Assembly (NCBI GenBank): GCA_030704615.1
Contig: CM060731.1
Coordinates: forward strand, 26,412,001-26,476,000
Origin: Takakia lepidozioides
Taxonomy: Eukaryota; Plantae; Bryophyta
Direction of reading: 5' to 3'
DNA: 64,000 bases
Numbering within the stretch: the stretch's first letter is position 1; each line of letters starts with the position of its first letter. The notes under the pieces were generated by a model. The model was not told the origin of the DNA. It was given only the letters and a program-made list of their open reading frames with translations, and did no database searches. Both the position numbers and the translations under genes were made by a program. Below, one piece after another: positions 1-64,000 of this stretch.

Positions 1-245
1 CGCAGATTTTTTATTTATTTATTTATTTATTTTTGAATAATCTCTATGACCACGAGCATAGAGGTGGTCGCAACATTTTTCTTTTTTTAAATAGATGCGA
101 CCACCAGCAGGGGGATGGTCGCAACAATTTTCTGTTTTTTAATATCTGCGAACACCAACATGAGGGTGGTCGCAGCAGTTTTTTTTTTAAAAATAACATG
201 CAACTTCTTTGTGCGACCTGGAGCGGTCGCAACATTGGATTCTGA
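1..245. repeat. Cluster of short palindromes TGCGACCACC..GGTGGTCGCA separated by A/T tracts
   Basis: Several copies, e.g. tgcgaccaccagcagggggatggtcgca and gtgcgacctggagcggtcgca. Confidence 0.85.
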
Positions 246-279
246 TTCGTCGAGCGTATGAGGCTTGGAGGCTGGAGGG

Positions 280-286
280 TATATAA
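280..286 (+). promoter_or_regulatory. Candidate TATA box of hAT transposase
   Basis: TATATAA just downstream of the palindrome cluster and upstream of ATG 600. Confidence 0.4.
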
Positions 287-599
287 GGTGGTCTCAATGC
301 CCCTCACTTCTTTTGTGGCAAACACTTTTTGTGGCAAGTGAATATTCTCTATTCCTTGAGCAAGAGTGTAAGCCCAAGAGGAGAGTGCGGACCGTTTGCT
401 GTTGTGGCTTCCACCAGAGCCACTGCAGCAAATTATCGAAAAGCACAATACTACATGGTGCATTGATCTACTTGGATTGATGCCGTAGTGTTGGGCCATC
501 ACATTCTGTTCTAATTTATATTGTTCTTGACAAATCTACCAAGTACACTAGTGTTCTTCGTTCAACCTTAAGTCTGTGGTTAGGGTTTTGGGTGTGAGG

Positions 600-1894
600 A
601 TGAGGGAGGAGTGGATCCCTTGGTTCACCGTAGTCCCGCACAAAAAAGACGGTATTCATTGCAATCTATGTGCATTAAAGCTGGCGGATCGCATGTTATA
701 TCACCTCGGCTATAGAGATGGGAAGAATGCAGGGGTTAGTTTGTGCCCAAAAGCCTCAATGCGAATGAAAGCCCACTTTGCCCAATGTAGAGGCAATATC
801 CCACCGTCTCTTGATGTGGCCGCGGCTTCTGAGCCAAACACTCCAGGCTCGAATCAAAATGTCCCTCAGAGTTGTACCCATGGGGATTCTTGCGAGGCGT
901 CTGCTGTTCGTGGAGAAGCCGGTGGGTCAGGAGCAACACCCTATTGTACGCCAGCACTTGTACGGACCAGACCATTGAGGCAACAATCAATGCAAGAAGG
1001 GTTAAATTTGTCGCACAGGAGGACTTTGGATAAGAAGTGGACCCAATTTTTCTACGAGGCCAATATTCCGTTCAATGTCTCAAGGCTTTCTGCGTTTGTG
1101 GCTGCTGTCAAAGCCACGTCCGATTCCAAGTCCACATACACACCTCCGAGTTATCGCGATCTCCGCACAGGATTGCTAGAAGAGGCTATGTCTGACCTCA
1201 CCCAAAAGGTGAATGAAAAGACAAGTGATTCTCTCCGGAAATATGGAAGCACTATATGTGCGGACGGTTGGAGTTCTGTTACTAATCGACCACTGTTCAA
1301 TGTCATGCTGGTCTGTCCTGCGGGAGAACAATTTTTGGGATCCGTTGATACAAGTGGGAAGAGAAAAGATGCACATTATCAAGCAGGGTTGTTGACGAGT
1401 TTCATCGATAAAATTGGAGCTGGTAAAATTGTCCAAGTGTGCACGGACAATGCATCTAACATGGTTAATATGGCTGATATTTTGATGGTACGATATCCCC
1501 ATCTATATTACTAAGGGTATGCTGCTCATATCTTTGATCTCCTTTTGGAGGATTGGGGAAAATAATCGTGGATGAAACAACTAGTAAAAAGGGCAAAGTC
1601 GGTTGTGACGTTCATTCGTACACATCACATCCCTCTGGCATTGTTTAGAAAGCATGAACCCAAATACAGCCTTAGGAACCCGGGTGAAACCCGCTTTGCC
1701 ACAAAAATTTTGATGGTGGATCGACTGGTGACTGTGAGGGCAGGTCTGGAGCAGGTGATCATTGACCCTCAATGGGATGCGTATGTAGGCACCTTACGCG
1801 ACTCTCGTAAGTCCAAGTCTTTGAAAAAAAATCGGAGGGTCCGCGCAATCATTCACTCCGACGATTTTTGGGCGAAATGTGCAAATTTTATGTA
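600..1894 (+). pseudogene. hAT-superfamily transposase (BED-like Zn finger + DUF659), 5' part
   Basis: Motifs HCNLC..HL..C, FFYEANIPFN, PPSY, ICADGWS, QVCTDNASNM, AAHIFDLLLED, PGETRFA. In-frame TAA stops at 1512 and 1563. Interrupted by the retroelement at 1895. Confidence 0.92.
1891..1894 (+). other. Left target-site duplication TGTA
   Basis: TGTA also at 14378-14381. Removing the insert restores the hAT frame ...CANFMY-LVEPVLIALREFD. Confidence 0.9.
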
Positions 1895-1981
1895 TGTCGT
1901 GCGCATACATATCGCTACACAACTACATCGCTGTCCAAACCACACCACACATATATGCACAATAAAGTAGTCTAGCACAAT
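1895..1981 (-). repeat. Terminal repeat A, copy 2 (87 bp)
   Basis: Identical to 2340-2426. Confidence 0.95.
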
Positions 1982-2337
1982 GATAACCAAACTAGATAAG
2001 GACACACACTCTCAACACAAGAAATATGCAATCCCTCAACATCACTCTTTAAGATAATAGTCGAGCCAGGGGCACCCCAAGCTATGGGGACTCCACCCCA
2101 CAACAACCTACACTCCCATCATAAACACACTCAGATCTGAAGAATGCAGGAGCTCGGTCGCGTAGGCTCAACTCGAGAGAGATGAGCTGCGCGACTGCCA
2201 CTCTCGTGAAGATAAGACAGACCAGGTGTCAAACTAAACTTGACACCTGATTTAACACTTGTCCTAAATCCAAGTGTTAAATACAAATAACTAGTTTTAT
2301 TCTAGCTGTTTTCACACTGTGCTTATTTAACTTGACA
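1981..2337 (-). repeat. Repeat B, copy 2 (357 bp, LTR-like TG..CA)
   Basis: Matches 14021-14377 with 2 substitutions seen by eye. Confidence 0.95.
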
Positions 2338-2339
2338 GC

Positions 2340-2426
2340 TGTCGTGCGCATACATATCGCTACACAACTACATCGCTGTCCAAACCACACCACACATATA
2401 TGCACAATAAAGTAGTCTAGCACAAT
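2340..2426 (-). repeat. Repeat A, copy 1 (87 bp)
   Basis: Identical to 1895-1981; joined to B through GC within the palindrome GACAGCTGTC. Confidence 0.95.
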
Positions 2427-2428
2427 CG

Positions 2429-2436
2429 CCCCCCTA
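2429..2436 (-). other. Putative polypurine tract
   Basis: Minus strand TAGGGGGG-CG-ATTGTG directly before repeat A1; short. Confidence 0.5.
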
Positions 2437-2684
2437 GCTGGTGGATAGGTCCCTCTACCTCCACATAGCTACAAGATGTAATAGCCACAGCCGTACTAAG
2501 TCCTCTATCACTGTCTTTATCGTGCTCAAACTCTATCAACCAAGAGGCCGGGTACAAGAGTAGCCCCATCGTTAGTCGCCGTCTTGCAATCTATGAACTT
2601 GAGCCAAGATCTCGTGTGTTCAAGGTCTCCTAGTAGCTGGGCCTTGCGTTTCTTGTTAGCCTCCCATGGTTGTATCCACTCCCA

Positions 2685-5600
2685 CTATCCAATGCAATGT
2701 GGACATAACCAATCCCCATCCGGAACCATCTCAAGAGGTGGAGTCAAGCATCCCATATGCCAACCTCTAGAGCACCGATCACATACCAGCATGGTGGCTG
2801 CCCCTTTAGCAGACCCACACAACATGCACCTCAAACCTGCAGATACCACTGCCAGGTTTGGGTCAATCCTGCCATCGACATTCGGAAGGTGACATGGCGC
2901 ACAATTACGCACATGGTCCTTCCAAGTGATGCCATCCCGACCCTCCAAGACCAAGACGCCTGAGGGCAAGACCTCTCGAACCCTCAAAATAACACGTCCT
3001 GCAGTCACATCCAGGGTCGTAGGAGCAGTCTGCTGCAGATAGACATAGTCACCAGGGTTGAATCTCCGAACCCCAGGACGATAGCCCCCACCACGTATGG
3101 TAGCATACCTCAACGTATCACGGTGTTGTGCAATGGCAAGGTTCTCGAAAGCCATAGGCATGACTCTCTTGAACAACTCTGCACGCTGCTCACATGCACG
3201 TGCCCACACGTCCGGATCGTCAAGGTTAAGAACTGTAGCAGCTTCTCTGCGAATGGATGTAGGCAAATCCGGCTCTCGGCCAAAGAGAAGAAAGTATGGT
3301 GAGAAGGAGGCAAGTGATGCTTGCTTGCTGAACCTGTAGCCCATGGCTAACCAGGGTAACTGAAGGTCCCAATCTCCTAGGTGTCCCTTCTGCAAGCCAT
3401 ACTTGCGCAAACCCCTCTTTACTGTCTGAACAACTCTCTCTGCCAAGCCATCGGCTTCAGGATGATCCCGAGAAGTGGTGCGGTGGTCTATCAAGGCCTT
3501 GTCACACAAAGCCTGAAACTCCCCCAAGAACTCTCTCTCTTGGTCCGTGAGTACCTCAGCTGGAGCACCGAATCGGCTAAGCACACAATCCAGGAATGCA
3601 TACGCAGCTCCCTCACTAGCCTTATCAGGCAATGGAACCAATTCAATCCACTTGGAGAAGTGCTCCACCATCACCAACACGTACTTGTTGTGGCGCATGG
3701 TCAGTGGCAACGGCCCTGCGAAGTCAAGACTCCACCTGTAGCCCAATCCCATGATCGGAAGAGGGTGCAATTGTGGAGTAGGGGCGTTGAATGAAGCACG
3801 CACCCTGTCACACACCATGCACCTAGCCACAAAGTGTTGTACCTCTGTGTGCATACCACGCCACCAATACTGCCCCTGCAGTAGACTATGAGTGCGTCGC
3901 ACCCCAAAATGCCCCAACTCCTCATGGGCATGCCGCACTAACCGTGCCCGCTGTGTTGGGTGAGGCACAATCCTCACTCGACCATCCTCCCACACTCGGA
4001 GCAGGTGTGTCCCCTCCCACCTGAACCTCTTGGCTCGTTGTAGGATCCGATCCCTCTCCTTGGCAGTCATAGTGGCTGCCGTGTCTCCACTGCGGAGGTA
4101 GTCCAACACAACTGAATCCTCATGTATATCTTTGGCGCCACCCTGCTCATTGCTGGCCTCAGGGTCCTCAGACACTTGATCTACAGTCATCCCTGTTGTA
4201 GGTCCAACCTGGCCTTCCGCTGCCAAGATACACAGAAATGCAGATGCATGCCATCCGGGCACCATCTCCTCGTCCGTCTCACCATGCCACCGAGCTCCAG
4301 TGTCATCCTGTTGGCTCGTGCATGGATTGCGACTCAACCCATCTGCATTTCGATTGACCAAACCCGGTCGATGCACCACCTGAAAGTCATACTCTTGAAG
4401 GATGAGTGCCCACCGTGCAAGCTTCCCCGTAAGCTTGTCTGACTCCATCAACCACTTGAGTGGTTGGTGATCCGTGACAAGAGTGAAGAGATTGCCGTAT
4501 AAATAGCACCTGAAGTGTGCCACGGCCCACACTGCAGCTAAGCATTCTCCCTCATATGAGCTATACTTAGACTCTGCAGCATTGTTCGAGCGGCTAGCAT
4601 AAGCCACTACGAACTCTCTTCCCTCATCATCCACCTGTGTGAGCACCGCTCCAAGCCCCAGCATGCTCCAATCTGTATGCAGCTGAAAAGGACGCCCCCT
4701 GATAGGTCGTCTCAAGATGGGCGCCGAGGTCAACCTCGCCTTGAGCTCTTGAAAAGCTTGTTCTTGCTCATCTTCCCACTGCCACTCCTGGTCCACCTTG
4801 GTCAGCTTGGTTAGAGCCTTTGCAATGGCACTAAATCCCTTAACAAACCGTCTGTAATAGTTTGCTAACCCCATGAAAGCTCGAACTCGGCTCACATCCG
4901 TGGGGCGTGGAACCTGTGCAATGGACTCTACCTTAGTCTGCTGTACCCCCAATCCTCCAGGATATATCATGTGACCCAGATACTCAATCTGGTTGTGGAA
5001 AAACTTGCACTTGCCCGGATGTAACTTCAATCCGTGCGTCCTCAAGCGCTCAAATACCCCCTGAAGGTGTCTCTCATGCTCCTCCACCGTAGCACTAAAG
5101 ATGATGATGTCATCTATGTAGCACCGAGCAAACTCCACCCCTGCTAGAATCCTGTCCATGACTCTTTGAAACTCAGCGGGAGCGTTTTTAAGCCCAAATG
5201 GTAAGAACCGCCACTGGTATAGGCAATCCTTCCCGTGCTCATTGATCCCCCAGAATGCCGTCTTTTGCTTATCCGCCTCCTTGATCGGCAACTGGTGATA
5301 TCCGGATCGTAAATCCAACGTGCTAAAGACCTTGGAATGCCCAATGGCATCAAAGATCTCCTCTGGTGTTGGCATGGCATACCTATCGGACTTGGTCTGA
5401 CGATTTACAGGCCGGTAATCACCGCACATACGTCTCTCCGTCCAATTGCCATAGACATCCTTCTTAGCTGGCATCACTGTGGCTGAAGCATACTCTCCAC
5501 CAGAGAGCTCCACCAAACCTGCCTCCCAGAGATCTTGAGTCCTCATCTGAATCAAAGACCTCTCCATGTCACTGTATCTATAGGGTCTCCGAAAGATTGG

Positions 5601-5819
5601 CGTGTCAGTGGCCAACTCAATACGGATCTCTTGACCCTTCAGTGCTCCCAAGTCCTTCAAACTGAAGGCAAAGCAATTCCTGTAAGCCCTCAGGAACCGC
5701 CGTATACGTCGTCTCTCTCCTCCGGTGACAATGGGTCCAATGTCAGGCTCCCAATTGTCCTCCGTAACTGCAACCTTAAGTCCAGTGGGCTTAGAGGTAG
5801 AGGACGCGTCCCGTGGTTG
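2685..5819 (-). CDS. pol: Pol: reverse transcriptase, RNase H, integrase, C-terminal PHD finger
   Basis: RT CGDYRPVN, LDLRSGYHQ, PFGLKNAP, YIDD; RH TDWS/TDH/NADGLS; IN HAHEELGH..CMVC, LDFAG, TDQ, AERVVQ; PHD CMLC..CDRC..HMGC..WLCPHC. The frame stays open upstream of the listed 5660 start up to the TAG at 5820-5822. Confidence 0.95.
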   Translation of the reverse strand, partial: QPRDASSTSKPTGLKVAVTEDNWEPDIGPIVTGGERRRIRRFLRAYRNCFAFSLKDLGALKGQEIRIELATDTPIFRRPYRYSDMERSLIQMRTQDLWEAGLVELSGGEYASATVMPAKKDVYGNWTERRMCGDYRPVNRQTKSDRYAMPTPEEIFDAIGHSKVFSTLDLRSGYHQLPIKEADKQKTAFWGINEHGKDCLYQWRFLPFGLKNAPAEFQRVMDRILAGVEFARCYIDDIIIFSATVEEHERHLQGVFERLRTHGLKLHPGKCKFFHNQIEYLGHMIYPGGLGVQQTKVESIAQVPRPTDVSRVRAFMGLANYYRRFVKGFSAIAKALTKLTKVDQEWQWEDEQEQAFQELKARLTSAPILRRPIRGRPFQLHTDWSMLGLGAVLTQVDDEGREFVVAYASRSNNAAESKYSSYEGECLAAVWAVAHFRCYLYGNLFTLVTDHQPLKWLMESDKLTGKLARWALILQEYDFQVVHRPGLVNRNADGLSRNPCTSQQDDTGARWHGETDEEMVPGWHASAFLCILAAEGQVGPTTGMTVDQVSEDPEASNEQGGAKDIHEDSVVLDYLRSGDTAATMTAKERDRILQRAKRFRWEGTHLLRVWEDGRVRIVPHPTQRARLVRHAHEELGHFGVRRTHSLLQGQYWWRGMHTEVQHFVARCMVCDRVRASFNAPTPQLHPLPIMGLGYRWSLDFAGPLPLTMRHNKYVLVMVEHFSKWIELVPLPDKASEGAAYAFLDCVLSRFGAPAEVLTDQEREFLGEFQALCDKALIDHRTTSRDHPEADGLAERVVQTVKRGLRKYGLQKGHLGDWDLQLPWLAMGYRFSKQASLASFSPYFLLFGREPDLPTSIRREAATVLNLDDPDVWARACEQRAELFKRVMPMAFENLAIAQHRDTLRYATIRGGGYRPGVRRFNPGDYVYLQQTAPTTLDVTAGRVILRVREVLPSGVLVLEGRDGITWKDHVRNCAPCHLPNVDGRIDPNLAVVSAGLRCMLCGSAKGAATMLVCDRCSRGWHMGCLTPPLEMVPDGDWLCPHCIG

Positions 5820-8126
5820 CTATGCTGCAACCTCTTGAGCAGTACCCCCTTCCTGCTCAGTCAATGACAAGGCCTCATCCTGCCCCATCATCTCATCATT
5901 GAGAACCTCCTCATCCCGAGAAGAATCCCCAACCTCATCCATCACAGCTGCCTTCGCTGCCAACTCCCTCTGAACCTCGAGCACCTCCCACATGTGCCAT
6001 GGATGTCTACACCTCGTGGTCCTCACCGGCTCGCCCCCACTCGCTGCCTGTACCGTCTCGGTAGGCAGAGAGACCATCAAGGGAAGTGCGCTCCGCACTC
6101 TACGTTGCTCAGCCATAGCCAAGCTGACAATCCAGGTCAAGCAATTGAGATCCATTGCTTGCCCCAACACCTGACGACGTGATGCCTCAGAAAGGGAAGG
6201 CACCGCCGTGGTCCCAGTGGAAAACCCCATAGCCCGCTCTCGCTCGTCGGCATTAGGCTCCACTAACTGCTGCAACTGAGCATCCCACAGGAGGCCAGGT
6301 CCACCATCCCGAAAAGCATGGGATCCTGGGAAGCTGAGCAGTGTAGGTAATGCTGCTCGTGGTTGACCCACTCTGTTGACCACTGCCAAAGGCGAACGGT
6401 CATCGTGTCTCACACGTTGAGACTGCCTTCCTGTGTCCAAAATGCCATCCACGGTGAGGTGTGCTGGCCGCTGCACCCCATCAAATGCACGCTTGAGCAG
6501 TGCGGGTGGCATCAAGTTAGTCCACCATAGTCGTGGACGATGAGCCCGTGACCCCACTGCAGCTGCATCCAGCAATACTGCTGACCCAAGCCACGACCGG
6601 ACTTGATGCACACTGGCCATCACCCTGGCCCGAGAATCACCCATCAGTGGCACATTCTCCAAGATGTATGCCGGAGATACAGCCTGATGAAGCTGCAAGT
6701 GGCGCAAAATCCGCACCATCTCCCAAAACAGACCCGTCCTCGAGTCTCGCAATCCATTGCCATGCCCGGCTGATGAATGCCCTTGGCAGGGCCAACCTGC
6801 CACTACCAGATCAATGGAGCCAACCCGCTCCAAATCCTGCGCCCCCAGCAACGCAATGTCTGCTGGCAAGGCCTGCTGATATCCACGAACTGCAGACACC
6901 GGCAACAACTCAGGGTGCTGCTGCACCATCTGAGCAACATGGCGCAGTGAGACGCGTCGTGCAGTCTCATCCCTCTCCACATACAGGTAACGTCGAACTC
7001 GTACACCTGCCTGCAGCACTGCAGCCAATCCAGTGCTGATCCCGCCAAATAAGTCCAGAAGGCATATGCCTTCATCCGGTCGCTGCCACACAAGAGGTGT
7101 GGTGTCCAATGGCGACAACTGAGGTGGCCCTGGTACAATCACCGCACTCTCCTCCTCTCCTGACGGTACAAAAGCTTCTACCCAAGCTTGTTGCACCCGT
7201 CCATCAGCAGCGTGCTGCAAATCCTTGCTCGTACCCCACAACGGAGTGTGAGCAACCATGGCAGGCAACTCCGCCGTACCATGCATGTCATCCTGCTCTG
7301 CTGGAGGTGGCACATCCTCTGCATGGGCATTGCCTTCCAGCAACTCTCCAGGCCAGCTGACTGCAGCTGTGAAGGCGGCTAGTGTTGGCATCTTGCCCCG
7401 CTGAGCAGCTGCAATACCCCCAATGAATGTCACAGGGAGCTGTGCACGGCGACCATCCCCTGACTGCCATCCAGGCCTGTAGGATGCTGACTCCTCCCAG
7501 AAATCCAGGGTGAAGCCCATGGGGTATAACACTGCCCCACCAACGAGGACATCGTAAGAGACCGCGTCTGTCACAATGGCCTTGGCTCGCATCACTGAGC
7601 CATCTACAGGATGATCCGGCTGCAGTCTAATAGCCAACTGATGCCGTGTCATGCCGCGAGCCTGCTCTGATCCTCCCAGAGATGTCTGTATCTGGAAAGG
7701 ACAAGGCTCCATATCCGCCTCCATGAGGCCCAAACCTGCAATAGCAGCTCTGCCCAACATCAGTGGCTGAGCTCCTGAGTCCAACAAGACCCGCAGTGGC
7801 CGGTACTTCTTGCCTGCCGGTCCACTCAAAGTGAAAATGCCTCCCTGGTTGTCTAACAAGACAACTCCAGGTGTCACCATGGCGCGCTCAAAGGCTGGCC
7901 TAGCTGGCAGCTCCGTCAATCTGGCAGCTGCAGCTTGCCAGGGCGCTGCCGTGGCAGTCTTGACCCTCAAATCCGAGGATCCCTCTGCCACTACACCTTC
8001 CACTAACTCCGCAGAAGATGAAGTGACCTCTCCACTCTCGCAGAGTGTTGCTGCTAGTCTGAACACTGCAGCTGGTCTCACTCCCGGCGTCGCAATCATG
8101 GTGCCGAGAACAGTGGGGCTTGACAC
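5820..8126 (-). CDS. Aspartic protease + C5 cytosine DNA methyltransferase (retrotransposon-encoded)
   Basis: Protease VLLDSGA..DVLVGG (~7480-7810). MTase motifs I LDLFGGI, II YVERD, IV GWPCQG, V DSRTGLF, VI ILENV, VIII HRPRLWW, X LGQAMD (~6120-7070). Confidence 0.93.
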   Translation of the reverse strand: MSSPTVLGTMIATPGVRPAAVFRLAATLCESGEVTSSSAELVEGVVAEGSSDLRVKTATAAPWQAAAARLTELPARPAFERAMVTPGVVLLDNQGGIFTLSGPAGKKYRPLRVLLDSGAQPLMLGRAAIAGLGLMEADMEPCPFQIQTSLGGSEQARGMTRHQLAIRLQPDHPVDGSVMRAKAIVTDAVSYDVLVGGAVLYPMGFTLDFWEESASYRPGWQSGDGRRAQLPVTFIGGIAAAQRGKMPTLAAFTAAVSWPGELLEGNAHAEDVPPPAEQDDMHGTAELPAMVAHTPLWGTSKDLQHAADGRVQQAWVEAFVPSGEEESAVIVPGPPQLSPLDTTPLVWQRPDEGICLLDLFGGISTGLAAVLQAGVRVRRYLYVERDETARRVSLRHVAQMVQQHPELLPVSAVRGYQQALPADIALLGAQDLERVGSIDLVVAGWPCQGHSSAGHGNGLRDSRTGLFWEMVRILRHLQLHQAVSPAYILENVPLMGDSRARVMASVHQVRSWLGSAVLLDAAAVGSRAHRPRLWWTNLMPPALLKRAFDGVQRPAHLTVDGILDTGRQSQRVRHDDRSPLAVVNRVGQPRAALPTLLSFPGSHAFRDGGPGLLWDAQLQQLVEPNADERERAMGFSTGTTAVPSLSEASRRQVLGQAMDLNCLTWIVSLAMAEQRRVRSALPLMVSLPTETVQAASGGEPVRTTRCRHPWHMWEVLEVQRELAAKAAVMDEVGDSSRDEEVLNDEMMGQDEALSLTEQEGGTAQEVAA

Positions 8127-10016
8127 ACAGAGGTGGCTGCTCCCAATAACACACCGGCTGCACTAGCCTTGGTAGTAGGTGTCAATGCTGCACGGGTAGC
8201 TCTTCCCAATGGCATAGTAACCTCCGCCTCGGTAACAGTCGGGCGAGAACTAGGTGCCATGGATGGCGTTGACACTGTCTCCGCCAAGGTGAATGACTGA
8301 GGCAGCCTTGCCTGACGGCTTGCCTCCCCACGTTGTGGATCCAACTCCACCTCTGCACCTCGTGGCTCAGGAACTCGTGTTGCTCCTCGAGTCACGGCTG
8401 CAGCAGACTCCACCTGCTCTAATGGTAGTGCTGCTCCGCACATGAATCCCATTCCGCCCATATCTCCTCCCTCAGGAGCAGGAGGTGGCCATCCCGCCTG
8501 GGAGCCGGTACCGCCTGAGCTATAGCCATGGCAGCGAGCCTCTGCTCTAGCTGCTGAAGCCGATTGGCCATGCCTTGGTCAACACCCTGACCTCCGCGTC
8601 CTTGGCCATGTGGAGGTTGCCCTTGGCCTGCACCTCGTGCCCGACCACCTCGTCCTCTTTGGGCTGGTCCACCTCGCCCCCGGCCACCATTGTTCCCTTG
8701 GAACTGGCCTGGGCGCAACTCAGGATGCAAGTCATAACACTGGGCATCTCCATGCCCATACTTGCCACAATGCCCACACTGCAACTGTGCAGGCTGTGCT
8801 TGTGCCGGCCTTCTGCCACTCTCTGGGCAATCTCTCTTGACATGGGGTCCTCCACATGTCCAACATATCACCCCTGGTTGCTGTTGGCCTGCAAAAGATG
8901 CCACGGGCCTCTGCACCTGAGGTCCCCTGTAAGCTCCATGGAACTTGGGCTGGGCAACCTTGCCCCCCTGACCACGCTGTTGGGCAGTCCCTTGTGCTTG
9001 TGGGCTGACAGCTGTGCCCCGTACAGGCATGTCCTTACCAAATCCAATTGTAACAACTCGCTCCTCCACCATGTTGAGCTCAATCCGCTCAGCCAGCAGA
9101 AACACATCTGCTAATGTGGGTTGGGCTGCTTGTAACAGGGTTGCATCTCGCACCCTTCTCTTGAGCTCCTTGTCCAGAATTCCATACCAAAACTGGATTG
9201 CCTGAGCTTCAGTAACCCCTTGGGTCACACTTATCAAGCGCCTCATACGAGTGTACGCCTCTCGCAGGCTCTCACTGGGTTTGCGCTGGAAGTCTTGCAA
9301 ACTTCGCAGCTTCTCTGTCCGTACACCTTGGTAGTTCCTCCGCAACTCCTGGAAGAACTCCACCACCGGGTTGAATCTTGGCAAATGTGTTGTAGTCGTG
9401 GCAGGAGAGTAGCACCTTTTGAACTGGTACCACCTTCAGAAGTACCAGCACTACTTGCTCCACTACTAGTGCTGGCAGTGGGAGCTATTGGTACTGATGC
9501 AGCTACTGGTCGCGTCGTGCCTCGAGTAATGGAGACGTAGTCAGGTGACCAATACATCCTCCACTCCTCAATCTCTGCTTCATGTCCTCGCCTGAACTCG
9601 TGGTAATCGTCCATAGGCGGGCCTTCCAAATGCTGGAACAGTCCCTTCCACGCCATGAATGGGGTGAATAGCTGTGGATTGCGCATCTGCTGCAAATCAC
9701 ACCAGCTGTCGAACTCCTGGATAAAGTCATCCAACTCGATTGTGCCCACAGCTCCAGAGTACCTACGAGGCCCCTTGGTAGCTCCATACATCTCCTCCAT
9801 GTCGTCCCACAACAATGGCGAATGAAAGTGCACACCTGTTGATGAAGCCTCCGAGTCTGTGTCTGACGCTACAGTAGTTGAGGGTGGCGGTGAAGGTGGT
9901 CTGAACCGAATACCTCGTCTTGTGAACCCACTCTCACTGTCACTGCTTGTAGCCGTACTCCCCTCAAAACCCTTGGGTAACTCCGTAATGACACTCACAA
10001 TGTGCACCTCCTCCAC
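8096..10016 (-). pseudogene. gag: Gag with two Zn knuckles, split by three -1 frame changes (~9400, ~8500, ~8110)
   Basis: PRRYSG..LDDFIQEFDSWC; FQRKPSESLREAYTRM; CWTCGGPHVKRDC; CGHCGKYGHGDAQC; RGG tract; AVTR linker. Confidence 0.85.
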
Positions 10017-10535
10017 GTGACACTATAAGGCTCTAGTACTAATCTAATAGTGACACGGGTGGGCACCTGTTGCAGTCTAAGGGTCATATCCCAATGGCTC
10101 AGGGCACCTGCACCTGCATCCACCGCAAGAACTCCTATGGTTGGCTGGTCATCAACCCAGCCTCACCATAGAAGAAACACTGGTGGTCTTGCTGGTCATC
10201 ACTCCAGCCTCACCACCGACAGCATACTCTAGGATTGACCGGTGATCAAATCCGGCCTAATCCCTATGAAAGCAAGCGCCCACACAAAACCAACATGGCG
10301 CACAGTCAAGCATGCAGGTGTTGGGGGGGATCCAAACACAAGAAATCAAAACATCAACACCCCCACACCAAAATCCAGCAGCAACGCTGATCCTGCAGAA
10401 TATCCCAGCCCAAAACCCCGGACTGACTGGCCTCCACCAAGAGAGGCTTTGGCAACTACAAGTACAAGGTAATGAAAATAGTACAGAGATGGAGGGGAAG
10501 AATAGAAGCCCGCCCAAGCAAGATCTAATCCTGAT

Positions 10536-11285
10536 CTATGCTATCAACTTCCAGACTTCTCTCAAAGTGCCTCGCTCTGCTTGATGGTAAGGTGTAGGAG
10601 GTATATCTATGTCCAGAAACCTGCCACTAACCTTGTCCCAAGCTACAGTAGCTCGCTCTAACCAACCCTCCTCCTCTTTCTGCCAGGTAGAGACAAAGCA
10701 ACACTCTGCTATCTCCCGCTCACTGAACACTAAAGAAAACAAAGGTAGGGTCTGATAGTCTCTCAACTCGAAAGCTTTGAGACGATTGCGGGTGTCCTCA
10801 TTGCGAATGACTGCATCGCCTTCAAACAGAACAAACTTGTCCTCGCTAATGAACCCCCGCTCGTGGTTGCCTTGTGCAGAGCGTGTCCGACTGCAACACT
10901 GTCTAATTGCACAAACTTGTGCAGCTCCTGCTCCTCTGCTCCAGTACACCACGGCCTTGTGGCTGAACACCTTGGTCCCCGGGGCTGTCTTTGGCTGTGT
11001 TCCAAGCCTAGCTTTCACCCACTTTGGTATTTCACCTACAGCTGCAGAACTGCTGGCTCCAACAGAGTTCTGACTGTTCAAGGCGATATTGAGGCCCTCA
11101 ATGCCAACTACAGCAGTCTGTTGTCTACTGCTAATGCCTGACTCCCAGTATGCAATCAACTCGTCCAACTGTTCTCCACTCAAATCAGTCTGAGTTCCTT
11201 GGGAAACATAAATCGTGTCCCCTTGTGTGCACAGACTAAGAGAAGAGACCTGCCCTTCAATTACGTCCTCATTTCCCCCAGCCAT
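10536..11285 (-). CDS. Additional sense-strand ORF of the retroelement, unknown function (249 aa)
   Basis: Intact ATG ORF upstream of gag on the same strand; no recognisable motif. Confidence 0.5.
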   Translation of the reverse strand: MAGGNEDVIEGQVSSLSLCTQGDTIYVSQGTQTDLSGEQLDELIAYWESGISSRQQTAVVGIEGLNIALNSQNSVGASSSAAVGEIPKWVKARLGTQPKTAPGTKVFSHKAVVYWSRGAGAAQVCAIRQCCSRTRSAQGNHERGFISEDKFVLFEGDAVIRNEDTRNRLKAFELRDYQTLPLFSLVFSEREIAECCFVSTWQKEEEGWLERATVAWDKVSGRFLDIDIPPTPYHQAERGTLREVWKLIA

Positions 11286-11983
11286 GCATGGAGTACATCC
11301 ACCAATTTGTCTCTCATATAGACCAGCACAGGTTCTAGAGACAGGATTGTGGATCTTTCATGGCACACTCACACTCTAAAAATTCCATAGATTTTTAGCA
11401 GAGTCCCCAAAACAGAAACCAGGTTTAGATAGGTAGATTTCCCCTTTCTGCAGCTATCCCCCCAAAAACTGGGTCAAACAGAGTCCATTTGACAAAGATA
11501 TGATGAATTTGGCTCCAAATCATTCAAATTAGATTAAAAAGGGGGGTTTTTTTTTTTAAAGGTTTTCAAGTTTTTTTTAAATTCAAAGTTACACCCAAAA
11601 TATCTGGTAACTGGTTCCCGGTTCCCTAAGTTCTATATGGCATCCTAGGTTCCCTGGCCACGTGCCTGCTGTTCCCCTCCATTTCATTTGAGTTCAACAG
11701 CTCACCATGCTTTGGAATCCCAACCGTCTTCTACCACAAACCGTGGTGACGATGGAGTTCGTGAAGCGATCCTTCCCAGTGAACCCTCGAGAGACGAGTC
11801 CCCTGTGCACTTGATATACACTCTCTTAATAGAGATCAAAATCAGCAAGGAGACACCATTGACGACACCCAGAGATCAGAGACAAGTACTTGCGCAGTTC
11901 GGAGGCCACAGCATCCCCTCTGGACACTGAGCGGGGAATAGCTGCTACACAGCAGCTCAGTCTATCGTCAGCTCCTATACCTA

Positions 11984-12900
11984 CTAGCTTCCTGCCCCTG
12001 CCATAATCAAAGAGACAAGTGACACAACACCAGCTGGAAACACCTTTCCTGAATTTTTGTATCGAGAGCCCATCACAAACAAGAGAAGCCCTGAAACAGC
12101 AACACCGATAGAGGACGCAAGGACAGGGTTCGAGGGCAGGTTCAGATAGACATAATAGAGGATCAGAGCTGACCCTCCCCCTGACAGCAATGACTTACTG
12201 CTCCCAGACCAACAAGGACTGCATACGCCAAGGTCAGCTTCTGCGACATAGACAGCTTCATCTTTCCGTCACCACTTCCCTCTTCCTGTCCTCCCTCACC
12301 ACCGTTCCTGTTGCCTCCATTGCCCGACACTTGGGTTACATGCTCAGCCAGACCTTCAAAAACCTGGCCCAAAATTCACTGGCTGCTCGGACACTGACAT
12401 GACCAAACCTCTTTAACTCCAATCAGCCTGCTGCTGAGTTACGATCTCATCACCAAGCAAAATCTATCCCAATGCCCAGTTGAGCTGCCAGTCTCGCATT
12501 CACTTTCCCCACCAAGGCAGCTGCAGTACACTGACTGTCTTAGCTCCCTCCATGACAACCTCCCGCATTTGGGCAAGTTCAGCTTCACGGACCTCCCAGC
12601 GACTTAGCAGCTGCTTCAGGTCATGGTCCTAGCTAGCGCATGCTGGGCTGCAACCAGTTGCAGATCCTTATCGTGTAGAAACCCCTTCACTGCTCTCTTT
12701 CCATCTCCTGATGCCATGCTCCATCCTCCAGCCACTTCACTTGTTTCAGGCACCCAGGTCCCTATGGGCAGGTCACATGCTCCTGTGCCAGCCAGAACAG
12801 TGACATTCGACCCCTTCGTCTTCAGGAACAAGCTGGTAGCTTCCTTGATGTCATCAGTTTCCTGGACACTTAAACGGCAGTATGGTCGCCACCTCTAATT
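11984..12900 (-). pseudogene. Intronless captured copy of a plastid FAX/TMEM14-family (fatty acid export) gene
   Basis: SMSQKLTLAYAVLVGLG / SLLSGGGSALILYYV..PVLASSIG..VMGSRYKNSGKVFPAGVVSLVSLIM resembles plant TMEM14 FAX proteins. Internal deletion/frameshift at ~12200; N-terminal part degraded; upstream boundary approximate. Confidence 0.8.
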
Positions 12901-13210
12901 GAGGCAGTAGTGGTGACGAAAGGAGAAGAGAACACAGGGAAAGAGCGAGGAAAAATAAGGGCGGAGAACTGCTCATGTCAAAAGGTCAAAGCCAAAGAGG
13001 TCGAAACATTGTGCGAAGGGGGACTGTGTTTCTGCTGCCCTCTCCCACTTCACGCAACATTCAGCGTCCAGAGAGTGAAGTCCCTCAAATTTAGAGAGTG
13101 AACCCACCGGCAACAGGAGTGCTCTCAAGCGGACATTGAGCGCCCTCCACTGACTCAGTTGAGTGTGCAAACCTTTCTGCTCATGCAGTTCCAGCAGTCA
13201 ATACTCACTC

Positions 13211-13702
13211 CTAGTGATGATGATGTTCATGCCCTAGAAGACCACCCTCTCCTATCACCTTCAACTGAAAGACTGGACTGCAGACTGAGCATTCATACTG
13301 TTTGTCCTTCTCCAGCTTGAACCATGTCACATCATGCTCATCCTCACCAACACCTCCTGAGCACCCAACTATCCGCTCATCATAGTGTGACTCCACAATT
13401 GCAGGGGCATCCTTGGTTCCAAAGGGACCACGAGGCGGATCCAGATCAAAGCGCTTCCCACCCGAGCGCTCCGCTTCCAACTCCTCCAGCTCAACTCTTG
13501 TTGCAATTCCAAAATCGCCCGAGCTGCCTCCTGCACTTGCCAAATCACGACTACGATGCAACCACCGCGCATATGAGAGACCCCGATGTTCTGATTGCTC
13601 CGCTTGCAGTTGCGGGTTACACAGCAATGTCGGTGGAGGCACACATGGTACACGCCTGGATGCAACCAACCGTGAGAGCCTGCATCCAGCCGTCCTCAAC
13701 AT
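13211..13702 (-). CDS. COX5B: Intronless captured copy of cytochrome c oxidase subunit 5b with presequence
   Basis: GPFGTKDAPAIVESHYDERIVGCSGG..EHDVTWFKLEKDKQYECSVCSPVFQL; Arg/Ser-rich N-terminus from ATG 13702; lies inside the retroelement. Confidence 0.9.
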   Translation of the reverse strand: MLRTAGCRLSRLVASRRVPCVPPPTLLCNPQLQAEQSEHRGLSYARWLHRSRDLASAGGSSGDFGIATRVELEELEAERSGGKRFDLDPPRGPFGTKDAPAIVESHYDERIVGCSGGVGEDEHDVTWFKLEKDKQYECSVCSPVFQLKVIGEGGLLGHEHHHH

Positions 13703-14004
13703 AGCGCCCCACTCCCTCTGGGCCTTGCCATCACACCACCAGCTGCCATCGATATATCCTCCGCAGCCGGCGACGCCCTTACAGTGGAAGCACACCTCGC
13801 CAATGCCAACAGAAATATGGGCAGACCACCATTACTCTCTCTTCTACCACACCATTGCGACTGGAGATGTGAGACGAACTCAAGCTAGAGCCGTTCTATG
13901 CTCCTTGCTTGAGCTGCGTACAAGACCATGACCATCTATATTATAATAGTGCTTAAAAAAAACAAAAACATCATATCTAGCTTAGCACTGGAAAACTAGA
14001 TAGT

Positions 14005-14021
14005 GCCCATCTCTCTCGAGT
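14005..14021 (-). other. Self-complementary primer-binding site (pairs with 14211-14227 inside repeat B)
   Basis: catctctctcgagt (14008-14021) is the exact reverse complement of actcgagagagatg (14211-14224); no TGG tRNA-type PBS. Confidence 0.75.
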
Positions 14022-14377
14022 GATAACCAAACTAGATAAGGACACACACTCTCAACACAAGAAATATGCAATCCCTCAACATCACTCTTTAAGATAATAG
14101 TCGAGCCAGGGGCACCCCAAGCTATGGGGACTCCACCCCACAACAACCTACACTCCCATCATAAGCACACTCAGATCTGAAGAATGCAGGAGCTCGGTCG
14201 CGTAGGCTCAACTCGAGAGAGATGAGCTGCGCGACTGCCGCTCTCGTGAAGATAAGACAGACCAGGTGTCAAACTAAACTTGACACCTGATTTAACACTT
14301 GTCCTAAATCCAAGTGTTAAATACAAATAACTAGTTTTATTCTAGCTGTTTTCACACTGTGCTTATTTAACTTGACA
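14021..14377 (-). repeat. Repeat B, copy 1 (5' terminal, LTR-like)
   Basis: TGTCAAG...GGTTATCA on the minus strand; matches 1981-2337. Confidence 0.95.
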
Positions 14378-14530
14378 TGTACCTCGTGGAGCCGGTGTTG
14401 ATTGCTTTGCGGGAGTTTGATGAAAAACAACCAATAATGGGTAAAGCATGGTTGATATTGGAAAACCTTGAGAAGCACGTGCAATCCTTGATTTTCTATG
14501 GACGATGATTTGGCGGCAAGGACCGAGGAT
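14378..14530 (+). pseudogene. hAT transposase continuation after the insertion (includes right TSD)
   Basis: YLVEPVLIALREFDEKQPIMGKAWLILENLEKHVQSL; no C-terminal dimerisation domain seen afterwards (deleted). Confidence 0.85.
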
Positions 14531-14580
14531 GCATTGATGACACCGACTCTGACTCCAACGGTTGGGATGGGTCCGATGAT

Positions 14581-15252
14581 GTGGGCAATCCTCCACATGA
14601 CCCATATGAATTTAATGATGATGATGCTGCAATGCATCCATCCTTCGATGACCTTGTTGTTGATGAACTGCGACATGGTGTCATCCCAATTGCGGACCCC
14701 CTTCCCCCAGTGGAGCACACTCTCAACAATGAAGTTGAGGTCAACTCTCCCCCACCACGAGTTCCACGGACTGCGGGAAATGTGCAGGTCGAATCGTCGA
14801 ATGATGACAACCGGCCGTTATCATTCCTTCATCGACATCGTGCCCCTGTGACCCGTGCTTCATCTCACGCCGCTCCATCTCATGTTTCTTTTTTTCAAGC
14901 CGGTCCATCCCATGCTGGTCCATCTAGTCTCTCTCCCCCTCATGTAATTCCTTCCATCGCTACTCCGATCTTGGGAGATGCTTCTTCTGCTGCGGGACTT
15001 CTGCAAGTTGAACTATCGGATGACGACAACCGGCCATTGTCGTTTCATCTAGTCCGACGACGTCCGCATGTGAACCGTGCTCCCTCGACCCTCGCTGGTC
15101 CATCTCATGTCTCTTCCTCTCATGTCGCCCCTCTAATGTACGTGCAAGTAGTCTTCCTCATACGAGACCCGTTCCAAGGCCACCACGAAATCCGGGACAA
15201 GCCCAGAAACGACAGAGAATTGTGCAACCTTTTGTTGGTGACCGACCTGTGA
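14581..15252 (+). pseudogene. Low-complexity acidic/Ser-Pro ORF remnant (possible transposase tail)
   Basis: Internal repeat QVE.S.DDNRPLSF x2 and AGPSH repeats. Confidence 0.3.
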
Positions 15253-15351
15253 ACAGACCTGATACCCTAGATGGTATTCATGATAGGAGTAGAAATTGAC
15301 CAGAGAGACAACTGAACGTACTCCAAGGACGACTACAGGTCCAACGGCCAA

Positions 15352-16160
15352 TTGCCTCTGGAAACGAAAGAACAGATGGAGATCATGATGTACTGGGGGA
15401 CATGGGATGCTCCAAGAGAGATGCACGCCTTGGATGCGAAGACGTTAATTAGGGTTAAAGATCCGGTGACCTTTTGGGTGACATCCAACTGGGAAATAAC
15501 CGTGCGTGCTAGAGGCATACGGGATCCAGTCCAAAGGGAGATTTTTTGCCGGAACTTGCGAGGGCATTGGAGCTGTACCAGACAAAGATTCTTCCGATTG
15601 CCTGAGGATCCGTGGGTGCCAACGGAAAACGACCCATACAATCGCGGACCAATTGGGAGAGACCTATTTCTGAGGGAGTTGGAGGCCGCTAGCATCCGTT
15701 GGAAGGATATGAATGAGAGGTATTGGGTGCCTCGTCGAGATGAAGGGCCATTTCTTCCAGAGTTACGTAGAGACCCCCAGCAGGAGGAGGTGTTGGACAA
15801 TTTCAAGGCTGTTATCACGAGTGTTGTAAAGTATTGGCAAAACACATGGCGTGACCAAGTTGCCCCTATTCCAGGGGTGTTCTTGTCACAAACATATCAG
15901 ATTTAACTGAAAAATTGAATGAAGCCGTAGCAAGAGCGACAAACCCAGCTCTGACAAATGTGGAAGAGAGTCAGTACTCGCATAGAACGCTACGCATGAT
16001 GGCAAGGGTGGACCACACAACACTGGGTCCCTCTTTGACCACTCGAGCCCAGGCTCGAGCTCTCCGTACTGGTGGAGGCACGTCCTCTACACCCGGAGCA
16101 TCTTCATCAACATCTGGATATGACAACAACGAAGTAATAAATCTAGATGAAGATGACTAG
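15352..16160 (+). pseudogene. Orphan Trp-rich ORF of the DNA transposon, frameshifted at ~15900
   Basis: 184-aa and 81-aa ORFs joinable by one frameshift; ends EVINLDEDD. Confidence 0.45.
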
Positions 16161-16249
16161 AAAGGCTAGAAACGTAGGGAGTAGGCCAAAGGTCTCAGGT
16201 TGCGAAAACTTAAATGTGCAACCCACTGTATAGTCTACGTAATTTTTGG

Positions 16250-18050
16250 AAATACGAGGTTCATCCTTTGAACCATTTTTGAATGACCTCATACTTGTTC
16301 GGTATTTGTTTGACGGCATGTACAATATACTGGCAAAGTTTCAAAACAATCAAAAATTACTGAATGAAGATACCATTGGTTCACCCATTGCAATATTTTA
16401 AATCGAACTCATACTTGTCCGGTACCTTTAAGAGGGCATGTACAATGCAATGGCAAAGTTTGCAAGCATTCAGAAATCGACACATCAAGTAACCATTGGT
16501 TCCTCCTGTGAACCATTTTTTATTGATCTCATACTTGTCCGGTCCATGTAAGAGGCATGTAGAACATACTGGCAAAATTTCAAATCATTCAATTTTTTTT
16601 TGATCAAGGAACCTTTGGTTTATCCTTTTCACCATTAACGATTAATCACAAATAAATGAACAAACGAATAAATCGTTTGCCTCCAAATGATTTTGGTTCG
16701 CTTTGAGACATGGCCAATATATTCAATGTGCCATGGAAGAGGCCCCAGAGTAATATGAGATCAATCGAAATTCGTTCAATGGGCCAACGGATGGTTGCCC
16801 ATCCAAATGATTTTTGTTTGCTTTGAGGCTTGGCCAGTGTGTTCAATGTACCCTCTGATAGGTCCCAGTGTAATATGAGATCAATCGAAATTCGTTCAAT
16901 GGGCCAATGAGGCGTTCAGTTGTCATCTGTTTTTTTTCATTGCGAAAAAGAAATCCTGTAATGTGTGCACGGCTATTGCACCCATTGAACGGATGTGGTT
17001 GAAGCCTCTCTTTTGCTTGCATGTGCTTGAACATGTGTGTGACACATGTGCGGAGACATAACAGACGAATAGATCATTTGCCTCCCCATCGACACCAAGC
17101 CATTTCATAATGTAATTGAATTTAAAATTATTTTAAGCCAATAAATAGGGGGTTTCTGGCAAATAGGGCCTTTCATTGGGGGTTTTCTGGCACGTATCGA
17201 TTTTGTTTTTGGCTCAATTTTGTTTTGCGGCTTCAAGCATCCCATTGCTACTCCCCCGCCAAAATTTGGACCAATCAAAAATGCCCCAAAAAATAAATGT
17301 TCTCTTCGCTCACTATTGCAGAACTCTCTATGAAGAGTGCATGAAGTAGAGCACAAATCAAGTTTGGAGTGCAAAACGGGCAAGAAACTGTGGTTTTGGG
17401 TCCAAATGAATTTTGATCACTCCCAAATTTGGCACGCACCAAAAATGGAATGAAAAACAAAACATGAGCACGAGAAACGCAGTCCAACACGTCCCAAAGT
17501 AATAATAGATCCAACAGAATACATTCAATGGGTGAACGGATGGTTGCCCATCCAAATCATTTTTGTTTGCTTCCAAACTTTGCCAGTACGTTTGAGACAC
17601 CTTCTCATAGGTCCCGGACTAATATCAGATCAATCAAAATTCATTCGATGGCTCAATAGATGGTTGGCCATCGAAATGATTTTGGTTCGCTTTGAGACTT
17701 GTCCAGTATATTCAATGTACTATGGAAGAGGCTCCAAAGTAATACGAGATCAACCAAAATTCGTTCAATGGGCCGACGGATGGTTGCCCATCCAAATTAT
17801 TTTCGTTCGTTTTGAGACTTGACCAGTGTATTCAATGTACCCTCTGATAGGTCCCAGTGTAATATGAGATCAATCGTTAACGATTAATCATGAATCATCC
17901 AACAAGGGAACTGTTGGTTCACCCTTTGAACCATTTAACATTGACATCATATTTGTCCAGTAACTTTAAGAGGGCATGTACAAGACACTCGCAAAGTTTC
18001 AAATGAATCCAAAATCATTTGGCAAGGGAATGATCGGTTCACCCAAAGCC
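16250..18050. repeat. 120-bp satellite with an internal inverted, diverged block (16635-17890)
   Basis: Unit ttggttcaccc..catacttgtccggtacc..gagggcatgtacaa..gcaaagtttcaaa at ~120-bp spacing; reverse-complement-like units in the centre. Confidence 0.85.
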
Positions 18051-18054
18051 AATT

Positions 18055-18270
18055 CAGGGGCTGAAATTGCCATTTATGGGGCTCGAATTGCCAATTTGAG
18101 GGGCTGGACTTGCAATTTGAGGGGCTGAAGCTGCCATTCCAAGGGCTGCACTAGCAATTGCCATTGCACAGGCTACAGATGCAATTTGAGGGGCGGGAAT
18201 TGCCATTTCAGGGGCTAGAAGTGCAATTTGAGGGGTTGGAATTGACAATTTCAAGGGCTCAAATTACAAT
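18055..18270 (+). repeat. ~21-bp tandem minisatellite
   Basis: Repeated gcaatttgaggggctg..attgcc units; related degenerate tract at ~20350-20480. Confidence 0.8.
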
Positions 18271-18599
18271 CGTCGTCGTACCAGATGGAACTAGGTACAG
18301 CTATAACTTCTGTCACATGACGTGTAGTATGTTTCCATGGATATCCATGTTTCAGTTTGGGTACATGCATACGTGTACGGAAATAAAAATGGTGGAATAT
18401 GTGTACCCAAGAAAGGGTTTGGTGGTTGTGCGTGTGTTTGTGTTTCGTCATTACCTTTACATTGTTGATTTCCTATTATGGTTTCGAAAGCCACAAAGGC
18501 CAGGTGCAGCTCCCAACATTCATCTTCCCTTTCACAAATCCATGGGGAGTCGATACATGTGCTTTTCATCTGCCTCTCCAAACATACATACAGGTGCAA

Positions 18600-18790
18600 T
18601 GGGACCAACCTCCTAGTGGTCGCACCTATTTTTTTTAAAACAATAGTGCGACCACCAGTAGCGGTCGTCGCAACTGTTAAAATAAAAGAAAAATGTTGCA
18701 ACCACTCCCCTGCTGGTAATCGCACATATTTACTGATTTAATAGGTAGTAAGTTAGTACGTAGTAATGGGGGGGTTCCCTTATATAGCCT
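18600..18790 (+). repeat. GCGACC palindrome cluster followed by TATATA
   Basis: gtgcgaccaccagtagcggtcgtcgca and similar; TATATAG at ~18781. Confidence 0.7.
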
Positions 18791-19070
18791 CTCAAGGCGG
18801 TGGGATCCTTCTAGAAGCCCGCCGACCCTTGGAGCTTTCTAGAAGGCCCTGAACACATGTCAACCCAAACAAAATCAAGCTAGCTTGCATTCCTGCGCCA
18901 ACCCGCATTTCCGCCACAGGGCAGAGGAGGTACATACAACATTGTGGGGTCAACCGTTCGTCAACAACAAGGTCCCTTATTTATTTGCGGCCATGTTGTA
19001 CACATGGTTGATTTTATTGCGACTAGTGGATTGACAAACTGCCACTGCGAGATAACATACTAGACTATAC

Positions 19071-20299
19071 ATGTTCTCTGATATCCCAGACTTGTATATA
19101 CGTCAGGGGCAGGACATCGTACGGTTGGCTGGAAACGACGAGGTGGAAGAAGGAGGAAAGGCAGACCAACCTCTAGATTATATGCCGCAACAGGTTTCCG
19201 CAGCCAGGCCTTCAACGTCTGAGGTGGAGGGGGGCGAGGTACGCTCTCCGTTGGAAGAACAGTGGGCTACACATGAACAGCACATCAAGGACCTACACGA
19301 CATTGTTCATTTGCAACGGTGGAAAATAGCAAAGTTGCTGGAAAGAATGGGGTTGGGGACTCTCGACAGTGTACGCGGTGTGCTTCAGGACCCGAGGCCA
19401 ATCACCAACGAGCAAGACATATTGGCGCGTTGAATATGCCACCAATGGACATTGACCGCGTCATCGACGGGGTTGACTCAATCGGGCATGGGAATGAAGT
19501 GCAAACGCCTGAACTGGACCCGGCGAGGGTTGAGGAAGAAAGACTTGCGGCGGAGAGGGCAAGAAAAGGGAAAGACCCCATAGTGGAAATTGGGGAATGT
19601 TCAGCCGTGCAAATTACATCAGCCCAGGAACAGGAATTAGAGCAGCTTGTGGGGGAACGCGAGCAAGCTAGGGTTGTTGCATATCGGTACTCAAATGCCA
19701 TGCAAATCCGATCGTGGCCATGGTTGAAGGGGAATTGGCGGAATTGGGTGACATGGGCAGGCCATCTAGCATCGCGAGAAACACGGATAGAAAAAGCGCT
19801 GTCCTCCCTCCAACGTGCAGCACGTTTGTCGAATCGAAACATAGATAGCATCTATGCTAATTTGCAAAGGCATGACACTGTGCGTGATGTATTCACGTCA
19901 AAGTACACTGGATTCACCACATGGGGTGATGTGGATGCCATGTTTGAGCACTGCGTGCATACAATTTCCGATACCAATAAGAGCATAAACTGGGATTTGG
20001 AAGTAGAGGAGGAGTGGGATAGTAGGCCGAGGATGTCATCCAACATTCATGAGGATAAACGGACGTGGATACCACAGAGCAATCCAGCGTCATGGGTAAC
20101 AGATGGTACGGTGTACACAATGTGCCTAAACCCTTACGGACCGGAGGGAGACTATATGCTTGGTTCATGTGGCCATTGGTTCCATCCCACATGTCTCATA
20201 TCGGCAGCCATGCGAGCCAGCCAATGCCCTGACTGCCGTGGACCAATCCATCGACGTTTCTACGAGTTGTTTGGGTTGCAAGACCATATGCCCACGTGA
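19071..20299 (+). pseudogene. Coiled-coil + C-terminal RING-H2 protein, frameshifted
   Basis: (Y)TMC..CGHWFHPTC..CPDC with the first Cys replaced by Tyr; overlapping ORFs 19071-19433 and 19319-20299. Confidence 0.7.
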
Positions 20300-20519
20300 T
20301 ACGAGTACAACCGGTACAACATGCCATTGGATGTATCGCCTTACGATTTTTTAAATTGGGTTGAGGGGCGGCTGGGGTTGGTCATTTTAGGGACTAGCAT
20401 TACCAATTTTAAGGGCTTGAATTGCATTTTGAATTGTAATTCAAGGGTTACAATGGGCCATTGGAGGGCTAGAATTACCAAAGCAATGACATCCAAAGTA
20501 ATATAAAATTATTTGATAG

Positions 20520-21740
20520 CGGAATGATTGGTTCACCCTTTCAACCATTTTTTGTTCACGTCATACTTGTCCGGTACTTGTAGGAGGGCATGTGGCTGAC
20601 ACTTGCAAAGCTTCAAAACACTGTAAAATCATTTGATAGGGGAACAATTGGTTCACCATTTCAACCATATTTTACTGACCTCATACTTGTCCGGTACCTT
20701 TAAAATGGCATGTGAAAGACACTTGCAAAGCTTTAAAGCACTAAAAAATCATTTGATATGTTCATGATTGATTCACCCTTTCAACCATTTTAGATTGACT
20801 TGAAACTTGTGAAAGACCTGTAAGAGGGCATGTACAAGACACTTGCAAAGTTTCAAATCAATTTAAAATTATTTGGTAGGGGGACGATTGGTTCACCCTT
20901 TAAACCATTTTAGATTGATGACATACTTCTCAAAGACGTGTAAGAGGGCATGTAGAAGACACTTGCAAGCAAAGTTTCGGAGCAATAAAATATCATTTCA
21001 TCGGGGAAGTTTCCGTTCACCCTTTCATCCAATTTTGAATTGAACTGGATTTTTACTAAATAAACTGATTTAGAGGGCATAGGATTGTGGGGCGCAATGA
21101 TTTTGTTTTTGGCTTGATTTTGTTCTGTGAGTTGAACCCTCACACCACCACATCTTTGCCAAAAAATGTACGTAAGAAAAATGTTTGGAAAAAAACGTTC
21201 ATCCTTTGCTCTATCCTCACTATTGTGGAACTCTCTATGAAGAGTGCATGAAGTTGAAGATAACTTCACCTTTGAGTGCAAATGAGGGAATAAAATGTGT
21301 TTTGGATGTAGACGATGTCTGTTCATGGTGATATTTTGCATGCAACTCCTCATGTTGTTATCAAGCATATGGCTTCAGAATGGAATTAAAAACAATTCAT
21401 GTGCAGGTGAAAGGTTGTTTCTCCTTATAAATTTGAATAACCCATTCAAACAACTTTGTTGAAGTTCAACTTTGGTCCATATGTGCTTAAGTACGTACAA
21501 ATCACGTACACAAAGTTGCAAGCGAAGAAATAATCATTTGCCCCCCGAACGGCTCGTTAAACCTTTCAACCAATTTTCAATCATGAATCATTTAATAAGG
21601 GAACTATTGGTTCACCCTTAGAACCACTTTAGATTGACCTCATACTTGTCCGATAACTTAAAGAGGGCATGTACAAGACACTCCCAAAGTTTCAAATCAA
21701 TCTAAAATCATTTGGAAGGGGAATGATTGGTTCACCCATT
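20520..21740 (+). repeat. Second 120-bp satellite block with a duplicated spacer
   Basis: Same unit as 16250-16620; segment tcactattg..ctctctatgaagagtgcatgaag is shared with ~17310. Confidence 0.85.
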
Positions 21741-21907
21741 GACCCGGTGTACACTGTCACTCTTCAAAATTCATGGGTGTGGTGCTTGATTATCCCATAT
21801 AATGGACCCAGGTGCCATGACCAAGTAACAAACCATTAAAACATTATGGTACGAGACAAACACAATTGAAAATAATATTTATTCAAACATGATGTACAGT
21901 CAGAGGT

Positions 21908-23417
21908 CTACAAGTTTCTATCCATTCTCCAGCAATTTTTGGGCTCAGACCAATTGAATAGCCCCGTCATGAAACGCTTCACAACATTTTCTAGTTTGTA
22001 CCGCAACTCTATTGTGTCTACACACAAGTTTTTCAAAGTCAAAGCAAAACAGGTTCCAGTAGACATATCGTTGAACAGGCTTGCATCGAACGTGTTACCC
22101 CTATTTATTGCCTGGGTTATCTTCCCAATTGCTACGGTCTCTGATGGCACGGTTAGAGGGGGCCTACGAGGTGTGTCATTTGACTGGTTGTTGGCTACAT
22201 TATGAACAATTGCAATTTCAGGTGCAATTCACCATTTATGTGCGAGAGTCTTTATCATCTTGTCTCTGCTCTCGAAAATGTACAACGTGGTTTTTGGGTC
22301 ATCCGTCGTGGAGGCCATCCCCCAATCGCATACCCCGATGTACACATCTTCAGACCCTTGTGGAAAATGCAATCAAGATGTTGTCGGGGGACATGTTGTT
22401 GTGTAAGAGGTGGTGATTATGGACGTTGAGCATGATGTTCAAAAGCGCCCATGCCAATTGGGTGCGATTCTGTTAGAATCGAACCAGTCGGTTGACCTCC
22501 TGCATTTCCTGCTCCGTCCCTCGTCGTTCCATTAACTCCCTATTATCCCGATCATTCCCCTATTTCCTGTCAATACTCAACTATGATCATATGGTCCCCC
22601 CATTCCACCAATGTGTGTAACCTTCATTTCGACGTGGTTGCAACGCAAAATACTTTTTGATGCTGAAATGATGGAACTTTACAGCCAACGCCTCATTGTT
22701 ATGTTGGATTTTGGCAAGTTCAACATTTGTTTCCCTGGGCGTTTTCCCTGCTAGCTCCCAAAATGGAGGAATTAATTGATCCCCAACAATTCTAACCCTC
22801 CGAATTGTACTATGCCCACCCTGTTTGGGCGCGTCGAGTTGTTGTACCTATGCGTTTGTGGATATGTATCTCATGTTCAATGCCGCATCCGCGGACGAGG
22901 ACCCTGCCTTCCATGAGAGTGATTTCGTACGTTGTTTGGCGTGGGCCTTTGCCATGTCAGACCACCAATCCACAAGCACAAACAACTCCTCCTCCGAAGT
23001 TAGCATGCGACCTTCAGCTACAAGTGCTCTCGTAACAAATTTGTCCATGGTTTGCCTCAAATTCCATGTGGCATCATGGGCCCGGTCCTCCATCCATTTC
23101 GTGAACTGGAACTTTGCCATGTCCTCCTCTCATTCATCCCCGGCCAAAGCCTCCCTCATTCTCATCTCCATATTGTGCTGAAATCTAAGGAACCCCTCAT
23201 TCCCATGTCGGACATACAAAAGATTCAAACGCATTATGTCATTGTCCTTCAAATAATCCAGCACTACTTGCTTCACCACCTTCGCGGCCTCTGCGCTTGG
23301 ATAGTCTTTTTTGTTGACCTAACTATCTCGTTCATGTGCATGTTTACGCTTCCTACCTTTACGCCCACTTCCTGAGGAACCCCCTGACAATGCGTTCGAA
23401 GCAACGTTTCTGGACAT
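21908..23417 (-). pseudogene. Apparently intronless protein kinase, decayed
   Basis: Manual translation across stops and frameshifts: QGGHSTIRRVRI (I), ELAGK (II), NEALA (III), WWNGGT (V), LLHNNMSPDNIL (VIb, ~22374-22403), IGVCDWGMA (VII, ~22320), IAPE (VIII, ~22220), PSETVAIGKI (IX). ATG 23417; TATATAA at 23714-23708. Confidence 0.8.
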
Positions 23418-23779
23418 GATGAAAGTACTCTGCGGAATAGACGTGGCTTCGTAACGGAAAACTAAACCCAGACTATTGATAATCTTATATACTAGCAGAC
23501 CAATTTCCTCACCCTCTATTGGTATAGTACCCAAAGCAAACTCTCCCGCAATTCCAGGAAAAAAAGGCAAAAACTCCTTCCCCACACAAATCCACTTTCT
23601 CCCCCTCCCCATGTTCAGTCCTGACCACCGAAGTTCAAACTCCAAGAAGCCCCAGAACCGCACTCACAAAGAGGGAAAAAAATGGGTTGGGAATGAGGAA
23701 TAGACCCTTATATACTGCCTGGAGAGGCCTGGCGCGCGACCGCCTCTGCTGCCCATTCACGCCTCGCCACGTGTCCAGG

Positions 23780-24220
23780 GAGCGGTCGCACCTATGGGTG
23801 GTTGCAGCTAATAACAAAAAAAAAAAGTGTTGCGACCCCCCCGTTGCTGGTGGTCGCACCTTTTTAAAAACAAAACAAAAATGTGCGACCCCCCATAAGC
23901 GGTCGTATCTACTAACAAAGAAGAAAAAGTCTGCGACCACCACCGGTTGGTGGTCGCACCCTTTTAAAAAATAATTAAAAATGTGCGACCATCCCCTGCT
24001 GGTGGTCGCACCCAATTTTAAAAAAAGAAAAAAATGTGCGATCACCCTCTGCTTGTGGTCGCATCTATTGAATTGTTTTGAAAATGCTGTGACCACGACC
24101 TGCTGGTGATCGCACCCATTTAAAAAATAAGAAAAAATGTGCGACCACCCCCTTCTGGTTGTCGCATCTATTTTTATTTATTTTTAAATTGTCCGACCAA
24201 CCTTTGCTGACAGTCGCATG
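23780..24220. repeat. GCGACC/GGTCGC palindrome array (~8 units)
   Basis: tgcgaccaccaccggttggtggtcgca-type units separated by A tracts. Confidence 0.88.
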
Positions 24221-24374
24221 ATTCACAATATAAATCATAATATATGAATTTTACAGATAAATAATGCAGTCCACGTAATGAGGCCACATCGGTTGTCACG
24301 TCGGTTCTCATAGTAAATAGTCAATAATAAAGTAAAAATAAATAAACATATTTATGTATAGTAACGTCGGTTTA

Positions 24375-24460
24375 GGATGTGACGTGACGCACGTCCGTCG
24401 CTGACGTCGGACGGGACGCTGACGCGTCAACGCCACGTCACGTCCAAATTTGCAAGTAGG
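24375..24460. other. GACGT-rich imperfect hairpin at the probable element terminus
   Basis: gtgacgtgacg...ccacgtcac, then aaatttgcaagtagg abutting Gypsy sequence. Confidence 0.4.
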
Positions 24461-25868
24461 AACAATACTATACATTCTTCGACCAAACAAACTTCATTTT
24501 TCTCCAATTATGGTCATTATCCTCGAGCAAACCCTTTACTGTTGGAAGCCTTGCTGCAGAAAACCTTGCTACTCATCTTGCTACGATTCACAAGGAGCTT
24601 ACATTCCACCTCGCAGAAGCTCAAAAACAATACAAGAAGTATGCAGATCAACATCGTCAACTCCAACCCCAGTTCAAGATCAGAAATCGTGTGTGGCTTC
24701 TTTGACGGAACATACAAACCTCGCAACCATCAAGGAAGTTGGATTATCAACGCCCGGGACCATTCAAAATTATTCGACAAATAAATCCGGTCAGTTTTCG
24801 GCTTGAACTCCCACGAAGTATGCGCATCCATCCAGTCTTTCTTGTTTCATTATTGGAGTTGTATCATCCATCAAATATTCCAGGGAGAGTTTCCGTACCA
24901 CCTCCACCAATCGAAGTCAATCAGGAAATCGAGTATGAAGTCGACGAAGTCCTAGACTCTCGCATCAAGTATAAACGTCTTGAGTATTTCGTACATTGGA
25001 AAAGCTACGACATCAGCGAACGAACGTGAGAACTTTCATCCAACCTTGCCAATGCATGTGACAAAGTCCAAGAGTTTCATCAACGATATCCAACTAAGCC
25101 CCGAGCTACACGTCAATAAGACGTCGCAACGATGATGTCAGCCAAGTTAGCTTCAAGGTGAAGACTCCACATTTAGTGTATCCGATATACACTAAGGATG
25201 GAGGTTCTCCAACTCTAAGCAAGTCCAAGATTTTACCGCCCCTCGAGGAACTCGGCGCTAGAGAAGGGGGTGATGTCACGGACATAGCCCAGAAGAACTT
25301 ATCAGGAGTAAATACCAGAAGTTACCAAATTACCGAAAATTACCATGATTTACCGTGATTTATCATGATCTATCATGATTACCATTACTTACCAAGTTAC
25401 CGGGAGTTTACCAAATTACCAAGAGTAACTTGGGAACTGCTCAAGAAGCTTCTTTTGGAGGAAACTTCTCCATCAAGATACCTCATTTGTTTAAGGAAGC
25501 TTCTCCATCAAGAAACCTTTGTTTAATCTTGGAAACTTCTCCAGCAAGAAACCTCCATAGGGGAAACTTCTTAGGGAAGCTTCTTAGTAGCCAGTATATA
25601 TAGGAGGCGAGACTGAATACTCTTCAGTCTCGCCAACATCAGTTCAAGCTACTCTTGTTTCCAGTCCCCATTACTCCAGTCCAGTTTCCAGCATTCTAGT
25701 ATTCAAGTCGTGTTCCAATATCTTGTACTCTTGTTCATTGTTATAAAGATCGTCTTGATTCTTATTTACTCATCGTGCATACGGCCACGCCGACCTTGAC
25801 TTCTTGTCTAGTCTTGTACCTCTAGTCTGATCTCTTGTTTGTGTTCAGTCATGTTCTTGTCCTTGATA
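24461..25868 (+). mobile_element. Chromovirus-type Gypsy 3' fragment (integrase end, chromodomain, PPT, LTR)
   Basis: NNTIHSSTKQT, GPFKII..IHPVF.VSLLE, EYEVDEVLDSR..YFVHWKSY; PPT agagaaggggg then TGTCACGG at 25274; LTR end (~25868) approximate. Confidence 0.85.
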
Positions 25869-26482
25869 TGTACATAGAGAAGTCCTTTGAAATAAAGTAA
25901 GTCATCTTTGAATTTGAAGTTGTTTATAACATGTGGGTTGTCTCGAGGTCGATTTCGTTGACTTCGTAGTGTTGTAGCAAATTTGTCGCTCTTCAGTGCT
26001 TCCTGAATCTCCTTTATGATCTCTACATCGTCATAGGTGGACATGGATAACATATTCAATTGGAGATTTGCTGATTTCAAGATGATGGATTTCTGTTAGT
26101 CAAAAGCTGCATCTCTTTCTTTTGGCGCAAGATATGATCGTCGAGAAAGAGCATCTGGTTTTTCTTGAAGATGTCCGGGACGGTAGGTAATAACAAAATC
26201 AAACATTGCTAGTGACATACTCCATCTCGCTTGACGTCGATTCAAAACACGAGCACTCAGAAAATACTCGAGGTTTTTGTGATTGGTATAGACAGTGACA
26301 TGATGTTTAGCTCCCTCCAATAGATGACGCCACTCCTCAAAAGAATCAATAATCGCTAGAAGTTCTTTGTCATGGATTTCATAATTGATCTCCGCTGCGG
26401 AAAATTTGCAAGAACAAAAACCAACAGGGTGAAGTCGGCCATCTCTACCATATTGAGAGAGTACTGCGCCAAGTGCAAAGTC
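25869..26482 (-). mobile_element. Gypsy RNase H fragment (opposite orientation, older layer)
   Basis: [43 protein letters not shown]. Confidence 0.88.
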
Positions 26483-26756
26483 CGGGGGATTGCTAAACCG
26501 TGAGCAGAAAATTCCGTGAGCAGAATTCTGCTCACGGATCTGCATGTGCTCACCTATAACCGCGGACACCTATTCGGCCTAGATGACCTATTACTGCGGG
26601 TTGTGTCACGTATATCATGCATACGTTATTCATCGTTATGGATGAACGATGGATGAACGATGGATGAATGGGGGATGAAAGGATGTTCGACGAATGGTAC
26701 ATGGATGAATGTAGTTTCTAGATGGATGCAAAACTAAGATGCATTTTTCAGTAGTG
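26483..26756. mobile_element. Probable CACTA transposon end with GATGAA subterminal repeats
   Basis: Ends tttttcagTAGTG at 26756 (CACTACTGAAAAA on minus); ggatgaacgat repeats; partner end not found. Confidence 0.5.
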
Positions 26757-27361
26757 GTTGCTAGATCCCCCTACCTCTAGAGTGAACTTTTGCCCACTGG
26801 TGAGGGTTGTGATTGTCCTTTCATCAACAATCAGAAGTCGACATAGTTGCTGACACACATTTGCAAAGAAGGTGGAGAGGCCATTTGGTGCTTCAAAGGA
26901 AATTGTTTAATAACTAAAGATTCAGTCCGACGAAGAATATTCTGTGCTACTGGAGTCGGCGTCCAAAACGAAGGCAGAACTGTCTATGAAGACACTAGCC
27001 CTGCTTTGCACAAAACCCTCTCTGTTTAAAAGCAAACCAGGGGGAGAAGAGAGGAGACTAAATTCCGAAGCTGCAGCCTCCGCATAACATGACAATTTAA
27101 AATCTGCTTTCGGACTTGGGAAAAATTGCGGGTTTGCAAAGAAAGGGAGGAACCGTGGCGACCTTGGGCTCCTGTACACACAAACAAACAATGTAAGTCC
27201 ATATACATTCAGCTGGCCCAACTTGTGTAGGAAAGATGGAAATGGCTCTTAGCAGTATCCGATCTGTATCAACACAGCCGGTGGGAGTGGCATCCACTCT
27301 TCCCATGAGTGGCATGCCACAAACCCACTTGCAGTCTACTAACCATGCTGCTTAGCCAAGT

Positions 27362-28397
27362 ATGGCAATACCTGCTCTTCCCATGGGCACGGTGGCGCCA
27401 CGTCTGTCAGCCTCAACTGCTATCAGATCAGTCAGTAATAATAATGTGAGTGGTAATTCTGCATCTAATGTTGGATATGTGCATGGTAATGATGCTCCCA
27501 TAATTCCCTGTTGCCCTGCTCATGGATCTGTCCTCCCTGGTCATATCAACCATAGCCTACCTTGTCATCTAATCCCCCAGCTGACCACTCAACCTTACCC
27601 AGAATATACAATGGGAGAAGACTTTGATAGATATCTTGCTAGTGTCAATGGGATGCCTGAGAATTTCAAGATGACGATCTTTAGGATGAGTATGAAGGGA
27701 CCGGCTCGTGACTTACTGCATGCAACCGTGATGGATGATCCCAGTCTCAACTGGACAACTCTGGTGGAATGGGCAAAGACCTTGTTCAAACCTCCTAAGA
27801 GGCCTCTGGATTGCTTTACCAAGCTTTCGGCCAGGACTTACCAACCTGGGGAATCCTTGTGGAAATATTACATGGACCTTAAGTTTGTTGCTGTTGAAAA
27901 TATCATAGACCCGGTAGAGAGAGATCGTATGGTTAAAAGGTATTTTCTCCTTGGGTTGCCTTCCACTATTCAGAATTGGGCTCATCGGCGTCATTTTGTT
28001 GATGACAAGACTATGTTAGCAGAAATTAATCTTAAAATGGCAGACTTGGCTGACAGCAAATCAATGCACCATCGTGCCAAGTTTCAAGCTCCAGTGGGCT
28101 CAGAGCTTGGCATGTCTGCAACATCCTCACCCTATGTTCCTCCTAAGACATGTAAGGCTGATGATTTTATTCTTCAGGGGTTGGCTAATACTGTGGGAAG
28201 TCTTAGTGAGTCTGTGGCCACTCAGTTTGTTGCCATGCAGACTCATCAATAGAGATGACAGCCTCAACACAACCAAGGAACAACAGGGGGTAACAATAGA
28301 GGTCGAACCCAGACTGGGCAAGCCTATGAGGGCAATCGTGCTGCCTGTTACATTTGTGGGTCTTTTGAACACTGGACGAAGCATTGTCCAGACATAG
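27362..28397 (+). pseudogene. gag: Gag with Zn knuckle
   Basis: MKGPARD, YQPGESLWKYY, FLLGLP; CYICGSFEHWTKHC after the stop at 28250. Confidence 0.8.
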
Positions 28398-28608
28398 CAA
28401 GGCTACCAGAGCTGAACAAGAACAAGAAAACAGCCAATGGCTCTTCCCCTCCTTTAAACTAGCACGATCTCTTGGGAAGGGGGCAAGAGGTCCATCATCT
28501 ACCAACCTTGTTTCTTCTGTTCCGATTCAAGCTGTTCTATCTACTAACTTCAAGGCTTTGCATTGTCCTCTCAGTAGGTAGACTGCTGGCCAGCAGATCA
28601 GTCCCCTC

Positions 28609-29494
28609 ATGGCGCAGTGTCATATCCATGAGCTCAGCTTTCCCTGTGTGGTTGATACTGGATGCACTATATTTGCCATACCTTTGAGTGTTGTGAGAGT
28701 TCCTGGTCTCAAACTAGGCCCTGCCACAGGTATTGAGGTGCTTATTGCAGATGGATCCAGGTATAAGCCCTTAGGACTAGTCACTGTTCCCATCAGAATT
28801 CATAAAAAGGAGGTTGTGGTTACTTGTATAGTCACCATTGGAGATCAATTCCTTCTAGGCCTTGACTGGATGACTGGAGCTGGTGCCACCATCAGCCTAG
28901 CTGACTACTCCCTTCACTTTAACAATGGAGAAGGGCATGAAGTAGTGGTTCCCTTGAAAGCAGTGAAGATCAAGGCTGGGTCTGCTACAACCAATTTGTC
29001 CAGAGTCCAAGCCCTGGTAAAGGAGGTACAACAGAACTCTCACTCCAACCTCAATTTGAATGATTTCTACAAGTTTCAGCCTGATCTTCAACTCTTATAT
29101 CAGTGGCATGTTCCTGGTGCTAGGGATAGGACAGGGGTGCCCATAGCTATTCCAAAGAATTCTACTCTAATTCGTGCACCTCTCAATATCACCATCCCTG
29201 CCTTGACCCAAAGGGTGGTCAAGTCTGGTCTGGCTTTCTTCCGCTACTCATTTCCTAGAAGTTGAGGGTTGGAGGAGATTGACTGCTCTTAAGCACTGCC
29301 TAGTGGCCACTGGTGTTCTTGATAACGGATATAGACAGGAGGTTAAGATCCTGATTGCTAATCCTGAACGCTTCCCTGTGACTATTAAAAATGGGCAAGT
29401 TCTGGCTCGCATCATTGCTCTTCCCATTGCTGACATACAAGAGGTGCAGGCTGGTTTTGGTCTTGAGGCCATTGGCATCCAACTTGGCCCTTAG
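28609..29494 (+). pseudogene. Aspartic protease followed by dUTPase-like domain
   Basis: VVDTGC..IADGS..FLLGLDW; then LIRAPLNITIPA..VKSGLAF / GVLDNGYRQEVKILIAN..IKNGQVLARII, frameshift at ~29240. Confidence 0.75.
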
Positions 29495-29628
29495 ATACGG
29501 TTGATGCCTTCGCTGCAATTGCACCACCACATGTTCCTTATCTCAGCCTGGAAGGTAAGAAGGCCCTCACCAAAGTTTTATCTGAAATCAAGTTAGGCAC
29601 AACTCTCTCCTTTGGACAAAGGAGGAAG

Positions 29629-30960
29629 GTGGAAGTACTTATTGCAAAGAATCTAGATATTTTCAGTTTGGGATCCATTGACCTAGGGAGCACTCCTATT
29701 CTTCAACATGACATTGTCACTGAAGGGGCTCCTATTAAACAATTTGCTTACCGAGAAAGTGTCAAGGAACGTGCCATAATCCAAGAAGAAGTCCAGAAGA
29801 TGCTTGATGCTGGTGTGATTAAACCTTCAGTCTCTCCTTGGGCTAGTCCAATTGTCCTAGTTGGAAAGAAAGATGACACAACCCGCTTCTGTGTTGACTT
29901 CAAAAAGCTGAATGACATCACAAAAAAAGATGCCTACCCTCTACCCAGGATTAATGAGACCTTGGATCCACTACATGGTGCTACAATTTTCTCCTCTCTT
30001 GATCTTGCATCTAGCTTTTGGCAAGTTCCTCTTACTGAAGCAGCCAAGGAAAAGACCTCTTTTGTGTGTTGTATGGGTAAGTACCAATATGAGACCATGC
30101 CTTTTGGTTTGTGCAATGCCACCTCTACTTTCCAACGCCTCATGGACATTGTCTTGGGCAATCTTCGCTGGGAGTGTGCTTTAATTTATGTTGATGATAT
30201 CAATGTTTACTCAGCCAGCTTTGATGCTCACTTAGCTGATCTGCAGCGTGTCTTCAGCAAATTGCGCAGTGCAGGCCTTAAAGTGAAGCCCAAGAAATGT
30301 GAACTATTCATGCCTGAGCTCCACTTCCTTGGCCATATTCTGTCCAAAGATGGTTTGCTTCTTGATCCTGCCAAGCTTGAGTCTGTTTGGGGCTTTCCTA
30401 TCCCCAGGGATAAACATTGTATCAAATCCTTCCTTGGTCTGGCCTCTTATTACCGGCGCTTCATAAAGAACTTTGCTAAGCTTGCTCACCCTCTGACCAA
30501 GGTGTTGTGCAAAGATGCCAGGTTTGAATGGACCTTCTCCCAGCAGACTGCTTTTGACACCCTTCGCAAGGCCTTGTGTTTAGCTCCCATCCTGATGTTT
30601 CCCAACTTTGAATTACCTTTCTTGCTTCAGACTGATGCATCTGATGTTGCCATCTCTGCAATCTTATGTCAAGTTGTAGAAGGCAAGGAGCATGTCATAG
30701 CTTATGCATCCCGTCGTCTAGATTGTCATGAAAGGAATTATTCCATATCTGATAAGGAGGGTCTAGCTCTGGTCTTTGGTGTGAAGCATTTTCGGCAATA
30801 TTTGCATGGTAGCCGGTTTGTGGTAGAGACTGATCATCTTCCACTAAAAGCTCTTGTTAAGCCTAGAGAACTTCATGGCAGACTTGCTAGATGGGCTATG
30901 TACCTACAGAAGTTTGACTTGGAGATAGTATACAAGAAGGAAAGGAAAACACGAATGCTG
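29629..30960 (+). pseudogene. pol: Reverse transcriptase + RNase H
   Basis: SPWASPIVLV, FCVDFKKLN, MPFGLCNA, YVDD, QTDAS, ETDH, GRLARW; frameshift at ~30940. Confidence 0.93.
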
Positions 30961-31449
30961 ATGCACTCACACGGATTGATCCTCCTGTCAGCAGGCCTAT
31001 GCTCACCTTGGATGACCTGGTTGCTGCTGATGCTGCCCCTCCTCCTGATGCTGCCCCTCTTCTCAACCTTCTTTGTGCAGATCAGTAGCCCTTGGCCTTG
31101 GATTCTCATGGCATATTATCTGCCTGGGGCTGGTCCAGCCTATTGGATGATCCTGGCTGATTTATTCATGTGTTAGCATGTGTGGTGGATCTATCGCTTC
31201 GCGAGAATTCGGACAAGTTTGGTGGAAGTTCCCTATTGTGTTTTAGTCCTTCTCTTTCATAGGCTCCCGAGTTTGTTGTATTTCGGCTGTTGCACTCCGG
31301 TGTGACTATTGGCTTGAGCCTCAAGGCCTGACTTGACTGTCCATGAGTAGTAACAAATGAGGTGAAGGTATCCCTGGCTGGAGATCATAGGGGCAGGCAC
31401 TCCAGACCACCTTCTCTAAAAACCCATTGTCTACCTCTTATGTGCAGTG

Positions 31450-32750
31450 CAGTCATGGATGATCAGCTATATGCTGCGCTACTCCAGCGATGCCAATCAG
31501 GGCGTTCGCCAGCTGGCCTTTTCGAGTCCTTGCGTAAACAAATTCTCTATCATGTGTATACTCACTGTTTTATGGGTGATAAGCTTTTCAAGGAGTTCAC
31601 TAGAGGAGGAGTGCCATGCTACTTGGAGGTGCCACCATGGAGCCAGCTGAATGCTTTATTGGAGCGTTTCCATTGTTCCTTGTATGCAGGTCACCTTGGT
31701 ATCAAGAAAACTGTGGCCCGCATCCAAGATGTGTACTATTGGCTGGGAATTCACCGAGACGTCACTGAGTTCATCTCTAAATGTGAAGGTTGTCGTGCTA
31801 ACATTGCTCTCCCTAGGGCCCGGATCTTGTATGAGCTGCAGCCTTTGCCTGTCACCCATGCTTTTGCTCGTGTTGGCATTGACTTGGTAGGACCCCTCGC
31901 ACTCACATCAAAGGGTCGAGCTACCTTTGTGTTGCTACCGACTACTTGACTAAGTGGGTAGAAGTCTGGCCTTTGCGTTCCAAGCTGGCTAGTGATGCTG
32001 TAGCTCAGTTCTTCTTCAATGAGATCCTTATGCGACATGGGTGTCCTCGGGAGATACTAACGGATCAGGGCAAGGAGTTTTGTAACCAGCTCCTCACGGT
32101 GGTGTGCTTCAACTTTGGTTGTCAAGCATTCCACCATAGCCCCATACCATCCCCAGACCAATGGCCTTACGGAACGCTTCAACCAAACTCTTTGCCGCAT
32201 GTTGGAGAAGAATGGCGCACTTACCAGGGAGTGAGATACCTTTCTTCCCCTATTCTCTTTGCTTTTCGCACTGTTGTGCATGCTAGCACTAAGAAGACTC
32301 CTTTTGAGTTGTTGTATGGTCGCAAATGTGTTTCTCCTTTGCATTCTACCCCTCTTATTTCTACTGTAGCTGAGCCAGTTGATCTTGAGACCTTTGTTGA
32401 GGATCTTCATGCTCGGCATGTAGTGTCCATCCATGATGCCAAGTCGAACATTGGTAAGGCTCAGCTCACCCAAGCCCGTTAACAAGCGTGTCAAGTATTC
32501 TAACCTTTTTCAGGTGGGACAGACCGTGCGCATTCGGCTGCAGCATGGTAAGCATGCATGCAAATCTAAGCTTAAGATCGACGTTCCATACTTGATCTAT
32601 GAGCTTTTACGTGGGCGAGGTGCTCTCCTTCTTCCACAAGGGTTCAATGTCCACGCGCATGATGAACCCGTTTCTCTCACGGATCTGGTGCATTCCGAGC
32701 TGGTCTTTGATCTTACGTGCATCAATGTGGAGGGACGTACGGTGGGATGA
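31450..32750 (+). pseudogene. Integrase, frameshifted
   Basis: FHCSLYAGHLG..CEGC, GIDLVGPL, LTKWVE, TDQGKEF, TPFELLYGR. Confidence 0.88.
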
Positions 32751-33042
32751 TGTCTTGATCTTCTTCAGATTGGCTTCCTCGGCGGATTAGTGTTAGCTTG
32801 CGGATCTAGCCTTTTGTTCTAGCTCTTGATGCATTTGTAGACCTATGATATGTCACCACGTGTACTCCCTGCACGGTTTTCCTAGCCAAAGGTCTTTGGC
32901 CCAATTTGCAGGTGCCAGGTTTTCCTTTGGTAGGTTTTTCACCCAGCAGTGGAGGGTGATTTTATCCCCAACATTTACTTATTATTTCTTATATTGTACT
33001 TCGCGGAGCTCAGGATTTTTCGTGGGGGGTAGGCTTCACAGA

Positions 33043-33522
33043 TGTGATGCCCCAAACTTTCCTCATAACAGATTCACCCGTTTCATCCAACGACGATACA
33101 CATTCATTGTATATTTTTTTGGCGTATAAAGCCGTTAATCCGTTACAATGATGTTTAGGTTAGGGTTAGTTTAAGCTGGTGGCTTGATCCTGGCCCTTCG
33201 TTAGATCCAGGGCTACAAGGCAGCACCGCGGGCTTGGGCCTATAATGCCTTGCCACGCGGGCCACTACGGTTAGGGCTTCTGTATAAAGACGGCGCCTTG
33301 ACACAAGGTTAGGGCGGTGTACTCAGGTGTTGCTGTATATGTGATTTTGGTGTAACAAGTTTTTGGATGAGAGCTGCTTAGTGTCTGATTCGTGTGTTGA
33401 TCCTCCACTCGCGCGCTGCTTGCTCTTTTCCACTCGCCGCTTTGTTGTGCAAGTTCGCTTCTTGAGAGGAAAGGAGTATATGCTTCAGGCTTGTTTTAAA
33501 GCTTCACAGGCATGCTCTCACA
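33043..33522 (+). repeat. Probable 3' LTR
   Basis: TGTGA...TCACA inverted ends, G-run upstream, TATA-like motifs at ~33241 and ~33283; single copy only. Confidence 0.5.
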
Positions 33523-35122
33523 CTCCACCCTAGACATAAGTTAACCCTTAGCCATACGCTTTCAGTCTAAGTACCCTTGATTTTATCAAGGGCCCAGATT
33601 TTCCTACTTGGCTTGTACCCTCTCACGACGTGCCACGTAGCGGTTACTCAGATGTGAGGTGGCATGTGAATAAAGGGTTTCTGTGAAAAAAAATCCAGGA
33701 GGTAAATAATAATTAATAATTACAACCCTCAAACGGCAATTGGCTCTTGCTTTGCTTTGGCACAACATAAGGAAGGTAAGACCAGGGAGCATGATTCAGC
33801 ACAATACACCAATCAGCGCCTTCACACGGTGTAAGGTACTTTGACCACATTTTCTCTGGACAATGACTTGCATGTCTCCGCAAAGTCTCTCTCTACAAGA
33901 GAACTCCTTCGGGTATTGATAAGCTATGACATTCAACTCCGAACTGTGGGAAATCCCTCGACTGGTGGCCGGATTTGCCATGTGTTGTATGTAAACATTA
34001 TATGCAGACCGTCTTTACCAGACTCAACTAGACTACATCTCTTGGAGTGTAAATGGTCCCGAGCATTGGCCCCTAGGCGAATTCTGAGCCAACGTATCAC
34101 AAAAGCTTTCGATCTTCTTCAGTTAGTTACTCCATCTCTGCACAACCACCTAAGATCTAAACAAGGCCGCCACCGGCAAAAAATGGCAACGGACGTCATC
34201 AGGCAGAAGGTCCAAGTGTAGGGGCCATAAATCAATAAATACTATCCATTCTACCTTGGTTGATTGCAGGGGTATGTGCAGCCATGCAGCTGGTGGCTCA
34301 AGACCCGTCATGTCTGCCTCCATAACAGCCAGGGGGGTTTCTATAAGCAAGCTGATCTGATGAGAATTGTTGTGGAAGACAGCAAAAGCACACTACGACA
34401 TTGAAGACGTACTATCAGTAGAAAGCTCATCTCCCTCTTCATAGGTGCTCTACAAACTGATGCTCATGAACCCACCTACAATAATAGTTATCGATACAGT
34501 CATGTATGCTGCACCCAGGTTCATTAGCTTGTACAGCTGGTTCAGATCATAGTATGGTTATCTTTTCTGCTGTTCCATGTGGACAACTTTCAAACAGTCC
34601 GGTGAATTCAAACAGTCAACTTGAGATTGACTGGGCCACTCCGACATTTCATATTCATCTGGAAACAGCACTGATCTTGAGTCTCTCTTGCTTTTTGAAG
34701 AGTCTCCATTGCATCAGCAATTGTGTATCATCATCAGCAGCATGCTCGTAGATATGTAACATGCCCATGACAAAACAGAAGATTGGCATTGTGGCATCCT
34801 CAGAAGCTTAAAGAATGCTCTAGGCACACATTATATCAGCTTTATTCGTAGGTTTCCAGTATTTTGATACAAATTGGATGCAGACTAGTCACAATTGTAC
34901 ACTGATGTTGATGATATCGATAGCCACCTCTTGATGCCAACGAATCAGTACACTCTTCAGTAGAAGAATGTGTGTTGTTCCCACCACTTTGCATATTTGG
35001 GACATTTGATAGCCTTGAACAAAGATCCCCCAATTAGCATTCATCATATTCAGCAAATATGAGAGAAGGGTAGGGTACACTGATAATGCTCCCGGGACTG
35101 GCTAAGCAATCACACAAGCTTA

Positions 35123-38100
35123 TCAATGGAGGTATCCCATGTTCATCTTGTAGCGAATCTCTTCTTGCCATGTGATGAGGTCATTAAGCCAGTTTCCACT
35201 GCTTCCTCTTCGATTGAAATTGGGCCTGTTGGTAGATCCCATGGTGTCAAAGACTGCATACAGAAAACACTGAGTCAGTAAGCTACTAGTAGTACATCCA
35301 CAACTTCACGGTTGATATATTCCAACAGACTCAACATTTACCACTGTTGGGTGATGTGTCGCATTTATTTGCTTGCCTTGCATGGAGTCCAATGTCTTGA
35401 AGATTAAGGGGGCAGGGGCAAGGTGGGGTGGGGGAGAGAAAGGACCCACGGGACAACTGTAGGACTCAAAATTCTACGATCTCAAGGATATGTGCAATGA
35501 ATCACATGTCTCTGTGGTTGCATACCTTCATGGAGACTACAGGTCTTGGCACTCGTAAAAATTTCATCCGGGTCCTGCTGCAGCTGCTGTAACAGCCGTG
35601 CCATAAGATTCTCCTTTCTGCTCAGCCCAGAGCTTGTAAGTTTAGTTCCTTCAAACGATATGAAGACCTCAAGTTTTGGCACAAGTGATCCAGAAGCTTG
35701 CAACAAAATTTCTCATATGCTGCAGCTGCTTAGACTGTCAATCTATCTTATACCTACAAGAAACAGAGTTAGCATGTTGGTTATACCAAATGCAGAATAT
35801 GATTACGGGCTGCAAACCTATTGAGAATAAGTCAAAAATATGGTGACTACAATCATACACTTGCTTTCCTCTGCCATGTGAAAGAATCCTCAACTTCTCA
35901 AAATCAGCTCTAAAACCCAGAATAATTAAGGATCCTTCAACAATTTGCTTCATTCAGGGAAATATTCCTACTGGCTATCCCATCCATCCATTCCCGAATA
36001 CAGAATGCATAAGTGATCAGTGTTGCTACCTTGCCCAATGAGGAAATTCCCTTTTAGGTTGTTCCCCTTTCTCATCATCTGAAGTGTCCTGGAATGGTGA
36101 TATTTCATAGGACTGTGGCCCTTCTTCTGTTGAGATTCGAGCTCCTGACGGACCTGCCCCAAGTTTCGAAGAAACAAAAAGTCAAAGTGAAGACAGCATC
36201 AAAATATGGGATGAGATGACTCCACCACCTAGTTGAGAGCTGTGAAGCAAAGGAGAAAGTGAACTAAATTGACACACACAAAGAAAACAACCAATTGGAA
36301 ATAGAGAGACGTTGCGACGGCCAACACTTCTTTCGAAGAAACAAAAAGTCAAAGTGAAGAGAGCATCAAAATATGGGATTAGAGAACTCCACCACCCAGT
36401 TGAGAGCTGTGAAGCAAATGAGAAAGTGAATTAAATTGACACACACAAAGAAAACAACAAATTGGAACTGGAGAGACATGTTGCGATGGTCAACACTTAT
36501 TTCATACATACCTGAAAGACCAGTTTGACCACCCTTGGGAGCCTTATATCCCTGCACCGCTGCAGCAGTGGTTTGAGGGACCCGAATTGCAGGTCCTAGT
36601 AAGCTCTGAGAGGTTGATCGAGCTTTCTTGACCTGAGGGTAACTGCCGGCAAAGGCTGTAATGCCGGCTCCGTCACCTTCAGGCAGACACATATGCCCAT
36701 TCAACAAGGTTAATTGTTGACAGGGATCGCCAGGTCCATGCCCTGATGCAATGGCCATGGTTGCCACACTGGGGTTGCTAGAAAAGTGATCCAACTGCAA
36801 GAGGACACATGCGGCAATCAATACCTGGAAAAGGAACATTATAGCTATGGAAGTCTTGGATTTGACGCTAGCCGCCATTCTAGAACAATTCATCATTAGA
36901 GGAATTTCACATACATTGTTTGCTTGTCACCACTCTGAAGTGAAGACCTAAACACTACGAACTGTTCTTACATTACAAAAATTTCCACATTGGCTACAAT
37001 GCAGAAATCCTTGTATTGCTAAGGGTCACACCATTTACTGACTACCAAATGACCGTGTTATGAAACAGTATCAGGACACAGTATTCCATTGTGTACCAGA
37101 AAAAGGCCTGAAAGGTTGTCCTTGTGTTGTGTGGTTCTTATAGTTCATTACTCCAAAACCTAAAGGAACATGGAAAAATATCACACCCTATCAACTCGGC
37201 GCACATTTTCCTCAAACTTCAAAACATGACTGGCCTCCTCCTTGCGTTTACGAGTTGCCTCTTTCTCTGCCAGCCATGCACCCTTGATGTCCATCTCCTC
37301 TTTGCGACGGCGTTCAATTTCCCGTTCTTTTTCCATCCGTCTCCGGCGCTTCATGTCCTCCTCCATAGCCTTCCTCTCACGCTCACTTTCCTCCTGGACA
37401 TCCACTCAAGGGCGTGGGTAACAGCGCAGCATAAAAACGTCCTCATAAACAAGATCTGCATAATTTTGCTAACTGCAGCCTTGTGGTGGTAGAGCCCAAA
37501 CAAGGTTGGACGGCGCAAGAATGAAGGAGTGCTACAGGGCAGAAGGACAGCAAAAAAAACCATTATTATAGCAGCTCCACTAACGAGACCGACGCTCACC
37601 AGTCCAGAATAAGACAAAGATTCATGAAATGAAGAGCGCTTGAGAGACGGATCAAAAGGAGGAGAGAGACTGACTCCCTGACGAACTAAACAACTTTGGC
37701 CATTCACTAACATAATGTGATGGACAGTGAGAACTCAGGAGTACCAGGGCTTTGTGCCTCAGTTCCTTCTCTTCTAAGTCAGCACGCTGTCGCTCCTCCA
37801 TTTCTCTCTGCAACTTCATAACTTCTTCCTGCCGCTTCCTTTTCTCCTCTCTCTCTTTCCTTTCACCAATCTCTCGCTTACGCTTTCGGTCAGCAGCATC
37901 TGCTTCCTTTCTCTTCCATTTGTCTTCCTTTCTCCTCTGTTCATCTTGCAGTCTTTCTAGTTTTTCCTGCTCCATCTTTGATTTCAACACCATTGCTTGC
38001 TTCACCTGATGGATCCAATTATTGAAACCATTGGCATACACTTTCGCTTGCAATAACAATGCAGATGGGCCAGGGGACTCCATATCTTCTCAATTCACCA

Positions 38101-41100
38101 ATACCCTAATTGGAGTTAGGAGTGTAGTACCAACCTTGTAACAGAAAAATTGGGCGTGTTTTCTTCTCCGACCTCTCAGTAACTGTGCTGTTCCTTTTCC
38201 ATTCCTATTGCTTCAAACATGTAGGAACTCTATGTAAGGTTTCAGGCACCTAGCTTTGGGTTGGCGTCTAAACAACGAAATATGAGAAATGTTCCTTTTG
38301 GGTCTTACACTCCAGGCAGAACCACAGTTAATGACTCCAAAGAAAATTGAGGGGTCACAAGCACAAGAGAATATCCTAAAAAATGGACACGTTTGTTTTG
38401 CATGATGGCATAGCTTTGCAGCCATGGACAGCACAGGCTATAGCTTCTCTGGGAGCATACCATCATGGATCTGCCAGATCTTCACACGGTCAATACATCC
38501 TGATATAAGAAGGAAATTTACACACAGCACTCTTTACCTTTGAGAGGATGCCTGTGTGACCTGTGTTCAAATTCTTGGGGCCTTCAGTCAGCACTGTCTT
38601 GCCAGCCCCTGGCACTACTACAGCCGTCCTTCTCATGGCCTCCGCAAAAACCTTGCTTGGGTCCTCATTCTCTAGTTCTGCTTTAATTTGTCCCTCTCTT
38701 AACTTATCTTGCAAAGCCTTCTCCTTCTGCAATTTGGCCAACTCCAGTGCCTTTTTGCGCTCTTGTCGTTCTATCCCCCGTTTCTCTTCCTGTTGCTTTG
38801 CAGCTTTGGCAGCTTCCAAAGCCCTCACTTTCACATCTCGCTTTCCTGTGGAGGGCGTGTCAATTTTGTACCTCAGCTACAACAGGCACTGACTCCCAGT
38901 ACTCCATGTTTCAAAGTCGAGGTTTCCAAGATCAATTTAAGTTACCTATTCAGTGAGGAAAGGAGAAGCACCTAGTACAAACATCATCAACTGAACCAAA
39001 ACTGGGCACGGGGTTTACGGCAAACAACATCTCATGAGTAAATTCCTTATATAGTGACAAGACTGTGGCAAACGTCTTATGAGTACATTCTTAATACAGT
39101 GACATATGTACATATGTATATGTTTGTGTTGGTAGAGGAGCTCTACCGTCGGGGTAAGGGGCAGCTGTTTTCTGCTGTTGAACCAGTGGAAGGAAGGACC
39201 TGATGGAAGTAGACACCACGTCTGATCCAACCAGATTTGTACCTCTTGAAATATTCCCAAAGATATTAGCACCAATCAGATTTGAAGCACGTTGAGGATG
39301 AAGGCTCTGGCTACAAGCTGAAGGCTGGAGATCTGAGCTCTGTCCCTGATCTGTAGCAGGATGTTGCAGCACAACCTCGCCATTAATCGATCCTTTCCCT
39401 ACATGTGAAGCCTCTTGAAGCCCATCCCCACGGCTCTCTGTAGTTCTTCTGTTATTCACCCATTCGGTAACGAGAAGGTTTGTACGAGCATGATCATGGG
39501 CCACTGCTCTAGTATGAGGTTGTAACTGGGGAACTCCAAATTCAAGTGCAACTGGCATCTTGGGAGCAGCCTCTTGTAGAAGAGCCGGGATTGTTTCCTT
39601 GGATGATGCTATCATGCAAAACGCTGATCCTAACTCTTTGGAATTGGGCCAAGGAAACTGGACCCTGTCGAACTTGGTAGCATGTCTGTCCTCAGACACA
39701 CAGCCACCTCCAGGTCTTGAACAAGTCTTTGGAAACAAGACTTCCTCTCGAGGGTGGTCTCCGTTCTCAATTACTAGCGAGCACGTGCTAGAGTGCGGGT
39801 CAAGTGTCAGTCTCTCTGAGGAACGGCATACAGGGGATCCACGTTCACAAGTTACTGCGACAGATTGGGAATTTTCTAGTGGCTGTTGACCATTGACCTG
39901 AGAAAGAGAGCCTCCAGTTCTTGCCGCCTGCCCTTGACATGATCTGCTGAGAGTCGTTTTACGAAAGAAAACAGGTGAGCTGTCTTGTTGCTGCATACCA
40001 CACACTTGAGTTAAGTGAGCGTACAATTAACATAACACATATAGAACCATTCTTCGAAGTCAATGTCATAAAATATCACTTTCAACAGGACTCTGCCTAA
40101 CAGGACTGGGCCTTTGGGGGACCAAGGTATAGTGAGCATCACTTTCGCTAGCCAAAAGACTGAGCCCCTTCAAGGACCCTGAGCACATTGTTCAGTAACG
40201 AGGTTGGCAACTGTACATTTCATGTAGGCATACCAGAACTAGGGTACGGGCCAGCCTTTACAGTCAGTCCACTACACTCCCCTCACCTGGAGTTGGCTTT
40301 CTGCTGGGTTGGTATCCATAAGCTGGTGGCAGTCATCGGTCTCACCATCTTGAATTATGCAAGCACTGGACAAATCTCGAGGGAAATGCCTTGGACTTGA
40401 CTTTAGCTGCATTCCAAACATTTGAAGGTAGAAGCAAGTTCAGTCATGGTAAAGTCATTTGAGCAGTGCGCTGGAGAATCTCCCCTACAACTAACAATAT
40501 CAGCGCACCTGCCGATGCTGTAGGCAAGACCTGCCAAGCATATGCAAGTCCCAGGGACTCTCAGAACCTCACACTCCAGTCAAAAACGTTGCCTACTTGA
40601 TCCAGCCTGGTGACCTCAGTTTACAGATATTTTACCCAATGAATGAGACACACTGGAATTGAAGTCAGAGTGTTAAACCATAATTCAAAGTTTGATCCTA
40701 TATAAACCCCCAACCGTTCAAATTCATTCATCCCATGGTTCCTCACCTGCTGTGGTGTTGGATTGACTGGCATGATAACCTCTCGTGATGATGATAACCT
40801 AGCTCCTTTTGCTGGACCCCCACCTGGCATAGTTTCAGAGATGACTGCCCCCTCAACCTGCTGCACTGACTGTTTCTGCCTTGAGGAGAACCTACGTGAA
40901 CAACCTGAGACAAACCTGGAGTGTGTAGTCCCTTCATACATACCGATAAAGGTGTCATCAGATTGCAGTCGCCTTGCCCTGGATTTGGTCCTGTTAGCAA
41001 ATTGCCAACGGTCCAAAGTGAGGGTGCAATGAACCTCGTGGCTCGATTCCCCATGCTCCCTGTCAACTGGAGTGTGTTTTACACTATTGGTAAGCATGTG

Positions 41101-44100
41101 CAAAGCAGACACCGTCTCCATTTCAGGGCATACGACGGAATTGTCAGGAGAACCCTTTGCAAACTGTTCTGGGTCTGCTAATGTATTGCAAACCAGCTCC
41201 TCAGATATGTGATCCTGCCCCTCACTTGGACAGAGATTTCCTCCAGTAACAAGCAAAGACAACTCAATGGCCCTACTCACAGATGCAATTTCCGTGATCA
41301 CCAAAGGTTGGTCATGACTATACAATTCCGGCTGACAAACCATTCCATGTACAGGGGAACCTGGAGACAAGTTCAAGTAAGGTGTTGGATCTTCCAGATT
41401 CGGTGGCTCAGTAATCTCCGGTGGCAGCGTTAACCTAGCTCCTTTTGCTGGGCCTCCCACTCGCACACTTTCAGAGATGACCAGTCCTTCAGCCTGCTCC
41501 ATTGACAATTTCTGCCTTGAGGAGATCCAACATGGATTGCTCGGCGAAAAACAGGAGTGCCTCCCTTCAGATGAACCTGACAAAGTCACATGAGATTGCA
41601 GTCGTCTTGCCCTAGATTTTGATCTCTTTACAAGCTGTAAACTGTCGAAAGTGAGTGGGTAATCACGGCGAAACTCCTGCTCAAATTGCCCACACTCCCT
41701 GTCAACTGGCAAGCACTTTACACTGTTGACAAGCATGTTCCAAGCACACGAAGGCACTCTCTCCATTTCAGGGTGCATCATGGAGTTGTCACAAGAGAGC
41801 TCCTTTGCACACTGCTGTGGCTCTACTAATATGTGACAGACCTGCTCCTCAGATTGCCCCTCATCTGGAGATCTATTTCCTCTAGCAGCAAGTGAAGCCA
41901 CTTCCCTGAGGGTAGGCTTTCTGGTATCCTTCTCACAATCCGGTAAGCTATCCACACCCTGTTCTTCCCTCAAACGGATTACTTCCACGTGAGCAGGCGA
42001 ATCCATAGTTGCATTGACATTGGAACCCATCTTTGGTGTTAAGGGCTTCATACCTGGAGATTCACAATCTAAGATAGCCAATTTCTCCCCAGATTGTAAA
42101 CCATCTTCAGCTCCCAACACACAGCATGCTTCCTCTAAGTGTGCTACTGAGACCATGAATACTCCATCTTCAAGACACTTCTTCAATCTTTTATTTTTCT
42201 GGTATGGAGAACCCATGGGAGCAGGTCGCTTATGAGGCTTTACAATAGGAGCTTGCTGCACATCCTGTAACCTATTCACACTCCGTTCTTCTTGTAAACT
42301 GGCATCTTCCAAGTGAGCAGGCGAGTTAACAGCTGCCTTTATATCACACTCCTTGGGCAGCTCCTCCGAGCTCAATGGCACAGAGCCTGCTGCACTCTCA
42401 GATGCTCTTGCTGCTTCAGACTGTCTAGCAGAAGAACGGGTCACAAGTTGCGATACCGGAGACAGGGATGTTGTTGCTGCTCCAGCTTTTTTCTGACACA
42501 GATCCCCTCTTCTGGTCGATACTGAACTTGTCAATACAGGCATGGCAATCTTGGTCTTTTCACACTCTTTCGCCTCTGCCCCTACCAGCTCTGCAGCCTC
42601 CAGACTCTTCCTTCCATCTGTCTCCATCTCTCCAGCCCTGCTTCTGGTAGCTTCAGGCATATCAATATCTACCTCTTGGCAGCCTTCTTGGACATGAGGC
42701 CCGGCCACCCCAGGACACACTCCAGCTTCTGCTTTACCCTTGCCACGGGATGTCTTCTTGGGCAGCTCCTCCGAGCTTAATGGCACAGAGCCTGCTGCAC
42801 TCTCAGACGCTCTTGCTGCTTCAGACTGTCTAGCAGAAGAACGGGTGACAAGTTGTGATACCGGAGACAGGGATGTTGTTGCCTTGCCACGGGATGTCTT
42901 CTTGGGCAGCTCCTCCGAGCTTAATGGCACAGAGCCTGCTGCACTCTCAGACGCTCTTGCTGCTTCAGACTGTCTAGCAGAAGAACGGGTGACAAGTTGT
43001 GATACCGGAGACAGGGATGTTGTTGCTGCTGCAGCTTTTCTCTTACGCAAATCCCCTCTTCTGGTTGACACTGAACTTGTCAATACAGGCATGGCAATCT
43101 TGAGCACTTCAAAAACTTCACACTCTTTTGCCTCTGCCCCCACCAGCTCTGCAGCCTCCAGACTCTTCCTTCCATCTGTCTCCGTCCCTCCAGCCCTGCT
43201 TCTGGTGGCTTCAGGCATATCAATATCTACCTCTTGGCAGCCTTCTCGGACATAAAGCCCAGCTACCCCAGAACGCACTCCAGCTTCCGCTTTACCCTTG
43301 CGACGGCATTTCTTCTTGGGCAGCTCCTCCAAGCTTAATGGCACAGAGCCTGCTACACTCTCAGATGCTCTTGCTGCCTCAGACTGCCTAGCAGAAGAAC
43401 GAGTGACACGTTGCAATACCTGAGACACGGATGTTGTTGCTGCTGCAGCTTTTCTCTTACGCAAATCCCCTCGTCTGGTCGGCACTGAACTTGTCAATAC
43501 AGGCATGGCAATCTTGACCTCTTCAAAAAATTCACACTCTTTTGCCTCTGCCCCCACCAGCTCTGCAGCCTCCAGACTCTTCCTTAAGTCTGTCTCCGTC
43601 TCTCTGGCCCCGCTTCTGGTGGCTTCAGGCATATCAATATATACCTCTTGGCAGCCTTCTCGGACATGAGGCCCAGCCACCCCAGGATGCACTCCAGTCC
43701 TCTCTTCAAACTTCCAACTCTCTCTCTCTTGCCTCCCTCGGGATTTAGGCAGAGAACCCATGCCTGTTTGCAAACTAGCTTTGCAAAGCTTGCTTCCACC
43801 AACTTCATTCTCCTCCACGCCCTCAGAGGCCCTCCCCAGCAGCAGTGTTCTTGTTTTCGATGCAGGGCTAATGGCTGGAACTTCTTCTTCTACTTCTTCT
43901 ATTGAAACCACTCTAGGCATCGAGAGCAAATCCTGGGGAAAACTTCTGAAGGTTCCGATTTCGGTTTCATCATCCTTTCTGACAGAAACCTGTTTTCGCA
44001 GTTCCCTAGACAGGGAAAGTCCCGTCCCAGGAACCGTCCTCGAGCAAGACGCCTGGGGAAGCCATTGAGATATAATCGCATTCTCCTTATCACAATAAAC

Positions 44101-44304
44101 TGGGGTTTGATGATCAAATGGTAGGCTACAGGCCAATTTATGGCGCTTGTCTGGGAGTCGAACTGGCAGCAGATCCAAGGAGGTAGAGGTAATCATGTTG
44201 ATATTGGTAATACAATGCTCCTTTTGCTGCGTGCATTGTGCCTCGCATTGCATCTCTGCTAGCTCCCCCAAATTCAAAATGAAATGCAAAATTGCCTCCT
44301 CCAT
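35123..44304 (-). CDS. INCENP: INCENP-like chromosomal passenger protein (plant WYRD homolog), multi-exon
   Basis: IN-box across exons: SYEISPFQDTSDDE..FPHWAR / KENL..QDPDEIF..CSLHE / ..RRGSSGNW. Also SFLPLVQQQK..GKRDVKVRALEAA, E/K/R helix exons and RSKSRAR motif. Very large exon ~40745-44304; start codon uncertain. Confidence 0.85.
36165..36498. repeat. ~167-bp intronic tandem duplication
   Basis: ttcgaagaaacaaaaagtcaaagtgaaga...caacactt occurs twice. Confidence 0.85.
38997..39090 (+). mobile_element. Two tiny LINE 3'-end remnants in an INCENP intron
   Basis: aaactgggcacgggg..tacggcaaacaacatctcatgagta matches the LINE tail at ~49693-49750. Confidence 0.6.
42350..43700 (-). repeat. Coding tandem repeats in INCENP (three ~140-aa units plus an extra ~47-aa sub-unit)
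   Basis: GCQEVDIDMPEATRS...VTRSSARQSEAARASES..EELPK repeated in frame. Confidence 0.92.
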
Positions 44305-46650
44305 CTTAACAGCCTTCTCGCTGCCTTCAAAAATTTCAATTTCCACCTCCTCGAGCTGCTAGCCCTACTTGAGGATCTCTTCTCCACTCTGCCACTGCCA
44401 CAACGCCATCACTTTATTAGGGCTTGTGGGCAGACATTCGTGCCAAAGACCCAGTTCTCTGCCAAAGAGCCCAATGCAGAAGGGAAAAAGATAGTCTCGA
44501 TGATAGAGATTATCACAATGTGCCTAGAGATCCAAAAGAAGCTGCGATACATCACCATCAGAATTTTCCAACCATCTCTCTCCGTCTTAACTTTCTTTCC
44601 CAGTATAGGACTCCTCTCTGCCTGTGAACATCCAAGCAACACAGCAAAGAATCCGAGCAACAGAGGGGAAAAAGCCACAAAAAGTAACCTGCAGGGAATT
44701 GCAATTGGCGCAAGGGAAGAGGGCAAGACAAGAAAACGGGATCCATGGTCGCCATGAATCTCCTCCGGCAGTCAAGCCCGTAATTGTTGATGCGAGAAGA
44801 GAGAGGGGCAATGCGTATCGTGTTCACGTACTAGCTACTCTCCCTCTCGTCCTCTGTTCCCCCTCCTCTCCCCACACAAAACACATACTCATCACTCTCC
44901 CTCCCTCTCTCTCTCTCTCTCCCTCGTACGCGGGAAGCAAATCAAAGACACCCCAGGGAGCCGTTGCCCTCGCACCTGGGGCACTGCCCGCTGCCCCACT
45001 TCTGTAGTTTCACACCACGGGCAGCGGGCAGCTACATGGACACTCGGCACCTTGATTTTTTTCTGTTTTTCTTTTTATAGCTTAACAGGGGAAAGTGTTT
45101 TTTCTCAAATTTGGAAAATAACAGGAGTGGCTACTGAGTTTTGCATGAAATAGCCATATTTTCTGTTCATCCACTGAAATTTGGACAGCATCATCCAAAT
45201 CTGTAGTTTTATCCATATATGTCATCCATATTAGGCGAATTCATCCTCAGTTTATTTTTTTTTGGAGATTTGGCGATTTCATCCATGGGAAAATAGGGAA
45301 TTTACGACAGAATATTCGATTTGTTTTTTTTAAGGTCGAAAAAGTGCCGAAATGCTTAGGTCGAAATTTCGCCAGAAATAAACACACGGGGCCCGGCCCT
45401 GGAATTTTGTTTTTTTAATTGAATTTCATGGTCTCCGTCCCCTTTTTTTTGAAATTAATTGTTTTTAAAGAAATTTAAAAGTACAGGGAAAAAATAACCA
45501 TGTGAGGCCGTGAAGGCTTACAATGGGATACCGTTTTCTCTTTTACTACTACCCCGAACCAAGGTTCTTTTTTTCTTACATAATTGAAAAGCTCGTAATC
45601 ACTCCTAGGGACCCAGGGTTGTGTCGATGCTCATGCAATCGAGCTCCTCCCTTCTTCTTGTTCTCATCTTGCTCTGGTCTTGAAGGCCACAGGTGTTGGG
45701 TAGGGAGCTTTATTATGTGAGCAAGCTCAAGTGAGTTGAGCAAGTTCGGTGCATACATGGCTGTGGCCAACAGTCCATCTACACAAAGTTGGAAACTAAG
45801 TTGATACAATGCTTCACGGCACCACAGACATTTTCCACCCAAAATTTTAAGCATTTCAACCTTTGAAATACAATCTCTAGGGCCACGCAGCCGGCGTCCC
45901 CTGCGTCCCCTCCTGTCCATCCGTATGTCACTTGCCTTCCTTACACTAGTGCATGAGCACCAGACCTGCAGTACTGCATGCAGATAAATCAGGATACAAG
46001 TTGCACATTGCACTAGGAATTTGAACCAAGTGCTAAAGAGGGGATTCTCACTAAGCTTTGCACTGCTTTCAAAAATTTGGCCAACAGAAAACAGAGATAC
46101 AAATGAGCATTTGCTGAACCGCCAACCATTCTTTCACACCTGTGCCTCTTTCTCTTCTGTCTCCCTACCTATACCCTAACGCCCAAAATGCCTACAACAA
46201 GCTCCTAGAGATTAACATGCCCTAAAGGTCCAATGTTCCGAGGAAATGGTCAATGAGTACATTCCCTCTCTGCCTCTACCTATCTGCTTCAAACACCAAA
46301 TACATGGATACAATCAACACTGCACACCAGTTCATGTCGTGCAACGCCATATCTCTCACTGTTTGTCCACCCAAACCTCACTTTCCTACGTACTCCACCT
46401 TTGTTTCCTGACTCTCTGTGAGACATTTTTTACTATCTGCCAGCTTGAGCAATGAGGCCATAGTTGTCCAAGCTAATTTCGCCACCTCTCCAACTATCCG
46501 GAACTCGAGATGCAGCCACGGATTTGATCCTCTGCACGACACCTTGCACCATGCAATATGTGCTTAAAAAATTATGTTCATCCTTCTCAAACTCATGCAT
46601 CTTTTCCAGATTCTGTCAATTCTGTCTGCTCAGACGTCCAAAAGACTACA

Positions 46651-49600
46651 TCACTGTGGGTTATGATTGCTGGAAACACCCTTACTGGCAGTCCCATCCA
46701 CCTGCACTCCGGAAGGTACCAACAATGTGCTCTCATTGTGAACACCATCCCCATTAACCATTGCATCCGGCTTTTCCCCAAACCCAATCTGAGTTTCATC
46801 AAATCCTCCGCCCATCATCATATCATCCAAAGATCGTTTCCTGGGCTGCCCCTCTGGGGCTGTGCTTGCTTCAATGTTGGAGACTGCCATAGATGTGGCA
46901 CGTTTGACCCCCCTCCCCACAACCCCCAGATGAGTCACATTGGCCGTAGAAGAGGATGCCCCCCCCAGCGATGGTGCATCAAACCCCTCACTTGTTGACG
47001 GGGCATCGAACGCTCCATTGCTTGAACCACTTGCTTGTGAGCCTGCAACTAGAGATACAATTTGCTTTATATTTGCTACCGCTTCAGGATTAGCCGCTTG
47101 CAAAGCCTCCACCAAAGAGGGAGCGGACGCCATTTCTTTGAGTTCATCTGCCTGCATGGGGCAGCCGGTCAGAACTTTGGCAGAAAGATGCAAAAACAAG
47201 CATATACAAATGCACAATGTCCATATGTGACCCGTCGAAGCAGGACTCAACTCCTAGTCATAAAGGACATGACCAACACTAAGAACCAGCAACTACGTTA
47301 CCCACCTTCTCTCTGAGATCCATAAGTGATTCTTCAATCTCCTTTATTTCTTCCTCTGGGTCCTCCAAATTAGCGTTATCAAGCATAGCTGCATCTGCGG
47401 CGGAAAGGCTCTCTAACTTCTCTTGGAGTCCTTTCCCTTTGCTTTCTTCTTCCAAGACTTTCACTTCTTCACCCTTTTCATGACCAATCACCCCCAGCAG
47501 CTTCACATGGGCTCCTTCACCTTTAGCTTGAACCAGTTCATTCCTGAGCCTTTGCACACGAGCTTCACAAATTGAAACAGCACGGTTGCAGTAGTCAAGT
47601 GCCTCCTTAGGCTTGAGGTCCAGCTGATGTGCAAGGGCAATCTTGAAATGCCTGCACAGAGGAGTGAGCACTGTTAGATTTAGCATGGCCTACTCTGTAC
47701 CAGCCTTCTGTTCCTTTAGGCACGGGAATCAAAGGGTATATCCACTTGCCAGCTGCAAACTGCCAACCTTCCCGAGTAAGATAAAATTATGCTTCTCCAA
47801 GCCTAAATTGGGCCCCTCTTCATGTCTCTCCCCCTGTGCCGTTTCACCTCCCAAGGATGTAATGAATTTCTTTCCTTCTTTCTTTTTCTTTCTTTCGCAC
47901 AGGGAAGGGCAGGTTCACAATTTTACTTCTTCAAGGAAAAAATATGCATCCTCCAAATGCCCACGGCCACAGCCGTTCAATAATAGAGCGCCAAACATGC
48001 CCTCACTTTAAGGTTTTCTGGAAGATGTTCAGGAAGTAGATAACTCGCCTAATTGGAGCCACTTATCTCAACTACAGCATAATGGTTGCTGTACTTGGAC
48101 ACACATATAACGCAAAAATCCACACAGGTGGGGGTAATTAACAGAGTAGTACAGTTCCGCAAGGTTACGGCTGTCAGGTTCAACTAGACACTCCAAGAGT
48201 TGCAGAGCCTTCGCATAGTCGTCAAAGCAAGTCTTGTAATCCTCTGCAGATTCCATTGCACACTCCTGTCAGGCTGTTAGATAAACAATATATGACAAAG
48301 TAGTTCCTGCTAGTCAGTCCACAATAGTCAATTAAATCCTCACAGCAGTTTTAATTAGAGACATCTGTCTTTTAAGTCAACTAGAATCACCGCTACTGTT
48401 TTTTATTGAACTTTCCCTTGCATGTCGTAGTCAACTGGAAGATGTTGTCCAGTTAGCCGTGAATCCCTCTCAAAACTTCATTATAGCTATCAAACTACTG
48501 GCAATTGCATTTGAAAGGCTACAAGTGTAGATAGAAGCAACCAATATAATCAGATAGGGTTAAGCCTTAAATCCCTAGAAGTTGAGGGCCCTAACTTCTG
48601 GGCAAAGTACTGGTTGTGTGTAATTTTGTCCTTGTTGCGGTGAATGTATCTGAGGTATTCTATATTACAATTTTTGTCTGCCATTATATCATGTTTACTC
48701 CATCAGTCTGATACTCTGCAATCCGCACTGGCTCCTCTCTCTATGACAGTCTCTCACCATGCTTTGTCGCGTTATTAGACCTGCCTTGGAGTACAGATCT
48801 GCTATATGGGTTGATAACCCAACCAGGCTAAGTCTCTAGAATCCATTCAAGTGGGGGTGCTTAAGGAGTGTATGTCAGCATGCTCCAAAACAGCCAATGT
48901 GGCTGTTCGGGGTGAGTTTGGCATTCCGTCCTTAAGCTCCCAACGAGATGAATTCAAGGTCAGATGGTGGGGTCAGCTGCAACATATGCCCAACACCAGA
49001 TATCCTAAGTTAATCGACTCTATATCTTGGAAACAGGACCGCCCTGTCAAACAGGCTAAGTCCTGGCAGAAGAGAGTAGAAGAGATCCTCGAGGTCCTGG
49101 ACCTGGATCCGCAAGTCTTGACCCTGCTGGATAAATCTGACTTAGAGGCTGTAGTGTCCTCAGCCATGTCTGTTGCCATGAGATTGTCTGATGAAAATGA
49201 AGTTAGGCAGAAAACTTCCCTGAACTTGTTTCCAGTCTGTGACATGGGGGAGGACATCTTGGATGACCTCAGGGGTCTACCCACTCTCCGCACTAGACTG
49301 AAATTTAAACTCAGGGCAGGAAGCCTACCTTTGAACAGCAAACAGAAGCAGAGAGGAAAGGGAGAGTGCAATTGCCCGTTGTGTGGGCAATCTGAAGACA
49401 GTATTCATTTTCTGATACACTGTCCGGGGTTCTCTCACCAAAGAGACGCTCTCTTCAAATCTATTAAGGGAATTGTGCCTGTACCCCTGTTTACCAACTT
49501 TGAAAGTCTCGAGGCTGAGCCAAAAGCCCAGGCCCTCCTGAGGCCTAGTTTTTGGGCAAATCACACACAGCAGATTGATGCTTGTGTGAAGGGATTTCTA

Positions 49601-52056
49601 GAGGATATCTGGAAAACCCGGATTAATTCTTTATATGGAGGTAAGTCTTACTACCCCTGACAGAGGTAGGTTCTGTCCCTTTTGTTCCCGCTCAAACTGG
49701 GCGCGGGGTCAATGGCCACAAGGCTACGGCAAACAACGTCTTATGAGTACAATCTCTCACTCACTCTACCAATCATTCCAGATAATCAAGACGGCACAAC
49801 GGAGCCTACAAGAAATACCTTTAAAGCAATTTACGTCAGCAAGTTTGGTCACAATGTCAACAGTTTCAATGGTTTGGAACCCATGCTTTTCATGGATTAC
49901 ACGAGCAAACTCCAACATTTTCCAGGCATCCTCCAGGTCACCTTCTTCCTCCTCTTCTCTGTCCTCCCCATCATCGACTTCTCCATCACCCTCACCATCT
50001 TCTTCATCAGCAGGATCTTCAGTTTGCTCTGTAAGAATCAAAACTGCATGTTAGACAGTTTTCCCAGCATTGTCACATGCTGCTGTGAGAACCGTGTGGT
50101 CATCTGACACCCTAAATTGAGGTCCTAATGTTAAGACACTTGGCAATGATGTCAAGCTTAAGACCTGAAATAATCAACTCCATTATCAGGCACATACCCC
50201 CTCTCTTGAGATCAGAAAGGGAAAATTAAAGTAAACCTTTGGCCTTGGAAGGCTCGGCAGAAGGAGAGGAGGCACCATTGTTTCCCTTTGCAGCAACAGG
50301 CTCACACAAGGGGTCTGCTTCAGCCTGGAGTTTGTCAAAGAGAGCACATCCATACTTGTAGTAGGTGGTCGCACACTCAGGTGCTAGCTCCCCATAGTGT
50401 AGCACCCTGCAGTAGCCAGGATGCATCTCAGGTCAGGTGTGTGGGTGGTCTGGCGTGCATGTGTGTGTGTGTGAGAGAGAGAGAGAGGGAGAGTAGCTGG
50501 ATAACACCTCCCAGACCCATCCACTAGAGGAGGATACTTGCCAACAGGATGAACCAAGCATCATAGCAAACAGTAAGTCCATAGATCCATGCAGGGTGTA
50601 ACTTTACAAGCAGCTCTGCCAGAAATTGTACACAATGTATGATCATAATACAAATGGCAGCATATGGTTCCCTCGCTCGAGCCACAAACCTAGGAGTTAG
50701 CCTGACCGATCCAAGGAGACTAAATTTTTCCTATCCTCTTCTAATGTGGAATGCATTCCTTAGAACCGCATTTGACGTAATTGCCAACTAACTGTTCAAG
50801 AGCGAGTATTCAGTCTCAGAAAACAAGGGTGTTTACCACTTGGCAAAATAAAATATGTCATACATTATTACAGGGAGGCTGCGGGCACCAGTATGGGTAT
50901 CGCTCTCCCCAACCCTCGCCCAGCATTCTCCTCCTCTGATTCTGTTACTTGTGGTGCGAGTCAAGTGAGGAAAACTTCACCCTTACTCCACTAATTCATC
51001 ATTCCTGGGCTAATACGTTAGAGAATTTTCGATTTAGTTTGGCCCAGGTTCCTGTGACAGTGAACATTGACTGTGTATCGACCAGAATACAAAAAGGACC
51101 ACTTAACCACTGCATTGGAAGCCACAAGTGCTGCGCATCCTGTTTGACTATTGCAAGGAAAGTTTCATGCAAAGTACAGCAAGAGTTCCAGTGCTACTCC
51201 CACAGCTCTAGAATGCCTGCTGCCTTCCAATCAAACCTCTCACATCTGTTTCTAAAGTCCAAATTTGTACATGTCTTATATATCACACCCTAGGCCCTTG
51301 AATAGCAGCAGTAGCAAGAATTATGGCCAGTACAGCTAGACTTTAGACATGGTTGACAACACGGATACAATGTAAGTACAACGTCTCCCAGAAAGACTTA
51401 TGGACGAAATTCACTGTAGTTTTTAACAGGAGCTGAGGGAGGTCATATTTACCCCGCAAGTAGATAGAAACAACGTGGATAAATCGTCACTTCCGAGAGG
51501 CTGAGTTACTGACAGGGATTTCTTGATACGAATCAATATGAAACTAGTCAGTAACCCATAGTTCTCTGTTCTCAAGATACCGGAAGTAATTATCCCACAG
51601 AATACTTGCCAGCTATATGACTTAAATACCCAGAAACAGAACAAACCATGGTTACAGTCTGCTGTTAATCAGAAATAAAGATCCTTTGCTGGTTGCTTCG
51701 CTTCTACATTATGACAACTAAAATATACTTCACAAATTAGGTCTCAACATTCATGACTTGACGCCGAGCACTCACTGTAAGGCGCACTGCTAATTGAAAT
51801 TGGTTGCACGTATAGGTCTACAGGTCATGATCATGAACAAGAAATTTCAATGTGGAGCAGTAATCGCCAACAATCCCTACAGAGAAGAAGAAAACACTGC
51901 GCACCGGATTTCCAGAGCCTTGCTCAGGCAGTCAGCAGCCTCGTCAAAGGAGTCATTGAGCAGGGCCGTGCAGCCAAGATCAAAGAGACGCTGTGCATCA
52001 TACAGAACACCGGTCACATTTTCCTCGCTGGCCGGCATGGCGGCGACAGATGGCAT
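46651..52056 (-). CDS. NASP: NASP/Sim3-family SHNi-TPR histone chaperone, multi-exon
   Basis: DEAADCLSKALEIR / HYGELAPECATTYYKYGCAL / acidic insert GDLEDAWKMLEFARVI / DYAKAL..VEPDSRNLAEL / VTHLGVVGRGVKRA. Confidence 0.9.
48760..49750 (+). mobile_element. 5'-truncated non-LTR retrotransposon (RTE/RTEX-like C-terminus) in a NASP intron
   Basis: RPALEY..LESIQ..NVAVRGEFG..YPK..KFKLRAG..CPLC..EDSIHFLIHC. Confidence 0.8.
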
Positions 52057-52439
52057 GGCCTTCCAGACAAGAGAGAGGAAGAGGGAGAGAAAAGCAGCAA
52101 GACGCTGCTCCAAATTCTCAGTTCTTCAGTAGACCGCACAGGACAAAAACGAGAATAGCAGCGTTCATTCAACTGGAAGAAGACGAGAGCATTCAGTTGA
52201 GATGGAGAAATTTTTACGTTGTGAAAATGTGGAGAAGCGAGTTTTGGAGTGTGCGAGACAGAGAAGCGCGGGAGGGGGCTAGGCCGGTACATCCATAGGG
52301 TTCTTAGTTTCCCGCCTACGTGTCAATCCGTCCGGTCATCCGGTCACCCCTGACCTGATGAACCGGTACACCCTCACCTGAAAATTTCTTTTTCTTCTTA
52401 AGGCACACGTGAGATCTCTGACAGCACCGGACTCCATCA

Positions 52440-52825
52440 TGTCAAATCTTCCCCACCACCTGTCGAGAGTGACGCGGAAGTGGGTAAGCCCCTCGGGTCG
52501 TCCATGATGGCCTCACCCATGCCACGGACTGGAAACAAGTTCAGGATAGTCACAGTCACCAGATATAGACCGGGTGACACAAATAACACACTGACAATGA
52601 TTAGGGTGACACAAATAACACACTGACAATGATTAGGGTGACACAAATGATACTGAACGGGGTGACACGGCCATCCATCAAGAACCAACCCCATACCTCA
52701 TGGTTACCTTCGACATCGCCTTAGGCTACCAAGAGACTATTTGTCGCTGCTCACCCACCGCATTCTACAATATTTTTAAAATAAATAGTGAGTCCCAGGT
52801 GAAAAGGGGTGGGGAAAATTTGACA
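52440..52825. repeat. Small element bounded by 18-bp inverted repeats, with internal 32-bp tandem repeats
   Basis: TGTCAAATCTTCCCCACC ... GGTGGGGAAAATTTGACA; gggtgacacaaataacacactgacaatgatta x2-3; no TSD found. Confidence 0.5.
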
Positions 52826-53152
52826 GGGCCCCCGACTCAGGAAGAGGCTGCTTGCCTTCTCTCCTTTATTGGCTCCTCTAGCCTAGCCGGAAGGGGCCGT
52901 ACCGCTTTGCACCTGTAAGGGGGAAGTCTTTCTTATTTTCTCTATTGGCTCCTCCCCAGTCAAGAGAAGACTCCGAATCACTGAAAAAAAAAAACAAAAT
53001 ATGTAAGTTGCTCTCATAACTACCCTAGATAAAACCTACATTGAATGCATCTTCCTTGGTAAAGCCTTTTTCAAATTCCCTCAATTACATCGCATTACAA
53101 TTTACTATTCATTATTAATTTTGATAATATATTCTATAACTTTTCATCACAA

Positions 53153-55200
53153 TTTTTTTTTTTTTTTTGAAAAGGGACCGAGGCCCTGCTCGAACCTTAT
53201 TATAATTATTGTAGGGAAAAAAATAAACCCTCGGTTGCCAAAGGCTGCCATAAGGCATGTCACAGAGGAGGTTGTGCCAGATAACGTAGAGCTAGTAACT
53301 GTAACAAGAAGACACCATAAGACGTGATTAAATCACTAGAAACTCCAAGTGTGGAGAGGGTCCAGCCCTCAGTTGATTATCTGGTGGAGTGTAGCATTAG
53401 GGTGATAAGAGTGTAATTTAGCGAGTAGGGAGGGAAGAGGGTTAGAAGAGGACTCTAGCCCTAAGAATACTTGGCAGAGGTAGGATCGGGGGTTCGACGG
53501 AACGGGGTGGTAGCAAAGGGGGATGGTGAAGAAGGAGCATGCAGGATAGAGAGAGGCGAGAGTGAGACAAAGTGGGGGATTGGATTAGAGCAGAGAAATA
53601 AGAGTTCTAACGGTGGAAGTATAGGCGCGCTGCTGAGGAGGACTTGACATGCTTCCAGTTGATCTCCGATCTTTCAAACTCTGGGGATGCTGAAGAGCAA
53701 TCCTCTGTGTCCTTCCCAGTAGGAGGGGATGCCCTCTGTCCAAATACAGGAGAGATCATAAGTGCAATGACAAATGATTCCGAGGTGGGCCCAAGTTGTC
53801 TGGAAGGCATGGAGTAGTGCAGGCTGGCGCTCAGGTTTCCTGACAACCTCTGCACACAAGGAAACCCATTCTTTTTTAGCTGCTACTTTGAGATCGAAGA
53901 AGACAAGAGTCAAAATAGCAGTTGCGGATGTATTTTCCTTGTTGTAGATCCATGCACATCGACCCTTCCATATGTTCCAGAGAACTGAGTATCTGAGCAC
54001 TTCAAAAACCGGGCAGTCATGAGCTTTTGCTTTCCTTGTTTGACTATAGTTGAGGAGGATTTTCACGGAGTGAAGGTTGAAGGGCTCCCAGTTTCTGTAG
54101 AATGATTGGACCAAGGGCCAGATAATTTTTGGTGCTAGGCATTGAAGGAGACAATGCTCCTGGGTTTCTACTGTTTGGTCAGGACAACATCCACATATGG
54201 TAGCAGCGTTGAAGTTTAAATTAATGTATTGACCAACCTTGAGGACTCTGTTGGCTATCTGCCACAGAAAGGCACTTATCTTGGCAGGCTTTTTCTTCTC
54301 CCAGACTATTGACCAGATGCCCTTCCAGTTTTCCTCGCTGAATCTCTCATGATTCCATCTGCCCTCCCATTTTGTGGTGAGAGGTCTGGCACGAAGTAAT
54401 GCTCTGTAACCCTGTCGAGTAGAGTATCAGAAGAGAGGATGAATCTCATCATTGATTGTCCACTGCCACTCAGCAGGGTCCAATTGCAATGCGATGCCCG
54501 AGTTTCCAACCAGAGTGAATGATTCTTGCCTGAGCCATGTTAACAGGGGAATAACCCCTGGGACAGAAGGATTGAAGTTTTTTTTCCAGTGAAGACCAGT
54601 GGCAGATCCTAGCAAGGATGGCTTCCTGATTTGGAATTGAAATGATGTCTGAGCTAGTAAGGGAGAGGCTGCTTGTAAGTTCATGAGCCTGAAATCTGTA
54701 ACTGGAGATCATAGATGGATAGACTTCAGAAACATAGATGACTTGTAAAGATGGACTTTGTGGAAGAATCCATTGATGTGGTCTATGAGGGTCCGGGCCA
54801 TCCTTGAGTACTAGTTTCCAAGTATCCCGGATTGATTGGATGATGAGAGGTATTCCTGATTGGAGACGATTCGCACCCTGAGCCCCTTTCAGGGATTGAG
54901 GGGTGCTGTCCTAGAGGTGTTTAATCGTGGAGAAGCCTATGTTTTCCCATTCAGCCCATCTTTTTGCTGAACCCCGGTTCTCTATTGATGGGTTAGGGTC
55001 ATTAAGGAATAGGTGATGTCTCAAGGTTTCATGAAATGAGGATGACTCTTTTTTCACCAAAAAAGGCCTGAGACAATTCCAGGATTTCCATATGGAGGAA
55101 GTGCCAGGCTCCAACAAAAAAAAGAAAAAGAGCCTCCAACATTTCCAAAATCTAACAATTGGGCCTAAATTGTGAGCTGTCGCTCCCACTGGGTGTTTCC
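53153..55200 (-). mobile_element. L1-like LINE 3' fragment with poly(A)
   Basis: SSIWKSW, AFLWQIANR, CGCC..ETQEHCLLQC, VLWNIWKGRC; poly(T) at 53153-53169 on plus. Confidence 0.8.
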
Positions 55201-56000
55201 CTTCAATTCTGTTTTGTATCTACCATGACATGCTCACTAAGGGGAGGAAAGCATGGGGCATCTTAATTGCAGCTATTTCCAGATCTTCACAGCAACGCGG
55301 GACCAAGTTGCTCAATGATTTTCTTCAGTCCTGGGGAAAAATGGCACACTCGGCACCAACCTTCCCTCTTTGCGTTTCTGCTGGCATGGCATTATCCCCG
55401 CGGACTGGGAGGTCTCATGGTGATGGGGATGACGGTGACTTTAATTGGAGACATAAGAAGGCTCGCGCTACAAAGTCCCGAACTCAGTTTCGATTTTGGC
55501 TCTTTTACGTGTGCTTCATAGGATGTTCTCTGCTAGCTTAAACAGTGGCTCCTATTGAAAGCGCATAAGTGCTTCAGTGACATTGCTTTGATCTCCATTG
55601 CTGATTTGGGGCACACCTAATCTGCCTCTGTCAAGCAGGTAGAATGCAGGCAGCCTGCAACTGCCTCAGCAGTCAGCTCGTCTTTCTCGTTTGGGCTTAC
55701 TTCTTCTTCTTCTATTGCCCCTGTTTCCACCACCCCGCTCTCGCTGCACCCTTTTGGAACCATAATCCAGCATGCTCGCTCTTACCTTCTAGCTATCAAC
55801 AATCTTCTCCCCTGTCTAGCACCTCATGTAGCAAGTTAGTTTTGGCTCCGGGGAAGTTCCCCCTCAATTAGCCTTCACGGCCTTCCTAGGTGGTTATTTT
55901 TTCCACCTGTTGTCATATGTCTTTTTAATTAATTTGAGTAAAAGGGCCTCCGTCCCCTTTCTCTTTTAAAAAAAGAAAAAAAGAAAAAAAGAAAGAAAAA
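55200..56000 (+). mobile_element. Second L1-like 3' fragment, opposite orientation, A-rich tail
   Basis: RKAWGILI..LLNDFLQSWG parallels the ORF2 end of the neighbour; gggcctccgtcccctttc then an A-rich tail. Confidence 0.55.
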
Positions 56001-56355
56001 TAATTGGAAAATGATGGTCCGGGGGCAGTGTCCCCACCCGTCACGCACCAGGTTCCTCTTTCCTGTTTTGTAATCCCATTTCTATCAATCAATTAACTGA
56101 CTTTCGCAAAAACAAAAATGGTGCTGTGCGGGTGCTGCCGCACGCAACTCACCCGCGGCATCGACACCGTTGAATCCTGATATCAGCGACGGAGACCGGC
56201 CGCGTGGTTGGACGCGAGGTTGTACGCACGGTGGTCAGAATTAGGGTTCAAAGATCTGGAGCCCCATACGGAGGGCCTCTTTTGCAGCCTCCTTGCTGCG
56301 TCTCTCACCCTCTCGCCGTAGCCTGACAGATCGTCTCCTGCCTAGGTGTTCCACC

Positions 56356-59300
56356 ATGGCGACCTTCGCTAAGCCGGAGAATGCCCTCAAGCGGGCGGAA
56401 GGTAGGCTTGAACGCCATTTTTTTAAATTGCATCTGTGTTGTGAATGTAGGATTGTGGAGAATTAGTTGGCTGACCGTGGATTTACTTGTTGCCTGCAGA
56501 GTTGATGAATGTTGGGCAAAAGCAGGCTGCTTTGCAGGCGCTTCATGACCTGATTACTTCAAAGCGGTATAGGGCTTGGCAGAAAACGTTAGAAAGGATC
56601 ATGTTCAAATATGTGGAGCTCTGCGTGGATATGAAGAAGGGCAGGTTTGCCAAGGATGGGCTAATTCAGTATCGCATTGTATGCCAGCAAGTGAATGTGA
56701 GTTCTCTGGAGGAGGTTATCAAATATTTCTTGCAGCTTTCTAGTGAGCGTGCGGAACAAGCACAGGCACAAGCAGCTGAGGTGACACTCGATGTGGAAGA
56801 TTTGGAGGCAGAGAAGAGGCCTGAGGATTTGATGCTGAGCTATGTTAGCGGGGAGAAGGGAAAGGAACGATCGGACCGCGAGCTTGTTACTCCCTGGTTC
56901 AAGTTCTTATGGGAGACTTATCGGACCGTCTTGGAGATTTTAAGGAACAACTCCAAGCTGGAGGCTCTGTACGCAGTACGTCTCACCTGTCAGCTATTAG
57001 TGTTATTACTATAACATATTATGGCGGTAACTATGCATCAGCTATGTCAACTATGCCTTTGTCTGTGGTTTCGACAGAGACATATGGGCCTGGTTAAGGG
57101 CTGGAGCCGAATCTTAGTTTTTTTTTTAAACTCTGTAATTCTCATTGGTCAGCTTTTTGCGGCAACACTTTGGACCTATCTTAGCTATGCATCTTCCAAT
57201 GCCCTCTATCTGTGCTTTCGACTCCAGCGATCTGGTTATTGGTCTGGAGCTGAATGCGTAGGTGTGAAAAGCTTCTAATTATGAAGTTCTTTGGTTATCA
57301 TGGATATTCTGCTGTTCTACTCTTTTTTCTGCACGATTAGGGTTTCACGAGTGCTATTTGCCCTTTCAATTGGCTGGGCGGTTTTTCAGGAAACGTGCTG
57401 TCTGTCGGTTAATTTCTTGTAAATGCTGTTTATTTGAGTTTAGCTAAGGGGAGTTTGGGATGATCACAGATGACAGCACACCGCGCCTTTCAATTTTGTT
57501 TGCAATACAAGCGCACTACTGAGTTCCGGCGACTGTGTGAAATTCTCCGGAACCACTTGACAAATCTGAACAAGTACAGGGATCAGAGGGATAGACCAGA
57601 CTTGACTCAGCCAGAAAGCTTGCAATTGTACCTTGAGACCAGGTTTGAGCAGCTCAAGGTTGCCACAGAGCTTGAGCTATGGCAGGTCGATCTTCTTCCT
57701 TTCTCCTCAGCTTGATGTCATCGGGACTATCATTCACAGCTGTTGCATTCCATTCCTGTGTGCACTGGGGTCGGGAAAGCTCATTTGCAAGTGATTTCCT
57801 GTTGTGAGGTGATTCTATCTTGTACAGGTTCTTGAATGTTCTGTGGAATGTGTGGATGTAAGAATGCAGGGAAGGGGCTCGGCAAGGATTCTTCCTTGTA
57901 GATGTTGGTTTAGGTTGTGAAGTTTGGATTCCATCCAGAGGGGGTTGGGAATCAACCCAAATGCATTGCCTTTCAAGACTCATGTTGCAAGGAGGTGGTG
58001 TTGTACACAATGGAAGCCTACTGTTTGTAAGGTTGGGGGCGGGTACAAGGAGTTGACTGGTTTGCATTTATGATGGTATGCAGGAGGCGTTTCGGTCAAT
58101 AGAGGATATCCATGGCTTGATGTCCATGGTAAAGAAATCTCCAAAACCCCAGATGATGGCCATTTACTATGCAAAATTGACCAAGATATTCTGGGTCTCG
58201 GAGAGTCATTTGTACCATGCGTATGCATGGTACAAGCTCTACAATTTGCAGAAGAGCTACAACAAGAACCTCACGCAGAAGGATCTGCAGTTGATGGCAT
58301 CATCTGTGATACTGGCCACCCTTGCTGTCACACCATATGACCGCAAGCATGGTGCTCACCATTTTGAGCTAGAGATGGAGAAAGACAGGAATGTGCGCAT
58401 GGCCAATCTTTTGGGCTTCACTCTGGACCCGAAAAGAGATTCCCGCGAAGTGGTGAGTCCCGCTAGTTAGTGCTAATAGCAAGATTTTTTCACCATCAAC
58501 ACCTCTATCGTTTTGATGTTCCTGGGTACTAGTTGGGTTGAGTTAGTTACCTTTGAACAAGAGCAGAAGTGCATAGAATGTGTTCATGACGGATTGTGGC
58601 TAGTTGTGTTCAAGGCCACATTAACTTCTATGAGTACTTGGCATCATCCATGAAGTCAGTACTGGAGTCGATCCTTCAGCATGTTGCTGTTGCTTAATTT
58701 TGACACAGTGTATTGTTTTCTTATTGATGATATGTGATTCTAAGTCTTGGTTTTTGTTTGCATTCTTGCAGCTGTCTAGGTCAGCCCTGCTTTCAGAACT
58801 GGTAAGTATCTTATTAACCTTCGGTGTTTATTTTATTGTGCAGTCAAAGCAGATGTTAAATGTATAAGTCTTTCTGTCAGTTTGAACAGCATTTGAATTT
58901 CAGGTCATATACGTGAATGTAACTTATACTGTTGGATGTGTGTATTGTATGAGACATTCTCCATTACCATGTCTCTTCATTAGCTCAACATCAACAGAAG
59001 GTAACAAATGGAGGTGATTTTGTGGTCCTATTGTTTTTGTCCATTTGAGCCATTGTTGACAGGAGTCAACCTAATTTAACCTAAATTGGAACTACTTCAC
59101 TGATAAAAAATTTCATGAGTGTTTCCTCTTCACATAGTGTTAGAATATACTAGTCCATGTGATTTAGCTGCTCTAATCTCTTATTCATTTTGAAATGCCC
59201 AGACTATGGATGTCTGCTATTGGGGATGATTTCACCCATGTTTCTGGCTATACCAAGATGTTTCTGGGGTCTGTTGACCACACTGATCACCATTGTTTTG

Positions 59301-62300
59301 TTATGCATTTTGGCCCTTGCACTCTACCATCCGTAGAAGACGTGACCTTCTGTTGTTGGATGTGTTTGTGCAAGGAAGGTTGGCAAGGGAGTGCTGACCT
59401 ATGCCTCTCAGGAGGTGAAGGACCTGTATAGTTTGCTTGAAAATGAGTTTCATCCTCTGGACCTTGCCTCAAAGGCTGAGCCATTAATGGCAAAGCTTTC
59501 TAAGCTAAGTGACAAGCTGTCATCTGCATCACCAGTTCCAGAAGTGCAACTGGAGCAGTATGTACCTGCGCTGGAGAAGCTGACCACTCTGAGAGTACTA
59601 CAGCAGGTAGGACATCTTTGCCCCCTGCTTGTGTTCTTTCCCCAGGAGATGATCTTCTTCGCTAAGAAGCTGTGTGTCTGGTCCAACCCCAATGGTCTTG
59701 TTATTAGCAATGTTATTCCAGGAGAACTTCCTCTTTCTCTGATGGTTCTTGTCACTGTACTCATGTTGCAAAGAGAGCCTCCGTGTATAAATTTGAGAGC
59801 CTGCAGACTTGAGGATTTCCATACAGAATACTGGGCTATTGCCAAGTTTGGAATCATTAGAAGTTTTCTTAATTCCTTTGTTGTTGTAGAAGGTGATATT
59901 ATAGCAATATGATAGTAATGCAGTTTTCTAGTTGAGAGGTCAGCAATGAAGGTGCAGAATCCTGTAATTGATGGCCTTAAGAGGAGACCTGCATGGGGGC
60001 CTGTCTTATGGATTGCTGACTCGAACCTTCAAAGCGGCCCCAGTAGAGAATCTTTCTGAATTTGAAGTTTGAAGGTTCTGATCGGACGGAAAACAGATGG
60101 AGCTTGGTCTTTGCTCTAAAACATGGAAATATCTGGAAAAACAGCTAGAGTTTTCGGGATGGAGGCTCCTTGGGATCTTGTTATCTGCATCTTAGTGCCA
60201 ACATACTTTTGCATGTCTTGATGTCAAGTTATGTAATTTGATGGCAGTTCTTCTTTGTAGTTTCAGGCCTTGGATGGGTCCTAAGGTGTGTTTGCTGGTC
60301 ACTTTTGGGGACAGGTATCACAAGTCTATCAGACAATGAAGATTGGCAATTTGACCAAGATGATCACATTCTTCGACTTCTCAGTGGTGGAGAAGTTGGC
60401 TGTTGATGCTGTGAAGTACAACTATGTTCAAGTTAAGATTGATCATCTGAAAGGAGTCGTCAGCTTTGGCAGTCAGGTGAGCTTTTTAGAAACTTCTTCG
60501 GATGTTTTTTGACTTGTTTGTGTGAGGGGATGCCCTGCCTCTTGTGACTTGCTTGGGAATCCATTATAATTGGTTGCTACAATTAGTGTGTATTTCAAGT
60601 GGCGGGGAATTCGCTTGCAGCATGTAGATGTTGGTCGGTTGCACCACCATTGTAGTGTAGAATAGTAGCTTCCCTCTCCGGGAAAAGTTTTCCCAACAGT
60701 TCCAGTGCAAGTGTGAGAGGTGCTGCTTATGGATGTTGCCTTGCTGTCACAACGAAAGTTTCTTCGAAGAGATCATCAGCTTAAGTACAGAGGGCTTTCA
60801 TCGGCAGAGGTACTTTCCGTCACTGCTAAAGTATGTCGCAAAACTGAGGTATGGATGCCCTCTCTAATGGTTGGTTGCTATGTGTGTCCCAGGATTTGGA
60901 GTCAGAGAAAATAAAGAACCACCTTACTATTCTGGCGAAGCGCTTTAACAAGGCTATTAGCCTTATCCGGCCTCCTGTTCTTGAAAGGGCATCCAGACAG
61001 AGTCAGCCTTTCGCAGAGCTTCAAGCCATTGTGGAAAAGGAGCATAAGAAGCTTTTGGCACGCAAGGTTCTTATTGAGCGTCGCAAAGAAGAACAAGAGC
61101 GGCAGATGCTTGAAATGGTGTGTAAGATTGTTGCACTTTACATGGCTACATGTTCCAAGTGTTGCTCAGTTACATTTTAGTCTGAGTTTGATGGTCCCTT
61201 TTGCCTTCTCCACCTTCTCAATGTGCACAACTGTTTCCACAGGCAAGTATATGCTGTTCTAGAAGTACCTAGCACCCACCACAAGTCTGGTTCCAATGTT
61301 GTACGTGTCATTTTGGGTTTATAGTATCTCTGAAGAGCGCTCTGTTTGCAAATTGCCTTTTTACTCTTTGTATATCAGATACGGGTTTCTCTATTCCATG
61401 GTGTATACAAAAGCTTCTCATGGAAGTTTCTGTCTGTTTTGATGTATGGTTCATTGCAAGGGTCCCCTTGCGGTTCCTCCTGATTGTAACATCAGGCTGT
61501 TCATTTGAAATCATGAGTGCGAGTTTGAAGTGACAGTAAGCGGGATGGAGCATAAATCCAATTCGAAGTTCGAAATGTCCTAAGTAATAGTAAGCTGTCC
61601 TATTTGCCAAACTTTCAAGTAGTTAAGGGTCAAATGGAATCATAAAATTTGACTGCACAGTGCTTTTTGGGTGTATAGGAACGGGAGGAAGAGTCAAAGA
61701 GGTTGAAACAGCAACGGCTGACAGAGGAGGCAGAGGCCAAGAGACTAGCAAATGAGTCAGCCAGGCGAGAGGAGGCAAGGATTCGGAAGGAGATTGAGGA
61801 AAAAGAGCTGGAGGAAGCAAAACTTTTACTTGCCGAGGCTGAGAAGCGGAAAGGCAAAAAAGGGAAGAAGGGTGCAGCAGATGGAGTGAGTATTTGGCTC
61901 TCCACCTTTCCTTTTTATTATAACCTCTTGAGCCCCTCCATTGCTGGAGATAAAGAGGGTTGTTGGGCCTACAAGCTACCGAAATTCAAGAATTACGACA
62001 TTGCATCAAAGCCTTTCCACATATCCCCCAACGGTTCTTCAATTTTCTGGATGTAGGTTCAGCTGTACATATATTTTGTATCGTTTGTTATCACCCTGGG
62101 TGCTATGAGAAGCTTCCTCAAATTTACATGATAAGACTCCAGTCTCCTGCAGCTGATAGACAAGAAACAGTTTGTCTCATTTTCATCTGTGTCCTTCGAC
62201 ATCAATTTACATGGTTGCCATGAATTGTGGAGTGAATCAATCCAATTATCCCCAGAGTCTTGGAGAAATCAGGAGGGATGGATGGGGAGGCTCAGCTATA

Positions 62301-64000
62301 ATTCTGTGGACTTGCAGGAAGTGACGAAACTGACAAAGCAGATCCTTATTGAGGAGGCGTTGTCTGAGCAAATGAAGGAGCGCGCAGAAATGGAGCGCAA
62401 GCTGCAGAAACTTTCCAAAACCATGGACCATCTAGAACGTGCAAAGCGAGAGGAGGAAAGACCTTTGATTGAGGAGGCTCATCTCAAACGTCTCCAGGAT
62501 GATGAAATGTTCTATGAAGATCAGCAAAGAGTAAGGCTTTTGTATGTAGATAGGGATGGAGATATAATTGAACTGGTATGTGTGCATGTCTTCTGGATTG
62601 TTAGCAAGCTTCCCTTTTGAGCAAGTGAAAATGACAGGTTCTTTTGGGATCTGCAGCAAGCAATTGAGCAGAGTCAGAAACAGCATGCCACAGATTTGCA
62701 GGAGAAGAACAGGCTCATTCGCATGATTGATGATAAGGTACTGTTCCTTTTGCTCTATTGCATGTGGTCATCCTTTTCACTGTCAGCTGGGGTGCTATTC
62801 AAATTATCCGTTCGGCAAGTGTCTGTTTTGCTCGCGCGATTCTCACATTCACAGTGAAGCAAGCCATTGTGCATGTGTGGTTGTATCTCTTGGTCCACCT
62901 ACCTTGGTGATATGGTTCAGCTAGTCTGACTAGGTCTATGCAGGCAATATGTTACATTGTGACCTTTCTGTCTGAGACGGAAATTTATCTTCCTTGGTAA
63001 CCTGACAATAACAGAGTCAAGGAGTTTGAGGGATTCGTCACTCAGAGTTGTCTGACATAAAGGACATTGTAACCGTTTGTGCACGTTGGAGCAGAATGTA
63101 TTTCAGTTGCAAGTCATCAGTCACAGAAGGGGTGAGTTTGAGAGGTTGAAATATGAGCGTGAAGAGAGGCTTGCGAAGAACCGTGCATTGAGGTCCCAGG
63201 ATAGGGTACTGCGACGCAAGCAAGAATACTACAGAAGGCAAGAGGAAGCTCGTTTGCTCAAGATCCTCGAGGAAGAAGAGGCTCGGAAGAGGGAAGGTGA
63301 GGCTTTCCTATCTGTTAGAAAGTTCTTTCTTCCTCATAAAGTGGATAAATTCGATTGTATTGTCTGACAAGCTTTAGGCTTTTCTAGTAGTCTTCTATAT
63401 GCTTTCACTTCAAGTGAACCAGAGTTGATTAGCCAACAGGGGAGCATGTCAGTCTAAGCACTTCTGGTGGGCTTGATGTTCTCCATGCAGAGGAAGAGCG
63501 GAAGCGCAAAGAGGAGGCAGAGCGGCGGGCTAAGCTGGATGAGATTGCTGCAAAACAGCGACAGCGGGAGCTTGAGGCAGAAGAGAGAGACACTCGTGAT
63601 CGGGAAGCATTGCGTTTGAAAATTGAAGAAAACAAGCCTGGAAAATTCATTCCCCCGTCTTTGCGAAAGAGACTTGAAAGTGAGGAACCCAAGCGGGATG
63701 AGTTTGCTGCAAAACAGCGACAGCGGGAGCTTGAGGCAGAAGAGAGAGACACTCGTGATCGGGAAGCATTGCGTTTGAAAATTGAAGAAAACAAGCCTGG
63801 AAAATTCATTCCTCCCTCTTTGCGAAAGAGACTTGAAAGTGAGGAACCCAAGCGGGGCAGTGTATCCACCTCTGATAACTGGAATGATCGACGGGGGCGG
63901 TATGGCACGAGTTTCCGTGATGGACCACCCCCTCATTTAGGGCGCCCCTTTGCAGGTGCAGGAGGAAGGGCTGAGGATCGCTGGGGTTCCAGTGGGTTTG
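56356..64000 (+). CDS. eIF3a: Eukaryotic translation initiation factor 3 subunit A, multi-exon, runs off the window
   Basis: [15 protein letters not shown] / [37 protein letters not shown] / ..[17 protein letters not shown] / [12 protein letters not shown]; PCI region and E/R-rich coil; GT-AG introns (exons 56356-56401, 56500-56975, 57470-57685, 58085-58452, ...). Confidence 0.96.
63537..63855 (+). repeat. 159-bp (53-aa) in-frame tandem duplication in eIF3a
   Basis: DE(I/F)[50 protein letters not shown] twice, near identical. Confidence 0.92.

Follow-up and report, generated by a model that had tools for sequence, protein, structure and literature searches.

The closest known counterpart of the element described here is KnitGypsy-Dnmt3 of the alga Klebsormidium nitens, with which we compare it through the published description alone. 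As reported there, KnitGypsy-Dnmt3 shares with our element the combination of Gypsy domains and a DNMT3-like domain that is unpermuted and lacks introns, split repeats of DIRS type in the same layout, and purifying selection (Ka/Ks <0.2; PMC5890265). It differs in occurring in an alga rather than a land plant, and in the reported placement of the DNMT in an ORF with reverse transcriptase (RT) and RNase H (PMC5890265), whereas in the moss element a conserved stop lies between them. The portions of that account available to us describe no self-priming, 4-bp duplications, PHD finger, read-through or one-sided B-internal-A forms. In yeast KnitGypsy-Dnmt3 gave no methylation, a result its authors regard as inconclusive, and the DNMT3s of DIRS-class retrotransposons are reported to carry out de novo CG methylation in yeast (PMC5890265). 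SymbioDIRS-Dnmt3 of dinoflagellates likewise has split repeats and its own C5 methyltransferase, reported active on CG in yeast (PMC5890265), but has a tyrosine recombinase where the moss element has a DDE integrase. The EpiLTRs of Cymbomonas and Euglena are also retrotransposons with their own C5 methyltransferase, but are described as combining a DNMT4-related domain with DAM and a chromodomain (bioRxiv 10.64898/2026.05.21.726589).

Gypsy elements of non-seed plants include Tcn1 (Tf1-Sushi) and Phygy/Selgy, and Tcn1 is self-priming, as our element is predicted to be (Neumann et al. 2019, PMC6317226). Only elements with matching LTR pairs entered that survey, and neither a PHD nor a methyltransferase domain appears in its main text (PMC6317226). 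The moss element differs from Tcn1, Phygy and Selgy by its PHD finger in place of a chromodomain, its split repeats and its DNMT. A review describes methyltransferase-carrying elements as absent from 'land plants, such as tracheophytes' (PMC6338049). The original prediction knew of no descriptions in embryophytes, and our literature searches likewise found no land-plant description of DNMT-carrying Gypsy elements; the accessible text of 10.1101/2021.11.30.470311, PMC6453930, PMC11982613 and PMC12885004 does not mention the family. The present element extends the range of a known kind to land plants, and what is new in its organization is a DNMT in the Gag frame with a conserved stop before RT.

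Split repeats and insertion site

The window, by which we mean the whole 64,000-nucleotide stretch analysed, comes from the moss Takakia lepidozioides and contains a minus-strand Ty3/Gypsy-type element with B-internal-A-B-A split repeats. The land-plant host that had been proposed agrees with the eIF3a gene in the window, which groups with mosses and liverworts in a quick tree (SH-aLRT 96) that has no hornwort row.

1895..14377, minus strand: whole Ty3/Gypsy-type element with TG...CA ends, inside a hAT (DUF659) transposase remnant
1891..1894, unstranded: target-site duplication, 4 bp, left copy
14378..14381, unstranded: target-site duplication, 4 bp, right copy
14021..14377, minus strand: repeat B1, the 5' end of the element, with a predicted self-primer inside (14211-14224)
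14008..14021, minus strand: primer-binding site with 14-nt complementarity to the interior of B, without tRNA-type TGG
2427..2435, minus strand: polypurine tract, adjoining A1
2340..2426, minus strand: repeat A1
2336..2341, minus strand: internal A|B junction CA-GC-TG, resembling two element ends joined
1981..2337, minus strand: repeat B2, 355/357 identical to B1
1895..1981, minus strand: repeat A2, the 3' end of the element, 87/87 identical to A1, with base 1981 common to B2

The surrounding hAT remnant is recognizable by its DUF659 match (E 1e-28), and the empty-site joint 1890->14378, with 4 letters common to both sides, is found in sequencing runs X1, X6 and X7. All four complete insertions (window, L042, L050 and L056) have 4-bp target duplications. 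A recount gave the same two differences in 357 bp between the B copies that had been noted originally. The copy in the window is a recent insertion of an abundant bryophyte family, and is partly broken.

Split repeats also occur at L056, at L069 (3' part) and, partially, at L022, a recurrence that rules out a one-off rearrangement as the source of the layout. At none of 15 loci does A lie upstream of the 5' B, so the ends of the element are B and A rather than two matching terminal LTRs. The Gag-PR-RT-RH-IN order with a DDE integrase, the TG...CA ends, the short target duplication, the polypurine tract and the primer site are all those of Ty3/Gypsy elements. A tyrosine recombinase, as in DIRS and Ngaro elements, had no match in the eight frames scanned, where rve and H2C2 integrase domains were found instead; a chromodomain after the integrase, as in chromoviruses and Tcn1, had no match either, and a PHD finger stands in that place. 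Since the primer site is complementary to part of repeat B, the element is predicted to prime reverse transcription on itself. The CpG observed/expected ratio was set aside as a sign of self-methylation, as values in the element (0.39-0.58) are like the window background (0.43).

A DNMT3-type methyltransferase domain

6129..7076, minus strand: DNMT3-type C5 cytosine methyltransferase domain with unpermuted motifs I-X (Pfam, motifs and predicted fold)
7035-7052, minus strand: motif I, LFGGIS
6969-6983, minus strand: motif II, YVERD
6783-6800, minus strand: motif IV, AGWPCQ
6648-6665, minus strand: motif VI, ILENVP
6522-6542, minus strand: motif VIII, HRPRLWW
6222-6245, minus strand: motif IX, ERERAMGF
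6150-6167, minus strand: motif X, LGQAMD

The C5 methyltransferase recognized in the original prediction is real: the Pfam profile suggested for checking it, PF00145, matches the domain (E 1e-12, 48.6 bits against a cut-off of 22), solved structures and folds match it, and its catalytic residues are kept in relatives. The best solved-structure matches are DNMT3A (E 5e-11), DNMT3B (4e-8), DRM (6e-6) and HhaI (2e-4). With the predicted domain structure (pLDDT 85), all top Foldseek matches are DNMT3, and a fold search ranks DNMT3A (Z 26.2) and DNMT3B (26.1) above M.MpeI (22.7), DNMT2 (19-20), DNMT1 (16.8), ZMET2 (15.9) and MET1 (15.4); the ESM Atlas returned generic C5-MTase clusters. By sequence match and predicted fold the domain is closest to DNMT3A/B, a class assignment that rests on the solved-structure matches and the fold, the domain tree being made of element-borne sequences only. 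Motif order and fold ranking rule out an origin from DRM, which is permuted unlike the element domain, or from CMT or MET1. The catalytic fold and motif order are shared with host DNMT3s (mammalian DNMT3A/B; plant DNMT3 as described in PMC6453930), but the element domain is only ~22-25% identical to DNMT3A and lacks PWWP, ADD or another targeting domain, as well as introns.

The catalytic Cys is present in 80 of 84 domain rows (the remaining four are gaps), the motif VI Glu in all 84, and the motif VIII Arg pair in 81 and 80. We infer from the sequence that the methyltransferase is catalytically active. The domain is under purifying selection, judging from substitution patterns, and does not evolve neutrally (dN/dS ~1), the outcome that would have spoken against the original prediction. 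Within the family, the 29 common variants listed comprise 20 synonymous and 9 non-synonymous changes (pN/pS 0.16, binomial p 1e-6); between families, the five of seven pairs with finite dS give dN/dS of 0.075-0.168 (0.08-0.17 when rounded). Copy pairs within the large family have higher domain values (0.35-0.56), with RT alike there, which is consistent with decay after insertion. Read depth over the domain equals that of the rest of pol, and is far lower over host-derived pieces captured in the leader.

Coding frames

8102..10001, minus strand: gag with a CCHC knuckle (8737-8778), in three frames (9495-10001, 8515-9381 and 8102-8416)
7473..7847, minus strand: aspartic protease with the retropepsin motif LLDSGA (7770-7787)
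2685..5819, minus strand: RT-side open frame of 1044 codons (RT, RNase H, integrase, PHD)
4965-5435, minus strand: RT
4389-4778, minus strand: RNase H
3459-3959, minus strand: integrase zinc finger and core
2694-2828, minus strand: C-terminal PHD finger
13214..13831, minus strand: COX5B-like host sequence in the leader, intronless (PF01215, E 4e-17)
11987..12375, minus strand: TMEM14-like host sequence in the leader (PF03647, E 1.5e-11 on 11987-12268)
10539..11357, minus strand: 273-codon open frame upstream of gag, matching no family

A minus-strand ORF of 780 codons without internal stop (5823-8162) carries the protease motif followed by the C5-MTase motifs; the protease of relatives has weak matches to gag-asp_proteas and Asp_protease_2. 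The methyltransferase had been placed between protease and RT within one polyprotein. This holds for gene order but not for the reading frame, as an in-frame TAG (5820-5822) splits Gag-protease-DNMT from RT-RNaseH-integrase-PHD. The term intact, likewise, fits the domain and the RT-to-integrase frame but not the element, in which gag (Retrotrans_gag match E 0.0016, below cut-off) has three frameshifts relative to the unbroken relatives P0205 and P0218 (tblastn). With its gag broken, the window copy could not produce a Gag-protease-DNMT protein in one frame, and it was probably mobilised by other copies. The COX5B-like piece is probably a copy-specific capture, given its low read depth. The 273-codon frame has high depth in the host runs, yet is missing from the loci examined; TraN was rejected as its identity, the ESM Atlas lead being sub-threshold (score 0.88, recognition 1168).

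Relatives in bryophytes and algae

Related elements occur in Marchantia, Calypogeia, Sphagnum, Closterium and chlorophytes. Marchantia and further relatives have unbroken Gag-PR-DNMT frames of ~1280-1440 aa that end 90-130 aa after the domain, and in Marchantia polymorpha unbroken Gag-protease-DNMT frames are annotated as hypothetical genes (e.g. Mp_5g06330 and Mp_4g09160). A domain profile built from a 7-row alignment matches 485 clusters (50% identity) at E<=1e-30, and the domain occupies the same element position in at least eight families. Other arrangements exist: the 2811-aa relative P0232, whose RT groups with the clade of the window element (support 99), is a single frame without the stop and has the DNMT in the RT ORF, and other relatives have the DNMT between RNase H and integrase. 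Gag-level enzyme is thus unnecessary in some lineages. No Klebsormidium-named relatives were among the matches of searches that were word-limited or of mostly unnamed databases, and no vascular-plant names were among the named matches of limited database searches; the viral collection gave 1 and 17 distant matches. The family's spread, including Marchantia genes and algae, goes beyond the original prediction, as do the broken gag and the conserved stop that leaves the DNMT in the Gag frame.

A conserved stop between DNMT and RT

Type I read-through signals are used before env in SIRE1-type elements. The signal of the moss element stands elsewhere:

5814..5822, minus strand: in-frame TAG followed by CAA-CCA, the UAG-CAR-YYA read-through consensus
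5705..5811, minus strand: predicted long stem 3' of the stop (arms 5793-5811 and 5705-5726), weakly supported and post hoc

In 42 of 43 informative loci the point where the conserved part of the RT frame begins is preceded by a stop at a distance of 42-66 nt; TAA is used in 13 of the 43. The stop is followed by CAR-YY in 40 of the 43, covering six of eight families, and by the exact CAR-YYA in five of the eight (the window family and four others). The six bases after the stop are kept and those before it are variable; among the 40 of 57 variant rows listed for runs X1 and X6, none falls at 5814-5822. Conservation across loci rules out a chance mutation of the window copy. UAG-CAR-YYA is described as the type I read-through motif, as in tobamoviruses (PMC3542737). 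Five families, that of the window included, have these same nine bases, but here they are placed between a DNA methyltransferase and RT. Retention of the stop with CAR-YY in 40 of 43 loci points to programmed read-through, with the enzyme in Gag-level amounts; read-through would be at a few percent. The first Met of the window RT frame is ~85 codons in, within conserved sequence. In RNAalifold the sequence following the stop has no consensus fold (0 pairs), and single-sequence z-scores there (-0.25 to -3.3) overlap controls along pol (-2.4 to +0.5).

An alternative to read-through, which seems to us unlikely, takes the stop as real but has the RT frame expressed through splicing, re-initiation or an additional transcript. 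In its favor, the largest family (33 loci) has a CAA-CCC context, an ATG next in most copies, six bases after the TAG, and a T-rich stretch upstream like a splice acceptor. Some Marchantia and Sphagnum gene models also join DNMT to RT, and two-frame layouts with Gag-protease first are reported to be common in plant elements (PMC6317226). However, the joined models P0006, P0008, P0012 and P0044 bypass the stop at four different points, like invented introns, and CAR-YYA is kept, with frames in register, in five families (the window's among them) that have neither the ATG nor the T-rich stretch.

What the enzyme may do

The account that we favor, and hold to be just on the probable side, is that of a Gypsy element whose Gag-protease frame ends in a DNMT3, whose stop is read through, and whose enzyme is packed at capsid levels and methylates new element DNA. 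Read-through of the conserved stop would supply RT and integrase, and because the stop after the DNMT is likely read through, packaging of the enzyme would be on the scale of the capsid protein. The element's own protease would release the DNMT, reverse transcription would be self-primed, and the packaged DNMT would methylate the newly made cDNA. The likely benefit would be that copies arrive methylated and pass as ordinary heterochromatin, or that the element's own expression is limited. Putative packaging and methylation of new cDNA, as proposed originally, is still the best reading.

Could the active enzyme instead work in the nucleus on chromosomal DNA, be it integrated copies (as copy-number control), competing elements or host loci, and not on particle cDNA? 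Gag-level amounts would be far above the need of one cDNA, host plant DNMT3s are described as de novo and heterochromatin enzymes (PMC6453930), and the PHD finger of the integrase is a fold of chromatin readers. But every architecture seen has the DNMT fused to Gag or within Pol, both routes into the particle, and the DNMT itself lacks a targeting domain, so we rate a nuclear role as unlikely, if worth keeping in view.

Unlikely, too, is a reading centered on integration, in which a green-plant-wide Gypsy lineage departs from the textbook replication of LTR elements and passes through a two-LTR circle. Reverse transcription would yield A-B...A-B, the ends would be joined into the circle, and the DDE integrase would open it at the internal CA-GC-TG to give B-internal-A-B-A. 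The DNMT3, at capsid level through control of stop read-through, would methylate new DNA; by marking one member of the identical pair of CAGCTG sites it may also confine cutting to the productive site.

We think it improbable that the role of the domain is nucleic-acid binding or methylation of element RNA rather than DNA methylation. The Klebsormidium domain was inactive on yeast DNA (PMC5890265; inconclusive according to its authors), structural-protein amounts would fit binding, and DNMT2-type enzymes have the same fold (Z 19-20); however, the Cys, the Glu and both Arg are near-invariant in 84 rows, and the fold is nearer DNMT3 (Z 26) than DNMT2. Finally, a one-off host-gene capture carried as a neutral passenger, like the COX5B and TMEM14 leader pieces that the window copy does contain, is refuted by a read depth that matches pol where that of the captured pieces is far lower, by the same position in at least eight families and by purifying selection; the 485 clusters at E<=1e-30 also speak against it.

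The role of retrotransposon-borne DNA methyltransferases has been in question since 2018, as their known hosts do not lend themselves to experiments. With a family that is abundant in bryophytes and has unbroken frames in the genetic model Marchantia polymorpha, that role becomes directly testable, and the conserved stop makes a prediction on enzyme amount. Tools that depend on matching LTRs would miss such elements. Their split repeats, together with the 4-bp duplications, hint that integration takes an unusual route. Element-borne enzymes may be included in bryophyte methyltransferase counts and methylome studies.

Element structure and host

The retrotransposon that carries the DNMT domain (6129-7076) has split terminal repeats, A and B. 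On the coding strand, repeat B, a primer site, a leader, gag, protease, DNMT and a TAG codon are followed by RT, RNase H, integrase, PHD, a polypurine tract and then A, GC, B and A. The annotated features are:

1895-14377, minus strand, whole element with TG start, CA end and flanking 4-bp duplications, within a hAT transposase remnant
11987-12375, minus strand, intronless TMEM14-like piece in the leader of the window copy
13214-13831, minus strand, intronless COX5B-like piece in the same leader
26096-26569, minus strand, remains of another LTR element (RNase H piece)
27356-32482, plus strand, decayed Gypsy gag-pol with strong CpG depletion (0.21)
55900-64000, plus strand, host eIF3a gene at the window end

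The original prediction of a young element holds: with 2 mismatches in 357 bases between the B copies and none in 87 between the A copies, insertion was recent. An empty insertion site with four shared letters occurs in three of four host runs. The claim of an intact methyltransferase stands, its frame being open over 780 codons (5823-8162, minus strand). Gag is spread over three frames; compared with unbroken relatives, the window copy is not whole. Placement between protease and RT is right as gene order, but an in-frame TAG (5820-5822) separates DNMT from RT.

In keeping with the broken gag, host-run contigs differ in length near 8101, 8488 and 9407. In host run X1, which may be the same sample as the window, summed depth (not a copy number) reaches 0.64-1.3 million across 2562-10319 and 1,300-5,000 across 11613-13767, which fits a very abundant family with a copy-specific leader. 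The leader (11613-13900) holds sense-oriented, intronless host sequences, perhaps with further pieces besides the two recognised. Contigs of host run X5 cover these pieces and diverge from the window at their edges; the pieces look like mRNA captured via template switching. Upstream of gag, an open frame of 273 codons (10539-11357, minus strand) with high depth in the host runs has no Pfam match and no convincing Atlas match and is absent from the fetched metagenome loci; it is possibly a family-specific extra ORF.

A land-plant host is corroborated by eIF3a, which shares 92% identity over about 629 residues with Sphagnum, Riccia and Marchantia proteins, 90% with Diphasiastrum, 87% with Physcomitrium and at most 81% with the named algae and flowering plants. 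A quick tree (25 rows, no hornwort) identifies a bryophyte, placing the gene inside a moss-plus-liverwort group (SH-aLRT 96) and grouping it weakly with mosses (87). The 3′ end of the gene has a 159-nt tandem duplication (63532-63849). Elsewhere in the window, other LTR-element remains span 26096-32500, and no methyltransferase was seen in the decayed gag-pol at 27356-32482. Arrays of 120-nt and 21-nt units occupy 16223-21807, with a RING-like Cys/His pattern at the end of 19277-20299, and an open frame of 1245 codons (40621-44358, minus strand) has long internal repeats at 144-558 nt spacing.

Identity of and selection on the methyltransferase domain

The open frame encodes a protease motif and then, in canonical order, C5-methyltransferase motifs I, II, IV, VI, VIII, IX and X. 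A Pfam search recovered the C5-methyltransferase initially recognised from the sequence alone (PF00145, E 1e-12), and among solved proteins the best match is DNMT3A (E 5e-11), ahead of DNMT3B (4e-8), DRM (6e-6) and HhaI (2e-4). The structure model, with a 16-row alignment as input, has a mean pLDDT of 85; among the matches listed, Foldseek returned DNMT3 structures throughout. In a wide fold search, DNMT3A (Z 26.2, rmsd 2.5, 258 aligned) and DNMT3B (26.1) precede M.MpeI (22.7), HhaI (19.9) and DNMT2-type structures (19.0-19.6), with the lowest quoted values for DNMT1 (16.8), ZMET2 (15.9) and MET1 (15.4). Judged by sequence and modelled fold, the domain is DNMT3-type.

Of 84 domain rows, 80 have the catalytic Cys (four gaps) and all have the ENV Glu; one motif VIII Arg occurs in 81 rows and the other in 80. 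Among the 40 listed of 57 common differences from host runs X1 and X6, 29 fall in the domain (20 synonymous, 9 non-synonymous; pN/pS 0.16), and the linker has a pN/pS of 0.35. Between families, five of seven pairs give a dN/dS of 0.075-0.168; dS is saturated for the remaining two. These values are not those of neutral evolution, the alternative named in the original prediction. Within families, dN/dS is 0.12 (L045/L046) and 0.48 (L023/L071); four pairs from the large family give 0.35-0.56, with similar RT values, as expected from post-insertion decay of copies. That the domain is real, selected and DNMT3-type is practically certain.

Relatives and known systems

Scoring of 7,990 candidates gave 79 longer proteins at E ≤ 1e-10, the named ones being from Marchantia polymorpha (18), Sphagnum (2), Calypogeia fissa (1) and Closterium (2), plus one model of Chrzof1, which we take to be Chromochloris. 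A profile search gave 485 clusters (50% identity) at E ≤ 1e-30; 20 looked up include 7 from Closterium and 1 Scenedesmus ‘pol’. Relatives show two layouts, protease-DNMT upstream of RT and RNaseH-DNMT-integrase. In midpoint-rooted FastTree phylogenies, a branch of the RT tree with support 99 sets the latter layout (19 rows) apart, and in the DNMT tree 28 of its 29 rows fall together (support 98); only a partial Marchantia gene model lies elsewhere. On this basis, these elements have carried the domain for a long time, and it moved once, in one direction or the other.

The RNaseH-DNMT-integrase layout belongs to a large second group of Gypsy-PHD elements (P0046-P0070, P0237-P0379) with the same DNMT; members with a species name come from chlorophytes (Scenedesmus pol, Chrzof1), and the accessible text of the literature searched yielded no description of it. 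One retrotransposon polyprotein with a related DNMT (P0068), labelled as coming from a bacterial metagenome-assembled genome, is probably misbinned eukaryotic DNA.

Methyltransferase-carrying Gypsy elements are indeed known from charophyte algae, as KnitGypsy-Dnmt3 of Klebsormidium. The available sections of its description report DIRS-like repeats, purifying selection, an inconclusive activity result and acquisition ‘in the K. nitens lineage’ (PMC5890265). Its DNMT lies in the RT frame, according to the authors’ review reply (PMC5890265), whereas a stop intervenes in the window element. Likened by published description, the window element is probably of the same kind and works similarly, with this one defining feature differing. 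Later papers, in their accessible portions, say ‘streptophytes’ and leave land plants unnamed (bioRxiv 10.64898/2026.05.21.726589; PMC12344493); their trees or supplements might include bryophyte sequences. An excerpt of PMC6338049 gives such elements as absent from ‘land plants, such as tracheophytes’. As anticipated, the accessible text of the literature searched (Repbase and subscription journals outside scope) describes no bryophyte element, nor the conserved stop and junction pattern.

A conserved stop between DNMT and RT

We surveyed the stop in 64 loci (L019-L081 and the window), drawn from 80 metagenome loci with 17 distant or very short ones excluded. Both the DNMT end and the RT-frame start are present in 43, and 42 of these have their final in-frame stop 42-66 nt upstream of the conserved RT-frame start. 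The stop is TAG in 29, TAA in 13 and TGA in 1; CAR-YY follows in 40 and exact CAR-YYA in 8, counts that are not independent because one family supplies 33 loci. This largest family is placed with named Sphagnum proteins (support 99). Across eight families at 85% nucleotide identity, CAR-YY is kept in six and exact CAR-YYA in five. UAG-CAR-YYA is the type I read-through consensus, functional with UAA too in the available text of PMC3542737.

About 10 nt downstream of the stop, both arms of a predicted stem change sequence between two groups of families, with duplexes of -12.5 to -24 kcal/mol for own arms and -2 to -15 across groups; 7 of 11 are stronger than 95% of shuffles, the arms having been chosen post hoc. 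Since RNAalifold also found no consensus structure 3′ of the stop, and z-scores of the region overlap control values, the stem lends weak support.

The RT frame might be reached by another route, in keeping with the CAA-CCC of the large family, the ATG usually next and a T-rich stretch upstream of the stop; against this, gene models in which DNMT is joined to RT bypass the stop at four separate positions. We consider read-through the probable route. DNMT would then be produced along with Gag, and RT and integrase only via leak.

Priming and repeat junctions

The 14-nt primer site at the end of the 5′ B repeat (14008-14021) is complementary to the B interior, and the two form a helix of 17 bp when folded (z -3.7; 0 of 200 shuffles). 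Of 11 loci in the Sphagnum-like family, whose sequence differs, three have an equivalent complementarity of 17 nt and six one of 8-11 nt; two have none. Both fit predicted self-priming, akin to that of Tcn1 and Tf1 as presented in the accessible part of PMC6317226. Inside B, at 14248-14285, the terminus of the repeat recurs, with a short inverted repeat around this internal copy.

Duplications of 4 bp accompany four of four complete insertions. Among the 3′ ends seen beyond the polypurine tract, those of the window, L056 and L069 read A-B-A and that of L022 reads A-B up to the contig end; L030, L036 and L042 end after the first A. Of these three, L042 (5994-14633) represents a full B-internal-A insertion and keeps its 4-bp duplication. 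The A/B junction is CA-GC-TG in three of four and CA-AT-TG in L069. The B/A junction varies, being direct in the window, with one extra base in L056 and L069 and 16, primer-site sequence among them, in rearranged L050. No A lies upstream of the 5′ B in 15 loci. Such a pattern would be expected if a two-LTR circle were opened at its internal junction, a possible route; B-internal-A might arise when both junctions of a linear copy are cut, or by A-A recombination. No locus shows B-A-B-internal-A, the mirror arrangement, an absence that a simple circle model does not explain. Circular forms are retroviral dead ends and serve IS3-type transposases as substrates. In two further rearranged loci an A repeat lies inverted ahead of gag (L027, 6215-6327; L029, 6225-6337), and in a third a B repeat lacks the primer site (L031, 1676-2015).

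Proposed role of the methyltransferase

The enzyme may act in the nucleus on chromosomal DNA; the element’s own cDNA is the somewhat better candidate for main substrate. A binding or RNA role is a further alternative, set beside a domain that we predict, with good confidence, to be catalytically active. The element-borne DNMT is real, selected and widespread. By a slender preference, we propose that intact copies would synthesise a Gag-protease-DNMT protein, from which the element’s protease would release DNMT inside the particle, and that the freed enzyme would methylate the element’s cDNA.
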